Shown here piece after piece: positions 1 to 64,000 of a stretch of DNA of 64,000 nt. Under the pieces are notes generated by a model that was given only the letters and a program-made list of their open reading frames with translations, ran no database searches and was not told where the DNA came from. The position numbers and the translations under genes were made by a program. Location: NCBI GenBank assembly GCA_963841435.1, contig CAWJCS010000005.1, positions 160,001 to 224,000 on the forward strand. Direction: 5' to 3'. This stretch comes from an uncultured delta proteobacterium (GTDB lineage: Bacteria > Myxococcota_A > Polyangia > Polyangiales > Polyangiaceae). The number at the start of each line of letters is the position of its first letter. Position 1 is the stretch's first letter.

Positions 1-1077
1 CTGGATGTCGGTGAATTTCTTCACGACCACCCAATCGCTCGCCGCGTGGGCGAGCCAGCCGCCCGTGCCGTCGGCGTTGAGCTTCTGGTCGGCGCTGGGC
101 AGCGAGGCAGGCGCCGTGTGCCAGGTGCAACCGGCACCGGTCGTCGTCGGCGGCAGCTCGAAGGTTCCGGCGGCAACGGGCGCCGTGCCCGTCGGCCAGA
201 AGGTGACGCCTTGCTGCGCGAAGCGCGTGATTTCCCAGGGCGCGAAGGAGCCCGAGGCCGTCGCGTTGATGGTGTACTCGACGTTGATCGCGATCTTCGC
301 GAGGTCGGCGGTAAACTTCTTGGTGATGCTCGCGCCGATGGCTGCGCTGGCCGTGCCGACGAAAGTGACCGAGGGCGCAGCAACCGTCGCCGTGTACGCC
401 GCGGTGTCGACCTCGGCGGGCGGCGGCCAGTTCCACACGCTCTGCGGGCTCGTCCAGAAGGTGGAGCCGAAGTTCGTCGCGTTGACGGTCGCATCGGTGA
501 GGAGGTTCGCGCCACCGGCGAGGTGCACGTTGACGACGCGGGCCCCGGCCGGGCTCACCTCGAACCAGAGATCACCGAACTCGAGCACGTAGTTCCCGTT
601 TCGCTCGATCGGGTCCGTGAGCATGGCCCCGCCCGCGCTGCCCGCGGAGCCCGCCATGCCCGCGTCGCCTGCCGCGCCGCCCGCGCCAGTGCCCGCGCCG
701 CCCGCACCGTCGCCTGCGCTGCCCGCGTCGCCGCCGAGCCCACCGGCCGCGGGCGTGCCTGCCGAGCCGCCCGCACCCGCTCCACCAGTCGTCGAGCCGC
801 CGGCGCCACCCTGCCCCTCGCCTGCGAAGCTGCCCCCCGTTCCGCCGAGCGCTCCCCCAACACCGCCCGAGGCGCCGCCTGTGCCTGCGAGCGCACCGCC
901 CGTCGAGCCGGCGGCACCCCCCGTCACGCCCGCGCCGCTCGAGCCGCCACTGCCGCCGGAGCCCGGACTGCCACCCGCGCCGGCACCGTCACCGGACTTC
1001 GACGTGCAGCCGGCGGAGCCCGCCAGTGTCAAGCCGACACCCCACACGAAAAGCAAGCGCGAAGCGTTCGACAACAT
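1..1077 (-). CDS. Gly-rich-linker lipoprotein with DUF4380-like beta-sandwich domain (runs off the left edge; absent from ORF track)
   Basis: Manual translation from ATG 1077: MLSNASRLLFVWGVGLTLAGSAGC (lipobox), long G/S/A linker, then globular domain (NFGSTFWTSPQSVWNWPPP...APWEITR...GWLAH...VVKKFTDI). The Pro-rich + strand ORFs are its antisense shadow. Confidence 0.75.
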   Translation of the reverse strand, partial: MLSNASRLLFVWGVGLTLAGSAGCTSKSGDGAGAGGSPGSGGSGGSSGAGVTGGAAGSTGGALAGTGGASGGVGGALGGTGGSFAGEGQGGAGGSTTGGAGAGGSAGTPAAGGLGGDAGSAGDGAGGAGTGAGGAAGDAGMAGSAGSAGGAMLTDPIERNGNYVLEFGDLWFEVSPAGARVVNVHLAGGANLLTDATVNATNFGSTFWTSPQSVWNWPPPAEVDTAAYTATVAAPSVTFVGTASAAIGASITKKFTADLAKIAINVEYTINATASGSFAPWEITRFAQQGVTFWPTGTAPVAAGTFELPPTTTGAGCTWHTAPASLPSADQKLNADGTGGWLAHAASDWVVVKKFTDIQ

Positions 1078-1244
1078 GGGATCGAATTACCATCCTCGAC
1101 AGGGCCCCGCAACCAGCGGTCCACTACCGCCCGTTGGTACTTTTCGGCAAGCGTGGTGGTGCGAGTCGCCCCCGCGCGCCCGCGGCGACGCATCCCTCCC
1201 GGGGCGTGACGCCCCCGCGGTCGCGTGCCGGCGAAAGCCTCGGC

Positions 1245-3164
1245 TCAGAGCTCGATTTGCGCGCCCATCTCGACCACGCGATCGGGGGGAATGTTGAAGA
1301 ACTTGGTCGCCGGCTGCGCGTTTCGCGCAAGGAATGCGAAGAGATGCGCCCGCCAGCGCGCCATGTCGGGACGCTCGGCGGCAATCAGGTGCTCGCGCCC
1401 GAGGAAGAACGTGACGTGCTCGATGGCCGTCACCACGCCGGCGTCGAGCAAGATCTTGGGCGCGTCGGGGTGCTCCATGAACCCGTAGCGGGCCTTGAGT
1501 CGCAAAAATCCGCTGTCGAGCTGCTCGGTCTCGAAGCGCTGCGATTCGGCGACGCGCGCGACATCGCCCGTGCTGATCGTGAAGAGCACGATGTGCTGGT
1601 GCAGCACGCGATTGTGCAGGAAATTCTGCAAGAGCGCGGGCGGCGTGCCCTCGGCGCTGCTCGTCATGAACACGGCGGTGCCGGGGACGCGCGCCGGGCG
1701 CTCGACGCGGATGAGCTCGGAGAAGTCAGCGAGCGGCAGGAGCTGCTCCTGGAAGCGCTGCGCCATGACCTCGCGGCCACGTTTCCAGGTCGTCATGAGC
1801 GTGAACAGCGCCGCGCCGAGCGCGAGTGGGAACCAACCACCGTGCCGAATCTTGGCGGCGTTCGCCAGCATGAAGAAGAACTCGGGCACGAGAAAGAGCA
1901 AGGTGATGCCGAACACCTTCCAGATGGGGAAGTGCCAGCCGTAGCGCGCGAGGAAGGCCGCGAGCACGGTGGTCGTCATCATCGTCAAGGTGGCGGCGAT
2001 GCCGTACGCCGCGGCAAGGTTCGTCGAGGAGCCGAAGCCCAAAACGAGGCTTATCGTCGCGAGCGCGAGGAACCAATTGGCAACCGGCACGTAGATCTGC
2101 CCGCGCTCGTCGGCCGAGGTATGGCGAATCGAGAGGCGCGGCAGGAGGCCGAGCATGATCGCCTGACGTGACAGTGAGAACACACCCGAGATCAACGCCT
2201 GCGACGCGATCACCGTCGCGGCCGTCGAGAGCGCCACCATCGGGTAGAGCCCCCAGCTCGGCACCATGTGATAGAGCGGGCTCTCACGCGCTTCGGGCTC
2301 CCGCAAGAGGAGCGCGCCCTGCCCGAGGTAGTTCAAGACCAGCGCGGGGAACACCATGGCGAACCACGCGAGGCGGATCGGTTGGCGGCCGAAATGGCCG
2401 AGGTCCGCGTAGAGCGCCTCGCCACCCGTGACGACGAGGAACACGGCGCCGAGCACGAACACGCCCACGGTGCCGTTTCTCTGCAAAAAGGAGAGCCCCC
2501 AGAGGGGGTTGACCGCCACGAGCACGCCCGGATTCATGATCAGCTGGTGCCCGCCGAGGATCGCGAGCGTCGTGAACCACAGCGCCGTCACGGGTCCGAA
2601 CACGGCGCCGACGCTCGCCGTGCCACGCCGCTGGAAGCGAAACAGGCCCACGAGGATCACGATCGTGATGGGGATCACCCAATCCTTGAGGCCGGGTGCC
2701 GCGATCTCAAGGCCCTCGACGGCGCTGAGCACGGAGATGGCAGGCGTGATCACGCCTTCCCCGCTGAGCAGTGCGGCCCCGAAGACGCCGAGCACGATCA
2801 GAAGCGGGTAGAGGCGCGAGTCGCGGCGGCGCGCGCTCGCGAGGGCCGTCAACGCGAGGATGCCACCCTCGCCCTTGTTGTCGGCCCTGAGCACGTAGAT
2901 GAGGTACTTGATCGAAACGATGAGCGTGAGCGACCAGATGATGAGCGACAGCACGCCGAGCACGTTCCCGCGCGAGACCGGGATGGGGTGCGACTCGCCG
3001 AAGCACTCGCGCACGGCGTAGAGCGGGCTCGTTCCGATGTCCCCGTACACGACACCGAGCGCGCCGAGCGCGAGCTTGAAGCGGTGATGCGAGCGGGGGT
3101 CCGCGGCGTCGCCGTGCGTCGCCTCCGGCGGGGCGCTGTCGGTCGAAGAGGCAGAGTCCGGCAT
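1245..3164 (-). CDS. kup: KUP/HAK/KT potassium transporter
   Basis: LGVVYGDIGTSPLY, ADNKGEGG, TPAISVLSAVEG, TGGEALYADLGHF, GQIYVP, YGFME motifs; about 12 TM segments. Confidence 0.97.
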   Translation of the reverse strand: MPDSASSTDSAPPEATHGDAADPRSHHRFKLALGALGVVYGDIGTSPLYAVRECFGESHPIPVSRGNVLGVLSLIIWSLTLIVSIKYLIYVLRADNKGEGGILALTALASARRRDSRLYPLLIVLGVFGAALLSGEGVITPAISVLSAVEGLEIAAPGLKDWVIPITIVILVGLFRFQRRGTASVGAVFGPVTALWFTTLAILGGHQLIMNPGVLVAVNPLWGLSFLQRNGTVGVFVLGAVFLVVTGGEALYADLGHFGRQPIRLAWFAMVFPALVLNYLGQGALLLREPEARESPLYHMVPSWGLYPMVALSTAATVIASQALISGVFSLSRQAIMLGLLPRLSIRHTSADERGQIYVPVANWFLALATISLVLGFGSSTNLAAAYGIAATLTMMTTTVLAAFLARYGWHFPIWKVFGITLLFLVPEFFFMLANAAKIRHGGWFPLALGAALFTLMTTWKRGREVMAQRFQEQLLPLADFSELIRVERPARVPGTAVFMTSSAEGTPPALLQNFLHNRVLHQHIVLFTISTGDVARVAESQRFETEQLDSGFLRLKARYGFMEHPDAPKILLDAGVVTAIEHVTFFLGREHLIAAERPDMARWRAHLFAFLARNAQPATKFFNIPPDRVVEMGAQIEL

Positions 3165-3328
3165 CCGAAACCCGGCAAGCTAGCCCCAGCGCTCCCCGGG
3201 CGACCAGACCCGTGCCCAGTCCGGGCCGGGGGCCTGGGCGGGGGCGAGCTCCCCGTTCCCCGCGCGCCGACGCCCGGAACTCGCCCCCGCGCGGCAAATG
3301 GGGTTAAGCAGGCAGCGGAGCCCCGACC

Positions 3329-3964
3329 ATGCAGCCGAACCGCCAACGCACCCTCGTGACCTGCCTCGTATTCGGGGCGACCGTTCTAGCCGCCGCGGCG
3401 GCGTTCAGCGAGTCGGTCGAGGCCCTGCTCAGGCGCTACCCCTACGACCCGGCGTGCGTCTGGGGCCGGCTCGCCAACGGCAAGGGAACTGTCGTGCGCT
3501 GCCTCACCGAGAAGGAAGCCGCGAGTCTCCAGGCAGCAGCGCCCCCTGCGGCCCCCGTGCTGCCTGCCGCCGACACCACGCCGAGCGCCACGAGCGAAGC
3601 GCCGGCTGCCCCGCCGCCCGACGCCGCGACAACCGGCGGACGGCTCGAGGTGAGCGTCGGGCCCGTCATCGCGGACAAGGGCGAGCTCGGCCTGGGCAAG
3701 CTCGGCGCCCCGAAGGATCGCTACGCAAAGTGCATCGAGGACAACGGGGGCATGAAAGGCGACAGCGCCGAGGTCCACGTGCGCTTTCTCGTGAGGAGCA
3801 AGGGCATCGCCGAGGGCGTCAGCGTGCAGAAGCGCCTCAACGTCGGACCCGAGGCCGCACGCTGCATCGCCGAGGTCGTCAATCGACGCCACGTGGGCGT
3901 GCCCGACGAGCCGATGGTCGGCGCCACCTTGATCGTCAGAATCGCTCGTGTGAGCGAGCGGTGA
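3329..3964 (+). CDS. Exported protein with probable TonB_C/AgmX-PglI-like C-terminal domain
   Basis: N-terminal hydrophobic segment, Pro/Ala linker, C-terminal YAKCIEDNGG..VHVRFLV..G..VSV..ARCIAEVV; stop overlaps next start (GTGA). Confidence 0.6.
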   Translation: MQPNRQRTLVTCLVFGATVLAAAAAFSESVEALLRRYPYDPACVWGRLANGKGTVVRCLTEKEAASLQAAAPPAAPVLPAADTTPSATSEAPAAPPPDAATTGGRLEVSVGPVIADKGELGLGKLGAPKDRYAKCIEDNGGMKGDSAEVHVRFLVRSKGIAEGVSVQKRLNVGPEAARCIAEVVNRRHVGVPDEPMVGATLIVRIARVSER

Positions 3965-5802
3965 CCGAAGACGAGCTCCGGGCCCTCTACGAAGGCAGGC
4001 GGCGCGGCGCGCAGGCGGACGCGGATCGACTCGAAGCGCTGTCGAATCGGGTCTCGAACCTCCGGGGCCTCGCGTTCGCGCTCGGCGCCGGCGCAGGCCT
4101 GTCGCTCGTGCTCGGCAAGTTCCTGGGTCCGGCGAGCGCGCTCGCCGGGATCGGCCTCGTGGCGTTCGTCGTGCTCATCGTCTGGCATGGTCGCGTCATC
4201 GAGCGCGAGAGCGAGGCGCGCCGTCGAACGGCCGTCAACATAGACGCGCTCTTGCGCATCGGGCCACGCTTTCGCGAGCTGCCTCAGGACGGCAAGCGCT
4301 TCGCGGGCCAGGAGCACCCCTACGCCGACGACTTGGATCTCTTCGGGCCGGGCTCGCTGTTCCAGCGACTGAGCGTTGCCCACACGCGCTTCGGGGAGGA
4401 CGCGCTCGCGCGCCTCTTGCGCGATCCTGCCAAGCCTCACGAGGTCGAGCTGCGCCAGCAGGCGGTGCGCGCGCTCGGCCCCGACCTCGATCTTCGTCAG
4501 CGCTTCGAGACGCTCTCGTTCGCTCTCCAGGCGGGCACCGACAGGCGGGGCGAGGCGCGCCGAGCGGTGCCCGACCCCGCACCGCTCATCGAGTGGGCGC
4601 GGGCGAAGCGGGGAGTGCTCGACGACCCCTTTCTACGGCAGGGCGCGCGCATCCTGCCGCCGCTGACGCTGATTGCGCTGGTTGCCTGGAGCCGTGGCGC
4701 AAGCCCCCTTTACTTTCTCACCGTCCTCGTCGTGCAGGCGTATCTCCTCCTGCGCGGCGGCGCGGACTCGACGCGCGCCTTTTCGGCCTGCTCGGCTACC
4801 GAGGGCGCTTTCCGAAGCTACGGCCCGATGCTGGAGCTCGTCGAGGGCTTCGGTGACGACGTCCCGCTGCTCGCCGAGCTCCGCACGCGGCTCACGAAGA
4901 GCGGCGAAAAGCCTTCCCACGCGATGACACGCCTCGAGCGGATCCTCGGCTGGTTCGAGCTTCGCCACAACGGCCTCGTCTACCCGCTCGTGAACCTTCT
5001 GACGCTGTGGGATCTGCATTGCACGGTGGCGCTCGAAAAGTGGCGTCGAAAGACGGCGGCCACGCTCGAGGACTGGTTCGCGGTGCTTGGCGAGGTCGAG
5101 GCGCTGTCGTCGCTCGCGGGGCTCCACCACGACGAGCCCGCCTGCTCGTTCCCGGAGCTCGCCGAAGACGGGCCGCCGTTCGTCGCCGAGGGACTCAGCC
5201 ACTTGCTCATCGAGCGGAGCAAGCGCCGCGAAAACAACGTCGTGCTCGAGACAGCGGGCACCGCGCTGCTCGTCACGGGCTCCAACATGTCGGGCAAGAG
5301 CACGCTGCTCCGAGCCATGGGCGTCGCCACCGTGCTCGCGTTCGCGGGCGCGCCGGTGTGCGCGCGGCGCCTGCGCCTGAGCCCACTCGTCTTGCGCACG
5401 AGCATCCGCGTGAGCGATTCGCTCGAGCGCGGAGTGAGTCACTTCTACGCCGAGGTGAAGAAGCTCAAGGGTGTGGTCGACGCCACGAGCGGCGGCGGGC
5501 GCGTGCTGTTTTTACTCGACGAAATCCTGCACGGTACGAACTCTCGAGAACGCCAGATCGGCGCGCGCTGGGTGCTCGCCGAGTTGCTCGGACGGGGCGC
5601 CGTGGGCGCCGTCTCCACGCACGACGAGGAGCTCTGCCGGCTGAGCCCCGAGCTCATGTCGCGCGTCAAGCTCGTCCACTTCCGTGAGACGGTCGAAAAC
5701 GGCGAGATGACCTTCGATTTCCGCCTCCGCGAAGGCCCCGTTCAGGGCGGCAACGCCCTGCGCGTCATGCGCCTCGCCGGTCTAGCCGTACCGCTCGAGT
5801 GA
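3961..5802 (+). CDS. Membrane-anchored MutS-family ATPase (domain V, no mismatch-binding domain)
   Basis: GTG at 3961; TM pairs; YADDLDLFG..SLFQ; Walker A TGSNMSGKST; S.FYAE; Walker B FLLDEILHGTNS; STHD. Confidence 0.9.
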   Translation: MTEDELRALYEGRRRGAQADADRLEALSNRVSNLRGLAFALGAGAGLSLVLGKFLGPASALAGIGLVAFVVLIVWHGRVIERESEARRRTAVNIDALLRIGPRFRELPQDGKRFAGQEHPYADDLDLFGPGSLFQRLSVAHTRFGEDALARLLRDPAKPHEVELRQQAVRALGPDLDLRQRFETLSFALQAGTDRRGEARRAVPDPAPLIEWARAKRGVLDDPFLRQGARILPPLTLIALVAWSRGASPLYFLTVLVVQAYLLLRGGADSTRAFSACSATEGAFRSYGPMLELVEGFGDDVPLLAELRTRLTKSGEKPSHAMTRLERILGWFELRHNGLVYPLVNLLTLWDLHCTVALEKWRRKTAATLEDWFAVLGEVEALSSLAGLHHDEPACSFPELAEDGPPFVAEGLSHLLIERSKRRENNVVLETAGTALLVTGSNMSGKSTLLRAMGVATVLAFAGAPVCARRLRLSPLVLRTSIRVSDSLERGVSHFYAEVKKLKGVVDATSGGGRVLFLLDEILHGTNSRERQIGARWVLAELLGRGAVGAVSTHDEELCRLSPELMSRVKLVHFRETVENGEMTFDFRLREGPVQGGNALRVMRLAGLAVPLE

Positions 5803-5897
5803 GCCACGCGCCCTCGCGGCGAGCGACCTGCCTCCCCTGACCGCAACGGGACCTCGAAGAAAAGTCGCGCTTCCAAGACCGCCCACCTCGAGAGTAG

Positions 5898-6746
5898 ATG
5901 GACGGCATGCAGCCTCAGGCGAAGGTCGGGGTGATCGGTCTAGGCATCATCGGCACGGTCTTTGCGAGCCACTACGAGCGCGAGGGCGTGCTCGGCGCGA
6001 CGTACAACCGCACCCCCAAGGTAGGCGCGCCGCGCGGCGTCGCGACCCCTGATGCGGTCGCCGCTGCAGCGAGCGTTCTGCACGTCGTCGTCTCGGGTCC
6101 GGGCGCCGTCAACGAGGTGCTCGAGCGCATCGAGCCCGCGCTCGACGCCACGAAGCTCGTCGTGCAATCGAGCACGATCGACCCGGGGAGCGCCCAGCGC
6201 TTCGCGGAGCGCGTGCGCGCGCGGGGCGCACGCTACGTGGAGGCGCCCTTCATGGGGAGCCAGCCCGCGGCCGAGGCGAAAAAGGTAGTGTTTCTGCTGG
6301 GGGGCGACCCCGTGGACCTCGACGCTGTCAACCCCTGGCTCGCGCGGCTCTCGGGGGAACGAAGGCGCGTCGGCAGCGTTCCGGACGCCGCAGCGCTCAA
6401 GCTCTCGTACAACGTGCTCGTGGGCATCACCATGCAGGGCATCTGCGAGAGCCTCGCGAGCGCGCGCCGCGCCGGCATCCCCGACGCGGTGTACTTCGAT
6501 TCGCTGCGCGGCTCGGCCCTCTGGTCGGGCCTCGCGGCCATCAAAGAGCCGAAGCTCAGGACGAGCGACTTCGCGCCGCAGTTCTCGGTCAGACACCTGC
6601 ACAAGGACCTGCTCCTCGCGGGTGACATGACGGGCTCCGGCAGGCTGCCGCTCGCGGAGGTCGTGCGGGACCGCCTTGCCGAGATGGAGGCCGACGGCGC
6701 CGCGGACCTGGACATGTGCGCGCTGATCCACGACCTTTTGCCATGA
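5898..6746 (+). CDS. NAD(P)-dependent beta-hydroxyacid dehydrogenase (3-hydroxyisobutyrate DH family)
   Basis: GVIGLGIIG Rossmann motif, YNRT, SSTI.P, EAPFMGS, catalytic K in ALKLSYN, F.PQF..HLHKDL. Confidence 0.9.
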   Translation: MDGMQPQAKVGVIGLGIIGTVFASHYEREGVLGATYNRTPKVGAPRGVATPDAVAAAASVLHVVVSGPGAVNEVLERIEPALDATKLVVQSSTIDPGSAQRFAERVRARGARYVEAPFMGSQPAAEAKKVVFLLGGDPVDLDAVNPWLARLSGERRRVGSVPDAAALKLSYNVLVGITMQGICESLASARRAGIPDAVYFDSLRGSALWSGLAAIKEPKLRTSDFAPQFSVRHLHKDLLLAGDMTGSGRLPLAEVVRDRLAEMEADGAADLDMCALIHDLLP

Positions 6747-7249
6747 CCCTCACGGCGGCCGAGCTGATCCAGACGCTCGGGCTCGAGGCCCACCCCGAGG
6801 GAGGCCACTTCGGCGAGACCTTCCGCGCGCCGCCGCTGCCGTTCGAGTTGCCGGGCCGCGGGGCGCGAGCGGCGTCGACGGCCATCTACTTTCTACTCGA
6901 GGCGGGAGAGTTCTCGGCGTTTCACCGCGTTCGCTCGGTCGAGGTCTGGCACCACTACCTCGGGTCGCCGCTCGAGCTCCACACCCTCGACGAGCGCTCC
7001 GGCCACCTGGTCACTCGCCTCGGCCCGAACGTCGCCTCGGGCGAGAGGCCTCAGGCCGTGGTTCCCGCCGATGTGCTCCAAGCAGCGCGCCTCACGGGCA
7101 AGGGCTTCGCGCTCTGCGGCTGTACGGTCGCACCCGGTTTCGACTTCGCGGATTTCGAGCTGCCCGAGCGAAGCACGCTCGTTCGGCGTTTCCCGGAGCA
7201 AGAGCGCCTGATTGCGTCGCTCACGCGGGGCCAAGCAGCGCGGAGGTGA
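6743..7249 (+). CDS. Cupin_5 (DUF985) protein
   Basis: LGLEAHPEGGHF, STAIYFLL, SAFHRV, EVWHHY, CTVAPGFDFADF; ATGA overlap with upstream gene. Confidence 0.93.
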   Translation: MTLTAAELIQTLGLEAHPEGGHFGETFRAPPLPFELPGRGARAASTAIYFLLEAGEFSAFHRVRSVEVWHHYLGSPLELHTLDERSGHLVTRLGPNVASGERPQAVVPADVLQAARLTGKGFALCGCTVAPGFDFADFELPERSTLVRRFPEQERLIASLTRGQAARR

Positions 7250-7680
7250 GCGCGGAGGCTAGCGCCGGCGAGCGTTCGGGTGGGCCGTCGGCAAAGGACG
7301 CCCCCACCAAGGGGCATGCCGAACCACGCCGAACGTCGCCCACTTGCCCAGTCGAGCCGCCGGGCCCATCCTCGCACATCCGTCGCCTCGAAAACACAAA
7401 CGGTGGACCCCTCCCGCCACACATCGGTGGGGCCCAAAAGAGCCGTTCCGTCCCGGTTCGAGACGCTCCCGCTCACGGGCTCGAAGCTCGGTCACGAATG
7501 ACGCGCCCCGACGCTGACTCTGGGCTCCGAAAAAACGAGCCAAGTCGAGTGCGCCCGAGCGGCTCGAAACCGGAAGGACAAAGCGCCCGACTTGTGAAGG
7601 GAGTCCTGAAGGGAGTTGAAGGAGAGACCCCCAGACAAGGCCGACAAGGCCGGGAAAATTCCACCCAATAATTGTTCGTC

Positions 7681-7710
7681 TTGACTGAAATTACGCGGAC
7701 TTGCTATCTT
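7681..7710 (+). promoter_or_regulatory. Sigma70-type promoter of FHA-GGDEF gene
   Basis: TTGACT (7681-7686), 18 nt spacer, extended -10 TGcTATCTT (7705-7710), in an AT-rich patch. Confidence 0.6.
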
Positions 7711-7794
7711 GTGAGGTTGGCCATGTGCAGTGAGAATGCGCCGCCGGCCACTCCGGCCCCGGGTGGGCAGCGTGGCAGCGGCAGGGCGTGAGCG

Positions 7795-8688
7795 GTGAGC
7801 GAAAACGACGAGAAGACACGCGTCACGCAGGTGGTGCAGGCCCCGCCGCCCGATCAGCCGGCTGGAAACGACTGCGTCGTCGTGATTTACGCCGCGGAGG
7901 CGGGTCTGCTCGGCAAGCGTTTCGTGCTCGACAAGAGCCCGCTGCGCGTGGGCCGTGGGGGTGACAACGCCATCGTGCTCGACGGCGACTCGGTGTCACG
8001 GCGGCACGCGCACTTCGAGCGGCGGGGCGGCGCGTGGCACATCGTCGACAACGGTTCCACGAACGGTACGTTCCTGAACGAGGAACAGGTGCGGGGCGAA
8101 GCGCCGCTCGCCAACGGCGATCGCGTGAAAATCGGCCCGAGCATCCTCAAGTACCTGTCGGGGCTCGATGCCGAGGCAAAGTACCACGAAGAGATCTATC
8201 GCATGACGATCGTGGATGGCCTCACGCAGATCCACAACAAGCGCTACCTCTTCGAGGCCCTCGACCGCGAGCTCATCCGCGCGCGTCGCTACGATCGCCA
8301 GCTCTCTCTTCTGATCTTCGACATCGACTACTTCAAGAACATCAACGATCAGTACGGACACCTCGCAGGCGACCACGTGCTCCGGGAGCTCGCGCGCATC
8401 GTGCAGGAACGCATCCGACGCGACGAGGTGTTCGCCCGCTACGGCGGCGAGGAGTTCGTGGTCGTGCTACCGGAAACGCCCTTGCCGGGCGGCGTGGCGC
8501 TTGCGGAAAATGTGCGCGCACGCGTCGAAACGCACGGCTTCGCATTCCAGGGGGAACGCATCCCCGTGACGATTAGCGTCGGCTGCGCCATGCTCGGTGA
8601 CGAGAAGACCGCAGTCGAGCTCATCCAGCGTGCCGACGACAAGCTCTACGAAGCCAAACGCGGCGGACGCAACCGCGTCTGCTCCTAG
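7795..8688 (+). CDS. FHA-domain diguanylate cyclase
   Basis: FHA motifs VGR, SVSRRHA, D.GSTNGT; GGDEF domain DGLT..NKR, DIDYFK.IND.YGH..GD, ARYGGEEF. Confidence 0.96.
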   Translation: MSENDEKTRVTQVVQAPPPDQPAGNDCVVVIYAAEAGLLGKRFVLDKSPLRVGRGGDNAIVLDGDSVSRRHAHFERRGGAWHIVDNGSTNGTFLNEEQVRGEAPLANGDRVKIGPSILKYLSGLDAEAKYHEEIYRMTIVDGLTQIHNKRYLFEALDRELIRARRYDRQLSLLIFDIDYFKNINDQYGHLAGDHVLRELARIVQERIRRDEVFARYGGEEFVVVLPETPLPGGVALAENVRARVETHGFAFQGERIPVTISVGCAMLGDEKTAVELIQRADDKLYEAKRGGRNRVCS

Positions 8689-8695
8689 CGCGCCC

Positions 8696-10003
8696 GTGCC
8701 CACCCCGGCCCCAGAAGGGCGCGGCCAGGAGCCGCCGCTCGTCGTCACGCGCCCGCCCGGTCAGCACTCGCGCAGCTTCATGGTGCGGCACGCTCACGCC
8801 ACGGCCCCGATGGGCCCGGGGGGCCATCCGAGCACCATCGTCTACGCCACGGCCGAGGGCGCCAACGTCACCTGCGTCAACGGCAACCGCTACGTCAATC
8901 TCGCGGGCGGATTCGGGGCCGCGCTCGTGGGCCACCGCCACCCGAGCGTGCTCCGCGCCATCGAGCTCCAATCCGCGCGCCTGTTGCACGCGCTCGGCGA
9001 CCTCTACCCCTCGGACGCGAAAGTGGGCCTCGTCGAGCGGCTTTCCAGGCTTCACCCCAGCGAGGGCGCCCAGGTGATCCTCGGTCAGTCCGGCTCGGAC
9101 GCCGTCACGATCGCGCTGAAGACGGCCTGCCTCGCGACGGGCCGTCCCGGGGTCGTGGCGTTCGGCGAGGGGTATCACGGGCTCGGCTACGGGCCGCTCG
9201 CGGTCTCGGGCTTTCGGCCGAGCTATCGCGAGCCCTTCCGCGAGCAGCTGAACGCCCACGTTTGGTTCGTGCCCTACCCCGCGACGGACGAAGAGCTCGG
9301 ACCGGCGCTCGAAGCGGTGCGCACGGCGCTCGCCACGGGAACGGTCGGCGCGATCCTCGTCGAGCCCGTGCTCGGCCGCGGCGGTGTGATCGAGCCACCT
9401 GCGGCGTTTCTGCCGCAGCTCTTGGAGCTCGCGCGTGAAACAGGGGCGCTGTTCGTGACCGACGAGATCTGGACCGGCCTCGGACGGGCGGGAAGCCTTT
9501 TGGCGGCCGGTGTCGTGCCGGATCTCGTTTGCCTCGGCAAGGGCCTGGGCGGCGGCTTGCCGATCAGCGCGGTGCTCGGCCGGCGCGACGTGATGGCGGC
9601 ATGGCGGCGCCCCGACGAGGTCGTGCACACCTCGACGTTCGCGGGTGCGCCGCTAGCGGCGGCGGCCGCGCTCGCGACGCTCGACGTGCTCAGCCGCGCG
9701 GGTTTGCCCGAGCGCGCGGCGCGGGTCGGGGCGACCTTTCGAGACGGGCTCACGAGCGCTCTCGCCCCATTTCCGGACGTCCGCGTGCGGGGCCGCGGGC
9801 TCATGCTGGGCGTCGAGATCGAGGGGCGGCCGGGCGCCGCGAGGCGCGCCCTAGTTTCGCTGCTCGAGCGCGGCTTCCTCGCGACGACCGGCGGCGCGAC
9901 GCGCGAGACGCTCGTCTTCACGCCACCGCTGACGATTGCGGAAGCTTTGCTAGCCCTCGCGACGACGGCCGTGCGAGAAGCCGTGCAGGAAGCCATTCGA
10001 TGA
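8696..10003 (+). CDS. Class III PLP aminotransferase (GabT/omega-transaminase-like)
   Basis: GNRYVNLAGGFG..VGH, QSGSDA, YHG, EPVLGRGG, DEIWTGLGR.G, PDLVCLGKGLGGG (PLP Lys), HTSTFAG. Start at GTG 8696 is inferred. Confidence 0.92.
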   Translation: MPTPAPEGRGQEPPLVVTRPPGQHSRSFMVRHAHATAPMGPGGHPSTIVYATAEGANVTCVNGNRYVNLAGGFGAALVGHRHPSVLRAIELQSARLLHALGDLYPSDAKVGLVERLSRLHPSEGAQVILGQSGSDAVTIALKTACLATGRPGVVAFGEGYHGLGYGPLAVSGFRPSYREPFREQLNAHVWFVPYPATDEELGPALEAVRTALATGTVGAILVEPVLGRGGVIEPPAAFLPQLLELARETGALFVTDEIWTGLGRAGSLLAAGVVPDLVCLGKGLGGGLPISAVLGRRDVMAAWRRPDEVVHTSTFAGAPLAAAAALATLDVLSRAGLPERAARVGATFRDGLTSALAPFPDVRVRGRGLMLGVEIEGRPGAARRALVSLLERGFLATTGGATRETLVFTPPLTIAEALLALATTAVREAVQEAIR

Positions 10004-11106
10004 CGTTCACCGTGGAGTCGGACAACCTGCACCGGCGCGTACGTCGCTTCGCGCGCGGCGAGGGCACTGACGACTTCGATACGCTCGCGCTCGAGATTGC
10101 GCGCTACCAGGCGCGACGCTCGCCGCGCTACGCGAAGCTCGTCGCGAGCCGCGGCTCGACGCTCGACGCGGCATCGAGCATCGTCGCGGTCCCCTCCGAT
10201 GCTTTCCGGCTCGCGCGAGTCGCCGTTCACCCCGAGTCCGAGGACATGGCCCGTTTCGAGACGAGCGGCACGACGGGCAGCGCGAGGGGCGTCCACGCGT
10301 TTCGCTCGCTCGAGACCTACCGCGAGCTCGCTCTCGCCTACGGCGAGCAGGCACTGCTCGGCGCGCGACGCGGGCCACGCGTCGTCGTCAGCCTCTCGCC
10401 CGCGCCGAGCGTTCCGCAGCGCTCGTCGCTCGGCTTCATGGCGGAGCTGTTCCAGGCTCGCTGGGACGGGCGCTCGCTCGGCGGGGGCCCATTCGCCGCG
10501 CGCGCCGCGGAGCGCTGGCTCGCGGGGCCGGGTGGCATCGACGTGTCCGGCCTCGAGCTGGCGTGTCTCGTCGCCGAACGCCGCCGCGAGCCGTTGCTCG
10601 TGCTCGCGACGGCCTTCGCACTGGTGGCGTTGCTCGACGCGCTCGGCGGTCGCGTGATCCCGGCGCCATCGGACAGCACCATCATGATGACGGGCGGCTT
10701 CAAGGGTCGCTCGCGCGAGGTGGTGCGCGCCGACCTGCGCCGCTCCGTCGCGCAGGCCTTCGGCGTGTCCGAAGCACACGTGGTCACCGAGTACGGCATG
10801 ACGGAGCTCACGAGCCAGCTCTACGAGGGCACGCTGCCCGGAGCGCGACTCGCGGGGGATTCCGACGTGCTTTTGCCGCCACCGTGGCTCCGCGTCGAGC
10901 CCGTCGACCCCGCGACGCTCGAGCCGGTGGCACCCGGCTCGGTCGGCATCGCGCGCTTCGTCGATCTCGGCAACGTGGACTCGGCCGTCGCGGTCCAGAC
11001 CGACGACCTGGTGCGAAACGCAGGGGTGGGCATCGAGCTCTTCGGCCGGCGCCCCGGCGCGCCGGCACGCGGCTGCTCGCTTGCGCTGGAGGCGCTCGTC
11101 GGGTGA
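10000..11106 (+). CDS. LuxE-like acyl-protein synthetase
   Basis: FETSGTTG loop, SSL.FM, TGGFKGR, EYGMTELTSQLY, PPW, DLGNVDS..AVQTDD, C-terminal GR....RGCSL (acyl-accepting Cys); ATGA overlap. Confidence 0.9.
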   Translation: MTFTVESDNLHRRVRRFARGEGTDDFDTLALEIARYQARRSPRYAKLVASRGSTLDAASSIVAVPSDAFRLARVAVHPESEDMARFETSGTTGSARGVHAFRSLETYRELALAYGEQALLGARRGPRVVVSLSPAPSVPQRSSLGFMAELFQARWDGRSLGGGPFAARAAERWLAGPGGIDVSGLELACLVAERRREPLLVLATAFALVALLDALGGRVIPAPSDSTIMMTGGFKGRSREVVRADLRRSVAQAFGVSEAHVVTEYGMTELTSQLYEGTLPGARLAGDSDVLLPPPWLRVEPVDPATLEPVAPGSVGIARFVDLGNVDSAVAVQTDDLVRNAGVGIELFGRRPGAPARGCSLALEALVG

Positions 11107-12146
11107 GCGCGCGCGCAGAGGCACGGCGCCGTGTCGAACGTCTCGTCGAGGCCGCTCGGCTGATCGCAACACCCGGGAGCGGCCTCGGGCAACGCGCCCG
11201 GCGCGAGCTTCCGGAAACGACGGGGCTTTCCGCCCAGGGCGTCGAGCTTGCGCTCACCGAGTGCCTCGAGAGCGAGCCGACCGAGCAGGAGCTCGACGAG
11301 CTCGTCGGCGCGGCGGCCCCGGCGCGACGCGCGCACGTGCTCTTGCCCGCGAACGTTTTCGTTGCCGCACACCGGGCCATCGCGCTCGCGCTCGCGGCGT
11401 CACCGGAAGTGTTCGTGCGACCTTCGCGTCGGGAGCCGTGCTTCGCGCGTCTACTCGCCGAGGGCGCCCCCGGATTGTTCCAAATCGTGGACAACCTCAA
11501 GCCAGAGCCCGGCGACACGCTGCATGCCTACGGGACCGAGCAGACTCTCGAAAGCGTTCGCCGGGAGCTTGTTCTGGGCGTCCACCTCGAGGCGCACGGA
11601 CCCGGGCACGGCGTCGCCGTGGTCGAGCAGGAGCGCGCCACGCTCGGCGCCGCACGAGCCATTGCTCGTGACATCGTGCCGTTCGACCAGCGCGGCTGCC
11701 TGAGCCCACGCGTCGCGCTGTTCGTCGGTACCGTGGATGCCGCGCGTACGTTCGCCCAGGCCGTTGCCGGTGCGCTCGCCGAGCTCGAGGCGCGCGTTCC
11801 ACTCGGGCGGCTCGACGCCGAAGAGCGCGCCGAAATCGCGCGTTTTCGCGACACGTTCGCCTACGCGGGCGAGCTTTTTCCGGCGGGCTCGGGCTGGGTC
11901 GCCATCGGGCCCGAGCGCGCGCCCCGTGTCGCACCGGACGGACGCAATCTGTTGATCCTACCGAGCGCCGACCCCGTCCGAACCCTCGCTGGCTCGGCGC
12001 CCGAAGTGACGGCGCTCGGTCTCGCCGCCGGACAGAAGCACGAGGCCTCGCTCGCGGCGACGCTACCCCGCGCGCGATACTCCGCGCTCGGCGCGATGCA
12101 GCGGCCGCGCTTCGACGGACCCGCCGACCGGCGCGGCATGGCCTGA
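11103..12146 (+). CDS. LuxC-like acyl-CoA/acyl-protein reductase (compact ALDH fold)
   Basis: LPANVF, AYG...T, HGPGHG, DIVPFDQRGCLSP (catalytic Cys), LGAMQRP..D..D; GTGA overlap. Confidence 0.85.
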   Translation: MSARAEARRRVERLVEAARLIATPGSGLGQRARRELPETTGLSAQGVELALTECLESEPTEQELDELVGAAAPARRAHVLLPANVFVAAHRAIALALAASPEVFVRPSRREPCFARLLAEGAPGLFQIVDNLKPEPGDTLHAYGTEQTLESVRRELVLGVHLEAHGPGHGVAVVEQERATLGAARAIARDIVPFDQRGCLSPRVALFVGTVDAARTFAQAVAGALAELEARVPLGRLDAEERAEIARFRDTFAYAGELFPAGSGWVAIGPERAPRVAPDGRNLLILPSADPVRTLAGSAPEVTALGLAAGQKHEASLAATLPRARYSALGAMQRPRFDGPADRRGMA

Positions 12147-12186
12147 CTCGCCCTTCTCCCCGCCGCGCGGGGAAACGCCCGCGCGG

Positions 12187-12570
12187 CTACTTGCCGGCGA
12201 GCTTCTTGGCGCGCTCCTTGGCCGTCTCGACGATGTGCTTGGTGTCGGCGTCGGAAAACTCGAGGTGCTCCGCGAGCGACTTCAAGAGCTTCGCCTCGGC
12301 CGGCGTCTGCTTGCCGTCGGCGTGCGTGAGAAGCGCCGCGTGCGAAAGTAGGATCTCCCGGCCCTCGGCGTCGAGCGCCTTGGCGACGATGTCACCCTTG
12401 ATGGTGCGCTTCTTCTTGGCAAACTCGCGGATTTCCGCCTCTTCCTCGTCGCTCGCGCCGAATGCCCAGAGCAGGCTGTCGATCATGCCGGACTCGGGCT
12501 CCGCGAGAGACCCGTCCGCCCACGCCACGGCCACCAGCGACTTCACGATCGTCTTCTCGACAGGGGTCAT
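12187..12570 (-). CDS. TerB-family protein
   Basis: Two LVAVAWADG..E / LTHADG..E helical repeats. Confidence 0.8.
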   Translation of the reverse strand: MTPVEKTIVKSLVAVAWADGSLAEPESGMIDSLLWAFGASDEEEAEIREFAKKKRTIKGDIVAKALDAEGREILLSHAALLTHADGKQTPAEAKLLKSLAEHLEFSDADTKHIVETAKERAKKLAGK

Positions 12571-12716
12571 CCAACCGATGGTACCAGAAGCCGTTCACGC
12601 GGAGCCACGCCGCCCCGGGGCCCGTAAAACGCCGGGCGCGGGGGCGAAGCCCCCCGCCTGAAGGCCCGGTCAGGAGCGGCGCGAGCAGGCAAAACGCGGC
12701 CGGCGCCACTTCGACG

Positions 12717-14591
12717 CTAGTCGACCAGCGGTAGCCGGCGCGGGGACGCCTGCCGGTCGGCGCGGACGACGACGCTGAGCGGACCGTCAGGAAGCGGCAG
12801 ATTCTGGTTCTTCGCGTACACGGGGTGGCGGCCGCGCGTCTTGAACCATTCGGCGACCGTCGCAGTGCGCTTCATGCTCTCGACGATCTGACGGAAGCCG
12901 ACGCCGGTGTTGTAGGCGCAGAACGAGATCTCGCCGAGCTGTGTGCCGTAAGGAATGATGCACATCTCGGTGCGACGAAAGTCGTAGTTGTAGAGATCCT
13001 GGAACCACATGCCCGCCACGAACAAGAATCGCCATTCGAACTCGCCGGCGTCGCCCTCGCTCGCGCCCACGCGGTCTCCACTGGCTCCCATCTGGCTCGT
13101 TGCCTGGCGGAAGAGCTCGTAAAACGAGTAGCCCTTCGGGGCGCGCTCGGCGCGGTAGTTCCGGAGCAGCGAGAGTCCCATCGCCGTGAGCGTCGCCGGG
13201 CGGGAGAGCGCCAGATCCGCAACGGACTGCATGTCGGCGAGCACCGCCTCGATGTCGATGATCTCGGCGAGCGGCACCATTTGCTTGGTGCGCTTGTTGA
13301 CGAGCAGCACCGTGCCGATGCCGCAGTTCGGGTGACAGCCGCAGTTGAGCGCGCCAAATTGCGCGTCCTTGCCGAGCAAGAGATCCACCACGTCGCTCAG
13401 CGAGTTCATGGCCGAGAGCGGGAACCAGTCACGGTGGGGCTCAGTGGCGCCGAGCTGGCGGTGCACGTCCCAGGCGAGGTGCGAGAGCGTGTAGCGCTCT
13501 GCGAGGCGCCGCTCGTCCTCGATGTTCTCGTCGCGACCGGTGAAGCTCACGGGCTGAAACGAGACGACCGTGATCTTGTCGGCGTTGTCGATTGCGAAGC
13601 GCACGACGGGGCCGACCTGGGCGTCGTTGACGCCGTTGACGACGGTCACGACGAGCACGACGTCGATCCCCGCGGCGGCGAGGTTCTCGATCGCGCGGAG
13701 CTTCACGTCGAACAAGTTGCCCACCTTGCGATGCGAGTTCGCTTCGTTCGTGACGCCATCGAACTGCAGGTAGCAGAGCCTGAGTCCGGCCTCTCGCACC
13801 GCATGGCAGAGCTCCGGCTCCTGCGCGAAGCGAATGCCGTTCGTCGCGCACTGCACCGAGAAGTAGCCAATCTTTCTGGCATGGGCGATGGCGCGGAGAA
13901 AGTGCGGGCTGAGCGTCGGCTCGCCACCCGAAAACTGCACGCTGAGCTGCCGGCGCGGCTTCACGGACAGCGAGTCGTCGAGGATCTGCTGCACGTCCGC
14001 CCACTCGAGCTCGTGGACGAAGCCGACCTGATTCGCGTCCATGAAGCACGGGTCACACATCATGTTGCAGCGGTTCGTGAGGTCGACCGTGAGCACGGCA
14101 CCGCGCCCGTACTTGATCGACGAGGTGCCGTGCTTGCGGAGCGGCGTCGGCGGCGACTTCTGGTCACGCCCCGGAAACAAGCGCTCGATGCGGGACAGGA
14201 ATGCCGGGTCGATACTGATCACGTCCTCGAAGGCGCCGTGCTTGGCACACTCCTTCTGCATCACGACGGCACCGCCCTTTTCCACGATGTGAGCGCGGAT
14301 TTCGCCCGGGTGCTCGTGCAGAAAGGAGGACATCTCCATGGCGCCGGACAGCACCGCCGCCCGCGCCTCGCGCACGCATACCGGACAGAGCGAGTCGGTC
14401 TGCCGCGGCCAGCCGAGTGGCGGAAATGACTTTTGACGCCGTTTGGAAAGCGGCGCCGCCGCCCAGGGGGGCTTCAAGGTCTGCCCCGGAAGTCGCTCGC
14501 CGAGCGACATCACGAGCGGCCAGGCAAGGTTGGCGGCCCGGCCGACGAGCTTCTCGGTTCCGATTCTCAGGGCCCGGAGCGAAGCTGGCAT
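12717..14591 (-). CDS. Radical SAM enzyme, tetraether synthase (Tes/GDGT-MAS, MJ0619) family homologue
   Basis: TDSLCPVC...KECAKHG, radical SAM CNMMCDPC, QFSGGEPT, YLQFDG, CGCHPNCG, GMWFQDLYNYD.RR..C.I.Y.....ISFCAYN. Confidence 0.85.
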   Translation of the reverse strand: MPASLRALRIGTEKLVGRAANLAWPLVMSLGERLPGQTLKPPWAAAPLSKRRQKSFPPLGWPRQTDSLCPVCVREARAAVLSGAMEMSSFLHEHPGEIRAHIVEKGGAVVMQKECAKHGAFEDVISIDPAFLSRIERLFPGRDQKSPPTPLRKHGTSSIKYGRGAVLTVDLTNRCNMMCDPCFMDANQVGFVHELEWADVQQILDDSLSVKPRRQLSVQFSGGEPTLSPHFLRAIAHARKIGYFSVQCATNGIRFAQEPELCHAVREAGLRLCYLQFDGVTNEANSHRKVGNLFDVKLRAIENLAAAGIDVVLVVTVVNGVNDAQVGPVVRFAIDNADKITVVSFQPVSFTGRDENIEDERRLAERYTLSHLAWDVHRQLGATEPHRDWFPLSAMNSLSDVVDLLLGKDAQFGALNCGCHPNCGIGTVLLVNKRTKQMVPLAEIIDIEAVLADMQSVADLALSRPATLTAMGLSLLRNYRAERAPKGYSFYELFRQATSQMGASGDRVGASEGDAGEFEWRFLFVAGMWFQDLYNYDFRRTEMCIIPYGTQLGEISFCAYNTGVGFRQIVESMKRTATVAEWFKTRGRHPVYAKNQNLPLPDGPLSVVVRADRQASPRRLPLVD

Positions 14592-14646
14592 CGGCGCGGA
14601 GCATACACGGGGTCGGCCGCGGTGCTACCTTGGTCGGCGCACCCCG

Positions 14647-15804
14647 ATGAACCTGCTCGAGCGGCCGCTCGTCATCGTCTGCGACGTACACCTTTCGCAC
14701 GACGGGCGACGAGAGACCGGTCGCGATCTCGCTCGTTTGCTCGGGCGTCACCCGGACGCGGAAGTGGTGCTAAACGGCGACATTTTCAACCTGTCGCTCG
14801 ACCCTGCGAGTCGCGATCCCGTCGAAAGCGTCATGGGGATGCTCACTCCCGAAGCGGAGCTCAAAGAAGCTATGGGGAACCACCTGCGCGCCGGCTCGCC
14901 GATCCGCCTCCTGCCGGGCAATCACGATGCCGCCCTGGCGCTGCCGGGCCTTTCGGGCCCGTTTCTCGGCTGGCTCGGGCTCGACGAGCGGGCGCCGTTT
15001 TCGATCGTCCCGTGGTTTCTTCGGCGTGGCGGGGTCCACGTCGAGCACGGCCACGTTTACGATCCGGACAACGCGCCGAGCCATCCGCTCTGCGTGCCGA
15101 GCGCGGCGACCGAGCCGCTCGGCGTTGCCCTTACGCGACGCTTCCTCGGCCCGAACCAAGCTTTCGACTTCGCGCACGCGACGGAGATCACGCCGCTCGC
15201 GGCACTCGAGCGCGCGGTCCACGTGTTCGGCCCGAGGATGCCCATGATGCTCGCGCGCTACTTCCTCGAAGCGGGGCGCTTCTGCCACCACGCTGGGTTT
15301 AGCCCGGCGCTCGCCGACGAGCTCCGGACCGGCGACGCACGGCTGGCCGAAACGGCCGAGGCAACGGGCGTCCCCGAAGGCGAGCTACGTGCCTTGCTCG
15401 ACGATCGACCGCGCCCGACGCACGAAAGCTTCGAGCGGGCCTTCTTCCGGCTGTACTTCGATCGCGTCGCGACCACGGTGGGAGCGCTCGGGCTCGTCGG
15501 CCTCGGCCTCGCGACGCGCAGTGTGGGCGTGCTCGGCCTGGGTGCGCTCTCGGCGCTTTACCTCGGGCGATCCGTGCGAGGCGGCGCGAATCGCTATGCC
15601 GGGCTACCAGTGCGGCGCTTGCGTACCGCGAGCGAGCGCGTTCGCACGCTAACGGGAGCAAGCTCGGTGATCTTCGGTCACACGCACGTGCCCGACACGG
15701 CGCCCGGCTACCTGAACCCGGGGTCCTTCACCTACCGGAGCGGCCCGGGACGACCGTACGCGTACGTCGAGCCGTCCGGTGGCGTGAGGACAGAGCTCAT
15801 CTGA
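14647..15804 (+). CDS. Calcineurin-like metallophosphoesterase (LpxH-like) with C-terminal TM hairpin
   Basis: CDVHL, LNGDIF, GNHD, EHGH..D, FGHTH, YLNPGSF; hydrophobic pair before the last motif. Confidence 0.85.
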   Translation: MNLLERPLVIVCDVHLSHDGRRETGRDLARLLGRHPDAEVVLNGDIFNLSLDPASRDPVESVMGMLTPEAELKEAMGNHLRAGSPIRLLPGNHDAALALPGLSGPFLGWLGLDERAPFSIVPWFLRRGGVHVEHGHVYDPDNAPSHPLCVPSAATEPLGVALTRRFLGPNQAFDFAHATEITPLAALERAVHVFGPRMPMMLARYFLEAGRFCHHAGFSPALADELRTGDARLAETAEATGVPEGELRALLDDRPRPTHESFERAFFRLYFDRVATTVGALGLVGLGLATRSVGVLGLGALSALYLGRSVRGGANRYAGLPVRRLRTASERVRTLTGASSVIFGHTHVPDTAPGYLNPGSFTYRSGPGRPYAYVEPSGGVRTELI

Positions 15805-15826
15805 GGGCGCGGCGAGCCGCGCCTTC

Positions 15827-16897
15827 TCAGAAGGTGCCGGTCGCGAACAGCCCCGCGCCGTCCGTGGCGACGAGCGGCGTGAGGCGGAGCGTGGGCTCGA
15901 ACGCGGCTGGCGCGGGTTCCTTCGCGCTCTTGCTGCCGATGATGACCATGCCGACGCCGGCCGCGGCGAGCACGCCGCCGCCAATGAAGAGCACGTTCGT
16001 GACGGTGGCGAGCGACTTGGCCGAGTCGAAGTCGCTCGCGGCGCTCGTCCTGCACACTTTGTTGGAGTCGCAGGCGTCAGTCGCCTTCGTTTCTGCCGAG
16101 CGGGCCATCACGCCCGTGATGACACCGCCCACGACGGCCGCGACGCCGACGCCGGCGGTGACGAACCCGATGGTGCGCAGTGGCGAGGACTTCTTCGCCG
16201 GAGCGCCCTGATCCTGCTGGGCGGGCGTCTGCTGGGGCGGCGACTCACCGGGCTGGGCGGCAACCGCGGGCGCCGCGACGGCCGCGCCGGCCACACTGAA
16301 ATCGAAGCGATGCTCGACGGTTTTGCCGGGCGACAGCACGATCTCCCACCTCTCTTGGCGACCGTCACCCGCCGTGGCGGTGATGCTGTGAGTGCCCCCA
16401 CGCAGCCGGAGCGTCAGCGAGTCGCCCTGGAATTTGTAGGCCTGCGGGGGAACGCTGCTGCCGGCGCGCGCGTCGATGACGTTGGCGTCCGGCGAGACGG
16501 TGGTGAGGTTCACGACGGCGCTGTTGCCCGAGATGAGCAGCGAGTCGCGCTCGAGGGCCTTGCGCTCCTCGGGGTCGATGTCGTTGCCGCCGCTCTTCAG
16601 GTAGTTCGTGTAGTGCTCGAGCGCCTCGCCGTCGCGCTCGAGCTTGAGCGCGCAAAGGCCCAGGTTGCCGAGCACCTTCCAGGACCCGCTCTTCTCGTAG
16701 GCGAGCTTGAACTGGTAGTAGGCGTCCTGGTAGTTCGGGGGGGAGCTCTGGATGAGGTTGACGCCGTTGCGAAAGTAAGCCTTCGCCTCGTCCGAGATCT
16801 TGTCCTCCGCGCGAGCGATGCTCGAGCCGAAGAGGAGGGAGGCGAGCACCAGGACAGCGAGTCCGCGGCGCGCGAGGAACGTAGAAAGCATGCCCAT
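15827..16897 (-). CDS. Exported TPR/PEGA-like protein with C-terminal TM segments
   Basis: Signal peptide, TPR (AY..F..AY...VLGNLGLC..L.R..EAL..Y..YL), beta domain, two TM helices, terminal aromatic (ATGTF). Confidence 0.8.
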   Translation of the reverse strand: MGMLSTFLARRGLAVLVLASLLFGSSIARAEDKISDEAKAYFRNGVNLIQSSPPNYQDAYYQFKLAYEKSGSWKVLGNLGLCALKLERDGEALEHYTNYLKSGGNDIDPEERKALERDSLLISGNSAVVNLTTVSPDANVIDARAGSSVPPQAYKFQGDSLTLRLRGGTHSITATAGDGRQERWEIVLSPGKTVEHRFDFSVAGAAVAAPAVAAQPGESPPQQTPAQQDQGAPAKKSSPLRTIGFVTAGVGVAAVVGGVITGVMARSAETKATDACDSNKVCRTSAASDFDSAKSLATVTNVLFIGGGVLAAAGVGMVIIGSKSAKEPAPAAFEPTLRLTPLVATDGAGLFATGTF

Positions 16898-16974
16898 GGC
16901 GAGTGAGAGTGCCAGAGTGCAGGGCTTTTTTCCAGCCCGGCGCAGGTTCCGGCAGGCCTTTCGGGGCCGTTCGG

Positions 16975-17652
16975 TCACGGGCGGATGATTTGGGTGCCCT
17001 TCGGGGGGTTGAACACGAACTCCCCTGGCGGGGCCGGCCGGTTCACTTCCGTGGCGATGAAATCGAAGCGGTTGCGGTTCCCCTGGGCATCGATGAGGAG
17101 CACGCGGCGCACCTGGTAGGTTCCGATGTTGACGTACAGGATGAGGTGTTGGTAGGCAGGTGTGGGGTCGAGTGGCTCGCCGAGCAGCACGTATCCGCCC
17201 TCGAAGTTGTACTGCTTCGAGTCCCCCTTCTTGAGCTTGTGCGACTGCCGCAGGCTTCCATTGCCGACGAGGAACGCGAGCGCCGCCGGGTAGGGGCTCT
17301 TGCTCATCGGTTGCTCGAACATCTGCTTGTTTTCTTTTTCGTAAACGCGGATGAGCTTGCCGTCGGAAACGATGCGGTTGCCGTTGTTCGTGTACCGCCA
17401 GCTCATCTTGCCGGGCTTCTGGAAGATGACGGACCCGACGCCCTCCTTGGTCTTGGCGTAGGCCTTGGCGGCGTACACCTGCCGGAATCCGGCCTTGAAG
17501 GTCTTCGCCTGGTCGTAGAAGGCCTGGATGCGGTCGGCGATCTGCTCGGCCGTCGGGGCGGCCGCCGGCGGGTCCGACAGCGCGGGGGGCGCCACGCCGA
17601 ACGCGGCGGCCGCAGGCAGGAGGGCTAGAAGGGAGCGGCGGCTGAGCAACAT
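16975..17652 (-). CDS. lolA: Outer-membrane lipoprotein carrier LolA
   Basis: FKAGFRQ, G.V.FQKPGKMSWRY, IVSDGK, D..GN.N.F.F, F.F.PP.G. Start chosen 7 nt after TAGAAT. Confidence 0.88.
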   Translation of the reverse strand: MLLSRRSLLALLPAAAAFGVAPPALSDPPAAAPTAEQIADRIQAFYDQAKTFKAGFRQVYAAKAYAKTKEGVGSVIFQKPGKMSWRYTNNGNRIVSDGKLIRVYEKENKQMFEQPMSKSPYPAALAFLVGNGSLRQSHKLKKGDSKQYNFEGGYVLLGEPLDPTPAYQHLILYVNIGTYQVRRVLLIDAQGNRNRFDFIATEVNRPAPPGEFVFNPPKGTQIIRP

Positions 17653-17807
17653 CACTTTCATTCTACGTCTCGAAACGCCGGAATGTTCTTGCAGCTTGCA
17701 GGGTCGCCCGCAAACCCCTGCGGCGGATGCCCGGCTGGGGCGCACTTTGCCGGGCGTGACGCCTCACGCCGAGCGTCGGGCCGCTGCCTGGGCCCGTTGC
17801 AGTAACG

Positions 17808-18320
17808 CTAGAACGGCCGCTTCGCCGGCCGGAGCCGGGCCACGGCGCGAATGAGCGGCGCGACGCGGAGGTGCGTGATGGCGAGCGCCAGCGCGTCGGC
17901 GGCGTCCGGCGGCGGGGATTCGGAGAGGCCGAGCGTGGCGCACACGAGCAGCGTCACCTGGCGCTTGTCGGCCTGCCCGCGACCCGCCACGGTGCGCTTC
18001 ACGCGCGCGGGGGCATACTCGGCCACACCGACCGCGGCGCGCGCGAGGCAGAGCAGCACGACGCCGCGAGCGTGGCCGAGCTTCGCGGCCGCCTGTGGGT
18101 CCTTGTGGAAGAAAAGCGACTCGACCGAGCCCACCTCGGGCCGGAAGCGCTCGATGACCTCGGCGAGCCCGCGCTCGATGGCAACGAGCCGGTCGGCGAG
18201 CGGCGCGTGTGGATCGAGCACGAGAACCCCGTGGGCGCGGTGCCGGAGACGGCTGCCCTCGCGCACGACGACTCCCCAGCCTAGGCGGCGAGTTCCGGGG
18301 TCGATACCGAGGACGATCAT
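17808..18320 (-). CDS. ruvC: Holliday junction resolvase RuvC
   Basis: MIVLGIDPG, VESLFF, LGHARGV, EYAP..VK..V.G.G.ADK.QV, DAADALALAITH. Confidence 0.97.
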   Translation of the reverse strand: MIVLGIDPGTRRLGWGVVVREGSRLRHRAHGVLVLDPHAPLADRLVAIERGLAEVIERFRPEVGSVESLFFHKDPQAAAKLGHARGVVLLCLARAAVGVAEYAPARVKRTVAGRGQADKRQVTLLVCATLGLSESPPPDAADALALAITHLRVAPLIRAVARLRPAKRPF

Positions 18321-18368
18321 CCGAGGACACCTAGCATCACCTGAAAGCGTAGTATCGGTCCCGACCTC

Positions 18369-19886
18369 TTGAGCGATCCGGACATCATCGTGGTCGGCTC
18401 GGGCCCAAACGGGCTCGTGGCGGCAAACGTCCTCGCGCGCCGGGGGCTCCGGGTGCTCGTCGTGGAGGCGAATCCGCGGCGCCCGGGCGGGGCGCTCGGG
18501 TCCGAGGAGCTCACGCGACCGGGATTCTTGCACGACGTGGGCGCAGGTTTCTTCCCTTTCTCGCGCTCGAGCCCGGCATTCCGCGAGCTCGAGCTCGAGG
18601 CGGCGGGCGTGCGCTGGAAGAACGCCGCCATCGAGAGCTGCCACCCGGCGCTCGACGGCAGTGCCGCGTCCATCGTGCGCGACCCCGACGCGCAGCGAAA
18701 ATGCTTCGGTACGCCGCGCGACGGCGCCGCGTTCGCCGACCTCGCGCGCTTCCACCGCAGCATCGAGGAGCCCTTGCTCGACCTCCTCTTGTCGCCGTTT
18801 CCGACGATCGGTCCCGTTTTCCGGCTCGGCGTGCAGAAGCTCGCGCGGCTCGCGAGCCTGCTCCTCGGCTCGAGCGCGGGTCTCGCGCGCTCGCTGTTCG
18901 AGAGCGAAGCGGCCCGGCGGGTGCTCCCGTCCCTCGGGCTGCACGTTAACGTGGGCCCCGAGGACACGCTCGGCGCGCCACTCGGCTACGTGCTCGGGCT
19001 GACGGCGACGACCGGCGGCTACGCGGTGCCCGTAGGTGGCGCGCAGAGCGTGACCAATACGCTCGTGACGCTGCTCGAGAAGAGCGGCGGCAAGCTGATG
19101 CTCGGCGCGCGCGTGACCCGCGTCCTCGTCCGTCGCAGACGAGCGCACGGCGTCGTGCTCGAAAACGGCGACGAGATCCGCGCCGCGCGCGGCGTGCTCG
19201 CCTGCACGTCCGCGCCGTCGCTCTACCTCGATCTACTCGCCCGGCGCGACGTGCCGCGCTGGCTGCGGGCACGGATGCGCCGCTTTCCACTGGGTTTTGG
19301 CACGTTCAAGATCGACTGGGCGCTCTCTTCGCCCGTGCCGTGGAGCGTCGAGGCGGCACGGCGGAGCGCCGTCGTCCACGCGGGCGAGAGCATCGACGAC
19401 CTTTCGCGCTTCGTGCGCGAGGTGCGCTCGGGAGCGATCCCCGAGCGACCTTATCTCGTGCTCGGCCAGCACACGCTGCTCGACGCGACGCGCGCGCCCG
19501 AGGGAGCGCACACGCTCTACGGCTATTCACGCGTGCCACACGCCGTGTCGAGCGGCTGGGCCTCGGAGCGCGAGCGTTTCGCGGACGCCATCGAGGCGCG
19601 CATCGAGGGCCTCGCACCTGGCTTCCGTGCGACGATCCTGGCGCGACACAGCCTTGCCCCGCCCGATCTACAGGCCATGAACGCGAATCTCATCGGCGGC
19701 GACCTGGGTGGCGGGTCGAACGCCTGGAACCGCCAGCTGCTGTTTCGCCCGGTATTTCCCTACTTTCGCTACCGTACGCCGATCCGCGGCCTCTACCTTT
19801 GCTCGAGCTACGCGCACCCGGGCGCGGGCATCCACGGCATGTGTGGCTACAACGCGGCCCGCATCGCAGCGCTCGATCTCGACTAA
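18369..19886 (+). CDS. FAD-dependent oxidoreductase, phytoene dehydrogenase-like
   Basis: VVGSGPNGL, GGA....PGFLHD, YRTPIRGLYLCSS..HPG.G.HGMCGYNAA. Confidence 0.92.
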   Translation: MSDPDIIVVGSGPNGLVAANVLARRGLRVLVVEANPRRPGGALGSEELTRPGFLHDVGAGFFPFSRSSPAFRELELEAAGVRWKNAAIESCHPALDGSAASIVRDPDAQRKCFGTPRDGAAFADLARFHRSIEEPLLDLLLSPFPTIGPVFRLGVQKLARLASLLLGSSAGLARSLFESEAARRVLPSLGLHVNVGPEDTLGAPLGYVLGLTATTGGYAVPVGGAQSVTNTLVTLLEKSGGKLMLGARVTRVLVRRRRAHGVVLENGDEIRAARGVLACTSAPSLYLDLLARRDVPRWLRARMRRFPLGFGTFKIDWALSSPVPWSVEAARRSAVVHAGESIDDLSRFVREVRSGAIPERPYLVLGQHTLLDATRAPEGAHTLYGYSRVPHAVSSGWASERERFADAIEARIEGLAPGFRATILARHSLAPPDLQAMNANLIGGDLGGGSNAWNRQLLFRPVFPYFRYRTPIRGLYLCSSYAHPGAGIHGMCGYNAARIAALDLD

Positions 19887-19896
19887 TCGCGAGCGC

Positions 19897-21249
19897 TCAG
19901 CGTCGGCGACGGCGCAGCCCGGCGAGCCCGAGCGCGATCAGCAGGAGCTCGGCGTAGGGGCCGTGCGCCTCGCCCGTCGAGACGGAGCAGCCACCGCGCT
20001 CGGTCGTCACGGGCTCAGCCTTCGTGCCGGTGCCGCCGTTCGCGTTGGTGCCGCCCGAGCTCTGACCGCCGCTGCCCGTACTCGTGCCGCCGGTCGAGCT
20101 CGCGCCCGTGCCGCCAGTGCCCGTATTCTCGCTGCCGCCGGACGTCGTGCCGCTCGAGCCGCCCGTGCCCGTGCCGCCGACGCCACCGATGGCGCCCTGC
20201 CCGGTGGCGCCCGAGCCGACTCCACCAGCGGAAACCGAGCCACCCGTGCCGAGCCCGCCGGTGCCGACCGTCCCGCCGGTTTCGAGCGGCATACAGGTCC
20301 CCGCGGCGAGCTCTCCCATGCCGCCTCCGGCGCCCGCAGGCGGAGCGGCGTCCATTCCGCCGCCCGTGCCGCTGGTCGTCCCGCCCGAGCCCGTCGTGCC
20401 GCTCGAGCCGGCAGTCGCACCACCCGAGCCCGTCGTACCGCTCGAGCCGGCGGTCGCACCGCCCGAGCCCGTCGTGCCGCTCGAGCCGCCCGTGGTCATG
20501 GCCGTGCCGGCGGAGCCACTCGCTCCACCCGCGCTACCGCCACCCGTGCCACCCGGCGTGCTCCCGCCCGACGAAGAGGCACCGCCAACCGCAGACCCTC
20601 CGCCCGCTCCGGTGCCGCCCGTGCCAAAGCCTACGAACGCGCAGTAGAACCCGGGAGCGCAATCGGCCTCGCTCGTGCATTCGCCGGCATCCGGGCTGCA
20701 GCGACCCGTGACCGTGCAGTCGGCCGGACAGCTTGCCGCGGTCTCGTCGCCCGTGCAGAAGGCATCGCCACAGAAGGGAGCGTTCGGGCCCCCACCGGTG
20801 CCGGGTGGGCTCGAGACCGCGCACGAGTAACCTTCGGCGCAGTCAGCGCTCGTCTCACATTCGGCGAGCACGCAGTAAAGGGTCGGCGTGCAGTCGTCCG
20901 GACACGAGTCGGCGGTTTCTTCGGGGGCCTGGCAATATCCGTCGCCGCAGACGATGGCGGGCACGGGCACGGAGCTCGCCCCCGCCGACGCACCGCCCGT
21001 TGCCGCACCCCCGCTACTCGTGCCCGCGGTGGAGCCACCGGAGCCGCTGGTACCACCCGTCGATGCCCCACCGGTGCCCGATGATGCGCCGCCGCTGCCG
21101 CTCGTCGGCGGGCTCGCTGGCTCGCAAGCAAACCCGTGACCGCAGTCGTCGTCGGTGGCGCACTCGTCGGCATGCGCCGAGCGCGATACGGTCAGGGCCA
21201 GGCCGAGGGCGGGAACCAGGTGGAGCGCGGAGCGGCGGAGGAGACCCAT
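19897..21249 (-). CDS. Cys/Gly-rich surface protein with MYXO-CTERM tail
   Basis: Signal peptide (AHA|DEC), C.TD.DC..G..C and CGD..C...E....CP.DC repeats, tail GGCSV...LLLIALGLAGLRRRRR. Confidence 0.85.
   Translation of the reverse strand: MGLLRRSALHLVPALGLALTVSRSAHADECATDDDCGHGFACEPASPPTSGSGGASSGTGGASTGGTSGSGGSTAGTSSGGAATGGASAGASSVPVPAIVCGDGYCQAPEETADSCPDDCTPTLYCVLAECETSADCAEGYSCAVSSPPGTGGGPNAPFCGDAFCTGDETAASCPADCTVTGRCSPDAGECTSEADCAPGFYCAFVGFGTGGTGAGGGSAVGGASSSGGSTPGGTGGGSAGGASGSAGTAMTTGGSSGTTGSGGATAGSSGTTGSGGATAGSSGTTGSGGTTSGTGGGMDAAPPAGAGGGMGELAAGTCMPLETGGTVGTGGLGTGGSVSAGGVGSGATGQGAIGGVGGTGTGGSSGTTSGGSENTGTGGTGASSTGGTSTGSGGQSSGGTNANGGTGTKAEPVTTERGGCSVSTGEAHGPYAELLLIALGLAGLRRRRR
20381..20488. 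repeat. In-frame 39-bp tandem repeat (about 2.8 copies)
   Basis: Units start at 20381, 20420, 20459; encode GSSGTTGSGGATA on the minus strand. Confidence 0.85.
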
Positions 21250-21261
21250 GCGACCGAGAGG

Positions 21262-21277
21262 AGCAAGCCGTGTGCCA
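21262..21277 (-). promoter_or_regulatory. Sigma54 (-24/-12) promoter
   Basis: Minus strand reads TGGCAC-ACGGC-TTGCT, an exact consensus match ending 12 nt upstream of ATG 21249. Confidence 0.75.
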
Positions 21278-21366
21278 CGGCCGCAACTCCCCACTATACG
21301 CCTTTTTCGGCCGAGCACGGTCGGCAACGGGCCAATTTGTGCCAAGGCGGTGGTATCGTGCCCCCT

Positions 21367-21885
21367 GTGATGTCGCGCTCGATCGTCGCGGCGCTCGGTG
21401 TCGTCTGCGCGCTCGCCGGGTCGTGCAAGCTCGCCCGCAACGAGGAGCAGTCCGATCGGGCCCTGCCCCCGCCGGAGCCCGCGGCGAGCGCCCTTCCAGT
21501 GAAGGTGGAGGAGCGAGACCCGCAACCCGTGGCTCGCCCCCGTGAGACGGAGCACGCGCCGTCGCAACCCGCGCCGGCCGCGGCGCCCGGGCCTGCCGCT
21601 ACGCCAGCCAGCCCCACCACGCCGACAGCGACAGCGACGGCGGCTGCGCCCGCCACCGCCGCATCGTCGAGCGCACCCGCCCCGCCCTCCTCCGCCCCCG
21701 CGGCCGTGGCCGTCCCCACGATGCCGACCGCCCTGCCGAACGCCAATTGCCTCCCGAAGTGCCAGTCGAGCCTGCAGGCCTGCGTCGCTCGTCCGGTCTC
21801 GCTGGACGCCGGCATGCCGAGCCTGGAGTCGATGGCCGAGTGCCGGAAGGCCTTCGAGGACTGCCGCACCGCGTGCACACCCTAG
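21367..21885 (+). CDS. Small Pro/Ala-rich lipoprotein with Cys-paired helical C-terminus
   Basis: Lipobox LAGSC; C-terminal C..KC...L..C...C...F..C...C. Confidence 0.7.
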   Translation: MMSRSIVAALGVVCALAGSCKLARNEEQSDRALPPPEPAASALPVKVEERDPQPVARPRETEHAPSQPAPAAAPGPAATPASPTTPTATATAAAPATAASSSAPAPPSSAPAAVAVPTMPTALPNANCLPKCQSSLQACVARPVSLDAGMPSLESMAECRKAFEDCRTACTP

Positions 21886-22027
21886 CGTCTCGACGCGAGA
21901 CGGTCCGGCGCGGAGTTTTCTCAAGGAAGCGGCAAAATTGCCGTTCGTTAACGGCGTGTTCGGCGCGCGCCCGAGCTCGAGAAGCGGACCCGTTGACTGA
22001 ACGCTCGCGCCGGAGCCTGCGGCCGTT

Positions 22028-22747
22028 TTACACCTTCAGGCTGAAGGGCGTGAACTTCGTGTCGCGGTCGAAATAGTCCTCGTGCTCGGCGCGTTTGAAG
22101 AACGCCACGACGCGGTAGGTGAGCGGCGTCGCAACGACCTCCCACCCGACCTTGATCAGGTAGTTTGCCAGCATCACGCGCACGAGCAGGTCGTTGGGCA
22201 TCCAGCCTTCACCGTAGAAAGCCAGGGGATAGAAGATCACGGTGTCAACGGCCTCGCCGGCGATCGTCGAGCCGATCGTGCGCGAGAAAAGCCAGCGGCC
22301 GCCCGTGAGCACCTTCATCTTGGCGAGCGTGTAGGAGTTGACGAACTCGCCACAGAAGTAGGCGATGAGCGAGCCGAGCGCGACGCGCCACGTGGCGCCG
22401 AACGCCCATTCGAGCTGGGCTTGGTCGGTGAACTGGTCCGCGGGCGGCAGGCCCACGACGACGAAGCTCTGAAACGCCGCGAACGCGAGCGCCGCGAAGC
22501 CCGCCCACACGACGCGCCGCGAGCGCGCGTAACCGTAGACCTCGGTGAGCACGTCGCCGAACAGGTACGCGATGGGAAAGAATAGATTCCCCGCGCCGAA
22601 CGCGAAGAGCTCCTTCCCGTCCAAGGCGACGTGCGTGATCTTGCGCACGCCGATCAGGTTGCTGCACAAGAGCACGCAAACGAACGCGGCCATGACTAGG
22701 TCGTAGTAGCGGTAGCGGCGCGCCGGACGGTGCGCGTCGTCAGCCAT
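22028..22747 (-). CDS. yhhQ: Queuosine precursor transporter (YhhQ/Vut_1)
   Basis: LLCSN, FPIAYLFGDVLTEVYG, RVALGSLIAY, NSY.LAKMK, RTIGST..GE.VDT. Confidence 0.93.
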   Translation of the reverse strand: MADDAHRPARRYRYYDLVMAAFVCVLLCSNLIGVRKITHVALDGKELFAFGAGNLFFPIAYLFGDVLTEVYGYARSRRVVWAGFAALAFAAFQSFVVVGLPPADQFTDQAQLEWAFGATWRVALGSLIAYFCGEFVNSYTLAKMKVLTGGRWLFSRTIGSTIAGEAVDTVIFYPLAFYGEGWMPNDLLVRVMLANYLIKVGWEVVATPLTYRVVAFFKRAEHEDYFDRDTKFTPFSLKV

Positions 22748-23864
22748 TCCACTTGCCCATCGCGGGGCTTTCGAGCGCTTTCGGACGCTTCTCGCCGCGC
22801 GCCACTCGGTCGACGAGCTCGTCGACGCACGCATAGAGCATGTCGTTGCTCGTCGGCACGTCCGCGGGGAAGGCGCGACCGAACTCGCCCGAGCGCTCGA
22901 GAAACGCGCCGATCGGCTCGGCCTCGAAGCGACGCGACCAGGCGCCCACGCCGAGCGCTTCGAGATAACGTGCGTTCAGCTCCTGCTCGTACTGGCCGGA
23001 TACCGGAATCGACAGCGTGGGGATCCCGAGGCTAACCGCCTCGGCGAGCAGCGAAAATCCTCCGCCCGCGATCACGGCGCGCGCGCCCGTGAGATCGTCG
23101 ACGAAGCGCTCCTCCGAGAACGGGCACAAGGTCACGTTCCCCTCGCTGCCCTCGCGACCGAGCCCGTAGACGCGGAAACGAAAGGGCAGTCGCTTGAGCG
23201 TCGGCACGAGCGCCTGATTGGTGGTCTGCGTCTGGTAGACGAGCACGTGGTCGCGCGGCTGCCAGGTGCGGCCGAGGAGCTCCGGACGCAGGATGGGAGG
23301 AATGAGCGTCGTGTACTTCTTGCGAACCGGCGGAAAGAAGAAGCTCGTGACGAGGTAGTGGTACGCCTTCGGCACCTTGATGCGCACGGCGAGGCGCGCC
23401 AGCTCGAAATCGAACCCCTTGGCGCGCACCACGGGGTCGTCGTGGCGACAGCGATTGATGATCTGCATGTTGTCGATGCTGATCACGGGCAGGCCGTGCC
23501 GCTTGGCGTAGAGCGCCGCCCACGACTCGAAGTCGCTGATGACGAGCTCGGGTGAAAACCCGGACTCTGCGACCTTGCGGTAGACCCCGACGTTCTTTCT
23601 GATGCTGCGCGGCGCGCGCTCGAGGTTGAAGAGCACGCTCTGCGTGCGGTCGAGCGAGTTGCCGAAGTAGCTCAGCACGAGGCCGTGGATCTCCTCGAGC
23701 GAGACGTTCTCGAAGGCAGCAAGCTTCTTCCCGAGAAACGCATGGGCCCTGCCGGACACCACGACGCGGATCTGGTGCCCGGCGCGCGCCAAGTGCTCCA
23801 GCACGACCAGGCTGCGAGTCGCGTGACCCATGCCCTCGCCGACGACGCCGTAGAGGATTTGCAC
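22740..23864 (-). CDS. MJ1255/VC2487-family GT-B glycosyltransferase
   Basis: ILYGVVGEGMGHATRS, ISDFE, ISIDN, GGFSLLAEA, GQYEQ.LNA. Confidence 0.9.
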   Translation of the reverse strand: MQILYGVVGEGMGHATRSLVVLEHLARAGHQIRVVVSGRAHAFLGKKLAAFENVSLEEIHGLVLSYFGNSLDRTQSVLFNLERAPRSIRKNVGVYRKVAESGFSPELVISDFESWAALYAKRHGLPVISIDNMQIINRCRHDDPVVRAKGFDFELARLAVRIKVPKAYHYLVTSFFFPPVRKKYTTLIPPILRPELLGRTWQPRDHVLVYQTQTTNQALVPTLKRLPFRFRVYGLGREGSEGNVTLCPFSEERFVDDLTGARAVIAGGGFSLLAEAVSLGIPTLSIPVSGQYEQELNARYLEALGVGAWSRRFEAEPIGAFLERSGEFGRAFPADVPTSNDMLYACVDELVDRVARGEKRPKALESPAMGKWNG

Positions 23865-23967
23865 TTCGGGCGCGCAGGGTTACATCGAACCGCGGGGGAG
23901 CAAAGCGAAGAGAGGCAGAGGCCGTCGCCTTCGCCCGGCGGGCGGCGGGGTGCTACCGTCGCGCCCC

Positions 23968-24306
23968 ATGCCCTCTCCCGTACTCGACGGAAAACAGCGC
24001 CGCTTCCTGCGGGCGCTCGGTCATCATCTGAGCCCGGTGGTGCAGGTCGGGACAGGCGGCGTCACCCCCGAGGTCGAACGGGCGCTCGACCAGGCCCTCG
24101 CCCGCCATGAGCTGGTCAAAGTCCGCGTCGTGGGCGGCGGCAACGACCTCGCGGGCATGGCGCGTGGGCTCGCCGACGGCACGCGCTCGGCCCATGCGCA
24201 AACACTCGGCAAGACGCTGCTCTTTTACCGACCGCGCGAAAAGAAGCCCAGCATCGCTCTACCTGCCGGCGCATCGGCCGGCCGAACGCGGGGAACAACA
24301 CCATGA
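23968..24306 (+). CDS. yhbY: CRM-domain RNA-binding protein YhbY
   Basis: KQRRFLRALGHHL.PVVQVG..G, HELVKVR, Q.LG...L.YR. Confidence 0.92.
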   Translation: MPSPVLDGKQRRFLRALGHHLSPVVQVGTGGVTPEVERALDQALARHELVKVRVVGGGNDLAGMARGLADGTRSAHAQTLGKTLLFYRPREKKPSIALPAGASAGRTRGTTP

Positions 24307-24866
24307 GCGACGCGAAGACGGTGGGGCGCCTGCAGGTCAACGGCAACCTCGCCTGGCTCGACCTCGAGATGACCGGGCTCGACGCCCAACGGGACGTGAT
24401 CCTCCAGGCCGCGATGGTGATCACCAACCGCGATCTCCAGCCGCTCGAAGAGCTTTGCCTCGACGTGTGGCAACCCGAAAGCGCGCTCACGAACATGACG
24501 CCATTCGTGCGCGAGATGCACGAAAAATCCGGCCTACTTCCGCGCGTTCGAAAGTCGATGATCGACCTCATTGCTGCCGAGCGCGCGCTCATCGAGTGCG
24601 TCGTGGGGTACTGCACCTATCCAGCGATCTTGTGTGGCAACAGCATCGGGCAAGACAAGCGCTTCGTCGATCGCTGGATGCCGGGGCTCGCGGGCTATCT
24701 CTCGTACCGCACCGTCAACGTGAGCAGCATCAAGGTGCTCGCCAAGACTTGGTACGGTTCGTCGGCGGTCTTCGACAAGCCGAAGGACCACGAGCACGAC
24801 GCGCTCTTCGACGTCAAAAACTCGATCGCCGAGCTCGCCCACTACAAAAAGACGCTCTTTCGCTGA
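24303..24866 (+). CDS. orn: Oligoribonuclease
   Basis: WLDLEMTGLD, MH..SGL, LCGNSI.QD.RF, YR...VSSIK, HDAL.D..S..EL..Y. Confidence 0.93.
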   Translation: MSDAKTVGRLQVNGNLAWLDLEMTGLDAQRDVILQAAMVITNRDLQPLEELCLDVWQPESALTNMTPFVREMHEKSGLLPRVRKSMIDLIAAERALIECVVGYCTYPAILCGNSIGQDKRFVDRWMPGLAGYLSYRTVNVSSIKVLAKTWYGSSAVFDKPKDHEHDALFDVKNSIAELAHYKKTLFR

Positions 24867-24874
24867 GCCACGCC

Positions 24875-25585
24875 ATGCGCTTGCGGCCGTTCCTGATCGT
24901 TCTCTTCTCGGCCGTCCTCGCCACGCTCGCTTGCTCGCGGGCGAAGCGCCCACCGGGGCTCGAAGGCGAGCCCGAGGCGCGCGCCCCGGGCTCGCAGCCG
25001 AGCGACCCGCGAAGCGACCCGAGCGGGGGCGCCGCGGAAATGGACGGCACGCGAGCGGCGGCCGCCAGCGCCGACGCCGCTGAACGAACGCCCACGGGTG
25101 TGGCAGCGCGAATGCCGATCCTGAGCGCCGCAGAGCTCCTCGCCAGGATCCGCCCGCTCGGTGACAAGGGCACGCTCGTCAACGCCTGGGCGAGCTTCTG
25201 CGGACCGTGCCGCCGCGAAATCCCGATGCTCGAGGCGCTCTCCGCGAATCTGCGCGCGGAGGGCATCGCGGTCTACCTCGTGTCGCTCGACGACCCCGCC
25301 GACGCCCCGAAGGCGGAAGCGTTCCTCACGGAGTGGCACATCACGCTCGAAAGCGCGCTCGCACGACCACCGCTCGGCGCCTTCAAGCAGGCCATGAACC
25401 CGCGCTGGCCGGGGATGCTACCCGCGAGCTTCCTCTTCGACGCCGCGGGACGGCTTCGCTATTTCTGGGGTGGCGAGGCCTTCGAGCAGGAGCTCGTCCC
25501 CGTGCTCGATGCCTTCGCTCAGGGCAAGCCCATCGAGGGCGAAGCCGGCTTCCAGGTCGCCCCCGAAGCCCCCACGCGCGACTGA
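24875..25585 (+). CDS. TlpA-family thioredoxin-like lipoprotein
   Basis: Lipobox TLAC; VNAWASFCGPC..EIP; VSLD; LP.SFLFD..G. Confidence 0.88.
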   Translation: MRLRPFLIVLFSAVLATLACSRAKRPPGLEGEPEARAPGSQPSDPRSDPSGGAAEMDGTRAAAASADAAERTPTGVAARMPILSAAELLARIRPLGDKGTLVNAWASFCGPCRREIPMLEALSANLRAEGIAVYLVSLDDPADAPKAEAFLTEWHITLESALARPPLGAFKQAMNPRWPGMLPASFLFDAAGRLRYFWGGEAFEQELVPVLDAFAQGKPIEGEAGFQVAPEAPTRD

Positions 25586-25626
25586 GGCTGGTACTCCTTC
25601 CGCCTCGCGCGTCGACCCGTGGCAGC

Positions 25627-26988
25627 TCAGGGTTTTCGGCCGCACGCCTCGGCGGGGTAGTCACTCGGCAAAAGGGCGCGGGGGACGCGGTCGCGGACGG
25701 TGCTTTCGCTCTCCTCGTTCACGACGGAGTCGCAGAGGTTCGCGGGGTCGCCCGTCTTCCTGGGAGGCCGCCAGGTCGGCGTCGCGTCGGCTTCCTGAGG
25801 CCTGGGCGGCGGCGAGCGCTGCGCGCCGAGCGGCGCTCGCACCGACGGTCGCGCCGAGAAGATCCGGCTGTCGGCCGTCGGCGTGTCCATACGGTCACGC
25901 CGCGAGAGAAGCTGGTAGGCGAGTGCCTCGGGCAGCGCGCGCGCCGACGACTGCACCGCGTCGATGACGGTCCGCCTCTCGACGCTCATGCGCTCCCGCA
26001 CGACGCGCGCAACGTCGGTCTCGACGACGACTTCGCCGCGCTCCATCAACCACTCCTCGAGCGCGGAGCGCATCTCGTCCGCGGTCTGGAACCGCTCGGA
26101 TGGATTCGACGCGAGCGCCTTGACGACGATGGCCTCGAGCCCTTCGGGGTAGTTCGAGCGCAGCTCGCGCGGCCGTAGGTACTTTCCCTGCACGATCTTG
26201 CCGAGGGCCGTGGCGCCCCCGCCGAAGGGCCGGAGACCCAGCGTGGCGATGTAGAGGACGCAACCCATCGCGTAAACGTCGGCGCGACGATCGATCGAAC
26301 GACCGAGGATCTGCTCGGGCGGAATGTAAGCGAACTTGCCCTTGATCTCGCCCGTGCGCGTACGCGAGTGCAGCTGATAGCGCGCCTTGGCGATCCCGAA
26401 GTCGCTCACCTTCACGTGCCCGTTGTTCGAGATCATGATGTTCGGCGGCGACACGTCGCGGTGGACGATGCCGAGCGCGTGCCCGTCGGGACCCAGTGCG
26501 TCGTGTGCCGCGTGGAGACCCGAGCAAGCTTCGGCGGCGATGCGCGCGGCAATCGGGTCGGGCAGCGGCGCGAGCTCGCCCCCTCGCTGCAAGAGACCGC
26601 TCAGCGACTCGCCGGCAATCCACTCGATGACCATGAAGAGCAGATCGCCGTCGCGACCCAGCTCGTACGTTTCACAGACGTTCGGGTGACGAATCGCGGA
26701 GGCCACCATCGCCTCGTCGACGAACATGCGGCCGTACTCTTCGTCGGCGCTGAATTCGGGCAAGACGAGCTTGATGGCGACGGTGCGCGCCAGCCCGGCC
26801 GTGTCCGGACGGGCGGCCCAGACCTGGGCCATGCCGCCCGCGCCCACGGGAACGAGTAGGCGATAGCGCCCGATGGAGCGGCCCCGCAGAATGCCGATGC
26901 GCTCGGCCGTGCTCGACAGGTTGGGCTCGGTCCTGTCCCCCTCCGCAGCTTGCGGCTCATGAGCATCGCTCGAGCGCTTCTCACCCAT
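25627..26988 (-). CDS. Ser/Thr protein kinase, cytoplasmic
   Basis: GAGGMA, VAIK, HRDVSPPN, DFG, GKFAYIPPEQ, DVYAMG; no TM in the C-terminal tail. Start uncertain (26988 or 27000). Confidence 0.93.
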   Translation of the reverse strand: MGEKRSSDAHEPQAAEGDRTEPNLSSTAERIGILRGRSIGRYRLLVPVGAGGMAQVWAARPDTAGLARTVAIKLVLPEFSADEEYGRMFVDEAMVASAIRHPNVCETYELGRDGDLLFMVIEWIAGESLSGLLQRGGELAPLPDPIAARIAAEACSGLHAAHDALGPDGHALGIVHRDVSPPNIMISNNGHVKVSDFGIAKARYQLHSRTRTGEIKGKFAYIPPEQILGRSIDRRADVYAMGCVLYIATLGLRPFGGGATALGKIVQGKYLRPRELRSNYPEGLEAIVVKALASNPSERFQTADEMRSALEEWLMERGEVVVETDVARVVRERMSVERRTVIDAVQSSARALPEALAYQLLSRRDRMDTPTADSRIFSARPSVRAPLGAQRSPPPRPQEADATPTWRPPRKTGDPANLCDSVVNEESESTVRDRVPRALLPSDYPAEACGRKP

Positions 26989-27230
26989 GCTAGATTTCAC
27001 CGTACATCACCCGTCTTCGTCGGACCAGAGTCTCGACACACGAACGACCGCTTTTTGTCGTACTTTTTCTCCCCCCCGCACACCAATTTCGAGCGCGCGC
27101 CACGCGGTATGAAAAAGTCTCTTCGGCCGCTCCACTACCAATTGGTCCCGCGAACGGCCGGGAAGCGAATCACGCGATGGGCGGAGGACGAGCGATTGGG
27201 AGTGCGCCACTTGGAGCACAATGAAGGGTA

Positions 27231-28631
<1,401 letters not shown>

Positions 28632-28679
28632 TTTGCCGAGTGACTCAGCTCACTGACAACGACCTTTGCGCCGCTCAGG

Positions 28680-30219
28680 TCAGCGTTTGGTCGAAAACGG
28701 GTTCTCGGGGTCGAGCGATCTCACGGGCCTGGTGGTCGGGGTCGGGGCGGTAGGCTTGCTGGAAGCGGGTGTCGGCGGGGCCGCCGTGCGGTGCACCACC
28801 GGCGCGCGCGGTTTGCGCGCCGTCGCGCTCGGCGAAGGCGCAAGCGTTGCCGACGCCGAGGGCGCCGCGACGGGTGCCACCGAGGCGACGGGCGAAAGAG
28901 GGGCGACCGGGGCGGGCTCGACGCTCGTCTGCGCGGGTGACGAAGCGGCGGTCGTTTGCGCCGCCGAGGCGGGCTCGCCGGGCTCCGTACGTGGCTCGCG
29001 CCGGACTAAGGCGAGCGCCCCGAGCGCGACGGCGAGCGCGGCGCCGATCCCGATGAAGAGCGCGCGCGGCGCGCGGCGCGCGGTGGGGCCCGGCAGCGTG
29101 GCGCCCGAAAGCGTCGGCTGGATGGCCGATGCCGCGGTGCGGATCACCGGATCCGTAACGTCCGTGTCTTTGGTTGTAAGGAGCGGCGACGCTCCGTCGA
29201 GCGGATCGGCCATCGGGTTGTCGATGGCCTCGGCCGCCGATGCGATGTTGCTCGTACGCCGCGCGATGGGCTCGGACAGCGTGCGCCGGACGAGCTCGGA
29301 GATCTGCCCGTCGCTCACGATCTTTTTCTCGAGCAAGAGGAAGCGCTCGAGCGCACGTCCCAGCTCCTCGGCCGTGGCAAAGCGCTCCTCGCGCTCGCGC
29401 GACATCGCCTTCACGACGATTTTCTCGAGCTCGGGCGGATAGCCGGGCAGTCGCGCGCTCGGTCGGGGAATCGGCTGCTCGAGCAACTGGTAAAGCGTCG
29501 CGAGCGCATCCCCACCCGTGAACGGTCGCTCGCCCACGGTCGCCTCGTACAGGACACAACCGAGGGCAAACACGTCCGCGCGCCGATCAACGTCTTTGGT
29601 CGTCACCTGCTCGGGCGCCATGTAGCTCAGCTTGCCCTTCACCTCGCCCGTCTGCGTGGGGGCGTGGATTTGGCCCCTGGCCTTGGCGACGCCGAAATCG
29701 GTGAGGCGCACCTGGCCACCCGCCGAGATCAGGATGTTCTGCGGCGAAACGTCGCGGTGGACGACGTGAAGGGGGTGGCCGTCCTCACCCATGAGCTCGT
29801 GGGCGGCGTGCAGCCCCGCGCACACGCGCGCGAGAACGCGGGCCGCGACCTCGGGCGGCAGGCGGTGATCCGGCAGCGCGTCGAGCAGCTCCCTGAGCGA
29901 GCCGCCGTCCGAGGAAATCCATCACCAGGTAGACGACGCCACGCGCGCGCTCCGCGCCGTAGATCACGCACACGTTCGGATGCTCGAGCATCGACGAGAT
30001 GCGTGCCTCGTCGAGCAGCACCTTGTAAAAGGATTCGCTCGCGCCTTCCTCGGCGAGCGCCGTCTTGATCGCGACGAGGCGCGGCGTGCCCGTGGCTCTC
30101 CGCTCACGCGCGACCCAGACCCTTCCCATGCCGCCGGCGCCGATCGGCACGAGCAGCTGGTAGGAGCCTAGCTCGTCGCCGCTCCGGAGTGAGGCACCCG
30201 TGCTGGGCACGATCTCCAA
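28680..30219 (-). CDS. Membrane Ser/Thr protein kinase, frameshifted near 29913
   Basis: N-lobe (GAGGMG, VAIK, HPNV) in ORF 29785-30219; HRDVSPQN, DFG, APE and TM in ORF 28680-29825. Removing one base restores LVMDF.DGGSLRELL. Confidence 0.9.
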
Positions 30220-30266
30220 TCAGGATAGCCGACCGCCGACGCTTCGGCCACGGGCAAGCACGCGGT

Positions 30267-30596
30267 TTAAGCTGGGGCGCGGCGCAATGGGGTCAGAGGT
30301 GGTTGTTCCTCCGACTCCTCGACCGCGCCCGAGGGCGCAACGGACGGGGCTGCCGGGGTCTCGTTGAAGACGCTGCTGGTCCGCCCGCTGCGGATCGCGG
30401 CGCGCCCCACACGCTCGAGCAGCAACGGGTCGAGGGCGTCCGCTTCCACGGTGATCGGCGTGCCGGCGCGGAAGGTGCCGAGCTTCACGTCGTCGAGCAA
30501 GCAGATGACCGCGTAGCGGCCGCGGTCCACACGCTCGATACGGTAGGTCACGCCACCCACGATGACCATCCCCTTGATGCGTCGCGAAGGAGACAT
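30267..30596 (-). CDS. Small hypothetical protein
   Basis: 109 aa, globular-looking (TYRIERV..G.Y.V..LLDD..LGTF), typical codon usage. Confidence 0.6.
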   Translation of the reverse strand: MSPSRRIKGMVIVGGVTYRIERVDRGRYAVICLLDDVKLGTFRAGTPITVEADALDPLLLERVGRAAIRSGRTSSVFNETPAAPSVAPSGAVEESEEQPPLTPLRRAPA

Positions 30597-31011
30597 CGGA
30601 TGCTCTAGCTACCATGACGCAATTTCAAACGAATCGCATCAACTCTTTTTTTCAGCGCCGCTTTTGCAGCGGCGCTCTCCAGCCTGGTTTGAGCCTGGTT
30701 TTGTGGGTGGTTCCTCGCATGGTGCTTGGCTTTTCGCGCCTCGAGTTTTTGGTCGCGCAAATGTTTCTCGCGCACCTCTCGCCCGTCTCGCCGGTCGTCA
30801 CCCTTCAGTATCCGACTCTCCGACTTTTCTCCGACTTTCTCCGACCGTCGACTTCCTCCGGAAGCGCTGCCGTTGCCGTCCGGTGACGCCACGCGGCGCA
30901 GCCTTGGCGGCTCACGCGGAGGCCGTACGCGCTCTTGCCGTTTATCGAAGGGCGACACCCGCCGAGCGCAGCCACGCGGGGGGCCCGCGGCCAGGGAGCG
31001 GGGCGGCCCCT

Positions 31012-32316
31012 CTAGAGTCCCACGCAGAGGGAGTCACTCGACTGACAGGTACCGTTGCAGCATACCTGTCCTGGTTGGCACGCCGACGCCACCCCGCAGG
31101 TATGGTCGGACAGGCACACCGGAACCTGACACGTTGCGCCAATGATGGGCAGGCCGCCGCCAGGTTTCGGCGGGGGGCAGTCCGAATCGGCGCAGCAGGC
31201 GTGACAGGCCCCGTCGGCCTGGCAGCAGAGCGTCCCCGTGTCGCACTCGCGATTGTCGCAACATTCGCGGCAGAGCGGCCCGCCGCTGTTCACGAGGTTC
31301 GGACAACACTTCCCCTCCCCCTCGCAGCTTACGCCGCCGTACTCACACTGATTGCCTTGACAGTGAACGCTTTCGCAGGCCGATGCCGGGGGCGGGCAGT
31401 CGGCAGCGGATTTGCACTCCCCACCGCTCACGCAGCCTCGCAAGGGGTCACACGTGGCATTGCCGGCGCAGACACCGGGCACGACCTGCGTCGAGCAGTG
31501 TCCTCCCGTGCAGACGGGCTGCGTGCAGTCGACGCCGTCGTCCGGGCAATCCTTCGCCGTGCAGCAGCTGCCGCACGTTGCCGAGCTCCGGTCGGTGTTG
31601 GGGCAGCAGAGCTCCGTATCGGCACAGAGTGGCATCGTGCCACACACGCCGTCGTTGCAGACATTCACGAGGCAGGGGTCGTCGTCGGCGGTGGAGCATT
31701 GTGCGTCGATGCAACAGGCGCCACAGCCCGTGCCCGGGCAGCAGGTACCGCCGTTCGGGCAGAGCGGATGGTCGCAGAAGCCATTCGTGCAGGTGTCCGC
31801 GGTGCAGGCGTCGCCGTCGTCGCATTCGGTGTCGGCCTGGCATTCCTCGCGCGGCATGCAGCCACTCGGTCCGCAATAGGCGTCCGGCCCGCAGCTCGCA
31901 TCGTTGGGCGGGTTGGTGCAGAAGCCCGCGAAGCAGACGTCGTCGGTGCAATCGACGCCGTCGGCGCAGTCCGCGGCCGCGCAGCACGCGCCGCACAGCC
32001 CATCGCAGCAAAATGGCTGGTTGCCGGTGCACTTCGTGTCGTGCGCACAGACGCCTTCCGTGCTGCAGCTGTCGATCGTGCAGGGGTTTTGGTCGTCGCA
32101 GTCAGCCGTGCCCGTGCAGAGCGTGGTGCCGCCACCCGCCGTGCCGCCCGTGCCGGCACCCACGGTACCGCTGTCGCCGCCCTCGCTCGGCGCGGTGCCG
32201 CCCGTGCCGCCCGTGGGCCCTCCCGCCGTGAACTCCGGTGAGCCGCACGAAAGTGCGAAGGCTGCGGCCACGAGCGACCCTCCGAGCAGTCGCAACCAGA
32301 AGGCGCGCAAAAGCAT
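31012..32316 (-). CDS. Cys-rich repeat lipoprotein
   Basis: Lipobox ALSC; repeated CC...DC.DG..CT.D.C..G.C units. Confidence 0.85.
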   Translation of the reverse strand: MLLRAFWLRLLGGSLVAAAFALSCGSPEFTAGGPTGGTGGTAPSEGGDSGTVGAGTGGTAGGGTTLCTGTADCDDQNPCTIDSCSTEGVCAHDTKCTGNQPFCCDGLCGACCAAADCADGVDCTDDVCFAGFCTNPPNDASCGPDAYCGPSGCMPREECQADTECDDGDACTADTCTNGFCDHPLCPNGGTCCPGTGCGACCIDAQCSTADDDPCLVNVCNDGVCGTMPLCADTELCCPNTDRSSATCGSCCTAKDCPDDGVDCTQPVCTGGHCSTQVVPGVCAGNATCDPLRGCVSGGECKSAADCPPPASACESVHCQGNQCEYGGVSCEGEGKCCPNLVNSGGPLCRECCDNRECDTGTLCCQADGACHACCADSDCPPPKPGGGLPIIGATCQVPVCLSDHTCGVASACQPGQVCCNGTCQSSDSLCVGL

Positions 32317-32320
32317 GCCT

Positions 32321-33244
32321 TCAAAGATAGCCCGTTCGCTCCTCGGCAGCCACCCGCGTGCGCGCACGGGCTTGCATCGAATCCCAAAACACGCGCACTA
32401 CGGCGACTTTCATCTTCCGACGCTCGGTGCAGACCCCAACCGAGAGGTCGCCGAGCTCGTCGTCGACGGAAAGCTCTCTGACGACGGCCCTGAGCGGGCT
32501 CTTGTCGATGACGACCTTCGGCACGACACCGACGCCGCAGCCGAGACTCACGAGCGACAGGATCGCCTCGTTGCCCGGCACCTCGCCGTAAACCACGGGC
32601 TTGATACGCCGCTTCTTGAGGAAGCGCTCGGCCGCGCTACGCCCTTGCCCGGTCTCCGGCAAAACGAGCGGCAAGCGCTGCCAGGGCACGGGACGCTCTG
32701 CCGCGAGGCGGGTCACCTCCGAGTCGACGTTCGGCGCGACGAACACCAGAGGCGTGACGAGCAGCACGCGCGCGACCAGCCCGGGCGGCGTTTTCGCGGG
32801 CAACGCCGCGACCGCGACGTCAACGGCACCCCGCGACAACATGCCGAGCGCATCCGCGGCGTAGCCGGTCTCCAGCCGGATGTGGATGTCGGGGTGGCGG
32901 CTTCTGAAGTTGCCGAGCACCGCCGGCAAAAAGCTCTGACACGCCGTCACCGATGCGAACACGCTGATCGTCCCCGAGAGGCGCTCCTCGGCGCCGGAGG
33001 CGCGCTGCTTGAGCGCCTCGAAGCGCGAGAGGGTTTCCACCGCGTAGGCCTCGAGCAGCGCACCGGCGGGAGCGAGCTCGACGCTGCGGCGATCGCGCGT
33101 GAACAGCGGCTTTCCCACCTCGGCTTCGAGGCGATGGATAGTGCGCGACAGCGCCGAGGGGCTCACGTGGCATTCCCGGCTCGTGCGCCCGAAGTGGAGC
33201 GTGCCGCAGAGGTGCAAAAACAGCGAAAGCTCGTGCTGATCCAT
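32321..33244 (-). CDS. ilvY: LysR-family activator IlvY
   Basis: LHFGRTSRECHVSPSALSR.I.RLE, SVTAC.SFLP, L.TG, Y..V.GNEAILS.V.LG.GVGVVP; divergent from ilvC. Confidence 0.92.
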   Translation of the reverse strand: MDQHELSLFLHLCGTLHFGRTSRECHVSPSALSRTIHRLEAEVGKPLFTRDRRSVELAPAGALLEAYAVETLSRFEALKQRASGAEERLSGTISVFASVTACQSFLPAVLGNFRSRHPDIHIRLETGYAADALGMLSRGAVDVAVAALPAKTPPGLVARVLLVTPLVFVAPNVDSEVTRLAAERPVPWQRLPLVLPETGQGRSAAERFLKKRRIKPVVYGEVPGNEAILSLVSLGCGVGVVPKVVIDKSPLRAVVRELSVDDELGDLSVGVCTERRKMKVAVVRVFWDSMQARARTRVAAEERTGYL

Positions 33245-33251
33245 GGAAGGC

Positions 33252-36569
<3,318 letters not shown>

Positions 36570-36719
36570 GGCGGGCCGGAGTCTACCCCGACCTCATGGC
36601 CCCGCGCTGCGCGACGATCTTCCAGTAGGAGGAAAGCTCGTTCGATGGGTTGACGCGTGGACCCCCGAGTCGCGGCCGCCCCACGGACGCTGAACTTCAG
36701 ACCGGGCAGCTCGAAGAGC

Positions 36720-37542
36720 TCAAGACGTAAACCAGAAAAAGCTCGTGTAGTCGGGAGTGCCGGCGCTAAATTCGAAGTAGTAACCGCCGTCCATCTTCGC
36801 TGGTAAGGCACCGCCGCACATCGACGCCATGCCGTTGACCTTCACGGTGCGCGTGCCGATGTTCGAGCAAGCCCAGGTGTTGAACATCTCGTCGACGAAG
36901 TAGCAGACGGCGTTCGGCGTGTTGAAATTGCCGGAATTTCCGGTGGAGCTCGGCGTGCGCGGCATGTCACACGCGGCGCCGAGCGTGCCGCCACCCGTCG
37001 AGCCGCCCTTCCCCGCGCCGCCGCTCATACCGCCCGCCGCCCGGCCGCCGCTGCCGCTCATGCCGCCGGCTGCCTTGCCGCCGTTACCACCGCTCGAATC
37101 TGCCGCCCATGCCGGCCGCGCCGCCGTTGCCTCCACTCGTCATGCCGGCGGAGCCTCCGAAGGCGGTGCTGCCACCGCTACTCTTGCCCGCCCCACCGGA
37201 GCCCGAGCTTCCACCCTTGCCGCCCGCACCCGACCCGGCCGCACTGCCCGCCTCACCGCCGGTACCCGCGGTACCGCCGTTGCCGACACTTGCGCCACTC
37301 GCGCCACCGTTGCCCGCGGCGAGCGCACCCCCCGTACCGCTCACCGCTCCCGAGCTCCCGCCGAGCGAGCCGGCACTGCCGCCAAGCGCGAGCGCGCCGC
37401 CGCTCCCGCTGGTACCGGTCCCACCTCCGACGTTGCCGGGCTCCTCGGGCGGCGGCAACGTGTCCTCCACGGCCGTCGCGCACGCCACGGCCGAGAGCAG
37501 ACCGAGGCCAACGCCGAAGCGATGGTGAAGCGTTCGACGCAT
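36720..37542 (-). CDS. Gly-rich lipoprotein with small Cys-containing C-terminal domain (paralogue 1), frameshifted at about 37097
   Basis: Lipobox AVAC-ATA; linker continues into ORF 36720-37136 when GAATC is read as GATC. Confidence 0.75.
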
Positions 37543-37799
37543 CGGTAGGAGCGTAGCGCGAAGTCTGGGCGGCGCTGACCCCGAATTGGGATAATTCCCG
37601 CCGGTTCGTACACGCCCGCTGATATTTCGAAGCACGGGTACCTTGCCCGTGGTCGAGCGGCCCCGTGGGTGCCCGGAGGCACGGCCGTCGGCCGCCGCGC
37701 CGGGCGGTGAAGAATCACACCGTGCGCGAATCGCCGACGCGCGCTCCGGGCGGTGCGCTCGTACCGTGCGCGCATTGCCGACGCGCGCTCCGAGCGGCG

Positions 37800-38675
37800 T
37801 CAGAAGGTGTTGAACGAGGCGTAATCGGGCTGGCCCGCGCTCGCCTGGAAGCAGTAGCCGCCGTTGTGCTTCGCAGGAGGGGTCTGATTCTGGTAGTTGC
37901 ACGTCGCCATGGCGCCGTTGACCTCGAACGTGCGACTCATCATGTTGCCGCAGTTGTAACCAGCGATGGTCACGGTCGTCTCGTGGCACGTCGCGCTCGT
38001 GCCGAGGCTGCCCGGAGTGTAGCTCTGCATGGTGAACACCACCGGGTTGTCGCAGAGCCCGCCGCACGGTCCGCCGCCGCTCGACGTACCGGCGCTGCCG
38101 CTCGTGCCGCTGCTACCGGCGCTGCCGCTCGTCCCCGCGCTGCCACTCGCGCCGCTCGATCCCCCCTTGCCGGCGCTGCCGGAAGCACCGCTCGCACCCG
38201 ACGCGCCGCCGGAGCCTGCGCTGCCTCCCATCATGCCGGCGCTGCCGCCGAACGCCGTTGAACCGCCGCTGCCGCCACCGGCACCGCTCGTTCCCGAGCT
38301 ACCACCGGCACCCGATCCCGATCCGCCCTTGCCGCCGCCACCGGAGCTGCCACCAGCGCCCGCGCTACCGCCCGCGCCGCTCGTGCCGCCTGCACCGCTC
38401 GCGCTGCCGCCGCTGCCACCCGTGGTGCCACCGGTTCCGCTGGTGCCGCCTGCACCGCTCGCGCTGCCACCGCTCCCGCCGCTGCCCCCGGCACCGCCGA
38501 GCCCGCTGCCACCCGTACCGCTCGTGCCCGCGGTGCCCGCATCTGGAACCGCTCCCGTACCGACGGCGTCGTACGTCTCGGCAGGGTTGACGTCTTCCGC
38601 CGTGGCCGTCGCGCACGCGAGAGCCGACCACAGGAGTGCGAGCGCGCCGTATTGATTGCGAGTGAGCTGACTCAT
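37800..38675 (-). CDS. Gly-rich lipoprotein with small Cys-containing C-terminal domain (paralogue 2)
   Basis: Lipobox ALAC-ATA; C-terminal C.N...RT..VNG....C....PAK..GGY.F..SAG.PDY.SF shared with paralogue 1. Confidence 0.8.
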   Translation of the reverse strand: MSQLTRNQYGALALLWSALACATATAEDVNPAETYDAVGTGAVPDAGTAGTSGTGGSGLGGAGGSGGSGGSASGAGGTSGTGGTTGGSGGSASGAGGTSGAGGSAGAGGSSGGGGKGGSGSGAGGSSGTSGAGGGSGGSTAFGGSAGMMGGSAGSGGASGASGASGSAGKGGSSGASGSAGTSGSAGSSGTSGSAGTSSGGGPCGGLCDNPVVFTMQSYTPGSLGTSATCHETTVTIAGYNCGNMMSRTFEVNGAMATCNYQNQTPPAKHNGGYCFQASAGQPDYASFNTF

Positions 38676-38858
38676 GAAAAAGATGGCTCCCGACTCTCAA
38701 GCGTAGGCCCTGTCCGGCAGCTGGGCAAACACCGCTTCGAAGGATCTTTCGACGCTTCGACGTTTCGTCTCGATGCGTCGTCGGCGCGACGTACCTTTGA
38801 CCACATTTCGTCATCGGGAACAGCGAGGTGCTGCACGCTGTCGTCTCGTGCGGTGACC

Positions 38859-39794
38859 ATGTCGGTTCTCAAACTCACGCTGGCCGTCTCCCTCGCGTTG
38901 CACGCGGCGCTCGGCGTGTGGGTGGAAGTGCGAGCCGTTCGCGCCCCCCCGCCGTCGCCGGAGACGGCACGCGACGCGTGGCGCGGCGGCGGCATCGAGG
39001 TCGACGCCGTCGCGACGCTGCCGAAGCCGGCGGGAGTCGACCCCACGCCGGCGGCCGTGCTCGGCGCGGCACCCACGCGCGCGGTCGGCGCCGTGGCGAG
39101 GCCCCGCGTTCCCAGCGGCACGGTCCGCGCGAAAGCGGTCGAGCGGGCGGGAACCCGTGGAGCCGTCGAGCCGACGCCGGCTCGGCCCGGCGTGGAACCC
39201 GGCCGGGATTCGGGAGCCGTTTCGACGCCCGGCGAGCGTGAAAGCGGGGGTGATGCGCTCGCCCGCGCGGCGGGAAGCGCGGCCTCGTTCGGCGCCGTCG
39301 GGTTGCCGGCCGGCGTCCGCCATCTGCCGACTGCCTTCGCCCGTGCGATCGCGCTCGCGAACCGCGGCGATGCGCGCTTTACGAGCCTGCCCGTGGGCGT
39401 CGTCGGCGAAGCAAGTGTCACGCTCGGTGTGAGCGAGGACGGCGAGCTCGGCGAGCTCGACCTCGGCGACGACGAGGCCGAGCGGCGCGTTGCGCCCGTG
39501 CTGAAGAAGCTACTCGACAACACCCGCCTCATGCTCGCCCACGGGCGCTACTCGGTGGACCGCACGCGCCTTACGCCGGGCGTGATGCGCGTCAGCGTGC
39601 GGCTCGTCATCGAGGAAGAGGATCGGAGCGCCGCCCCCGACCGTGACCCCGGGGAGCTGTTCGCCATCGACTTCGAGGCGCCCCGCCCGGGTAAGCCGGG
39701 GCACGGCGCGTTCCGCTTGAACTCGGGCCGGCGCGTCGTCGCCTGGGTTGCCCTCGAAGCGTCGCGTGGCGCGGGGCTTCCCGTTCCACTATGA
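38859..39794 (+). CDS. Hypothetical protein with TonB-like N-terminal anchor
   Basis: VSLALHAAL TM anchor (S-x3-H), Pro/Ala linker, globular C-terminus. Confidence 0.6.
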   Translation: MSVLKLTLAVSLALHAALGVWVEVRAVRAPPPSPETARDAWRGGGIEVDAVATLPKPAGVDPTPAAVLGAAPTRAVGAVARPRVPSGTVRAKAVERAGTRGAVEPTPARPGVEPGRDSGAVSTPGERESGGDALARAAGSAASFGAVGLPAGVRHLPTAFARAIALANRGDARFTSLPVGVVGEASVTLGVSEDGELGELDLGDDEAERRVAPVLKKLLDNTRLMLAHGRYSVDRTRLTPGVMRVSVRLVIEEEDRSAAPDRDPGELFAIDFEAPRPGKPGHGAFRLNSGRRVVAWVALEASRGAGLPVPL

Positions 39795-39801
39795 TCGGGG
39801 G

Positions 39802-40725
39802 GTGGAAGGCTTCGACGACGCGGACGTGCGCACCCTCGCCGAGCGAGTCGCCAAGAGCGTGTGCGACCTGGATTTGCCAGCGGGAGAAGCCCTGCTCGTG
39901 TTGCCGAACGCGGAGTTCTTCCCCGATCGCTTCACGGGCGACGCGGCGAGCCTCGAGCGGCTCGCCGCGCGCATGCAGGGTTACGCCGGGCTCGAAGCGG
40001 TGACGGTCAACACGGTCCTCGCGGGCGAGCCCGCGATGGAGGAGGGCGCGGCGTGCGGGAGCGGCGGCTGCGGCTCGTGCGCGCCCGCCGGGGTCGATCA
40101 AGGGGGGCCCCGTCTCACGCGGACCGAGACCGGCTATCGCATCACCGTGCCGACCGCCGAGCTCGGCCATCCCATCGTCCTCTCGTCGCGACTCGCGACG
40201 GCGTTCGGCGCCGTGGCGCTCTTCGAAGCGGCGAGCGACGCCGAGGGTGCGGCGATCGCCACGGCAGACGCCGAGTGTGCCGCGACGGCTCTCGGTTTCG
40301 GCGTGCTCTTGCTCGAAGCCTCGTACCTCTACGCCAAGAGCTGCGGCGGGCCGCGTGTCGACCGCGCGACAGCGCTCGGCTGCGACGAGCTCGCGCTGCT
40401 CTTTGCTCTCTGCGTCGCGCGCGACGCCCAGCCGCGGAAGGCCGCCCTGGCTGAGCTCGGGACGACGCAGCGCGCGCTCGTCCGCACTGCGGTGAGCGTC
40501 GTCGATCAGAGCCCCGAGCTCGTGCGACTGCTCCGCGAGGACCCAGCGCGGGTCGCGCGGGGTCAGTTCCGCCTCGGCGAGGGTGGTTCGTGGCTCGGGC
40601 GCTTGCTGCGCCGCCCCGCCGCTCGACCGACCGCAGATGCCCGCCTCGAAGATGCGCTCGGCGCACTCGAGCGTGGCGCGAGCGTCGACGAGGTCGCCGC
40701 GCTGCTCGAGATCGACGGGCGCTGA
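39802..40725 (+). CDS. Hypothetical protein with CGSGGCGSC motif
   Basis: Long ORF with typical codon usage; LVLP..EFFPD.F; KSCGGP; GTG 6 nt after TATGAT. Confidence 0.7.
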   Translation: MEGFDDADVRTLAERVAKSVCDLDLPAGEALLVLPNAEFFPDRFTGDAASLERLAARMQGYAGLEAVTVNTVLAGEPAMEEGAACGSGGCGSCAPAGVDQGGPRLTRTETGYRITVPTAELGHPIVLSSRLATAFGAVALFEAASDAEGAAIATADAECAATALGFGVLLLEASYLYAKSCGGPRVDRATALGCDELALLFALCVARDAQPRKAALAELGTTQRALVRTAVSVVDQSPELVRLLREDPARVARGQFRLGEGGSWLGRLLRRPAARPTADARLEDALGALERGASVDEVAALLEIDGR

Positions 40726-40777
40726 GCTTCACCACGCACCGGCACCGCCCTTCGCCGCGGGGCGGTGCGGCGAGCGG

Positions 40778-41726
40778 TCAGAGCAGCGCGACGTTGGGGT
40801 CGCCACTCACGAGCAGCCCCTCGAACGCATCGTCCGGCGCCGCCTGACCCTCCTCGAGCACACGCACGAAGAACAGACCGCGTTCGGTGAGGCTCTTGGT
40901 GACGGCGACGCGCGCAGCCTGTCGCGCACGACGCCCGGCACCGCCCACGGCGACGGCGCCCGCGCCTTCGGCGGCGCCGGGACGCGCCGCAGCGGTCGGT
41001 GGAGCACCGAGCAGACTGGGCGTCACCGCTTTCGGCGCCATCCGCACGGGGGGCGAGCCAGAGGGTGCTTGGGCACCATTCGGCACCGAGGCGCGAGCAA
41101 CGAGTCTCGATGGCGAGCCGTTTGGCGGCGGCCGCGTCGGCGGCTGGCTCCTCGGGGAAGCGGGCGGGTGCGAGACCGGGCCGGGCGCGGCGCTCTTCGG
41201 CTTCGGCGGCTCGGTCTTGGCGAGCACGACGCGCGTCGTGGGCACGCCGCTGCTCTTCGCAGGCTCCGGCTTGGCGACGAGAATCCGCCTTCGCCGGGGC
41301 GGTCGGCGGTGCCGGGACGTCGCTCCCGGCGGCCGACGACCGGGCACGCGCGCTCGGTGGCGGCGGCCGCATGCTCGACACCACCGCCCGCGATTCGAGC
41401 AGGAACGGCGCCGCGTCTTCGTCTTCCTCTTCGGCGTCGCCCAGCGACGCCGCGGCGCTGCTCGGCGGCGGAGTCGGCAGGCGCTGGTCGGCGCCACCCT
41501 CGACGCGGCTCTTCAGCGAGGCCGCCGTTCGAGCGAGCGAAAGCGTGCGTCGATCGTCGCCGGTCTCACCGGCGGACTCGGCGGCGCGCTGCAACCAGCG
41601 CAGCGCTTCGGAAGCGTCGCCCTTGGCGCCGAACACGGCGGCGGTCTCCAGCGAGGCCACGACGGCATCGGAGTCGCCCGGCTCCGGCCCTGGAATGTCG
41701 AGGATCGAGTCCATCGCCGCCATCAT
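40778..41726 (-). CDS. Hypothetical protein (helical N-domain, Pro-rich linker, small beta C-domain), frameshifted at about 41283
   Basis: N-part ..SLETAA......EALRWLQRAAE.A...GDD.R.L.LAR.AA.L; C-part AARVAV....FFVRVLEEG......EGLLV; frames join when GAATC is read as GATC. Confidence 0.7.
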
Positions 41727-42006
41727 GAGTTTTAGTGACGCCGGCGACGCGGGAGCAGTCACCTCAGCCGGGCCAACTTCGTATCCAGCGAAATTAGCAG
41801 GACATTTGTACGACGAAAGCGTGTCGGAAAGGGCCCAGCGGGTGAACGCCACGGCGAGGCCTCTTGCCCCCGGGCGCCGAAACCGGCCAGGCGTCACGCG
41901 GTGAGCTCACGAGTGCCACGAGACCCGAACGAACGCGCCGTACGGTTGGCGCCGCTCGCGGCACGTCCTCGGCGCTGCCGTCGGGTCTTGCTCGAAGGAG
42001 GTCCCA

Positions 42007-43061
42007 ATGGCGATGACGCTCGGTCAACGCGACTTTATCGGTGGGGTGCGGCGCTGCTCGCAGGATGCGACGAGGTGCCCCGCTCGGACGCCCACATCGC
42101 AGGCGCAGGCGCGACGTTCCCGGCGCCGCTCTACGAGCGCTGGGCGCTCGAATACGGACGGGAAACCGGGGTCAGTGTTGCGTACCGCGCGTCGGGCTCG
42201 TCCGACGGCATCCTCGCGATCACGACGGACCGCACCGACTTTGCCGGCACGGACGCGCCGATGACGGACGACCAGCTCGACCAGGCCGGCGACGTGCTGC
42301 ACGTGCCGATGACGCTCGGAGCCGTCGCGATCGCCTACAACGTCCCTGACGTCCCGAACGAGCTCAAGCTCGACGGCCCGACGCTCTCCGGTATCTTCCA
42401 GGGTGACGTTCGGCGCTGGAACGATCCGGCCATCCGGGCTCTCAACCCCGACGTGAAGCTGCCCGATCACGCGATCGTGCTCGTGACGCGCGCCGACGGC
42501 AGCGGAACGACCAAGGTCTTCACGGAGTTTCTGGCCGCGGCGAGCCCGAGCTGGAAAGAAAAGGTTGGGACCTCGCCGCTCGTCCGCTGGCCGAGCGGCT
42601 ACGCCGTGCAGCACAACGACGGCGTCGCCGACACCATCCGCAGGAAGCGGGGCGCAATTGGCTACCTCCAGTCCTCGTTCGCCATGTCGCGACGCCTCGA
42701 CGTCGCGCTCATCAAGAACGCCGCGGGCGAATTTTGTGCTCCGAGCGTCGAAGGCGCCAGGGCGGCCGCCGCCGGCGCCGCCCCGCGCATGCCCGGCGAT
42801 CTCCGGCTGTCGATCGTCAACGCCGACGGCAAGGACGCGTACCCCATCAGCGGATTTAGCTATCTCTTGATCCGCAAGGAGGCGCCCGAGCCGAAACAGT
42901 CGACAGAAGCGGTGCGTTTCGCGTGGTGGGGCCTTCACGACGGCCAGAAATACGGACCGGCGCTCGGCTACGCCGAGCTCCCGCCCGCCATCGTCCAGAA
43001 ATCGGAAGCGAAGCTCAAAGAGGTCCAGTTCCGCGGCAAGCAACTGTTCGCGGGATCCTGA
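42007..43061 (+). CDS. pstS: Phosphate-binding lipoprotein PstS, frameshift in signal peptide at about 42047
   Basis: GAGATFPAPLY..W, GSSDG, DFAGTD, RADGSGTT..FT, GAIGY, YPI; RBS GAAGGAGG before ATG 42007; adding one G gives MAMTLGQRDFIGGVAALLAGC. Confidence 0.92.
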
Positions 43062-43235
43062 CGGGCGACGACCGGGCTTGCCGACGCCGGTTCGGTCGCG
43101 CAACCGCCCCGACTTTCACGAGCGAGAAACGCACGCGGCGAGGCCGGCACCGGCGTCGACCAAGCGTTGTCCAAAGTTCACCCAGCTCGGTGGGAGGGTT
43201 CGGTACGAAGGGGCCCGTTCACAGGAGGCCTTCGC

Positions 43236-45083
43236 ATGGCATCGACCCGCTATCATTCGCACCAACTGCTCGTCCCGATCGCGCTCGCGGCGCTCGCCGC
43301 CGGCTGCGGCACCTCCCGCGGCGCCGGCCCGTCGGAGGAAACGGCGTCGGAGGCGCTCGCCATCGCCACGCCGACGTTCGCAGCCGAGGACTGCGTGGGT
43401 CACGACGACGAGGACGATTCGGCCACGCTTCGCGAGTTTGCTCGGAGGCCCGTGAGCTTCCACGGCAAGCGACGCCCCGAGGGCCGTCAGGTGCCCGTAA
43501 AGATCTTGGGCATCAACGACTTTCACGGACAGCTCTCGCCGAAGACCGTTTCGGGGCGCCCGGCCGGCGGCGCGGCCGTGCTGGCCTCGTACCTGAAGGC
43601 GGCCTCCGCGGACATCGAGGGGAGGACGGTCATCGTCCACGCGGGCGACCACGTCGGTGCGTCGCCGCCGAATTCGGCGCTCTTGCAGGACGAGCCGGCC
43701 ATCGAATTTTTGAACTCGCTCACGCGGCACTGCACCGGCCGCCGCAGGCCGAACCCCGACTGCAACGTGATCGGGACGCTCGGCAACCACGAGTTCGACG
43801 AGGGTAGGGACGAGCTGTTCCGGCTCATCGACGGCGGCAACCACGCATCCGGTCCGTTTCTCCAGGATCCCTGGAAGGGCGCCCGGTACGGCTACATTTC
43901 GTCGAACGTCGTCGACGCGAAGACCGGACGCACCATCCTGCCGCCGTACGCCGTGCGCCGCTTCCAGGGTGTCCCCGTGGGGTTCATCGGCGCCGTGCTC
44001 AAGGAGACGCCCACCATCGTGACGCCGACTGGCGTCGCTGGGCTCTCGTTCCTCGACGAAGCCGAGGCCATCAACGCGAACGTGAGGGCACTCCAGCGTC
44101 AGGGCGTGCATGCCATCGTGGTGCAAATCCACCAGGGCACGGGGCAAGCGAGCTACACGGGCCCGACCGATGCCGGTGCACCGCCCCCCACCGGGGCGCT
44201 CGCCACCATCATCGACGCTCTCGACGACGACGTCGACGTGATCGTCGCCGGCCACACGCATCAGTTCACGAACGCGCTCGTCCCGAATCGGAACGGCAAG
44301 GAAATGCTGGTGACGCAGGCGTTCTCGGCGAGCACGGCCTACGACGACATCGATCTCGTGCTCGACTCGAAGACGCGCGACATCGTGTCGATGACGGCCT
44401 CGATCGTCACGACCTGGGGCGACGACGGTCCGGGGTTGACGCCCGACCCGGCCATGACGGAGCTCGTGGCGCAGGCGGACGCCCTCGTCGCGCCGCTCGT
44501 GAGCCAGGTCATCGGTCAGGCAGCGACCGACATCACGCGCACGCAGTCGCCCGCCGGCGAGTCGGCGCTCGGCGACCTCATCGCCGAGGCCCAGCGCGTT
44601 TCGATCGGCGCTGATTTCGCGGTCATGAACCCGGGCGGGATCCGCGCCGATCTGACCGCCGGCACCGTCACCTGGGGTCAGCTCTTCACGATCCAGCCCT
44701 TCGGCAACACGGTGGTCGGGCTCACGCTCACGGGCCAGCAGATCGTCGATCTCTTGAACCAGCAGTGGGGCGCGCCGCAGCCAGTGGGCGGTCGTCTGCT
44801 GCAGATCGCCGGCTTCGGCTACACCTGGGATTCGTCGGTGCCCGAGGGTGGTCAGCGCATCGTCGAGGTCCACGATGCGGGCGGCAACCCACTCAGCCTG
44901 ACGACCGCCTACCGTGTCGCCGCCAACAACTTCATCGCGGCGGGTGGCGACAACTTCACGGTGCTGAGAAGCGGCACGAACCAGGTCGGCGGCCCTGTCG
45001 ACCTCGACGCGTTCATCGCCTACGTCAGCGGCCTGACGCAGCCGTTCTCCGCCGCGATCGACGGGCGCATCACGATGAACTGA
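43236..45083 (+). CDS. 5'-nucleotidase / bifunctional metallophosphatase lipoprotein
   Basis: RBS AGGAGG; lipobox AAGC; INDFHG, AGD, LGNHEFD, IHQG, AGHTH, MNPGGIR, QPFGN. Confidence 0.95.
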   Translation: MASTRYHSHQLLVPIALAALAAGCGTSRGAGPSEETASEALAIATPTFAAEDCVGHDDEDDSATLREFARRPVSFHGKRRPEGRQVPVKILGINDFHGQLSPKTVSGRPAGGAAVLASYLKAASADIEGRTVIVHAGDHVGASPPNSALLQDEPAIEFLNSLTRHCTGRRRPNPDCNVIGTLGNHEFDEGRDELFRLIDGGNHASGPFLQDPWKGARYGYISSNVVDAKTGRTILPPYAVRRFQGVPVGFIGAVLKETPTIVTPTGVAGLSFLDEAEAINANVRALQRQGVHAIVVQIHQGTGQASYTGPTDAGAPPPTGALATIIDALDDDVDVIVAGHTHQFTNALVPNRNGKEMLVTQAFSASTAYDDIDLVLDSKTRDIVSMTASIVTTWGDDGPGLTPDPAMTELVAQADALVAPLVSQVIGQAATDITRTQSPAGESALGDLIAEAQRVSIGADFAVMNPGGIRADLTAGTVTWGQLFTIQPFGNTVVGLTLTGQQIVDLLNQQWGAPQPVGGRLLQIAGFGYTWDSSVPEGGQRIVEVHDAGGNPLSLTTAYRVAANNFIAAGGDNFTVLRSGTNQVGGPVDLDAFIAYVSGLTQPFSAAIDGRITMN

Positions 45084-45097
45084 GCACGCCTCGGTGA

Positions 45098-45129
45098 GGC
45101 TCGGGGCGGCAACCGTGTCGCCCCGAGCC
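45098..45129 (+). terminator. 14-bp hairpin after the nucleotidase gene
   Basis: GGCTCGGGGCGGCA-ACCG-TGTCGCCCCGAGCC (one G-U pair); no U-tract. Confidence 0.45.
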
Positions 45130-45263
45130 ACCCAGCGTTCATCGTTCGGTCAAAATGCCACGACGCTCCGCCCGAAATGCGGTCGAGCGCTCCTAACGCT
45201 CGAGGCGCATCGAGAAACTTCCGGACGTTCCCTTCCAATTGGATGAGGAGCGTGCTTGTCTAA

Positions 45264-46499
45264 GTGATCGTGCGATACGCGGTGTCAGGCGGGCTCACCG
45301 GGCTCGTGCTGGGATTGTTCTCGGCATGTGCGGGCCCGAGCCATCACGCGGCGCTGCCGGTGCCGCAGGCGACCGCCAGCGCGACACGGGCGGCCGAGAG
45401 CTCGGCTCCGCCGCCGGCCGCGTCACGGCTCACGCCGGAGCCGTTGGCCTCCGCGGTGGCCGCGCCCTCCCCGACGCCGAGCTGCGGCATGCCGGCCTCG
45501 CTCGTGGCAAGGGGCTGGCGCCGGGAGCTTTCGCCGACGAGCACCGAGGAAAGCCCGGCGTTCGTCGCCGGGTCGATCACGCTCGCCGTGCTGCCGGACA
45601 CCCAATACTACGTGGACTGCCGCTCGCCCCATCTCGAGGCCCAGGCGGCCTTCATCGCCCAGCAGGCGGCCGAGCGCACCATCGCCTGCGCCATCACCTT
45701 GGGCGATCTCACCGAGCACAACACGCCCGCGGAGTGGGATTTTTATCGTGAAAGAGTGAGCTCGCTCGCACAGCGTGTGCCGCTCTTGCTCGTCACGGGC
45801 AACCACGACGAGGGCGAAGGGGGCACCGCCAACCGCCGCGCGACGCTGCTCGGACGCTACTACCCGACCGCTCCAGGCAGGGCGAGCGAGGTGCTCACCG
45901 AAACGGAGCGGCCCGGCGATCTCGAGAACGCCTACTATCGTCTGGCGCTCCCCAAGGTGACGCTTGGCGTGCTCGCGCTCGGCTGGTCACCCAAGCGAAG
46001 CACGGTAGCATGGGCGAACGGCGTCCTCACCCGTCATCCGACCGACCGCGTGATCGTGGCGACGCACGCCTACCTCTACCAAGACGGCACGCGCTACGAC
46101 TACGCGAAGAAGGGCGCGGCGCAGGAATGGAATCCGCTGAGCTACGCGACAGCGCGAGTGCCCGACGGCGACGAAGCCGACGCCGCCTTCGACGGCGAGA
46201 TGCTCTGGAACGAGCTCGTCAAGCGCCACCGTGGGGTTTTCCTCGTGCTGAGCGGCCACGTGCTCGGCACCGGCACGAGCGTGCTCGAGAGTCGCGGCGA
46301 GCACAAAAACCTCGTCGAGCAGGTCCTCGTCAACTACCAGATGCTCCGCGAGGGCGGACTCGGTTACCTGCGTCTCTTCGAGGTCCTCCCCGACGGCAAG
46401 ACGCTCAGGATGAAGTCCTACTCACCGTCGCTCGGGCTGTTCGCCAGGGAGCCCGATCAGGTGGGCGACCTGACGATCGATCCGCCGCTTTGGCGGTGA
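45264..46499 (+). CDS. Calcineurin-like metallophosphoesterase lipoprotein
   Basis: Lipobox FSAC; LPDTQYY, LGDL, GNHD, THAYL, SGH, NYQ...GG.GYLR. Confidence 0.9.
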   Translation: MIVRYAVSGGLTGLVLGLFSACAGPSHHAALPVPQATASATRAAESSAPPPAASRLTPEPLASAVAAPSPTPSCGMPASLVARGWRRELSPTSTEESPAFVAGSITLAVLPDTQYYVDCRSPHLEAQAAFIAQQAAERTIACAITLGDLTEHNTPAEWDFYRERVSSLAQRVPLLLVTGNHDEGEGGTANRRATLLGRYYPTAPGRASEVLTETERPGDLENAYYRLALPKVTLGVLALGWSPKRSTVAWANGVLTRHPTDRVIVATHAYLYQDGTRYDYAKKGAAQEWNPLSYATARVPDGDEADAAFDGEMLWNELVKRHRGVFLVLSGHVLGTGTSVLESRGEHKNLVEQVLVNYQMLREGGLGYLRLFEVLPDGKTLRMKSYSPSLGLFAREPDQVGDLTIDPPLWR

Positions 46500-46503
46500 A
46501 GCG

Positions 46504-47949
46504 TCAGGGCAAGTAGCGGACGCCGGAATTGGTGAGGAGCGCTCCGTCGCGCCCGCCCCAGACGACGATCTCGCCCGCGGCCCGGCCCACCGCACCGAAC
46601 GCGTGGGACGCGCCGCTGGGCCAGGCCTCGATGTCGGACCACTGAGCGCGATCGGTGTCGTAGATGCCGCCGTCCGTCAGGTAATTCCCAGGCCCGCTCA
46701 AACCACCGAGCACCATGAAGAGGTGATCGTCGACGGCCCACGACCAGCCGGATTCGCCGCGTGACGCGTAGCGAGCGCTCGGCATGGTTTGGCCGGGCAT
46801 TTCGCGGAAGCGCAGTGAATCGTAGTACATGCCGTCGTCGAACACGTTGTCGATGTCACGGCCGCCCCAGACGTGGAAGCGCCCGTTCACGAACGCGCCG
46901 AACCCGCCCCAGCGCGGAGAGAGCGTCGGGTTCGAGCGCGCGCTCCACGAGTCGGAGCCGAGCGAATAGTACAGAGCGGCATCCGACGCGCCGGTGCCAC
47001 CCCTGCCGCCGAACACCCAGAAGGTACGATCGCCTGCCGCCCAGCTCGGATCGGTGCGACGCGAGGGCTCGGAGCGGTTGTCCGCGATCTCCCAGGTGTC
47101 GGCATCCGGGTCGTAGAGCTCGAGCCCGGCAAGCGTGTCGCCAGCTTCGTCGTTGCCTGCCCAGAACAGCACCACGGTCGAGGTCGCCACGCCGATGGCT
47201 GCGGCGCGCGGCGTGCTCGCGGGTGCCATCGGCTGCCAGGTGTCGTCGACGGGATCGTCAATCGCGCCGTCGGCATAGACGGTCGGGCCCGACGGTTCGA
47301 GCCCGCCGAGCACGATGACGACCGAGCCCGTCCACACGGCCGTGGCGTCACAACGCGGGCTCGGGCTGCCCTCTGTGCTCACCATGTGCCAGCTGTCGGT
47401 GCGCGGGTCGTAGAGCGCGCCGCTGCTGAGCGGCGTCCCGCTTTCGTTGAGGCCACCCCACACGAAAAGCTGGTTGCCGAGCGAGACCGACGCCGCCCGC
47501 TCGCGCGGAGAAAAGCCACCTGGGGGCGCGGCGGTCGACACCCACCCCGTCTGGCACTCGGTGTCGCAGACGCGCCCGGCGTTGCACTCGACCTGACACG
47601 GCGCACCCGCCGTGCCGGCGGTGCCCGCCGTACCCGCGCCGCCCGCGACGTTGCCCGTCCCCGCGCCCTCGCCCGCGAACCCTCCCGCGTCGATACCGCT
47701 CGTGCCGCCCAGGTCGGTGGCGTCACCCGCCATGGCACCGGACCCCGCGCTCGTTCCCAGAGAGCCCCCGGTTGCACCGGTGCTCACGCCCGCTCCACCG
47801 CTGCCCGAAGTCGACGGCGCAGCCTGAGCGTCCGGGCGGATGAAGTAGTCGTCCGTGGGCGGGCACGCCGTGAGCGCGCACCCGGAGCCGAGCGCGACGA
47901 CTCTGAGCGCCAGCGCGAACGGGCCGGGTCGCGACACCTTGCCGCTCAC
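46504..47949 (-). CDS. Kelch-repeat lipoprotein
   Basis: Lipobox LTAC; repeated R...A.VW....VWGG....G..YDP..D.W blades. Confidence 0.88.
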   Translation of the reverse strand: MSGKVSRPGPFALALRVVALGSGCALTACPPTDDYFIRPDAQAAPSTSGSGGAGVSTGATGGSLGTSAGSGAMAGDATDLGGTSGIDAGGFAGEGAGTGNVAGGAGTAGTAGTAGAPCQVECNAGRVCDTECQTGWVSTAAPPGGFSPRERAASVSLGNQLFVWGGLNESGTPLSSGALYDPRTDSWHMVSTEGSPSPRCDATAVWTGSVVIVLGGLEPSGPTVYADGAIDDPVDDTWQPMAPASTPRAAAIGVATSTVVLFWAGNDEAGDTLAGLELYDPDADTWEIADNRSEPSRRTDPSWAAGDRTFWVFGGRGGTGASDAALYYSLGSDSWSARSNPTLSPRWGGFGAFVNGRFHVWGGRDIDNVFDDGMYYDSLRFREMPGQTMPSARYASRGESGWSWAVDDHLFMVLGGLSGPGNYLTDGGIYDTDRAQWSDIEAWPSGASHAFGAVGRAAGEIVVWGGRDGALLTNSGVRYLP

Positions 47950-48925
47950 CTAAAAGCGTCCTTCCACGCGGAGCGCCGCTGGCGCCATGCGCACCGCGAC
48001 CTCGCCGTGCCGATCGGACGCCGAGAAGAGCAGGTACGAGCCGGCCGCAGCGCCGGCGATGCCGACGCCGAACCCGACGTAGCTGAGCGTCCGGTTGAGG
48101 CGGTAGGCGTCGAGCGTATCCCGCGAGCTTGCCGGGCAGCCGGTGTGGCACGTCGCGTCGAGATCCGACTTCTTGCCGAGCGCAACGACGCCGGTGATGG
48201 CGCCGAACACGACGCCGGCGCCACCCGCCGCGAAGGAAGCAATCACGGGGACGTTCGGCCCGCGCTCCGGCGCCGGTGGGGGCGCGAACGTCGCGGGCGG
48301 GGGCGGGGGGCGCGGAGGGGGCGCTGGTGGCGGCGCGAGATCGATCACGACCTCTTGTCGCTCGCCTTCCGCGACGGAAAGGTCCCGCTCGTCGAGCACC
48401 TTCGCGAAACGGCGCACGCTGACGTGGTGCGCTCCCGGGTCGAGCGGGGCGTCGACGCCCACGAGCGCGCGCGGCAGAACGCGATCGTCGAGCACGACTT
48501 CGGCTTCGTTGCTCTCTCCCGAGAGCACGATGCGCACCCGCGGCAGCCGTTGCATCAGCACGGCGAGCTCTTGCGCGGCGTCCGCGGAAGCCCGCTGGAA
48601 CGCCGGATTGTTGGGGTCCTCCGGGGCGCTCTGAATGGTGGCATAGCGATCGACCGCCTCGACCCAGCGCCCGAGCTCGACGAGTGTGCGCGCCTGCATG
48701 AGGGCGATCGTCGGCGCCGGAACGAGCGACGCCGCGCGCTCGAAAAGAATCGAGCGCGCGCTCGTAGTCCTTCTGTTCGAAGGCGTCGGTGCCTTCACTC
48801 GCAAGCGAACGGGCGGCCGTGCGCGTGTGCGAGTCGAGCTCCGGCGGCGGGTCGGCCGCGAGCGCCGGGCGCATCGAGAGCAGAAGCAGGCAGCACGAGC
48901 CAACCGGCAGGACGAGGCGTCTCAT
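47950..48925 (-). CDS. Exported TPR + PEGA-like protein, frameshifted at about 48748
   Basis: Signal peptide and TPR start in ORF 47723-48925; FERA..LV.APT..L..AR.L..LGRWVEA and LDPG.H.V continue in ORF 47950-48903; joined as ALDLFER. Confidence 0.85.
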
Positions 48926-48927
48926 GG

Positions 48928-50419
48928 TCAGAAGCCGAAGTTCTTGATCGCCTTGGGCTGCACACGGGCGGAGCCGACTGCGCGGCGAGTGGGCTCCGGC
49001 GCCGCCGGCCTCTCGGCGCCGGGCTCGGCAGCCTGTGTCTCGGGCGCGGACAGCGCCCGCGGGGTGGTGACAGTGACGCTCGGCGGCGGCGCCACTCGGG
49101 GGGCCACGAGAAGGGCCTTCGTGGGCTCGGCGACCATCACCCCATCGGGCGCGCGCTCACTGGAGCTCGCCCGGCTCGTCACCATCAGCGTCACGACGAT
49201 GCCCGCAACCAGGCCCACGGCGGCGAGCACGAGCGGGGCGGGGCGCCGCGCCACGCGCCTGAGCGACAGGCGCACGCGGGCCGTCGCTCGTGCGAGCGAG
49301 CTCACCCCGGCGTCCTGCGTGGGGATGTCCGAGCGGTGCCGGGACGTCGAAGAGCCGCGAGGCGGCGCGTCGGTGGGTACCTCGGGGCGCACGCCCGAGA
49401 GGGCACCGTCGAGCCAGAGCGCGCGCACGGAGTTGCCGCAAATGTCCTCCTTGACGCCGTGCTCGTAGAGCCACAGCGCGAGCGCCTCGCCGAGCTCGGT
49501 CATGCTGCCCCAGCGATCTTCGAGCGACTTTTCCAGGCCCCGCGAGATGACCCGCCAGAGCTCGCGATCGCACGTGCCAAGCTCGGTGGCGGGCTTCGGG
49601 TCGTCGTTGACGATCGACTGGATGAGCGCGTTGTAGTTCGTCTTTTTGAACGGCAGCTCGCCCGTGATCATCTCGTACAGCATCACGCACATCGACCAGA
49701 ACGTCGGTGCGTGCGTCGATGTCCTGCGAGCCGAGCGCCTGCTCCGGTGACATGAACTCCGGGCTGCCCAGCACGGCACCCATCTGGGTGAGCCTGCCGT
49801 TAACGGGCTGCTGGTCCACCTTGGCAATGCCGAAGTCGAGGAGCTTGGGTTGCTGGCGCCCGAGTGGATCGGCCGCGATGAAGACGTTCTCGGGCTTGAT
49901 GTCGCGATGGACGATGCCCTTCTCGTGCGCACAACGGATGCCGTCCGCGAGCGGCAAGAGCAGCTGCACCGCGCGGATGGCGCCGATGCGTGCCTCGCGC
50001 TGCAGGAGCGTCGCCAGCGTCTCGCCCTGGGCGAGCTCCATGACGAGGAACGGGTCGCCGCGCGTCGTCCAGCCGAAGTCGAAGACGCGCACGAGCGCCG
50101 GATGCGCGAGGCGGGCCGCAGCGTGCGCCTCGCGAACCATGCGCGACGACTGCCCGGGGGCCGCTGCGCTCGCGCGAATCAGCTTGAGCGCGATGTCAAC
50201 GCCGAGCACGAGCGAGTGGGCAACCCAGACGACGCCCATGCCGCCCTGCCCGAGCTTGCGCACGAGTCGGTAGCGGTCGCCGATCACGTCACCCGCGAGG
50301 TACTGCACCTCGTCGGGCGAGTCGCGCCGTGGCAGAACGCTCTCAGGCTCTGGCGCAATCGGTTCGCGATATTGCGTCCCGACGAGGAACGGGGCTTTGC
50401 GCGAAACGGAGGTGGTCAT
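48928..50419 (-). CDS. Membrane Ser/Thr protein kinase, frameshifted at about 49700
   Basis: GQGGMG, IALK, HRDIKPEN, DFG, GSPEFMSPEQ, DARTDV|WSMCVMLYE after removing one base; TM near the C-terminus. Confidence 0.92.
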
Positions 50420-50693
50420 GCCTGGAGCGACGGGGAGTGGATCGGGGTGGGTCGAGCTTGGCGGTGCGCGGGGACGGCGTCAGACACAACGGCCCAGCGT
50501 GCCTCGTAGAGTACGTCATTTCCCGTCTCGTCGCCGTAGCGGCGAGACACGCCAGCGAAGAAAAACGAGTGCCCACATCGACCCGCATGTGGGTGACGAA
50601 CGCCGCTCTCGGCACCTTCGACCACCCGCGCGACGACGGCTATGCTCCTCTCGCGTGCTCGTTCTCGGCCGGTTCGGAAACGCGAAAGGACGC

Positions 50694-51065
50694 GGGATCG
50701 TCGCGTCGCTGCTCTCGATCGCGGTACTCGGCCGCGGCACGGACGCCCCGAAGCCCGCGAACGTCAGCACGCGCCCGGAGGATCTCTACGACTCGACCCG
50801 CTGCTGGGGCTGCCACACGGATCACTACGAGGAATGGGCGAGCAGCATGCACGCGTACGCCGCGCGGGATCCGGTGTTCCTCGCCATGAACCGGCGCGCG
50901 CAGGTAGAGACGGACGGCGCGCTCGGCTCGCTGTGCGTCGGCTGCCACGCGCCCATGGCGCTCGGCGCGGAGGCGGTCAACGGCGACCACAACAACCCCT
51001 TGCGGCTCACGGGGGACACGACGCTGCGCGGCCGCAGCGCCGATCATCTCGGCGGCGGACCGTAA
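50694..51065 (+). pseudogene. Remnant of multiheme cytochrome (c554-like) gene
   Basis: CWGCH..HY.EW..SMHAYA..DPVFLAMN and CVGCHAP, then an early stop; no clear start; VLGRG where a lipobox Cys is expected. Confidence 0.65.
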
Positions 51066-52528
51066 AGTGCGCGGGAGCGTCCGCGGGCGGTCCAACGAGC
51101 GACCACGAGCACGAGCCCCGCGCAGAAAAGCCACCTTGCGGCCGGCGGCGAGCGTCGCCCACCCACGCGACAGCCGCAACCCGTGCTCTTGGGCTCGACG
51201 GGTGGTGCGGAAGCGTCGACGCCCGCGTCGTCGTTCGGCGCGCCCGCTCCGCCAGTCGTGCAGTCCGCGTCGAGTGGCACACCGCCGGCGTCGAGTGGCA
51301 CGCCGCCGTCGGCATCGCAGCTGCCGAGCACCGTGCACGACACCGGCCACTCGAACCGGCACACGCCGCCGGAGGTGCACGAGGGACAGTCGAGCGGCGC
51401 CTTCACGTCCGTCAGCCTGAGCAGCGGCTTCAGCGGCTGTGGTGCATCGAAAGCGAAGTCGAGCGCCTGCGTGAAACCGAGCGCGTACGCTCGCTCCGCC
51501 TGCGACGTGCACACGTAGATTCCGTTCGGCGACCAGGTGAGGCACGACACCGAGCCCGGCAGGATGCGCGTGAAGGCGTTGTCGCCCGCGGGGCCGCGGT
51601 AAAGGCCCAGGGCGTCGAAATCGACCTGCCGTGACGCCTCGACCGGGTCGCCGTAGCCGAGCAGCACCTCGCTTTCGTCCGGCGAGAGCGCGAAGCCGAG
51701 TAGCTTCGCTTTGGCGCGAAAAATCTCGTGGAAGCTCGCGCCGCCGTCGTCGGAAAAGAGGAGCCCGTCGTTCGCCTCGACGACGGACTCCGCGTTGGTC
51801 TGCCAAAGGTTCGTGCGCAGATAGACGACGTCGGGATCCGTGGGGCTCACGGCCGCGATGTACGGCGTCTCTCCGGCGGGGAGCGGCAGGGACGTGACGG
51901 TCCAATGCGCGCCGGCGTCGTCCGAGCGCGCGAAGACCGAGGGGTCTTCGAGCCCGAGGCCCGAGACGTAGTAACGGTTCGCATCGCTCGGCGCCACGTC
52001 GAGCGTGATACCGAGCGTGAGCAGGTCGGCGGGCAGCGGGGCGCCCTGCACCTCGAACGTCTTGCCAGAATCGTGCGAAGCGTAGAGCTGGTTCACGCTG
52101 CCCGCATCGCCACGCTGGACCATGAGGGCAAGCACGTGCGACCGGTCGGCGCGATCGAGCGTGAGGTCGACGACCGAGTCGGTGCGACCGCCACCGAGCA
52201 CGGGAACGTAGTCGCAAAACGGCGGCTCCGAGCGATTCACGGAGTGGGACGTCCGCACGAGCAGCGCGCCGTCCGCCGGCAGCTCGATGAGCGGATCGAT
52301 GTCGTCGTAAGCGAAAGCGAAGCCGAGCTCGCACATGTGACGCCACTCGCCGCCGCGGTCATCGCTGAAAAGCAGGCCGTATGTGGCCGAAAGGACGAGC
52401 TCGTCGGGATCGCCGCCGCGCTCGAGCAGGCGCTGGGCGCGCGGGAAGCGCCCGTTGGCGCGGGCCGGCGGTGCAACGCTCGTCACGGCGAGCAGGGCGA
52501 CGAGCATCGAGCCGAACGCACCACGCAT
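51044..52528 (-). CDS. Exported BNR/Asp-box beta-propeller protein with MYXO-CTERM-like tail
   Basis: ARA|NGRFP; S.D.G..W/F repeats (SDDRGGEW, SHDSGKTF, SDDAGAHW, SDDGGASF); GCGCRV + TM. Confidence 0.85.
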   Translation of the reverse strand: MRGAFGSMLVALLAVTSVAPPARANGRFPRAQRLLERGGDPDELVLSATYGLLFSDDRGGEWRHMCELGFAFAYDDIDPLIELPADGALLVRTSHSVNRSEPPFCDYVPVLGGGRTDSVVDLTLDRADRSHVLALMVQRGDAGSVNQLYASHDSGKTFEVQGAPLPADLLTLGITLDVAPSDANRYYVSGLGLEDPSVFARSDDAGAHWTVTSLPLPAGETPYIAAVSPTDPDVVYLRTNLWQTNAESVVEANDGLLFSDDGGASFHEIFRAKAKLLGFALSPDESEVLLGYGDPVEASRQVDFDALGLYRGPAGDNAFTRILPGSVSCLTWSPNGIYVCTSQAERAYALGFTQALDFAFDAPQPLKPLLRLTDVKAPLDCPSCTSGGVCRFEWPVSCTVLGSCDADGGVPLDAGGVPLDADCTTGGAGAPNDDAGVDASAPPVEPKSTGCGCRVGGRRSPPAARWLFCAGLVLVVARWTARGRSRALYGPPPR

Positions 52529-52604
52529 GGCTCTTGGCCGTACCACAAACCTCGACCTGGGCAGTCTTGGAAGGCAAGATCCCGAGCGGCGCGCGACGGC
52601 GCGC

Positions 52605-54245
52605 TCAGCCGGGTGGCGCGCCGTCGCCCTCGGCGAGCGCCACCTCGACGCTGAGCGCGAGCTCGCGCCGGAGCGACCCCTGCTCGAGGATCGAGCACAC
52701 CACCTCCATGAGCTTGCCGGGCAAAAACGGCTTCGGCAAAAAATGGGTCCGCTCGCCGAGCGCGAGCGCGAAGCGCGCCGCGTCCTCGGTGTAGCCCGAG
52801 ACGAACAGCACCAAGAGCTCGGGGCGCTCGCGCCGGAGCTCCGTCGCGAGATCGATGCCTCCGAGCTCCGGCATGACGACATCGGTCACGAGCAAGTGAA
52901 TCGCTCCCTCGTGCGCCTTTGCCACCTCGAGGGCGTGCCGTCCGTTCCGGGCCGAGAGCACTCGGTACGCGCGCAACCCGAGCACGCCCGCGAGCAACTC
53001 GCGCACGGCCTCGTCGTCGTCGCAGACGAGCACCGTCTCGAACGCGCCGCCGGCCGAGTGCTCGCCGCGGCCCGGGAGCGACGCGGGAACCGCGAGCGCC
53101 ACCGCGCGCGGCATGAACACCGTAAACGTCGTGCCTTCGCCGACGCGCGTCTCGAGGCGCACGGCGCCACCGCTCTGATTCACGAAGCCCTCGACCATGG
53201 AGAGCCCGAGCCCCGTGCCGTGACCGACACTCTTGGTCGTAAAAAACGGCTCGAAGACGTGGAGCATGACGTCGTCCGGAATGCCCGTGCCGGTGTCGAC
53301 CACGGCGAGTGTGACGTAGTCGCCCGCAGCGAGGCTGCCGTCGGGACGTTCGAGACGCACGTCGCGGGTTTCGAGGGTGAGCCGGCCGCCGCTGGGCATG
53401 GCGTCGCGCGCGTTGACGACGAGGTTCAGGATGGTCTGCTCGAGCTGGCCGGGATCGCAGTAGATGGAATGGCGCGCTCCGAGCATCGTCGAAAGCTCAA
53501 CGTCCTCGCCAATCAGACGCTCGAGCATGCGCCGCAAGCGGTCAACGGTGTGATTGAGGTCGAACACCTCGGGCGTCAGCACCTGCCGGCGGCCGTAGGC
53601 GAGCAACTGCCGCGTCAGCTCCGCGGCGCGTTGAGCGCTCGCGAGCACCGTCTCGGCGTGGTGGGCGAGCGGACCGTCGGCGGGCAGGCCCCGCCGCAAG
53701 AGCTCGGTATGCCCCATCACGATGAGCAGCCGATTGTTGAAGTCGTGGGCGACGCCGCCCGCTAGCTTACCGAGCGCTCCTAGCTTCTGAGCCTGACGCA
53801 ATTCCGTCTCGAGCCGTTCCGAGCGAGCGCTCTGCCTGCGGCTCTCGTCGATGTCGATGAAATAGACGACGATCGCGGTCATGCGCGCTTCCTCGTCGCG
53901 CTCGACGACGCAGTCCGCCACGACCCAGCGCGGCTCGCCGCCACGCCGAACGATGCGCTTCTCGGTCTGGAAGCGATCCACCTCGCCCCGGGCGGCGCGC
54001 TCGAGACCAGCGCGCTCGGCGGGAATGTCGTCGGGGTGCGTCACCTCGAGCCAGATCTCGTAGGCATCGCGCGCCATCAGCTCCTCGCGGGGAATCCCGA
54101 TGAGCTCGATGTACGCGTCGTTGGCGAACACGTAGCGCCCGCGGCGCGCCGAGACGCACATCGTGGGCAACGGCGACTGAAACAGAGCCACGCGCTCGAG
54201 CGCGGCCGGATCGGGGGGCGGAAGCGTGTCGCCGTTCATGGACAT
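52605..54245 (-). CDS. PAS hybrid histidine kinase with receiver domain
   Basis: PAS (THPDD), H-box GGVAHDFNN, NLVVNARDAM, DTGTG, FEPFFTTK, GTGLGL, receiver DD..TDVVMP..KPF. Confidence 0.96.
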   Translation of the reverse strand: MSMNGDTLPPPDPAALERVALFQSPLPTMCVSARRGRYVFANDAYIELIGIPREELMARDAYEIWLEVTHPDDIPAERAGLERAARGEVDRFQTEKRIVRRGGEPRWVVADCVVERDEEARMTAIVVYFIDIDESRRQSARSERLETELRQAQKLGALGKLAGGVAHDFNNRLLIVMGHTELLRRGLPADGPLAHHAETVLASAQRAAELTRQLLAYGRRQVLTPEVFDLNHTVDRLRRMLERLIGEDVELSTMLGARHSIYCDPGQLEQTILNLVVNARDAMPSGGRLTLETRDVRLERPDGSLAAGDYVTLAVVDTGTGIPDDVMLHVFEPFFTTKSVGHGTGLGLSMVEGFVNQSGGAVRLETRVGEGTTFTVFMPRAVALAVPASLPGRGEHSAGGAFETVLVCDDDEAVRELLAGVLGLRAYRVLSARNGRHALEVAKAHEGAIHLLVTDVVMPELGGIDLATELRRERPELLVLFVSGYTEDAARFALALGERTHFLPKPFLPGKLMEVVCSILEQGSLRRELALSVEVALAEGDGAPPG

Positions 54246-54404
54246 CGGGACGAAGGGCCGGACGAGGCACCTTCTCCCGGCGATTTGGGCGCTGTCAACT
54301 CGGGCCGGGCGGCGCTACGAATCACGTCCGGTCGCTCTCGAGGCGGCCTGGCGAAAGCACCCACCGGGGAGTCTCGGCGCGGGGCGTTGCTCGAACCCAT
54401 CGGC

Positions 54405-56711
54405 ATGGCTCACGTTTCGCACAAGCTCTCGGGCTCCTTCCAGGGCGCTCTCGCCGGCGGCGGCGACCCGGCAACTTCGCCGCTCTACGTTTTCGGCCCG
54501 TTCCTCAAGCTCATCGTCGCGGCGGGCGTCGCAAGGGTGACGTTCGGGGCGTCGATCTGGCTCGCGGTGCTCACGGTCGCAACCGTCAGCGCGATGTACC
54601 GCCTCGTGATGACCTGGGTCACCGACGGCAGCGGTGGCAGCGGGCTCAGCGAGGAGGAGTTCGGCTCGTGGGCTGTCAAGCTGAACGCGGGGATCACCGT
54701 CGTCGAGTACACGCTCACGTTCCTGGTGAGCATCGCCGCACTCGTGACGTTCGCGTCGGATCGCGTCCCGGCGCTCGCGGGGCACTTCGCGGGCCTCCCG
54801 ATGAGGACGCTGATCGCCGCGGCCTTGAGCCTCGGCACCGGCCTCGTCGTGAACCGCGGGCCCCGGATGGCGGCGCGGGCCTTCGGGCCCGCCACGGCCG
54901 GCGTGCTCTTGCTCCTTTGGGTGATGATCGGCGCGACCATCTGGCAGCGCGGTCTCGAGCTGCCGCGCCCCACTCTCGAGGCGTTTTCGGGGCGCTACCT
55001 GGGTTTCACGCTCGGCGGCTACGCGCACATCCTCGCGCTGATGACGGGCATCGAAATCTTCGCGAACCTCGTCGCCGCGTACGAGGGGCCCGCGCGCGCG
55101 CGGAGCCGCCAGGCGTTCGGCAGCCTGCTCATCGTCATGGGCACGACCTCGCTCACGATGCTCATCGTCGGACCCGCCATACGCGATCTCTCCGATCCGC
55201 TCGACGCGAAGGTATCGGTCTTCACCCAGACCATGGATCAACTGCTGCCGGCGCCGCTCGCGTACTTCGGTACCTTCGTGGGCATCGCCGTCCTGCTGTC
55301 GGCCGCCGCAGCGAGCGCCCAGGGCATCCAGAATCTCGCGCTCGGTTTGCGCTACCGGCAGTACATCCCGGCGTACCTCGGCCAGCGAAACCGTTTCGAC
55401 GTCGCCGACCGCCCCGTCTGGCTTCAGGTCGGCGTGTGCGTCGCGTGCTTCTTCGTCTTCGGAACCGCCGAGGAGACGTACCTCGCGCTCTATGCTGCCG
55501 GCGTCTTCATCTTGCTGAGCCTCACGGGCTGGGCTGCCGTCAAGCGGCTCACGCGCATGCTCAGGGCCGAGCGGAGCTTGTCGGGCGGGCTCACGCTGGC
55601 CGGGACGGCGCTCGCGGCACTGCTCACGACCGGCGCGACGGCCATCATCTTCGAGGATCGATTTCGCGAAGGCGCGTGGGCGTACTTCCTGCTCGTGCCC
55701 GCCATGTACGCGGCCTTCGGCTACTTCCGGCGGCGGCTCGGCGCGCCCTCGGCGGTCGAGGACAGGCTCGGTCAGCTCATGACATGGAGCTACCTCCCTC
55801 CGCTCACGAGCCAATCGCTGTACGCGACGAGCGGGCCGCAGCGCGTGCTCTGCCCGCTCGACGGCTCGCCCGATGCCGAGCACGCCCTGAGCATCGCCAG
55901 CCTGCTCGCGCGAGCGTACGGCTCGCGTCTGACGTTGCTCTCGGTCCTCGAGTCCGATCGGGCGGACGCTTCGAGCGACGATGCGCTCTCGCGCCGCTAC
56001 CTCGCCGACGTCGAGGAGCAGCTGAGCGTGAGCGGCCTGGTCGTCGACACGGTCGTGCGAACGGGCTCCGCACCGTCGGAGATCGGCAACGTGGCTCGCG
56101 AGCTGCCGGCTGACGTCGTCGTGATGACGACGCAGGGCCGAAGCCGGCTCCAGCGCTGGTGGGAGGGGAGCGTCACCACGGAGGTCATCTACCAGACGAC
56201 CCCGCCGCTGATCGTCATCCGCCCCACGGAGCATTTTCGCAGCACGCGCACGCGCTTCGCACGCCTGCTCGTGGCTCTCGACGGCTCCGACCTCGCCGAG
56301 CAGGTCTTGCCGCATGCGCGCCAGCTCGCCGAGCAGTTCCACAGCGAGCTCGTGTTGCTCTCGGTCCGCGAAGGCTCGGAATCGGAAGAATACGCGGACA
56401 CCGTGCAGCGCTACCTCGAGCGCATTCGCGAGCGGCTCAGCGGGGACGGCATCCAGGTGCGAGCCCTCGTGGAAGCGTCGGCACCGGCGCAAGCCATCCT
56501 GCGCGTCGCCGAGACCGAAGAGGTCGATCTGCTCATGCTCGTGAGCCACGGGCGCGGCGGCGTTGCGCGCCAGCAATACGTCAAGCTCGGCAGCGTCACC
56601 GATGCCGTGCTGCAGAAAACGCCTTGTCCCGTCTTCCTGGTCTCCGCCGTGCCGGCGGGCGCGGTGCTCGCCGCCCCGGAAGCCCCCCCGCCCGAGCCCG
56701 CGACGGCCTGA
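54405..56711 (+). CDS. APC-superfamily (Kup/KimA-like) transporter fused to two USP domains
   Basis: About 12 TM; GGDPATSPLY, GSGGSG, MTGIEIFAN; then CPLDGS..AE.AL / GRS..GSVT and VALDGS..AE / HGRGG..LGSVT USP domains. Confidence 0.85.
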   Translation: MAHVSHKLSGSFQGALAGGGDPATSPLYVFGPFLKLIVAAGVARVTFGASIWLAVLTVATVSAMYRLVMTWVTDGSGGSGLSEEEFGSWAVKLNAGITVVEYTLTFLVSIAALVTFASDRVPALAGHFAGLPMRTLIAAALSLGTGLVVNRGPRMAARAFGPATAGVLLLLWVMIGATIWQRGLELPRPTLEAFSGRYLGFTLGGYAHILALMTGIEIFANLVAAYEGPARARSRQAFGSLLIVMGTTSLTMLIVGPAIRDLSDPLDAKVSVFTQTMDQLLPAPLAYFGTFVGIAVLLSAAAASAQGIQNLALGLRYRQYIPAYLGQRNRFDVADRPVWLQVGVCVACFFVFGTAEETYLALYAAGVFILLSLTGWAAVKRLTRMLRAERSLSGGLTLAGTALAALLTTGATAIIFEDRFREGAWAYFLLVPAMYAAFGYFRRRLGAPSAVEDRLGQLMTWSYLPPLTSQSLYATSGPQRVLCPLDGSPDAEHALSIASLLARAYGSRLTLLSVLESDRADASSDDALSRRYLADVEEQLSVSGLVVDTVVRTGSAPSEIGNVARELPADVVVMTTQGRSRLQRWWEGSVTTEVIYQTTPPLIVIRPTEHFRSTRTRFARLLVALDGSDLAEQVLPHARQLAEQFHSELVLLSVREGSESEEYADTVQRYLERIRERLSGDGIQVRALVEASAPAQAILRVAETEEVDLLMLVSHGRGGVARQQYVKLGSVTDAVLQKTPCPVFLVSAVPAGAVLAAPEAPPPEPATA

Positions 56712-56772
56712 GCCGCTTCGGCTCCGCGTGGGTCACACCGTGGTGTCCGGGCGCCGTGCCCGGCGCTCGGGG

Positions 56773-57708
56773 TCAGCCGGGGCTCGGCGCGCGAGCCGCC
56801 TCGCGGCGGCCAGCTGCGCGCAGCGGCTCGCCGTGCCGCACGAGCACGGCCGGAGGCTCGATGCCGTGCGCACGGAATGCGTCGAGCACGCGCAGGTGCA
56901 CGTCCGTCTCGAAGGCCTTCTCGTACCTCGTGTCGAGCACGTAGGGCCGCGCCTTGACGTGAACGGCCACGACGTCATTTAGCAGCACCTGCCGCGCGAG
57001 CACCGGCACCTCGCGCTCGAGGAACACGTAGCGGCTCGTGAGGCACGCTTCGAGAACGAGCTCGCGCGCGAGCGCGATGTTCTGATCGATGCCCACGTAG
57101 AAGTCCATGGGCACCTGCATCTCGAGCGCGCCGTAGTTGCCGCACGAGGTCACATCGGTCAAGATCTTGTTGTTGGGGATGGTGACCACGTTGTGGTCCA
57201 GCGTGTTCATGCGCACGCTGCGGAGGCCAATCTTGATGATGTCGCCGTATTCGCCGGCGTACTCCACGCGGTCGCCCACCTGAAAGGGGCGATCGAACAT
57301 GATGGTGACGCCCGCGATGAAGGCAGCGACGAGGTCGCGCATCGCGAAGCCGACGGCGAAGGCCAGGGCACCGCCGATCACCGTGAGCGCCGTCGAGTCG
57401 AGGCGCACGCTCAGACCGAGGCAGACGCCCGCCGTGACGATATAGGAGATGAAACGGATGAACGACTCGATCTTCTGGATCAGGAGGCGCCTGGACGTGA
57501 AGCTCTTGGTGATGCGATCGGCGACGCCGCTCACGAGCCTGAGCACCACCGCCGTGCCGACGATGACCGGTACCGACAGCAAGAGGCCTCCCCAGCGAAT
57601 GAAGCCGGCGAGCTTGCCCAGGTCGGGGGTTTCCTGCGCCTTCGCGACTCCCACGTACGCGAGCATCGAACAGAAGAGCGCGAGCGAGAAAAGCTGGTGT
57701 CGTCGCAT
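56773..57708 (-). CDS. MscS-family mechanosensitive channel
   Basis: AVGFAMRD...FIAG...DRPFQVGDRV...GD...IGLRS.......VTIPN; RBS AAGGAG before ATG 57708. Confidence 0.93.
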   Translation of the reverse strand: MRRHQLFSLALFCSMLAYVGVAKAQETPDLGKLAGFIRWGGLLLSVPVIVGTAVVLRLVSGVADRITKSFTSRRLLIQKIESFIRFISYIVTAGVCLGLSVRLDSTALTVIGGALAFAVGFAMRDLVAAFIAGVTIMFDRPFQVGDRVEYAGEYGDIIKIGLRSVRMNTLDHNVVTIPNNKILTDVTSCGNYGALEMQVPMDFYVGIDQNIALARELVLEACLTSRYVFLEREVPVLARQVLLNDVVAVHVKARPYVLDTRYEKAFETDVHLRVLDAFRAHGIEPPAVLVRHGEPLRAAGRREAARAPSPG

Positions 57709-57719
57709 GGAGATCTCCT

Positions 57720-60700
57720 TCACGGCGTCGCCAGGAGGTGGCGGCGCTGCAAAAACCGCGTGATGGGGCGGAACCAGGCCCAGGTGATCCGGTAGCGGTC
57801 GCCGACGAGCGCGAAGTAGCCTCGCAACAGACCGTAGCGGAGCGCGTCCTCCACCTCGTCGGGGCGCAACATCGTCACCGCTATCACGTCACCCGGGTGC
57901 GCGAGCTCGAGCTGGACCACGGCACGCAGCACGAACACCGCGCTGTCCGGTAGCCGCTCGAGCTCGTGCGAATCGGGCGCGTCGAACACCTTGACGGCGA
58001 CGCGGCCTCCCGTGAGCGAGCCGAGGCAAAGCCGCCATGCATGCAAGGCGACGCCGGGATTGCCGGCCGCGTAGTCCCAGATCAGTCGGTAGTAGCCCGC
58101 CGCCGTGCGATCGATGGCCTCCTGGACGTCGATCTCGTCGACATCGTCGGGCAGCTCGGTCAAGAGCTCGTCGAAGCTCGGAGACAGGCCCGCCTCCTTC
58201 GAGCGATTGAGCAGGAGCCGGACGATCCCCTCCTCGGTCCAGGGCTCGAGCCGGATGACGTCGTCGAACAGCGGATAGGCGCCGCGCGCTCGCTCCACGA
58301 AGCGCCAGATCGACTCGTCGAACGCGAAGACCCACGAGCAACGGCCGCTGCGGTGCCGCGCGACGCGGAGCACCTCGTCGAAGCCGGAAAGCCCACCGAT
58401 CTTGGGCAAGATCAGCCGGTGCGCGTCGTCGATCAAGAGGCCCGCGTCGCGACCGGCTTTGTCCATCTCGCGAGCCGAGTCGTCGATCGACGCCCCCGCG
58501 GGCGCGCCCACGGCCCGCGCGAGCGCCTCGGCGAACGCCGATTCAGCTCCCGCCGGACACTCCACCTTCTTCCCGTCCCGGCAGCGAGTGAGGATGCGAT
58601 CGAGCAGCGTGGACTTTCCGGCGCCCCGCTCACCCACGACGGCGAAAACGCCGCCGCCCTCGGCGTCGATGCGAGCGATCACGCGGTCGACTTGTTCGTC
58701 GGCGACGCTCGGGACGACCTCCCGAGACCGCGTGTTCGGCCCGAGCGCGTCGAAGTCCCGGTCGGGAAGGCGAGCGTACACGGTATGGATGGTCTCGGCA
58801 CGACGCGTCATGTCGCGACGGAACAGGTACGCGAGCACGCGGCGCGTGACGACGAAGCCGCTCGCCCATTGCCGCACGGTGCGCCCCGTACCGCTCGCGA
58901 GCAGCTCGACGCCCGCGAGCAGCGCCGCGGCCATGCTCGTCCAGCCCGATTCCTGGCGGATCACCCAGCGATCGAACGCGTTCTTCTTGCGCTTGAGCTC
59001 GACGCGCTCGAACACGATGCCGCGCCACCAGCGCACGAGCACGAGCGCGATGGGGATCGCCGCGAACCAGCAGGTCGAGAGCACCCAAGCGTAGATCGTG
59101 CCGCGGCCCACGAGCTTTTCGCTCAGCGAGAGCACGAGCGCGACGCCCACGACGACGCGACCGACGAGACGCAGCGAGCGCAGGCGGACGTGCGCGGTCT
59201 GCATCCGACTGCCGCGACGCCCGAGCTCACCGGCGTTGGCGATGGCATCGATGGCGGCGACGACCACGGCGCCCCCCAGCGTCCAGCCGAACACGGCGCG
59301 TGCCACGTCCACCTCGAGCAGCGATTGCGCCTCGCCGGGCAGGAGCGCCACCATTGCAAGCAAGAGCAACAGCCACTCGACGGGCGATCGCACGCGGATC
59401 ACGAACTCGAGCGCGCGTTCGACGGGGGAGCCCTCGACCTCGCGCGTGCGCCGCCTCTCGGTGCGCGCGTCGTCGCGCCAGGCGACGAGCACGGACTCGG
59501 CCCGCCGCCGCCACCACATGAAAAGGCCAATCGGCACGACCCACTTGAGCAGCACGACCCCCGCCATCACGGCGCTCCCCGTGCGCGCACCCCCGCGCAA
59601 GATCTTGCCGATGAAGATGCGCAACTCCACGACGTGGTGACGCAAGACCAGCACCACCTGGCGTGCTTCAGCCTGCGCCTGGTCGAGGCCGGCCGGCCCG
59701 AAGCTCACGATCTGGTTACGTCGGGTACCACTCAGAAACGGGTAGAGCGCCAGGCGATCCTGGTTCAGGGCCACGACGTGGTCGTAGTGAGCAACGAATG
59801 CGTCGTTGCGCAGCGATTGCTCGAGCGCGCCGAGACGCGCGGCGTCGCGCTCGACCAGGCGACGCTGCTTCGCCGGCGCGGCGCGATCCATGTCGGCGGG
59901 CAGGCTCAACAGGCGATCGTCGCCGGCCACGGGCACTTCGCTGTCGGCTCCCATCGCGCCGATGGCGTCCGCCAGGCGTTCCCGCGCGCCGCGCAGCTCC
60001 TTGCGCAGATCGGCGTACAGGTCGTCGACCTCTTGCGCCCCAGCCTCGCCCTGCTCGGCGTGCGCCACGGCCTCGCGAATGCGACGGTGCCAGCCGAGGA
60101 TGATCTCCTCGTGCGCGCGCAAGGCGGTGCGCTCTTCGACGATACGCTTCTCGAAGATCGCTTGCTTCTGCGACACGGCGAGCAGGCGCGCGTACTCCTC
60201 CGCGACGAGGCGCAGCGCTTCGTTGCGCGAGGTGCGAGCCATCTCGAGCGCCCGCTGCCGCTCCTCCTCGGCGGCCTGCGCGCGCTGCTCGGCCTCGTCG
60301 AGCTGACGCTCGGCCTGCGCGCCTTTGTCCCCCGCCTGACGAGTCTGGTGCACCTCGAGCAGACGCCGGCGCTCGGCGGCGGAAAGCGCGTAGAAGTCGC
60401 GGCGCGCGCGGTCGAGCTCGAGCCGCGCGGCGAGCTCCTCGGGCGTGAAGAGCGGCGGCCCGGCGTTGACTCCCGCGTCGAGCCCGCCGTCCACGCCGGC
60501 ATCGACGGTAGCCGCCGGCGCGCGCGGCAACCGTTTGCTCCGCTTCGCGCCCGCGTCCGGCGGCACCGCGCCGGCGTCGGTCGCGCCGAGCAGCTGGTCG
60601 AGCCGTTCGGCTTCGAGCGCGACGGCGCTCTCGACAGCGAGATCGACGTCGAAGAGCGACTTGGGATCGACGGACGGCGCCAGGCGCTCCGCCATGAGAT

Positions 60701-61094
60701 CGCGAATGCTCGCCGTGGTCTTCGCGAACGCGCCGACCACGGCGCTGACGGGGCCTGCGTCGGCATCGGCGGCCGCGTTGACGCCCGCATCGGACGGTGA
60801 CGACCCGGCGACGGGCGGCGCGGCGGTTCCGTCCGGCTTGGGCGCACGGGCCGCGACCGGCGTTTTCGAGACGGACTTCGCTGCCGGCGCGGCGGCCGGC
60901 GGCGTCGTCGCGGGCGGTTTCGCCGTGGTGCCGGCGGCCGCCGCCGTACTCGCGGGCTTCGCCGTGCCGGCGGCGGGCGGCGGGGCGCTCGCTGCTCCCG
61001 ACGGCGCCGGAGCGGCGAGCGCGAGCGCCGCGACCGTGATGACGCCGCCCAGGCCGAGCCCGGCGAGCACGCGAACGAGGGCCCGCTCAAACAT
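57720..61094 (-). CDS. Large membrane protein: extracytoplasmic coiled coil, multi-TM, P-loop ATPase, winged-helix-like end
   Basis: N-terminal hydrophobic segment, E/A/R-rich coiled coil, about 6-7 TM, Walker A GERGAGKST, Walker B LLIDD, GNP, C-terminal helical domain. Start uncertain. Confidence 0.8.
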   Translation of the reverse strand: MFERALVRVLAGLGLGGVITVAALALAAPAPSGAASAPPPAAGTAKPASTAAAAGTTAKPPATTPPAAAPAAKSVSKTPVAARAPKPDGTAAPPVAGSSPSDAGVNAAADADAGPVSAVVGAFAKTTASIRDLMAERLAPSVDPKSLFDVDLAVESAVALEAERLDQLLGATDAGAVPPDAGAKRSKRLPRAPAATVDAGVDGGLDAGVNAGPPLFTPEELAARLELDRARRDFYALSAAERRRLLEVHQTRQAGDKGAQAERQLDEAEQRAQAAEEERQRALEMARTSRNEALRLVAEEYARLLAVSQKQAIFEKRIVEERTALRAHEEIILGWHRRIREAVAHAEQGEAGAQEVDDLYADLRKELRGARERLADAIGAMGADSEVPVAGDDRLLSLPADMDRAAPAKQRRLVERDAARLGALEQSLRNDAFVAHYDHVVALNQDRLALYPFLSGTRRNQIVSFGPAGLDQAQAEARQVVLVLRHHVVELRIFIGKILRGGARTGSAVMAGVVLLKWVVPIGLFMWWRRRAESVLVAWRDDARTERRRTREVEGSPVERALEFVIRVRSPVEWLLLLLAMVALLPGEAQSLLEVDVARAVFGWTLGGAVVVAAIDAIANAGELGRRGSRMQTAHVRLRSLRLVGRVVVGVALVLSLSEKLVGRGTIYAWVLSTCWFAAIPIALVLVRWWRGIVFERVELKRKKNAFDRWVIRQESGWTSMAAALLAGVELLASGTGRTVRQWASGFVVTRRVLAYLFRRDMTRRAETIHTVYARLPDRDFDALGPNTRSREVVPSVADEQVDRVIARIDAEGGGVFAVVGERGAGKSTLLDRILTRCRDGKKVECPAGAESAFAEALARAVGAPAGASIDDSAREMDKAGRDAGLLIDDAHRLILPKIGGLSGFDEVLRVARHRSGRCSWVFAFDESIWRFVERARGAYPLFDDVIRLEPWTEEGIVRLLLNRSKEAGLSPSFDELLTELPDDVDEIDVQEAIDRTAAGYYRLIWDYAAGNPGVALHAWRLCLGSLTGGRVAVKVFDAPDSHELERLPDSAVFVLRAVVQLELAHPGDVIAVTMLRPDEVEDALRYGLLRGYFALVGDRYRITWAWFRPITRFLQRRHLLATP

Positions 61095-61221
61095 CGACGC
61101 ATGGTTGCCAGTGTTCCGAGCAGCTGTCATCCCCGGCCACGGGAGCCGCCATGAGATCGCGGCTGGACGCACCCACGATTCGGGCTACCTTGCGCGAACG
61201 GCAGCGACCGGGAGGTGACGC

Positions 61222-62388
61222 GTGCTCTTTCGACGAACGAACGGGTGGCCCGTGGTGGGGCCGAGAAACTGCATCCTCGCGTTGGGCGTCTTCGCCATGG
61301 CGGTTGGGGCCTGCTCCGGCGACTCCAAATCCAATGCGTCGGGCGGCAGCGGTCAGGGGGGAAGCGCTGGTGTTGGCCCCCAGCCGGGCTCGGGCGGTAG
61401 CGCGGGCCGCGGCGGCAGCTCGGGAAGCTCCGGCGCCTCGCTCGGCGGCAGCTCGGGAAGCTCCGGCGCCTCGCTCGGCGGCAGCTCGGGAAGCTCCGGC
61501 GCCTCGCTCGGCGGCAGCTCGGGCGCCTCGCTCGGCGGCGGCGGCTCGGACGCGGGCAGCGCCGGCTCGGGAGAGGGCGGTTGCGCGCCCACCTCGTGCG
61601 AAGACGAGGGCGCGAGCTGCGGCCCCCTTTCCGACGGCTGCGGCAACATGCTCGACTGCGGTAGCTGCGCGAACGGCTGTAGCTGCGGCGACGACAACAC
61701 CTGCGAAGGCGCCACCACGAGCGACGAAGCGCGTCGCTACGGACAGCGCGGCCGAAGCTCCGGCTTCATGGGCACCGACACGCAGTACTACGAGCTTTAC
61801 GACATCGGCGCCTGCTTCAGCGTCAACGACTGCATCGATCCCTGTCTCCAGCGCGGCGGCACCCAGGAGATGTGTGCCGCGGGCGAGTGCATCCACTCGC
61901 TCGACGACTACTGCCTGCCGGCGACCATCTGGCAAAACCTCGGCAGCCTCAGCGCAGAGGGCGACGATCCGTACACCGAGGCGGCCGAGCTCGTGCTCGT
62001 CGGCACGCCGTACCACGACACGCTGCTCGTCAACGACTTCAAGCTCGAGGTGCCCGCCGCTGCCGAAATTCGCGGCATTACCGTCACCGTTCGCCGTGCC
62101 GCCGGTGGTGACGACGAAGCGGTTGACGCCGCCGTACGGCTCGTCAAGGGCGGTGTCGTCACGGATGCCGATCGCTCGAGCCCAATCCCGTGGAACGCCC
62201 CGCCCTTCGAAGACGTGGACTACGGCAGTGCCACGGATCTCTGGAACGAAAGCTGGACACCCGCCGACGTGAACGCCGCCGACTTCGGTGTGGCCCTGCG
62301 CACCGCGTACACGCAGACGGCGGGCAATGGTCGCGCCTACGTCGATATCGTCTACGTCACCGTGAGCTACGATATCGCCTGTCAGTAG
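61222..62388 (+). CDS. Gly/Cys-rich lipoprotein with C-terminal beta-sandwich domain
   Basis: RBS GGAGG; lipobox VGAC; C.P.SC.....CG...DGCG..LDCG.C repeat; C-terminal P..A.I.GI.V...YG..TDLW..SWTPADVN...FGV. Confidence 0.85.
   Translation: MLFRRTNGWPVVGPRNCILALGVFAMAVGACSGDSKSNASGGSGQGGSAGVGPQPGSGGSAGRGGSSGSSGASLGGSSGSSGASLGGSSGSSGASLGGSSGASLGGGGSDAGSAGSGEGGCAPTSCEDEGASCGPLSDGCGNMLDCGSCANGCSCGDDNTCEGATTSDEARRYGQRGRSSGFMGTDTQYYELYDIGACFSVNDCIDPCLQRGGTQEMCAAGECIHSLDDYCLPATIWQNLGSLSAEGDDPYTEAAELVLVGTPYHDTLLVNDFKLEVPAAAEIRGITVTVRRAAGGDDEAVDAAVRLVKGGVVTDADRSSPIPWNAPPFEDVDYGSATDLWNESWTPADVNAADFGVALRTAYTQTAGNGRAYVDIVYVTVSYDIACQ
61411..61533 (+). repeat. In-frame 33-bp tandem repeat, three perfect copies plus a 24-bp shortened copy
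   Basis: GGCGGCAGCTCGGGAAGCTCCGGCGCCTCGCTC at 61411, 61444, 61477; encodes GGSSGSSGASL. Confidence 0.95.
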
Positions 62389-62514
62389 CGCCAGGCTTCG
62401 GCGAAGCGCTGCGCGCGCGTCTCGGAATGGTGGGAGGGGGGTCGGCGACCGCCGTCACCCGTCGTGCGCGGCCGCGGTGCGCGCCGTTCCACCCGTGCGC
62501 TCCGGGCGGCGGCG

Positions 62515-63771
62515 TCAGTTGCAGGTCGCCGTCGTATCGTTGCCGCCGCAGCTACAGGGGCCGAACCGGTTGACGAGCCGATCGACCTCGCACTGGGGGA
62601 GCATCGGGTTGCTCGAGACGCTGAGCTGGCCGACGGACACGAGCGCGTCGAGATTGCCGAGTGTCGGGAGCACGACGTTGCCCGCGATGGCGAGCGCTCC
62701 GGCGTTCTCGAGCGCCGAGAGGTCGAGCGAGACGAGCGAGATATTTCCCGTGACCGAGAGCGAATCGGCACTCTTGAGGCCCGGCAGCGCGAAGCTTGCC
62801 AGGGCGGCATTGCTGGCGCCGGTGAAGTTTCCCACGTCCTCGAGATCGTCGAGGCCGTCGAGCGCCTCGAGCTTGGCGTTGCCGGCAAGCGTCACGCTAC
62901 TGGTGGCCCTGATGTGATGGACGCCCTGGAGCGAGGTGAGGGCGTCGTTGGCAACCACCACGAGGCTCACGAGCATTCGTTCGGTGCCGCCGAGCGCCGC
63001 AACGCTCGTCAGCGCTGCATTGCTCGAGATCACGAGCGACTTGGTCGCCGAGTTCGAGCCCAGGAGCCGCAAGGATTCGAGCCCCGCAAGGTCCACGAGC
63101 ACGGGGTTGTCCGTCAGGACGAACGAGCCGTCGATCTGCTCCAGGCCGGCGAGCCCTTCGATGCTCGTGAGCGCCGCGTTCTGATTGACCACGAGATCCG
63201 CGGTGATCACGCGAAGAGGGCTCGGTGCGAGCGCATCGAGATCGGCCAGGGTCAACAAATCGATCGCGAGCGTGCCGTTCAGGACCTCGCAACCGAGCAT
63301 CCGGAACGCCGCGAGGTCGGCTTCGGTCGCGATGGTGACGTCGTCGTCACAGGCGACGGCGCATCCAACACCGTCAACGCACGTCTCGCCCGTGGCGCAG
63401 TCGGCGCTCGTCGTGCACTCGCCCAGCGCTCCACCCGCGCCGGCCTCGGCCTCACCCGCCATGCCCATGCCGCTCGTGCCACCTCGCCCGCCCTGCCCCC
63501 CGCTACCGCCGCGCCCCCCGCTACCACCCGTGCCGCCCGTGGCGCCTCCACCCGTCCCGGACGTCGCACCGCCGGTGCCGACGGCGGCGCTGCCGCCCGT
63601 GCCGCCGGTGCTGCTGCCACCTGTGCCGACGCGACCCGCACCCGCCCCACCGGTGCCGGAGCTCGCTCGCCCACCCGCACCGGAGTCGCTCGCCGTGCTC
63701 TTGCCGCACGCAGCGAGCGCGGCCGCCACCCCAATCGAAACCCGCAGACCCACCTGAACCCGCGACACCAT
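62515..63771 (-). CDS. Receptor-L-domain/LRR lipoprotein
   Basis: Lipobox LAAC; repeated L..L..I.G.L.I..N..L..L.GL units; LPQCEV C-terminal cap. Confidence 0.85.
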   Translation of the reverse strand: MVSRVQVGLRVSIGVAAALAACGKSTASDSGAGGRASSGTGGAGAGRVGTGGSSTGGTGGSAAVGTGGATSGTGGGATGGTGGSGGRGGSGGQGGRGGTSGMGMAGEAEAGAGGALGECTTSADCATGETCVDGVGCAVACDDDVTIATEADLAAFRMLGCEVLNGTLAIDLLTLADLDALAPSPLRVITADLVVNQNAALTSIEGLAGLEQIDGSFVLTDNPVLVDLAGLESLRLLGSNSATKSLVISSNAALTSVAALGGTERMLVSLVVVANDALTSLQGVHHIRATSSVTLAGNAKLEALDGLDDLEDVGNFTGASNAALASFALPGLKSADSLSVTGNISLVSLDLSALENAGALAIAGNVVLPTLGNLDALVSVGQLSVSSNPMLPQCEVDRLVNRFGPCSCGGNDTTATCN

Positions 63772-63880
63772 GGCGAAAGGGTGCAACCCCAAAACGCGCG
63801 TGTCAACGCGTGACACGCGGCCGCCGTCCTCGGCCCAGGAACCAGTTGACCCGGCGCGCGCCCGTGACCATGGTGAGGCC

Positions 63881-64000
63881 GTGCGTGTCCTCGCAGCGCT
63901 CGATTTCGGCGATTCGTCACTCGAAGGGCTACGTCAGGCGCGCACGCTCGCGCACGCCGTCAACGGGACGCTCGCCGTCGTGCACGTGCTGCCGACGGTC
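63881..64000 (+). CDS. Universal stress protein, N-terminus (runs off right edge; absent from ORF track)
   Basis: GTG start, MRVLAALDFGDSSLEGLRQARTLAHAVNGTLAVVHVLP, a typical USP beta1-alpha1-beta2; TTGACC-N17-CATGGT upstream. Confidence 0.75.
   Translation, partial: MRVLAALDFGDSSLEGLRQARTLAHAVNGTLAVVHVLPTV

Follow-up and report, generated by a model that had tools for sequence, protein, structure and literature searches.

A conserved aminotransferase-LuxE-LuxC gene trio of Myxococcota as a candidate nitrile-free route to preQ1

What do relatives of the bioluminescence proteins LuxE and LuxC make in a bacterium whose locus has no luciferase genes, and what is the aminotransferase next to them for? 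The question is raised by three genes in a 64,000-nucleotide stretch of DNA from an uncultured member of the Polyangiaceae, which is here called the window (Table 1). The genes are joined by 4-bp overlaps, ATGA at 10000-10003 and GTGA at 11103-11106, as read directly from the sequence, and their frames are free of stops on translation. The first-pass annotation had pointed out these overlaps and the intact lysine in LGKG and cysteines in RGCSL and QRGCLSP, and sequence and translations bear it out. Its statement that luxAB and luxD are missing from the window agrees with a Pfam scan of 42 window ORFs, none of which matched luciferase or LuxD families; these ORFs were picked by a GC3 rule, so that a few stretches of the window lie outside the scan. 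The GTG at 8696 is a plausible start of the aminotransferase, given that residue 1 aligns in three related loci (L002, L003, and L007). An alternative start, GTG 8597, would run into the upstream gene.

Table 1. Position and family assignment of the trio and of two further genes in the window
Feature	Position	Strand	Basis
FHA-GGDEF (diguanylate cyclase type) gene	7795..8688	+	Pfam GGDEF 7.3e-47, FHA 1.3e-20
Class III (omega-type) PLP aminotransferase, 435 aa	8696..10003	+	PF00202, E 1.5e-83
LuxE-like ATP-dependent carboxylate-activating enzyme (predicted), 368 aa	10000..11106	+	PF04443
LuxC-like thioester reductase (predicted), aldehyde dehydrogenase fold, 347 aa	11103..12146	+	PF05893
Vut_1/YhhQ-family transporter	22028-22834		family match

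The arrangement of the trio is not due to chance. LuxE turned up in every one of the 100 related loci that were searched by tblastn; 90 of them have LuxC and 87 the aminotransferase, and order and strand are mostly kept. This conservation of the aminotransferase beside luxEC does not refute the cascade from acid via aldehyde to amine that had been proposed for the locus. The FHA-GGDEF gene stops 7 nt short of the aminotransferase, which it also precedes in Sorangium So ce56, Minicystis, and 14 metagenome loci. The sole promoter-like site between 7200 and 12700 (7681-7710, a consensus match only) lies upstream of the FHA-GGDEF gene, which may be co-transcribed with the trio and is given no part in the proposed chemistry. 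The metagenome loci carry no taxon labels, and a contig scan for other phyla gave Polyangiaceae-type loci only. Verrucomicrobiota clusters named in an Atlas lead are candidates for a wider range of the trio.

The aminotransferase matches Aminotran_3 over profile positions 6-402 of 403, and the lysine in CLGKG of its translation is, from knowledge of the family, presumably the one that forms the Schiff base with PLP. Among the 25 listed of 70 matching NCBIfam families it stays below every equivalog cut-off (best score 261.5 bits against a cut-off of 552), and none of the named specificity groups (ArgD, GabT, LysJ, BioA, HemL, and others) could be assigned from these matches. The LuxE-like protein matches PF04443 (E 5.6e-10, 39.1 bits against a cut-off of 24.9) over residues 223-364 only and remains below the NCBIfam LuxE equivalog NF052244 (24.2 against 550 bits). 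Its sole PDB sequence match is LuxE (7xc6_E, E 2.7e-6). The top folds found with its AF2 model (pLDDT 85.3) are PaaK1 (2y27_A, E 1.1e-11) followed by BT_0428, ClxA, and NatL2, and LuxE is absent from the best 49 chains listed; the modelled fold, of the adenylate-forming PaaK/ANL type, is nearest to aryl-acid adenylating enzymes of the PaaK type. In alignments of its relatives the motifs SGT, TGG-KG, MTEL-SQ, and RGC are invariant, of which we take the first three to be ATP motifs, and R357, G358, and C359 are kept in 12 of 12 relatives and in 6 of 6 in another alignment. LuxE itself becomes acylated on a C-terminal cysteine. The LuxC-like protein matches PF05893 (E 2e-18, 66.9 bits against a cut-off of 21) over residues 138-251 only, reaches 21.4 of the 750 bits needed for the NCBIfam LuxC equivalog NF052251, and matches no sequence of the PDB at E 0.01. 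With its AF2 model (pLDDT 95, pTM 0.92), LuxC (7xc6_A, E 1.1e-13, TMq 0.78) came out as the best solved fold, and D195, G198, C199, and S201 of its FDQRGCLS motif are invariant (20/20). Most of the 58 long relatives are LuxE-LuxC fusions according to Pfam, which suggests that the LuxE-like and LuxC-like proteins work as partners; fusions to QueD, QueE, or Tgt were not found among the 58. The chemistry of the cascade is therefore supported by the families, the folds, the conserved cysteines, the fusions, and the kept order of the three genes. The fatty amine, amino-lipid, or diamine that had been suggested as its product is not supported.

The phyletic pattern points to a different acid, 7-carboxy-7-deazaguanine (CDG), as the probable substrate. 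CDG is the product of QueE, from which QueC makes the nitrile preQ0 in an ATP-dependent reaction, and QueF is an NADPH-dependent nitrile reductase. PreQ1 is 7-aminomethyl-7-deazaguanine and is put into tRNA by Tgt toward queuosine. The LuxE-like gene is present, usually as a single copy, in 320 of 401 sampled Myxococcota genomes, and QueC in 70. There are 311 genomes with only the LuxE-like gene, 61 with only QueC, nine with both, and 20 with neither; the last two groups count against a role in preQ1 synthesis, and the two-by-two table overstates the evidence because related genomes are not independent. All 51 genomes with a strong QueF (at least 106 bits) encode QueC and none of them the LuxE-like gene. 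Within family f6, G285 has adjacent QueC and QueF genes but lacks LuxE, which is present in G120 and G365, and in family f35 the genome G138 differs from the others in the same way. QueE-like genes are present in at least 367 of the 401 genomes. The genome to which the window belongs (95% complete) has a QueD equivalog, a QueE-like gene, Tgt with QueA next to it, and QueG, and neither QueC nor QueF was found in it. Its QueE-like protein scores below every NCBIfam QueE cut-off (best 92 bits). Relatives of this protein adjoin QueC in QueC-positive genomes (G241, G076, G121, and G048) and are therefore genuine QueE. QueC and QueF are also missing from six named genomes (the complete Sorangium cellulosum So ce56, Sorangium sp. 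So ce1099, and Minicystis rosea DSM 24000, two Polyangium drafts, and one Nannocystis MAG): none has a QueC over the cut-off or a QueF, and Tgt and a QueE-like gene are present in all six. A QueF-like gene just below the TIGR03139 cut-off is found in 14 LuxE-positive genomes, and the canonical QueF cysteine is missing in all four of these proteins that were inspected. The mid-scoring QueF matches had also been considered as FolE-like, which was rejected; they are QueF-like proteins, without the catalytic cysteine in the four inspected.

Physical linkage of the trio to que genes is rare in these data. A queE gene lies beside the trio in three of 80 metagenome loci; the three belong to a single clade and thus count as one event. 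In two of them, L220 and L210, the aminotransferase immediately follows queE (303 and 305 bits against the TIGR04349 cut-off of 300), whose strand is also that of LuxE and LuxC; in the third, L191, queE scores 281 bits and just a REP transposase gene separates it from the aminotransferase. The LuxE-like proteins of all three fall among Myxococcota branches of the family tree (FastTree). A QueD equivalog is found 2 kb downstream of LuxC in eight Sorangium genomes and Minicystis rosea; nine of 80 genome loci have queD within 2 kb, and these nine again belong to one clade. In the 20 loci of the phylum sample neither queE nor queD is linked. In family f20 and in G230 the aminotransferase is unlinked from the LuxE-like gene, and tblastn found no que genes beside these aminotransferases.

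Because the trio is kept where QueC and QueF are missing, it probably makes preQ1 and not fatty amines. We propose, with a probability of roughly 0.6, that it is a QueC/QueF-independent, nitrile-free route from CDG via 7-formyl-7-deazaguanine to preQ1. The LuxE-like enzyme would use ATP to adenylate CDG at its 7-carboxylate and bind it as thioester on the C-terminal Cys359. The LuxC-like reductase would then take over the acyl group on its Cys199 and reduce it with NAD(P)H to 7-formyl-7-deazaguanine, which the class III aminotransferase would convert to preQ1 with an amino acid as donor. The intermediate is a real compound, which is released by QueF mutants according to PMC13740343. The basis of this reading is the enzyme families and folds, the catalytic residues, the conserved trio, and the phyletic and (rarely) physical association with que genes. 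In addition, the aromatic-acid-activating folds nearest to the LuxE-like model speak for it, and the single-copy, near-universal presence and the housekeeping neighbours of trio loci (rpoA-rplQ, a murein ligase, and folK) fit a core function. The 14 QueF-like genes near the cut-off, the low score of the QueE-like protein, the unlinked aminotransferases, the rarity of linkage to que genes, the YhhQ-type transporter in the window, and the lack of a preQ1 riboswitch match speak against it; a search of the window and of 76 metagenome loci gave no Rfam hit at gathering score, be it this riboswitch or another family. By this proposal, which we hold just as probable in its wide form, most Myxococcota (311 of the 401 sampled) and the metagenome relatives would make preQ1 without QueC, QueF, or preQ0. 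We found no description of such a route in the published literature, subscription journals and supplements being outside the search.

It could also be imagined that another small acid, probably a polar or aromatic core metabolite, is turned via its aldehyde into a primary amine, and that the anticorrelation with QueC and QueF only reflects shared ancestry and salvage of preQ1. That most trio neighbourhoods have no que genes and that the riboswitch was not found would be expected then, and five loci (L173, L180, L204, L207, and L217) share other recurrent neighbours, namely a PLP enzyme of Cys/Met metabolism, a CoA-binding protein, and a GFO/IDH/MocA oxidoreductase. The genome also has a transporter of the YhhQ type, so that salvage could explain the missing QueC and QueF; such a transporter was not seen in the flanks of any other trio locus. 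However, salvage would leave the retention of QueD and QueE unexplained, which would have no consumer in 311 genomes, and neither the switches within f6 and f35 nor the operons of L210 and L220, in which queE precedes the aminotransferase, LuxE, and LuxC, would be accounted for. We therefore regard another acid as an unlikely substrate, albeit one to be kept in mind.

Very improbable is the original suggestion that LuxE and LuxC turn a long-chain fatty acid into the aldehyde, from which the aminotransferase gives a fatty amine or amino-lipid. Two observations had spoken for it, namely the names of the Pfam families, LuxE and LuxC, and the best solved fold of the reductase, which is the LuxC subunit in a complex that reduces fatty acids (7XC6). 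However, the Pfam matches are partial, the scores are far below the LuxE and LuxC equivalog cut-offs, and the activating enzyme folds nearest to PaaK-type aryl-acid ligases. Genes for acyl carriers, acyltransferases, or lipid metabolism are not conserved near the trio in the window and the related loci, and a single-copy, housekeeping-like spread complementary to QueC and QueF lacks a rationale in lipid metabolism. Fatty acids as substrate class are thus not supported. Least probable of all is a replacement of an amino-acid kinase/reductase pair in the logic of ArgB/ArgC/ArgD or LysZ/LysY/LysJ (for example N-acetylglutamate to N-acetylornithine, aspartate to 2,4-diaminobutyrate, or 2-aminoadipate to lysine), which the best NCBIfam and PDB matches of the aminotransferase might suggest (acetylornithine, GABA, and putrescine aminotransferases, also its closest solved sequences, and LysJ), since the aminotransferase is below the equivalog cut-offs mentioned, arg, lys, and polyamine genes are not conserved near the trio in the window and the related loci, and the genome encodes ArgB, which with 256.5 bits clears its cut-off of 151.3, as well as two copies of ArgC over the cut-off, so that no hole in arginine synthesis is left to fill. 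A displacement of ArgB and ArgC by the trio was rejected for this reason.

In a November 2026 review (PMC13740343), the queuosine pathway is treated as solved and QueF as the sole route to preQ1. A second, nitrile-free route would close an unnoticed hole across a phylum, and preQ0 would no longer be an obligatory intermediate in organisms with the trio. The scoring of genomes as producers or salvagers of queuosine would change. It would also be the first core-metabolic role for LuxE/LuxC-type proteins of non-luminous bacteria and provide a natural set of enzymes that turn a heteroaromatic acid into an amine.

Of the known systems, the LuxC-LuxE fatty acid reductase (Photobacterium phosphoreum, PDB 7XC6) likewise combines an ATP-dependent activator carrying a C-terminal cysteine with a cysteine reductase of aldehyde dehydrogenase fold. 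In both, the genes are adjacent, in relatives even fused; among solved structures, 7xc6_A is closest in fold to the reductase, and no PDB entry but 7xc6_E matches the activator in sequence. In contrast to the lux system, the trio comes without luxA, luxB, and luxD and with a conserved aminotransferase partner, its reductase has about 15% identity to LuxC and 347 instead of 477 residues, its scores are far under the NCBI cut-offs, its distribution is that of a housekeeping function, and a fatty acid is unlikely to be its substrate. With ArgB/ArgC/ArgD, LysZ/LysY/LysJ, and PigE of prodigiosin synthesis (PDB 4PPM) the trio would share the sequence of acid activation, aldehyde, and class III transamination, and the aminotransferase matches the ArgD, LysJ, and PigE models with E 1e-60 to 1e-78. 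Cascades of carboxylic acid reductase and omega-transaminase likewise lead from carboxylate to amine. In contrast to these systems, adenylation and an enzyme thioester are proposed for the trio instead of an acyl phosphate or the phosphopantetheine of a carrier protein, its reductase has the aldehyde dehydrogenase fold instead of an ArgC or SDR fold, and there is no carrier protein gene. QueC and QueF, finally, start at CDG and end at preQ1 as the proposed route would, and in both cases the 7-carboxylate is first activated with ATP and NADPH is used (scheme in PMC13740343). The distributions are mutually exclusive, with nine exceptions among the 401 genomes. However, the proteins belong to unrelated families, and the trio would proceed through an aldehyde instead of a nitrile, take its nitrogen from a PLP-bound amino donor instead of ammonia, and need a two-electron instead of a four-electron reduction, so that free preQ0 would not form.

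In the best-supported reading of the trio, to which we assign a probability of about 0.6, the three proteins would act in place of QueC and QueF and lead, without a nitrile intermediate, from 7-carboxy-7-deazaguanine (CDG), the product of QueE, to preQ1, the base inserted by Tgt. The window's genome, which is 95% complete, encodes a QueD equivalog, Tgt with an adjoining QueA, QueG, and a QueE-like radical SAM protein that scores below every QueE cut-off; neither QueC nor QueF was found in it. In six named genomes (Sorangium cellulosum So ce56, Sorangium sp. So ce1099, Minicystis rosea DSM 24000, two Polyangium strains, and a Nannocystis MAG) QueC never exceeds its cut-off and QueF has no match of any kind; all six encode Tgt and a QueE-like protein, which in So ce56 scores 272.5 bits to TIGR04349. 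The window belongs to the family Polyangiaceae of the phylum Myxococcota. Across 401 genomes of this phylum the LuxE-like gene (E <= 1e-10) was identified in 320, almost always as a single copy, QueC in 70, and QueF with at least 106 bits in 51. A scripted cross-tabulation of these genomes, which represent one phylum and are not independent samples, resulted in 311 with LuxE only, 61 with QueC only, nine with both, and 20 with neither. In two of the nine the QueC match is partial and stays below the cut-off, and several of the 20 fall in families that otherwise bear the trio. All 51 genomes with a strong QueF contain QueC and none contains the LuxE-like gene, and in two families (f6 and f35) the QueC and LuxE-like states switch within the family. 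At least 367 of the 401 genomes encode a QueE-like protein; 34 have no match, and nine among the 20 listed of these encode the LuxE-like gene. In the QueC-positive genomes G241, G076, G121, and G048 the QueE-like gene adjoins QueC, which supports its predicted identity as QueE. According to these counts, roughly three in four of the sampled genomes have the putative CDG synthase and preQ1-consuming enzymes without the connecting QueC and QueF, and the same genomes have the trio.

The trio is also physically linked to que genes, yet rarely. In the metagenome contigs L220 and L210 queE (303 and 305 bits to TIGR04349, cut-off 300) overlaps the start of the aminotransferase gene, which is followed on the same strand by the gene of an ICMT-like membrane protein, LuxE, and LuxC. 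The contig L191 encodes queE (281 bits), a REP transposase, and then the trio. In a FastTree of 109 LuxE-like sequences the queE-linked loci fall into a single clade (SH-like support 97) that lies between branches of the phylum sample; they belong to the same family and represent a single event. Downstream of LuxC, at a distance of 2 kb and separated from it by a GAF/PtsP-N gene, a QueD equivalog is encoded in eight genomes of Sorangium and in that of Minicystis rosea. The remaining neighbourhoods contain unrelated housekeeping genes.

The loss of QueC and QueF could also be explained by salvage of preQ1 through a transporter, which is possible in the window's genome because a protein of the Vut_1/YhhQ family of queuosine-precursor transporters is encoded 10 kb from the trio. 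This gene is absent from the flanks of all other related loci searched, and salvage would leave the retention of QueD and QueE unexplained. Against the conversion of CDG to preQ1 by the trio counts that a search of the window and of 76 metagenome loci yielded neither a preQ1 riboswitch nor any other Rfam family, and so does the low QueE score of the QueE-like protein in the window's genome. In addition, 14 trio-bearing genomes encode a QueF-like protein with 73-82 bits against the TIGR03139 cut-off of 86.9. These proteins have an extra N-terminal segment, and the four that were aligned have kept the ELKSLK motif but are missing the Cys of the CLCP motif that two canonical QueF from QueC-positive genomes possess. 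They are therefore unlikely to be nitrile reductases.

A full-text literature search, with supplements and subscription journals outside its scope, did not reveal any paper tying LuxE, LuxC, or the aminotransferase to preQ1. In the part considered of a QueF review (November 2026, PMC13740343) the pathway runs through FolE, QueD, QueE, QueC, and QueF, and 7-formyl-7-deazaguanine is described as a hydrolysis product of QueF mutants. The part considered of a QueC-family preprint (2026, PMC13082051) does not mention an alternative route. Added here are the phylum-wide count, the switches within families, the named cultured strains, and the verified queE operons, together with the caveats of the transporter, the QueF-like proteins, and the missing riboswitch.

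Features of the window (69.7% G+C) and of related loci. L handles denote loci of relatives; G000 is the window's genome.
Locus	Feature	Position	Strand	Remark
Window	FHA-GGDEF gene	7795-8688	+	ends 7 nt upstream of aminotransferase
Window	class III aminotransferase	8696-10003	+	Pfam Aminotran_3, E 1.5e-83
Window	LuxE-like gene	10000-11106	+	Pfam LuxE, E 5.6e-10, C-terminal 140 residues only
Window	LuxC-like gene	11103-12146	+	Pfam LuxC, E 2e-18, residues 138-251 only
Window	radical SAM protein	12717-14591	-	624 aa, HMPTM-type zinc ribbon
Window	Vut_1/YhhQ family	22028-22834	-	PF02592, E 5.6e-49
L113	FHA-GGDEF gene	5521-6420
L106	FHA-GGDEF gene	5499-6518
L179	radical SAM protein	1395-3284	+
L220	ICMT/PEMT-like membrane methyltransferase family	6405-6887	+	between aminotransferase and LuxE-like gene
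L210	ICMT/PEMT-like membrane methyltransferase family	2063-4324	+	between aminotransferase and LuxE-like gene
L250	QueF-like protein	2881-3540	-	193-219 aa (all four)
L251	QueF-like protein	2899-3558	-
L252	QueF-like protein	2899-3480	-
L253	QueF-like protein	2105-2707	-
G000:C2	argC	974198-975247		full-length, over TIGR01850 cut-off
G000:C6	argC	1461365-1462402		full-length, over TIGR01850 cut-off

The three open frames with their junctions (ATGA at 10000, GTGA at 11103) and all motifs that the first-pass annotation had named were found in the sequence and its translations, and, as it had stated, neither luciferase nor LuxD matched any of the 42 window ORFs scanned with Pfam. The sole promoter-like site, a weak kind of evidence, precedes the FHA-GGDEF gene, which in Polyangia-type loci (L113, L106, and 14 metagenome loci) is conserved directly in front of the aminotransferase. 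Downstream, a TerB-family gene is in convergent orientation, and the radical SAM protein near the trio is found again in the metagenome locus L179. The proposed neighbourhood survey showed the aminotransferase to be kept beside the LuxE-like gene in 87 of 100 loci (LuxE 100, LuxC 90). Of 29 family and order loci with 1.5 kb flanks, 24 have the aminotransferase upstream and 25 LuxC downstream. Among 80 metagenome loci, a large share of which are short, the aminotransferase was detected in 60 and LuxC in 48. The aminotransferase adjoins the LuxE-like gene in 17 of 20 loci spread over the phylum, and all three exceptions belong to family f20. In f20 and in genome G230 an aminotransferase with 44-52% identity is encoded elsewhere in the genome, and in genome G370 it is located 1.4 kb upstream with one gene in between. 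A recurrent alternative one-strand arrangement (L173, L180, L204, L207, L217) has a Cys/Met-metabolism PLP enzyme, found in all five, and a CoA-binding protein (L204, L217), then LuxE, LuxC (confirmed in all except L217), the aminotransferase, and a GFO/IDH/MocA oxidoreductase (L204, L207, L217). In L180 two minus-strand genes separate LuxE and LuxC.

Among solved structures, the AlphaFold model of the LuxC-like protein (pLDDT 95, confident, 20 relatives as input) is matched best by LuxC from the fatty acid reductase complex of Photobacterium phosphoreum (7xc6_A, E 1.1e-13, TMq 0.78) and next by aldehyde dehydrogenases. All 20 of 20 aligned sequences share D195, G198, C199, and S201 of its FDQRGCLS motif. 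The folds nearest to the LuxE-like model (pLDDT 85.3) are the PaaK-type ligases PaaK1, BT_0428, ClxA, and NatL2, which adenylate aromatic acids, the sole PDB sequence match is LuxE (7xc6_E, E 2.7e-6), and both alignments checked show no variation in the C-terminal RGC. Most of 58 long relatives are LuxE-LuxC fusions, and one carries PF00202. A few Chloroflexota-labelled relatives (P0165, P0168, P0170-P0172) have the LuxE-like domain fused to a zinc-type alcohol dehydrogenase in place of LuxC, which may represent a different downstream chemistry. The aminotransferase is akin to GABA, acetylornithine, putrescine, LysJ, and PigE enzymes and reaches no specificity cut-off. Given these families, folds, invariant residues, and fusions, a predicted relay from acid via thioester and aldehyde to amine is well founded, while substrate, product, and activity of the trio are predictions from sequences and models. 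The logic of activation, reduction, and amination proposed in the first-pass annotation is thus supported by families, folds, and conserved order. Its fatty-acid substrate found no support, the lux cut-offs being far from reached and the LuxE-like fold being nearest to aromatic-acid ligases. A displacement of ArgB and ArgC by the trio was rejected because both are present in the window's genome.

Compared with the lux operon enzymes, the LuxE-like protein scores 24.2 bits (NCBI cut-off 550) and the LuxC-like protein 21.4 bits (cut-off 750). Based on these scores and the partial Pfam matches, both are distant members of their superfamilies and not orthologs of the bioluminescence enzymes.

Follow-up and report, generated by a model that had tools for sequence, protein, structure and literature searches.

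The 624-aa protein P0001, encoded in the window (the whole 64,000-nucleotide stretch of DNA analysed here), is a radical SAM enzyme of the tetraether synthase (Tes)/GDGT-MAS family and, as judged from its sequence and a predicted structure, retains the four-domain fold of that family. It is assigned to a derived, separate bacterial clade, which is large, sharply defined and abundant, with members in acidobacterial lineages, Polyangiaceae and Gemmatimonadales. The P0001 sequence has none of the three Cys residues that bind the N-terminal [4Fe-4S] cluster in GDGT-MAS, and the clade is predicted to be one iron-sulfur cluster short. As to function we favour, at slightly better than even confidence, a Tes-like reaction in which lipid chains of the bacterium are joined tail to tail through a C-C bond, drawing on the sequence, the structural model, the distribution of the clade, lipid-type genes in some neighbourhoods and in the genome itself, and analogy.

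Reconstructions of past temperature and pH make wide use of branched GDGTs (brGDGTs), and we know of no enzyme that joins the tails in aerobic, iso-diabolic-acid-producing Acidobacteria. According to one published account, these Acidobacteria must use 'an alternative pathway' (Sahonero-Canavesi 2022). The first-pass annotation of this DNA had pointed to bacterial Tes homologues as candidate brGDGT enzymes, an idea that is already found in Zeng 2022 and has thus been in print since that year.

Family assignment and predicted fold

The reading frame at 12717..14591 on the minus strand has a stop-free translation and a codon bias of the coding type, with GC of 0.65/0.45/0.88 at codon positions 1/2/3. 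The gene, its parts and its two immediate neighbours are as follows.

12717..14591, minus strand: radical SAM gene, encoding the 624-aa Tes/GDGT-MAS-like protein P0001 (open reading frame and translation)
14403..14591, minus strand: clade-specific N-terminal extension, residues 1-63 (without GDGT-MAS counterpart)
14214..14408, minus strand: rubredoxin-like metal site, residues 62-126 (Pfam PF23545, E 2.8e-13, profile positions 2-44)
14097..14213, minus strand: Cys-free segment matching the N-terminal cluster region of GDGT-MAS (alignment and Cys counts)
13596..14081, minus strand: radical SAM core, Pfam match at residues 171-332 (PF04055, E 2.1e-20)
12867..13394, minus strand: C-terminal domain, residues about 400-575 (HMMER alignment to GDGT-MAS)
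12187..12570, minus strand: TerB-like gene, 127 aa (Pfam TerB, E 8.3e-9)
14647..15804, plus strand: calcineurin-like metallophosphoesterase gene (Pfam Metallophos, E 3.7e-6)

The Pfam architecture of P0001 is Zn_ribbon_HMPTM plus Radical_SAM, and its best NCBIfam match is the Tes model NF045702, with 324.7 bits over model positions 1-480 of 486. The sequence match to PDB 7tol_A has an E value of 6.4e-62. The AF2 model (pLDDT 88.3, pTM 0.90) matches GDGT-MAS in Foldseek with E 2.7e-38 and a TM of 0.87 on the target, and in VIA it aligns with 7tom at Z 46.6 and an rmsd of 2.4 Å over 480 of 498 residues with 30% identity, model residues 61-589 lying on chain residues 1-498. The next VIA entry is MoaA (Z 20.9), and the whole predicted fold is matched by GDGT-MAS only. 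GDGT-MAS has two hydrophobic lipid-binding pockets leading to the 5'-dA site, and the fold match over the C-terminal domain is an indirect sign that P0001 may have counterparts. The original reading of this gene as a Tes/GDGT-MAS relative is thus borne out at the level of family and fold, but the score falls below the Tes equivalog cut-off of 450 bits. The second-best NCBIfam match is TrsS (NF045646), whose best stretch covers residues 97-383 only; with 211.4 bits, far under the cut-off of 490, identity as a TrsS radical SAM (seleno)protein was rejected.

Metal sites and clade-specific sequence features

Conservation was counted over 74 proteins of the P0001 clade, and the sequence motifs listed in the first-pass annotation (CPVC...CAKH, CxxxCxxC, CHPNCG and C...FCAYN) are all present in the P0001 translation. 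First, the radical SAM motif is C175-X3-C179-X2-C182 (C175-NMM-C179-DP-C182), with the Cys residues kept in every one of the 74 members. Secondly, the rubredoxin-like site is formed by C69-P-V-C72 and C115-A-K-H118, of which C69 and C72 are kept in 73/74 members and C115 and H118 in 74/74. The latter two align in the 7tol_A alignment with C33 and H36 of GDGT-MAS, whose rubredoxin-like site is described as C9-X2-C12-X20-C33-X2-H36 (Lloyd 2022). The spacer is 42 residues long in P0001 compared with 20 in MJ0619, and a helical insert of about 22 residues (about 73-95), absent from the protein P0124 and from the Tes rows, lies between the two knuckles. Thirdly, the C-terminal domain contains C419-HPN-C423-G, C544 and F557-C558-AYN; C417, C419, H420 and C423 are invariant (74/74), and M528, C544, Y548 and C558 are each kept in 71/74. 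Conservation of this order speaks against a chance origin of the motifs.

Many of these C-terminal positions are shared with Tes. Among 23 Tes-side rows, in which archaeal and bacterial sequences are not told apart, the aligned positions of C423, M528, C544, Y548 and C558 are conserved in 23, 23, 23, 18 and 23 rows, respectively. With columns counted on the HMMER alignment, M528 is the equivalent of Met439 of GDGT-MAS and Y548 that of Tyr459, two residues reported to be conserved in 1000 archaeal homologues by Lloyd 2022, who also assign the C-S intermediate to the C-terminal cluster. The Cys residues that ligate this cluster in GDGT-MAS were assigned from invariance rather than taken from the structure, and on this alignment the C-terminal [4Fe-4S] site, the labile Met and the neighbouring Tyr are kept in P0001 as in Tes. 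C417 and C419 are a departure, being found in 2/23 and 9/23 Tes-side rows compared with 74/74 clade members each.

The N-terminal cluster region is quite different. In GDGT-MAS the ligands of the N-terminal [4Fe-4S] cluster are given as C73, C77, C80 and a His (Lloyd 2022), and the corresponding CPYDCGLC stretch aligns with a segment of P0001 that contains no Cys (residues 116-174). The lack of a CP..CGLC motif had been suspected from the sequence and is confirmed, the next Cys after C115 being C175. The CPxxCGxC motif is present in 20/23 Tes-side rows and in 0/19 P0001-side rows, and any Cys at all in this segment is seen in just two of the 74 clade members, one Cys apiece. The clade instead has a motif of its own, FPGRD...LRxHG(S/T)S(S/T)..KYGRG, in a part of the predicted model that is less confident (pLDDT 67 and 53, blocks 141-160). 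Because the roles of the remaining metal centres of GDGT-MAS are called unclear in the structure paper (Lloyd 2022), the chemistry could survive without an N-terminal cluster. GDGT-MAS has four metal centres, three [4Fe-4S] clusters plus one Fe, and P0001 would be expected to have two clusters plus one Fe.

The proposed extra N-terminal extension ending in PPLGWPR is also present, at residues 57-63 (P57-PLGWPR63), and is conserved in the clade. It contains a near-invariant linker motif, P41-x-W43...P47-L48-x-K50...P57-x-L59-G60-W61-P62-R63, whose residues are kept in 52-73 of the 74 members (54 to 73 for those of P..LGWPR). The AF2 model predicts a helix at residues 2-33 followed by an extended linker, and the hydrophobic moment peaks at 0.44-0.46 at residues 13-33 whereas the remainder of the protein averages 0.23, so that the modelled helix is moderately amphipathic. 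Residue 1 of the GDGT-MAS chain aligns with model residue 61, and the extension is without counterpart there. P0121, a representative from Acidobacteria, has it too, and P0124 has a shorter version.

Phylogeny, distribution and gene context

Two trees were built, both as quick searches without bootstraps. In tree 1 a split with SH-aLRT 100 on either side separates the P0001 clade from the Tes rows, whereas in tree 2, to which distant paralogues were added, the clade is nested within them (support 83-93). When the Tes rows were constrained to stay together, an AU test of nested vs sister gave p 0.064, a value that rejects neither placement. The stem branch of the clade is long in both trees (0.42-0.70). 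The first-pass annotation had named a grouping outside the Tes clade as evidence against its reading, and such a grouping is seen in part, because tree 1 splits the clade from the Tes rows at SH-aLRT 100.

The closest homologues of P0001, 62-80% identical, are in Polyangiaceae records, in agreement with the proposed myxobacterial host, and the clade is found in 17 of 23 sampled Polyangiaceae genomes, with Polyangium fumosum DSM 14668 as a cultured carrier. Members that are 52-64% identical, extension included, occur in Terriglobales, Bryobacterales, Blastocatellia and Vicinamibacterales records, and the clade is also present in Gemmatimonadales. Tes-model matches at E<=1e-60 were found in 184/301 sampled Acidobacteriota, 40 of them above the cut-off, and many of the individually listed matches below it are full-length, score 315-360 bits and are P0001-like; the P0001-type is the commonest Tes-like form in these 301 genomes. 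No genome reached the Tes cut-off among 301 Myxococcota. Among themselves the acidobacterial orthologues share 85-92% identity, and they fall into 90%-identity clusters of up to 2074 member sequences, which fits a core function. Some Acidobacteriota (G301, G349, G445 and G528) encode both the P0001-type and a cut-off-passing Tes, and no internal stops were found in the reading frames of any listed genome.

Acidobacteria of subdivisions 1, 3, 4 and 6 are reported to make iso-diabolic acid, and the range of the clade fits these subdivisions; in the same source (Table S21) the producers are listed without Mss, and with Tes homologues in 3/14 genomes under strict cut-offs (Sahonero-Canavesi 2022). 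In one published screen, bacterial sequences qualify as true Tes only if they branch within the archaeal part of the tree. Candidatus Solibacter usitatus is recorded as being without iso-diabolic acid in Table S21 of Sahonero-Canavesi 2022, and as having none detectable in Halamka 2022, which reports two Tes homologues in this organism. A Solibacteraceae record (L059) nonetheless carries a P0001-type gene, an observation that counts against a tail-joining function.

The TerB-like gene lies directly downstream of the radical SAM gene on the same strand, with a gap of 146 bp, and the two may be co-transcribed. It adjoins the orthologue in three of 80 related loci (L007, L010 and L036), all of them close relatives, an adjacency that may reflect simple shared descent. 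The metallophosphoesterase gene is divergent, its ATG at 14647 lying 55 bp from the radical SAM ATG; it matched no NCBIfam family, and is found beside the orthologue in 8/80 loci, all from myxobacterial relatives. When 15 neighbours from the window were compared with the 80 related loci by tblastn, each was found in at most 8/80, beside close myxobacterial relatives only, and de novo clustering of 1222 flanking ORFs from 81 loci (the 80 plus the window) gave no neighbour cluster common to several phyla, the largest spanning 13/81 loci. A conserved neighbourhood as a functional clue was therefore rejected, the window's neighbours being kept among close relatives only.

In individual loci of other lineages the clade gene has lipid-type neighbours, which speak for a lipid function. 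An HpnR-like B12 radical SAM gene is directly downstream of the clade gene in two Gemmatimonadales loci, and another B12 radical SAM gene is 40 bp upstream of it in a Bryobacteraceae locus. L043 and L054 have a fatty-acid-CoA-ligase-like gene about 110-125 bp upstream, and a PEMT-family methyltransferase gene adjoins the clade gene in three Angelobacter loci. In Terriglobia the clade gene sits among the housekeeping genes gatCA, dciA and mutY-like. On the Acidobacteriota contigs of G445 and G528 the cut-off-passing Tes and the P0001-type are 4-6 kb apart; there are no lipid genes around or between them, but rather a sortilin/BNR protein, a lytic transglycosylase and unknowns.

Within its own genome P0001 is the sole Tes-family gene. 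The other matches to the Tes model, a MoaA-like protein and three RiPP-type SPASM maturases, were rejected as Tes relatives. A search of this genome for elbD and ger, as originally proposed, was productive: it encodes an ElbD-like ether-lipid enzyme of 1628 aa and a PlsA/Ger-like BcrAD-BcrAD-DUF2229 protein, both of which fit a lipid function. The latter was found in a PF09989 search; a PF06050 search for PlsA/Ger gave no match in this genome, nor in the control Thermotoga maritima, and so carries no weight on Ger.

Candidate function and comparison with known systems

If P0001 couples lipid tails as GDGT-MAS does, then 5'-deoxyadenosyl radicals from two SAM molecules would take hydrogen from the terminal carbon of each of two lipid chains. 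A C-S bond to the C-terminal cluster would hold the first lipid radical until the second attacked the parked chain to form a C(sp3)-C(sp3) bond. The tails joined in this way, probably the iso-branched acyl or alkyl tails of glycerolipids, would become membrane-spanning chains of the iso-diabolic-acid type. The N-terminal helix may hold the enzyme at the membrane surface, and loss of a surface cluster may suit aerobic soil bacteria. A broader proposal, that the clade lacking the N-terminal cluster provides the tail-coupling enzyme of aerobic soil bacteria, and hence the iso-diabolic-acid and brGDGT-core synthase of Acidobacteria subdivisions 1, 3, 4 and 6, is put forward tentatively, as possible but doubtful. 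That this myxobacterium makes brGDGTs is a guess by analogy. Our literature search found no assayed member of the clade, and diabolic acids or membrane-spanning lipids in myxobacteria were not found among the matches listed; in three of the papers that name both myxobacteria and such lipids, the passages concerned cite myxobacteria for ether-lipid genes (e.g. Sahonero-Canavesi 2022, Halamka 2022). These absences count against the favoured reading, as do the score under the Tes cut-off, the loss of one of the four metal centres of GDGT-MAS, the archaeal-branching rule of the published screen and the lack of a neighbour common to several phyla.

The alternative that survives best, although we consider it unlikely, is that the enzyme performs the same radical lipid chemistry to give another product, such as a macrocycle, a bond or cross-link at another carbon, or a product in another lipid class, with no iso-diabolic acid or brGDGT-type membrane-spanning lipids being made. 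In GDGT-MAS itself a single active site is reported to make both GDGT and macrocyclic archaeol (Lloyd 2022), and altered specificity would fit both the clade's own invariant C417 and C419 by the active-site cluster and the long stem branch (0.42-0.70). Possession of both types by G301, G349, G445 and G528 is as expected if their functions are non-redundant, and the Solibacteraceae gene, set against the lack of iso-diabolic acid in S. usitatus, points in the same direction. However, P0001 shares with Tes the residues around the C-terminal cluster as well as the Met and Tyr, the range of the clade fits the acidobacterial subdivisions that make iso-diabolic acid, and no conserved neighbour points to an alternative product.

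It is quite improbable that the radical SAM chemistry of P0001 acts on something other than lipids, such as a pterin, another cofactor or a peptide. Many members at JGI still carry the label '7,8-dihydro-6-hydroxymethylpterin dimethyltransferase', but this is inherited from MJ0619, which the structure paper moved to lipids, considering a pterin in the active site unlikely (Lloyd 2022). TrsS ranks second among the NCBIfam matches (211 bits), although far under its cut-off of 490. The housekeeping neighbours in Terriglobia (gatCA, dciA, mutY-like) and the biosynthetic-cluster-like tandem arrays of distant Tes-like paralogues in other Myxococcota would suit a non-lipid substrate; against this, the predicted model matches the entire GDGT-MAS fold, C-terminal lipid-pocket domain included, at an rmsd of 2.4 Å, and no precursor-peptide-like or cofactor gene is conserved alongside. 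Finally, a decayed, non-catalytic Tes relic, in which loss of the N-terminal cluster ended electron delivery and activity, would account for the missing metal centre and the score under the family cut-off but is extremely improbable given the identities of 62-80% in Polyangiaceae, 52-64% across phyla and 85-92% in Acidobacteria, the invariant catalytic residues, the intact frames and the gain of new invariant motifs.

The favoured reading, tail-to-tail coupling, makes the clade a concrete and testable candidate for the tail-joining enzyme, with P. fumosum DSM 14668 (L028) as a cultured carrier, and the clade also provides a natural experiment on the purpose of the N-terminal cluster of Tes. 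If the broader proposal on the clade is true, Polyangiaceae, most of which carry the gene among those sampled, and Gemmatimonadales would also make membrane-spanning lipids and contribute to the brGDGT signal that palaeothermometry reads from soils. Should the function be confirmed, surveys counting only archaeal-branching sequences, or those with at least 30% identity as in the Tes screen of Sahonero-Canavesi 2022, would miss the commonest bacterial form.

Among known systems the closest is the GDGT-MAS/Tes of Methanocaldococcus jannaschii (MJ0619; PDB 7TOL, 7TOM), with which P0001 shares the four-domain fold, the CX3CX2C motif, the rubredoxin-like site of three Cys and a His, and the aligned C-terminal cluster Cys residues, labile Met and neighbouring Tyr. 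P0001 differs in adding a 60-residue N-terminal extension, the knuckle insert of ~22 residues and a conserved C-terminal tail, in being without the N-terminal [4Fe-4S] ligands, and in having two extra invariant Cys by the C-terminal cluster site; moreover its host is bacterial with fatty-acid-based lipids, whereas the lipids of GDGT-MAS are isoprenoid. The cut-off-passing acidobacterial Tes proteins belong to the same family, sometimes occur in the same genome, and fall with the P0001 clade in one 35-row subgroup of tree 2 (SH-aLRT 99), but they score 568-619 bits, are without the features of the P0001 clade, and keep CPxxCGxC in the four that were extracted (L089-L092). S. usitatus has abundant brGDGTs and a homologue 40% identical to the archaeal MA_1486, and is the only bacterial culture chosen via its Tes homologue and found to be brGDGT-rich; this culture-based link to brGDGTs belongs to the 40%-identity type and not to the P0001-type.

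Two further groups are more remote. Mss of Thermotoga and Thermoanaerobacter is a radical SAM enzyme whose expression in E. coli couples fatty-acid tails to give diabolic acids, and is described as only remotely related to Tes and confined to anaerobes (Sahonero-Canavesi 2022). It is proposed in a review to use the same cluster-assisted mechanism, and its product class is the one inferred for P0001, the two being compared by description only. The distant Tes-like paralogues of other Myxococcota (e.g. L093-L095 and L097) combine a zinc-ribbon with a radical SAM domain as P0001 does, and score 160-257 bits on the Tes model, many covering positions 2-320 only. They form a separate clade (SH-aLRT 100), are often in tandem arrays and, unlike P0001, keep the CPxxCGxC motif in all seven that were extracted.

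Gene, motifs and predicted fold of P0001

The gene for P0001, the Tes-like radical SAM protein, is an uninterrupted frame of 624 codons (window 12717–14591, minus strand), and its GC content by codon position (0.65/0.45/0.88) is what real genes show in this genome, whose overall GC is 70%. The motifs listed in the first-pass annotation are all present in the translation (C69-PV-C72, C115-AK-H118, C175-X3-C179-X2-C182, C419-HPN-C423-G, C544 and F557-C558-AYN), as is the N-terminal stretch ending in PPLGWPR (residues 57–63), and the auxiliary-cluster motif is missing as described there, with no cysteine between C115 and C175. Pfam recognizes two domains:

Residues 62–126: HMPTM N-terminal zinc ribbon
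Residues 171–332: Radical_SAM domain

The top NCBIfam model is that of the tetraether lipid synthase Tes (NF045702), matched over 480 of its 486 positions with 324.7 bits, which is below the curated cut-off of 450 bits; the runner-up, TrsS, was rejected as an identity for P0001 (211 bits vs a cut-off of 490). The sole solved whole-length relative is GDGT-MAS of Methanocaldococcus jannaschii (7tol_A, E 6.4e-62), with MoaA next among solved structures at E 4e-6. An AlphaFold2 model built from a 42-sequence alignment (pLDDT 88.3, pTM 0.90) matches 7tom/7tol with a Foldseek TM of 0.87, and VIA-align places residues 61–589 of the model on residues 1–498 of the GDGT-MAS chain with 480 of the 498 aligned (Z 46.6, rmsd 2.4 Å); its second entry (Z 20.9) covers the radical SAM core only.

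Phylogeny, signature and distribution of the P0001 clade

Searched exhaustively with HMMER, 1.84 billion representatives yielded 481 proteins at E<=1e-30, and 37 long representatives (473–1045 aa) were scanned with the Tes model. None of the nine P0001-like representatives (141–414 bits) reaches its cut-off, and 18 of the 23 rows on the Tes side do so. A first tree (69 rows, IQ-TREE quick search, LG+C20 PMSF, with SH-aLRT as the only support) splits 46 P0001-side rows from these 23 by branches of support 100. The motif of [4Fe-4S]N, the N-terminal surface cluster of GDGT-MAS, is CPxxCGxC...H; it occurs in 20 of the 23 Tes-side rows and with variant spacing in one further row (P0254), and is absent from all 18 rows of the P0001 clade and from P0124, which have LRxHG(S/T)S(S/T)..KYGRG in its place. 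A second tree (50 rows, LG+G4, quick search) includes four cut-off-passing acidobacterial Tes and seven distant Myxococcota paralogues, all 11 with the CPxxCGxC motif. Here the midpoint root has the distant paralogues on its far side, and the 21 rows of the P0001 clade (support 100) fall among Tes rows, a 35-row subgroup (support 99) uniting them with the acidobacterial Tes through intervening nodes of 83–93. P0001 groups apart from the Tes rows in the first tree and among them in the second, and an AU test with all 22 Tes rows held together as the alternative gave p 0.064, a test weakened because its group was named after the tree was seen. On the second tree and this test the loss of the N-cluster is derived, the P0001 clade being either nested in Tes or sister to it.

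We note that distant Tes-like paralogues (177–245 bits on the Tes model) stand in tandem, two or three together, in other Myxococcota; they keep the CPxxCGxC motif, form a clade of their own (SH-aLRT 100) and may be part of a biosynthetic cluster. Examples (loci L094 and L095) are:

G059:C309:41575–45643: tandem Tes-like paralogues
G110:C586:2158–4958: tandem Tes-like paralogues
G121:C568, G285:C9 and G147:C52: tandem Tes-like paralogues

Among the 119 matches listed in the first protein search (query left out), identity to P0001 is 71–80% and the named ones are from Polyangiaceae or Myxococcota. A scan of species-representative genomes, from which the best 80 loci of 592 relatives were kept, gave loci 61–76% identical in Polyangiaceae and other Myxococcota, and loci 52–64% identical in Acidobacteriota (Terriglobales, Bryobacterales, Blastocatellia, Vicinamibacterales and others), in Gemmatimonadales and in a small number of bins that bear a Pseudomonadota or Patescibacteria label. 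With few exceptions these matches begin at query residue 13–24 and thus include the N-terminal extension.

Conservation was scored in 74 proteins, that of the window and 73 complete ones from the 80 loci. The radical SAM cysteines, C115, H118, C417, C419, H420 and C423 are present in all 74, C69 and C72 in 73, and M528, C544, Y548 and C558 in 71, the remaining three rows having gaps at M528 and C544. The former N-cluster segment contains a cysteine in just two of the 74, one apiece. Several other features mark the clade. First, residues 2–33 form a predicted helix with a hydrophobic moment of up to 0.46 (protein mean 0.23), followed by a linker with near-invariant P41, W43, P47, L48, K50, P57, L59, G60, W61, P62 and R63. 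Secondly, there is an insert of ~22 residues in the rubredoxin knuckle, and thirdly, a conserved C-terminal tail. The extra cysteines C417 and C419 (window about 13335–13343) adjoin the C-terminal cluster site and are found in only two and nine of the 23 Tes-side rows, respectively; they could alter how the catalytic cluster is ligated, or serve to bind something else.

The window's own genome has one Tes-family gene; four other weak matches to the Tes model were dismissed as a MoaA-like protein and three RiPP maturases. A match at E<=1e-40 occurs in 51 of 301 sampled Myxococcota genomes, and no genome reaches the Tes cut-off. The family of the window's genome is represented in the sample by 23 others, 17 of which have a full-length match like that of the window (313–357 bits); one genome of the same class has such a match too. 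The remaining matches are weaker paralogues (158–254 bits), many on the first 320 model positions only and often in tandem. In Acidobacteriota the Tes model finds a match at E<=1e-60 in 184 of 301 sampled genomes and passes its cut-off in 40. About 129 of the genomes, by an approximate hand count of the genome table, have a best match between E 1e-88 and 1e-107; the matches listed in this range all start at model position 1 or 2 and extend to position 475 or beyond, in most cases to 482–484, in open frames of 635–895 aa. The Acidobacteriota tallies include three genomes flagged as unpublished (G450, G328 and G353), on which no further statement depends. Both types, a cut-off-passing Tes and the N-cluster-less form, occur together in genomes G301, G349, G445 and G528, and at two loci (L086, G528:C14; L087, G445:C18) the two genes lie on the same strand 4–6 kb apart with a convergent sortilin/BNR-repeat gene between them. 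Among the 120 best matches of a second search the acidobacterial orthologues are 85–92% identical to one another, and the largest of their 90%-identity clusters has 2074 member sequences.

Gene neighbourhoods and ether-lipid-type genes

The nearest neighbours of the P0001 gene in the window are:

12187–12570 (−): TerB-like gene, 3′ of the P0001 gene and on the same strand
ATG at 14647: metallophosphoesterase, divergent from the P0001 gene, 55 bp away
8597–12146 (+): class-III aminotransferase, LuxE-like acyl-protein synthetase and LuxC-like acyl-CoA reductase, downstream and convergent with the TerB/radical-SAM pair

The last three frames overlap as listed, so that their true starts must be later; together they resemble a pathway leading from a fatty acid via the aldehyde to an amine, and the set recurs near a P0001 orthologue in 3–5 of the 80 loci, in close relatives only. 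The window neighbours as a whole recur in 3 to 8 of the 80, again only in close myxobacterial relatives, and no neighbour common to several phyla was found across the related loci. Two Gemmatimonadales loci (L066:10043–11527 and L074:9888–11405) have a B12-binding radical SAM gene directly downstream of the Tes-like gene, with the hopanoid C-3 methylase HpnR as best NCBIfam model (339–351 bits vs a cut-off of 650), and a Bryobacteraceae locus has a different one 40 bp upstream (L081:4034–5566); these may be lipid C-methylases that work together with the Tes-like enzyme. At L043 and L054 a fatty-acid-CoA-ligase-like gene is located about 110–125 bp upstream, a PEMT/ICMT-family methyltransferase adjoins the gene at three Angelobacter loci, and in Terriglobia it sits amid housekeeping genes (gatC, gatA, dciA and mutY-like). 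Each of the lipid-type hints comes from one lineage and is weak singly.

The window also has typical myxobacterial signalling content, namely an FHA-GGDEF diguanylate cyclase (7795–8688, +), a Ser/Thr kinase (25627–27000, −) and an FHA-sigma54 activator (27231–28631, +). Three frames lack Pfam matches at E<=0.001 (15827–16978, −, 383 aa; 17871–18284, +, 137 aa; 19897–21924, −, 675 aa), and the last, with weak codon bias (GC3 0.77, GC2 0.75), may not be a gene.

The search for elbD and ger recommended in the first-pass annotation was productive, as the genome encodes both ElbD-like and PlsA/Ger-like proteins:

G000:C3:79802–84796 (−) = L088:7803–12689: ElbD-like multidomain protein of 1628 aa, combining fatty-acyl reductase (NAD_binding_4/Sterile), AMP-binding, carrier-protein (PP-binding) and Acyltransferase domains
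G000:C3:820848–824489 (+) = L098:2849–6490: PlsA/Ger-like protein of 1213 aa, which has DUF2229 and a pair of BcrAD_BadFG ATPase domains

The domain set of the first is presumably that of ElbD, and its locus, where an NAD-dependent epimerase-family gene adjoins it and a HAD hydrolase is nearby, is a candidate ElbD-type ether-lipid locus. The second, which has the same 'BBD' pattern as the Ger homologue of Edaphobacter aggregans (Table S21, PMC13159169), precedes a 636-aa protein that lacks Pfam matches.

Function and comparison with GDGT-MAS

The general hypothesis that bacterial Tes homologues act in brGDGT synthesis is already in print. Zeng et al. 2022 (PMC8941075) report 456 homologues in 'Acidobacteria and various Proteobacteria' (E. 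aggregans 32% identical, Koribacter and Solibacter 40–42%) and propose the brGDGT role; 'Myxococc' and 'Deltaproteobacteria' are absent from the main text, and Supplementary Fig. 4 and Table 2 may list such members. Solibacter usitatus, chosen for a 40%-identical homologue, has abundant brGDGTs (Chen et al. 2022, bioRxiv), and Halamka et al. 2022 (PMC10087280) report two homologues and no detectable iso-diabolic acid in it. Sahonero-Canavesi et al. 2022 (PMC13159169) discovered Mss, did not find it in Acidobacteria, found Tes homologues in only three of 14 iso-diabolic-acid producers (E<=1e-50, identity at least 30%), and concluded that an alternative pathway exists. The P0001 clade is about 28–31% identical to GDGT-MAS, and that 30% threshold could therefore miss it. 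The available text of a Black Sea study (PMC11868695) credits Myxococcota with homologues of Mss, Ger, ElbD and Agps and leaves them out of the phyla named for Tes; a preprint describing the bridge synthase (Hbs) and the methylase of GDGTs accepts a bacterial sequence as true Tes only if it branches within the archaeal part of the tree; and the available text of a 2026 review (PMC13459092) mentions no assay of any bacterial Tes homologue. Literature searches that paired Tes homologues with Myxococcota and diabolic acid with myxobacteria, or looked for functional tests since 2023, turned up neither a published study of the P0001 clade nor a report of membrane-spanning lipids in myxobacteria.

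We favor, by a modest margin of confidence, the reading that P0001 carries out Tes-type chemistry on bacterial lipid tails, a substrate and product suggested by family resemblance, by a clade range overlapping the iso-diabolic-acid acidobacterial subdivisions, and by the scattered lipid-gene neighbours. The main rival, in which the enzyme yields a different lipid product, is appreciably less probable. A non-lipid substrate is unlikely, and a dead relic highly improbable; P0001 is a real, well-conserved enzyme. The suggestion that this organism is a source of brGDGTs is possible, if doubtful. What is new here is that the N-cluster-less clade is defined, together with its signature motifs, and found to dominate among Acidobacteriota and to occur in most of the Polyangiaceae sampled; it also provides a concrete candidate for the missing tail-coupling step of aerobic bacteria.

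GDGT-MAS has four metal centres (Lloyd et al. 2022, PMC9433317): a rubredoxin-like Fe site (C9-X2-C12-X20-C33-X2-H36), the surface [4Fe-4S]N (C73, C77, C80 and a histidine), the radical SAM cluster, and [4Fe-4S]C with a labile Met439. The last sits near the substrate's terminal carbon and is the site of a proposed sulfur-carbon intermediate, and the roles of the others are described as not clear; Met439 and Tyr459 are conserved in 1000 archaeal homologues (PMC9433317). By manual column count on the HMMER alignment, P0001 keeps the rubredoxin site (C69, C72, C115 and H118) and the radical SAM motif, M528 and Y548 correspond to Met439 and Tyr459, and C423, C544 and C558 align with GDGT-MAS cysteines. 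The positions of these three and of M528 are occupied alike in all 23 Tes-side rows (alignment A1), and it is this invariance, rather than a structure, that makes the cysteines putative C-cluster ligands. The fold and catalytic centre of P0001 are those of Tes, whereas the [4Fe-4S]N motif is missing throughout its clade. Going by just the surface position of that cluster (PMC9433317) and the aerobic habit of the hosts (PMC13159169), we speculate that its loss is an adaptation to oxygen. The Tes-like family assigned in the first-pass annotation stands, but P0001 cannot simply be counted with the characterised Tes: it lacks one defining metal centre and scores below the cut-off. It represents a separate bacterial variant within the Tes family.
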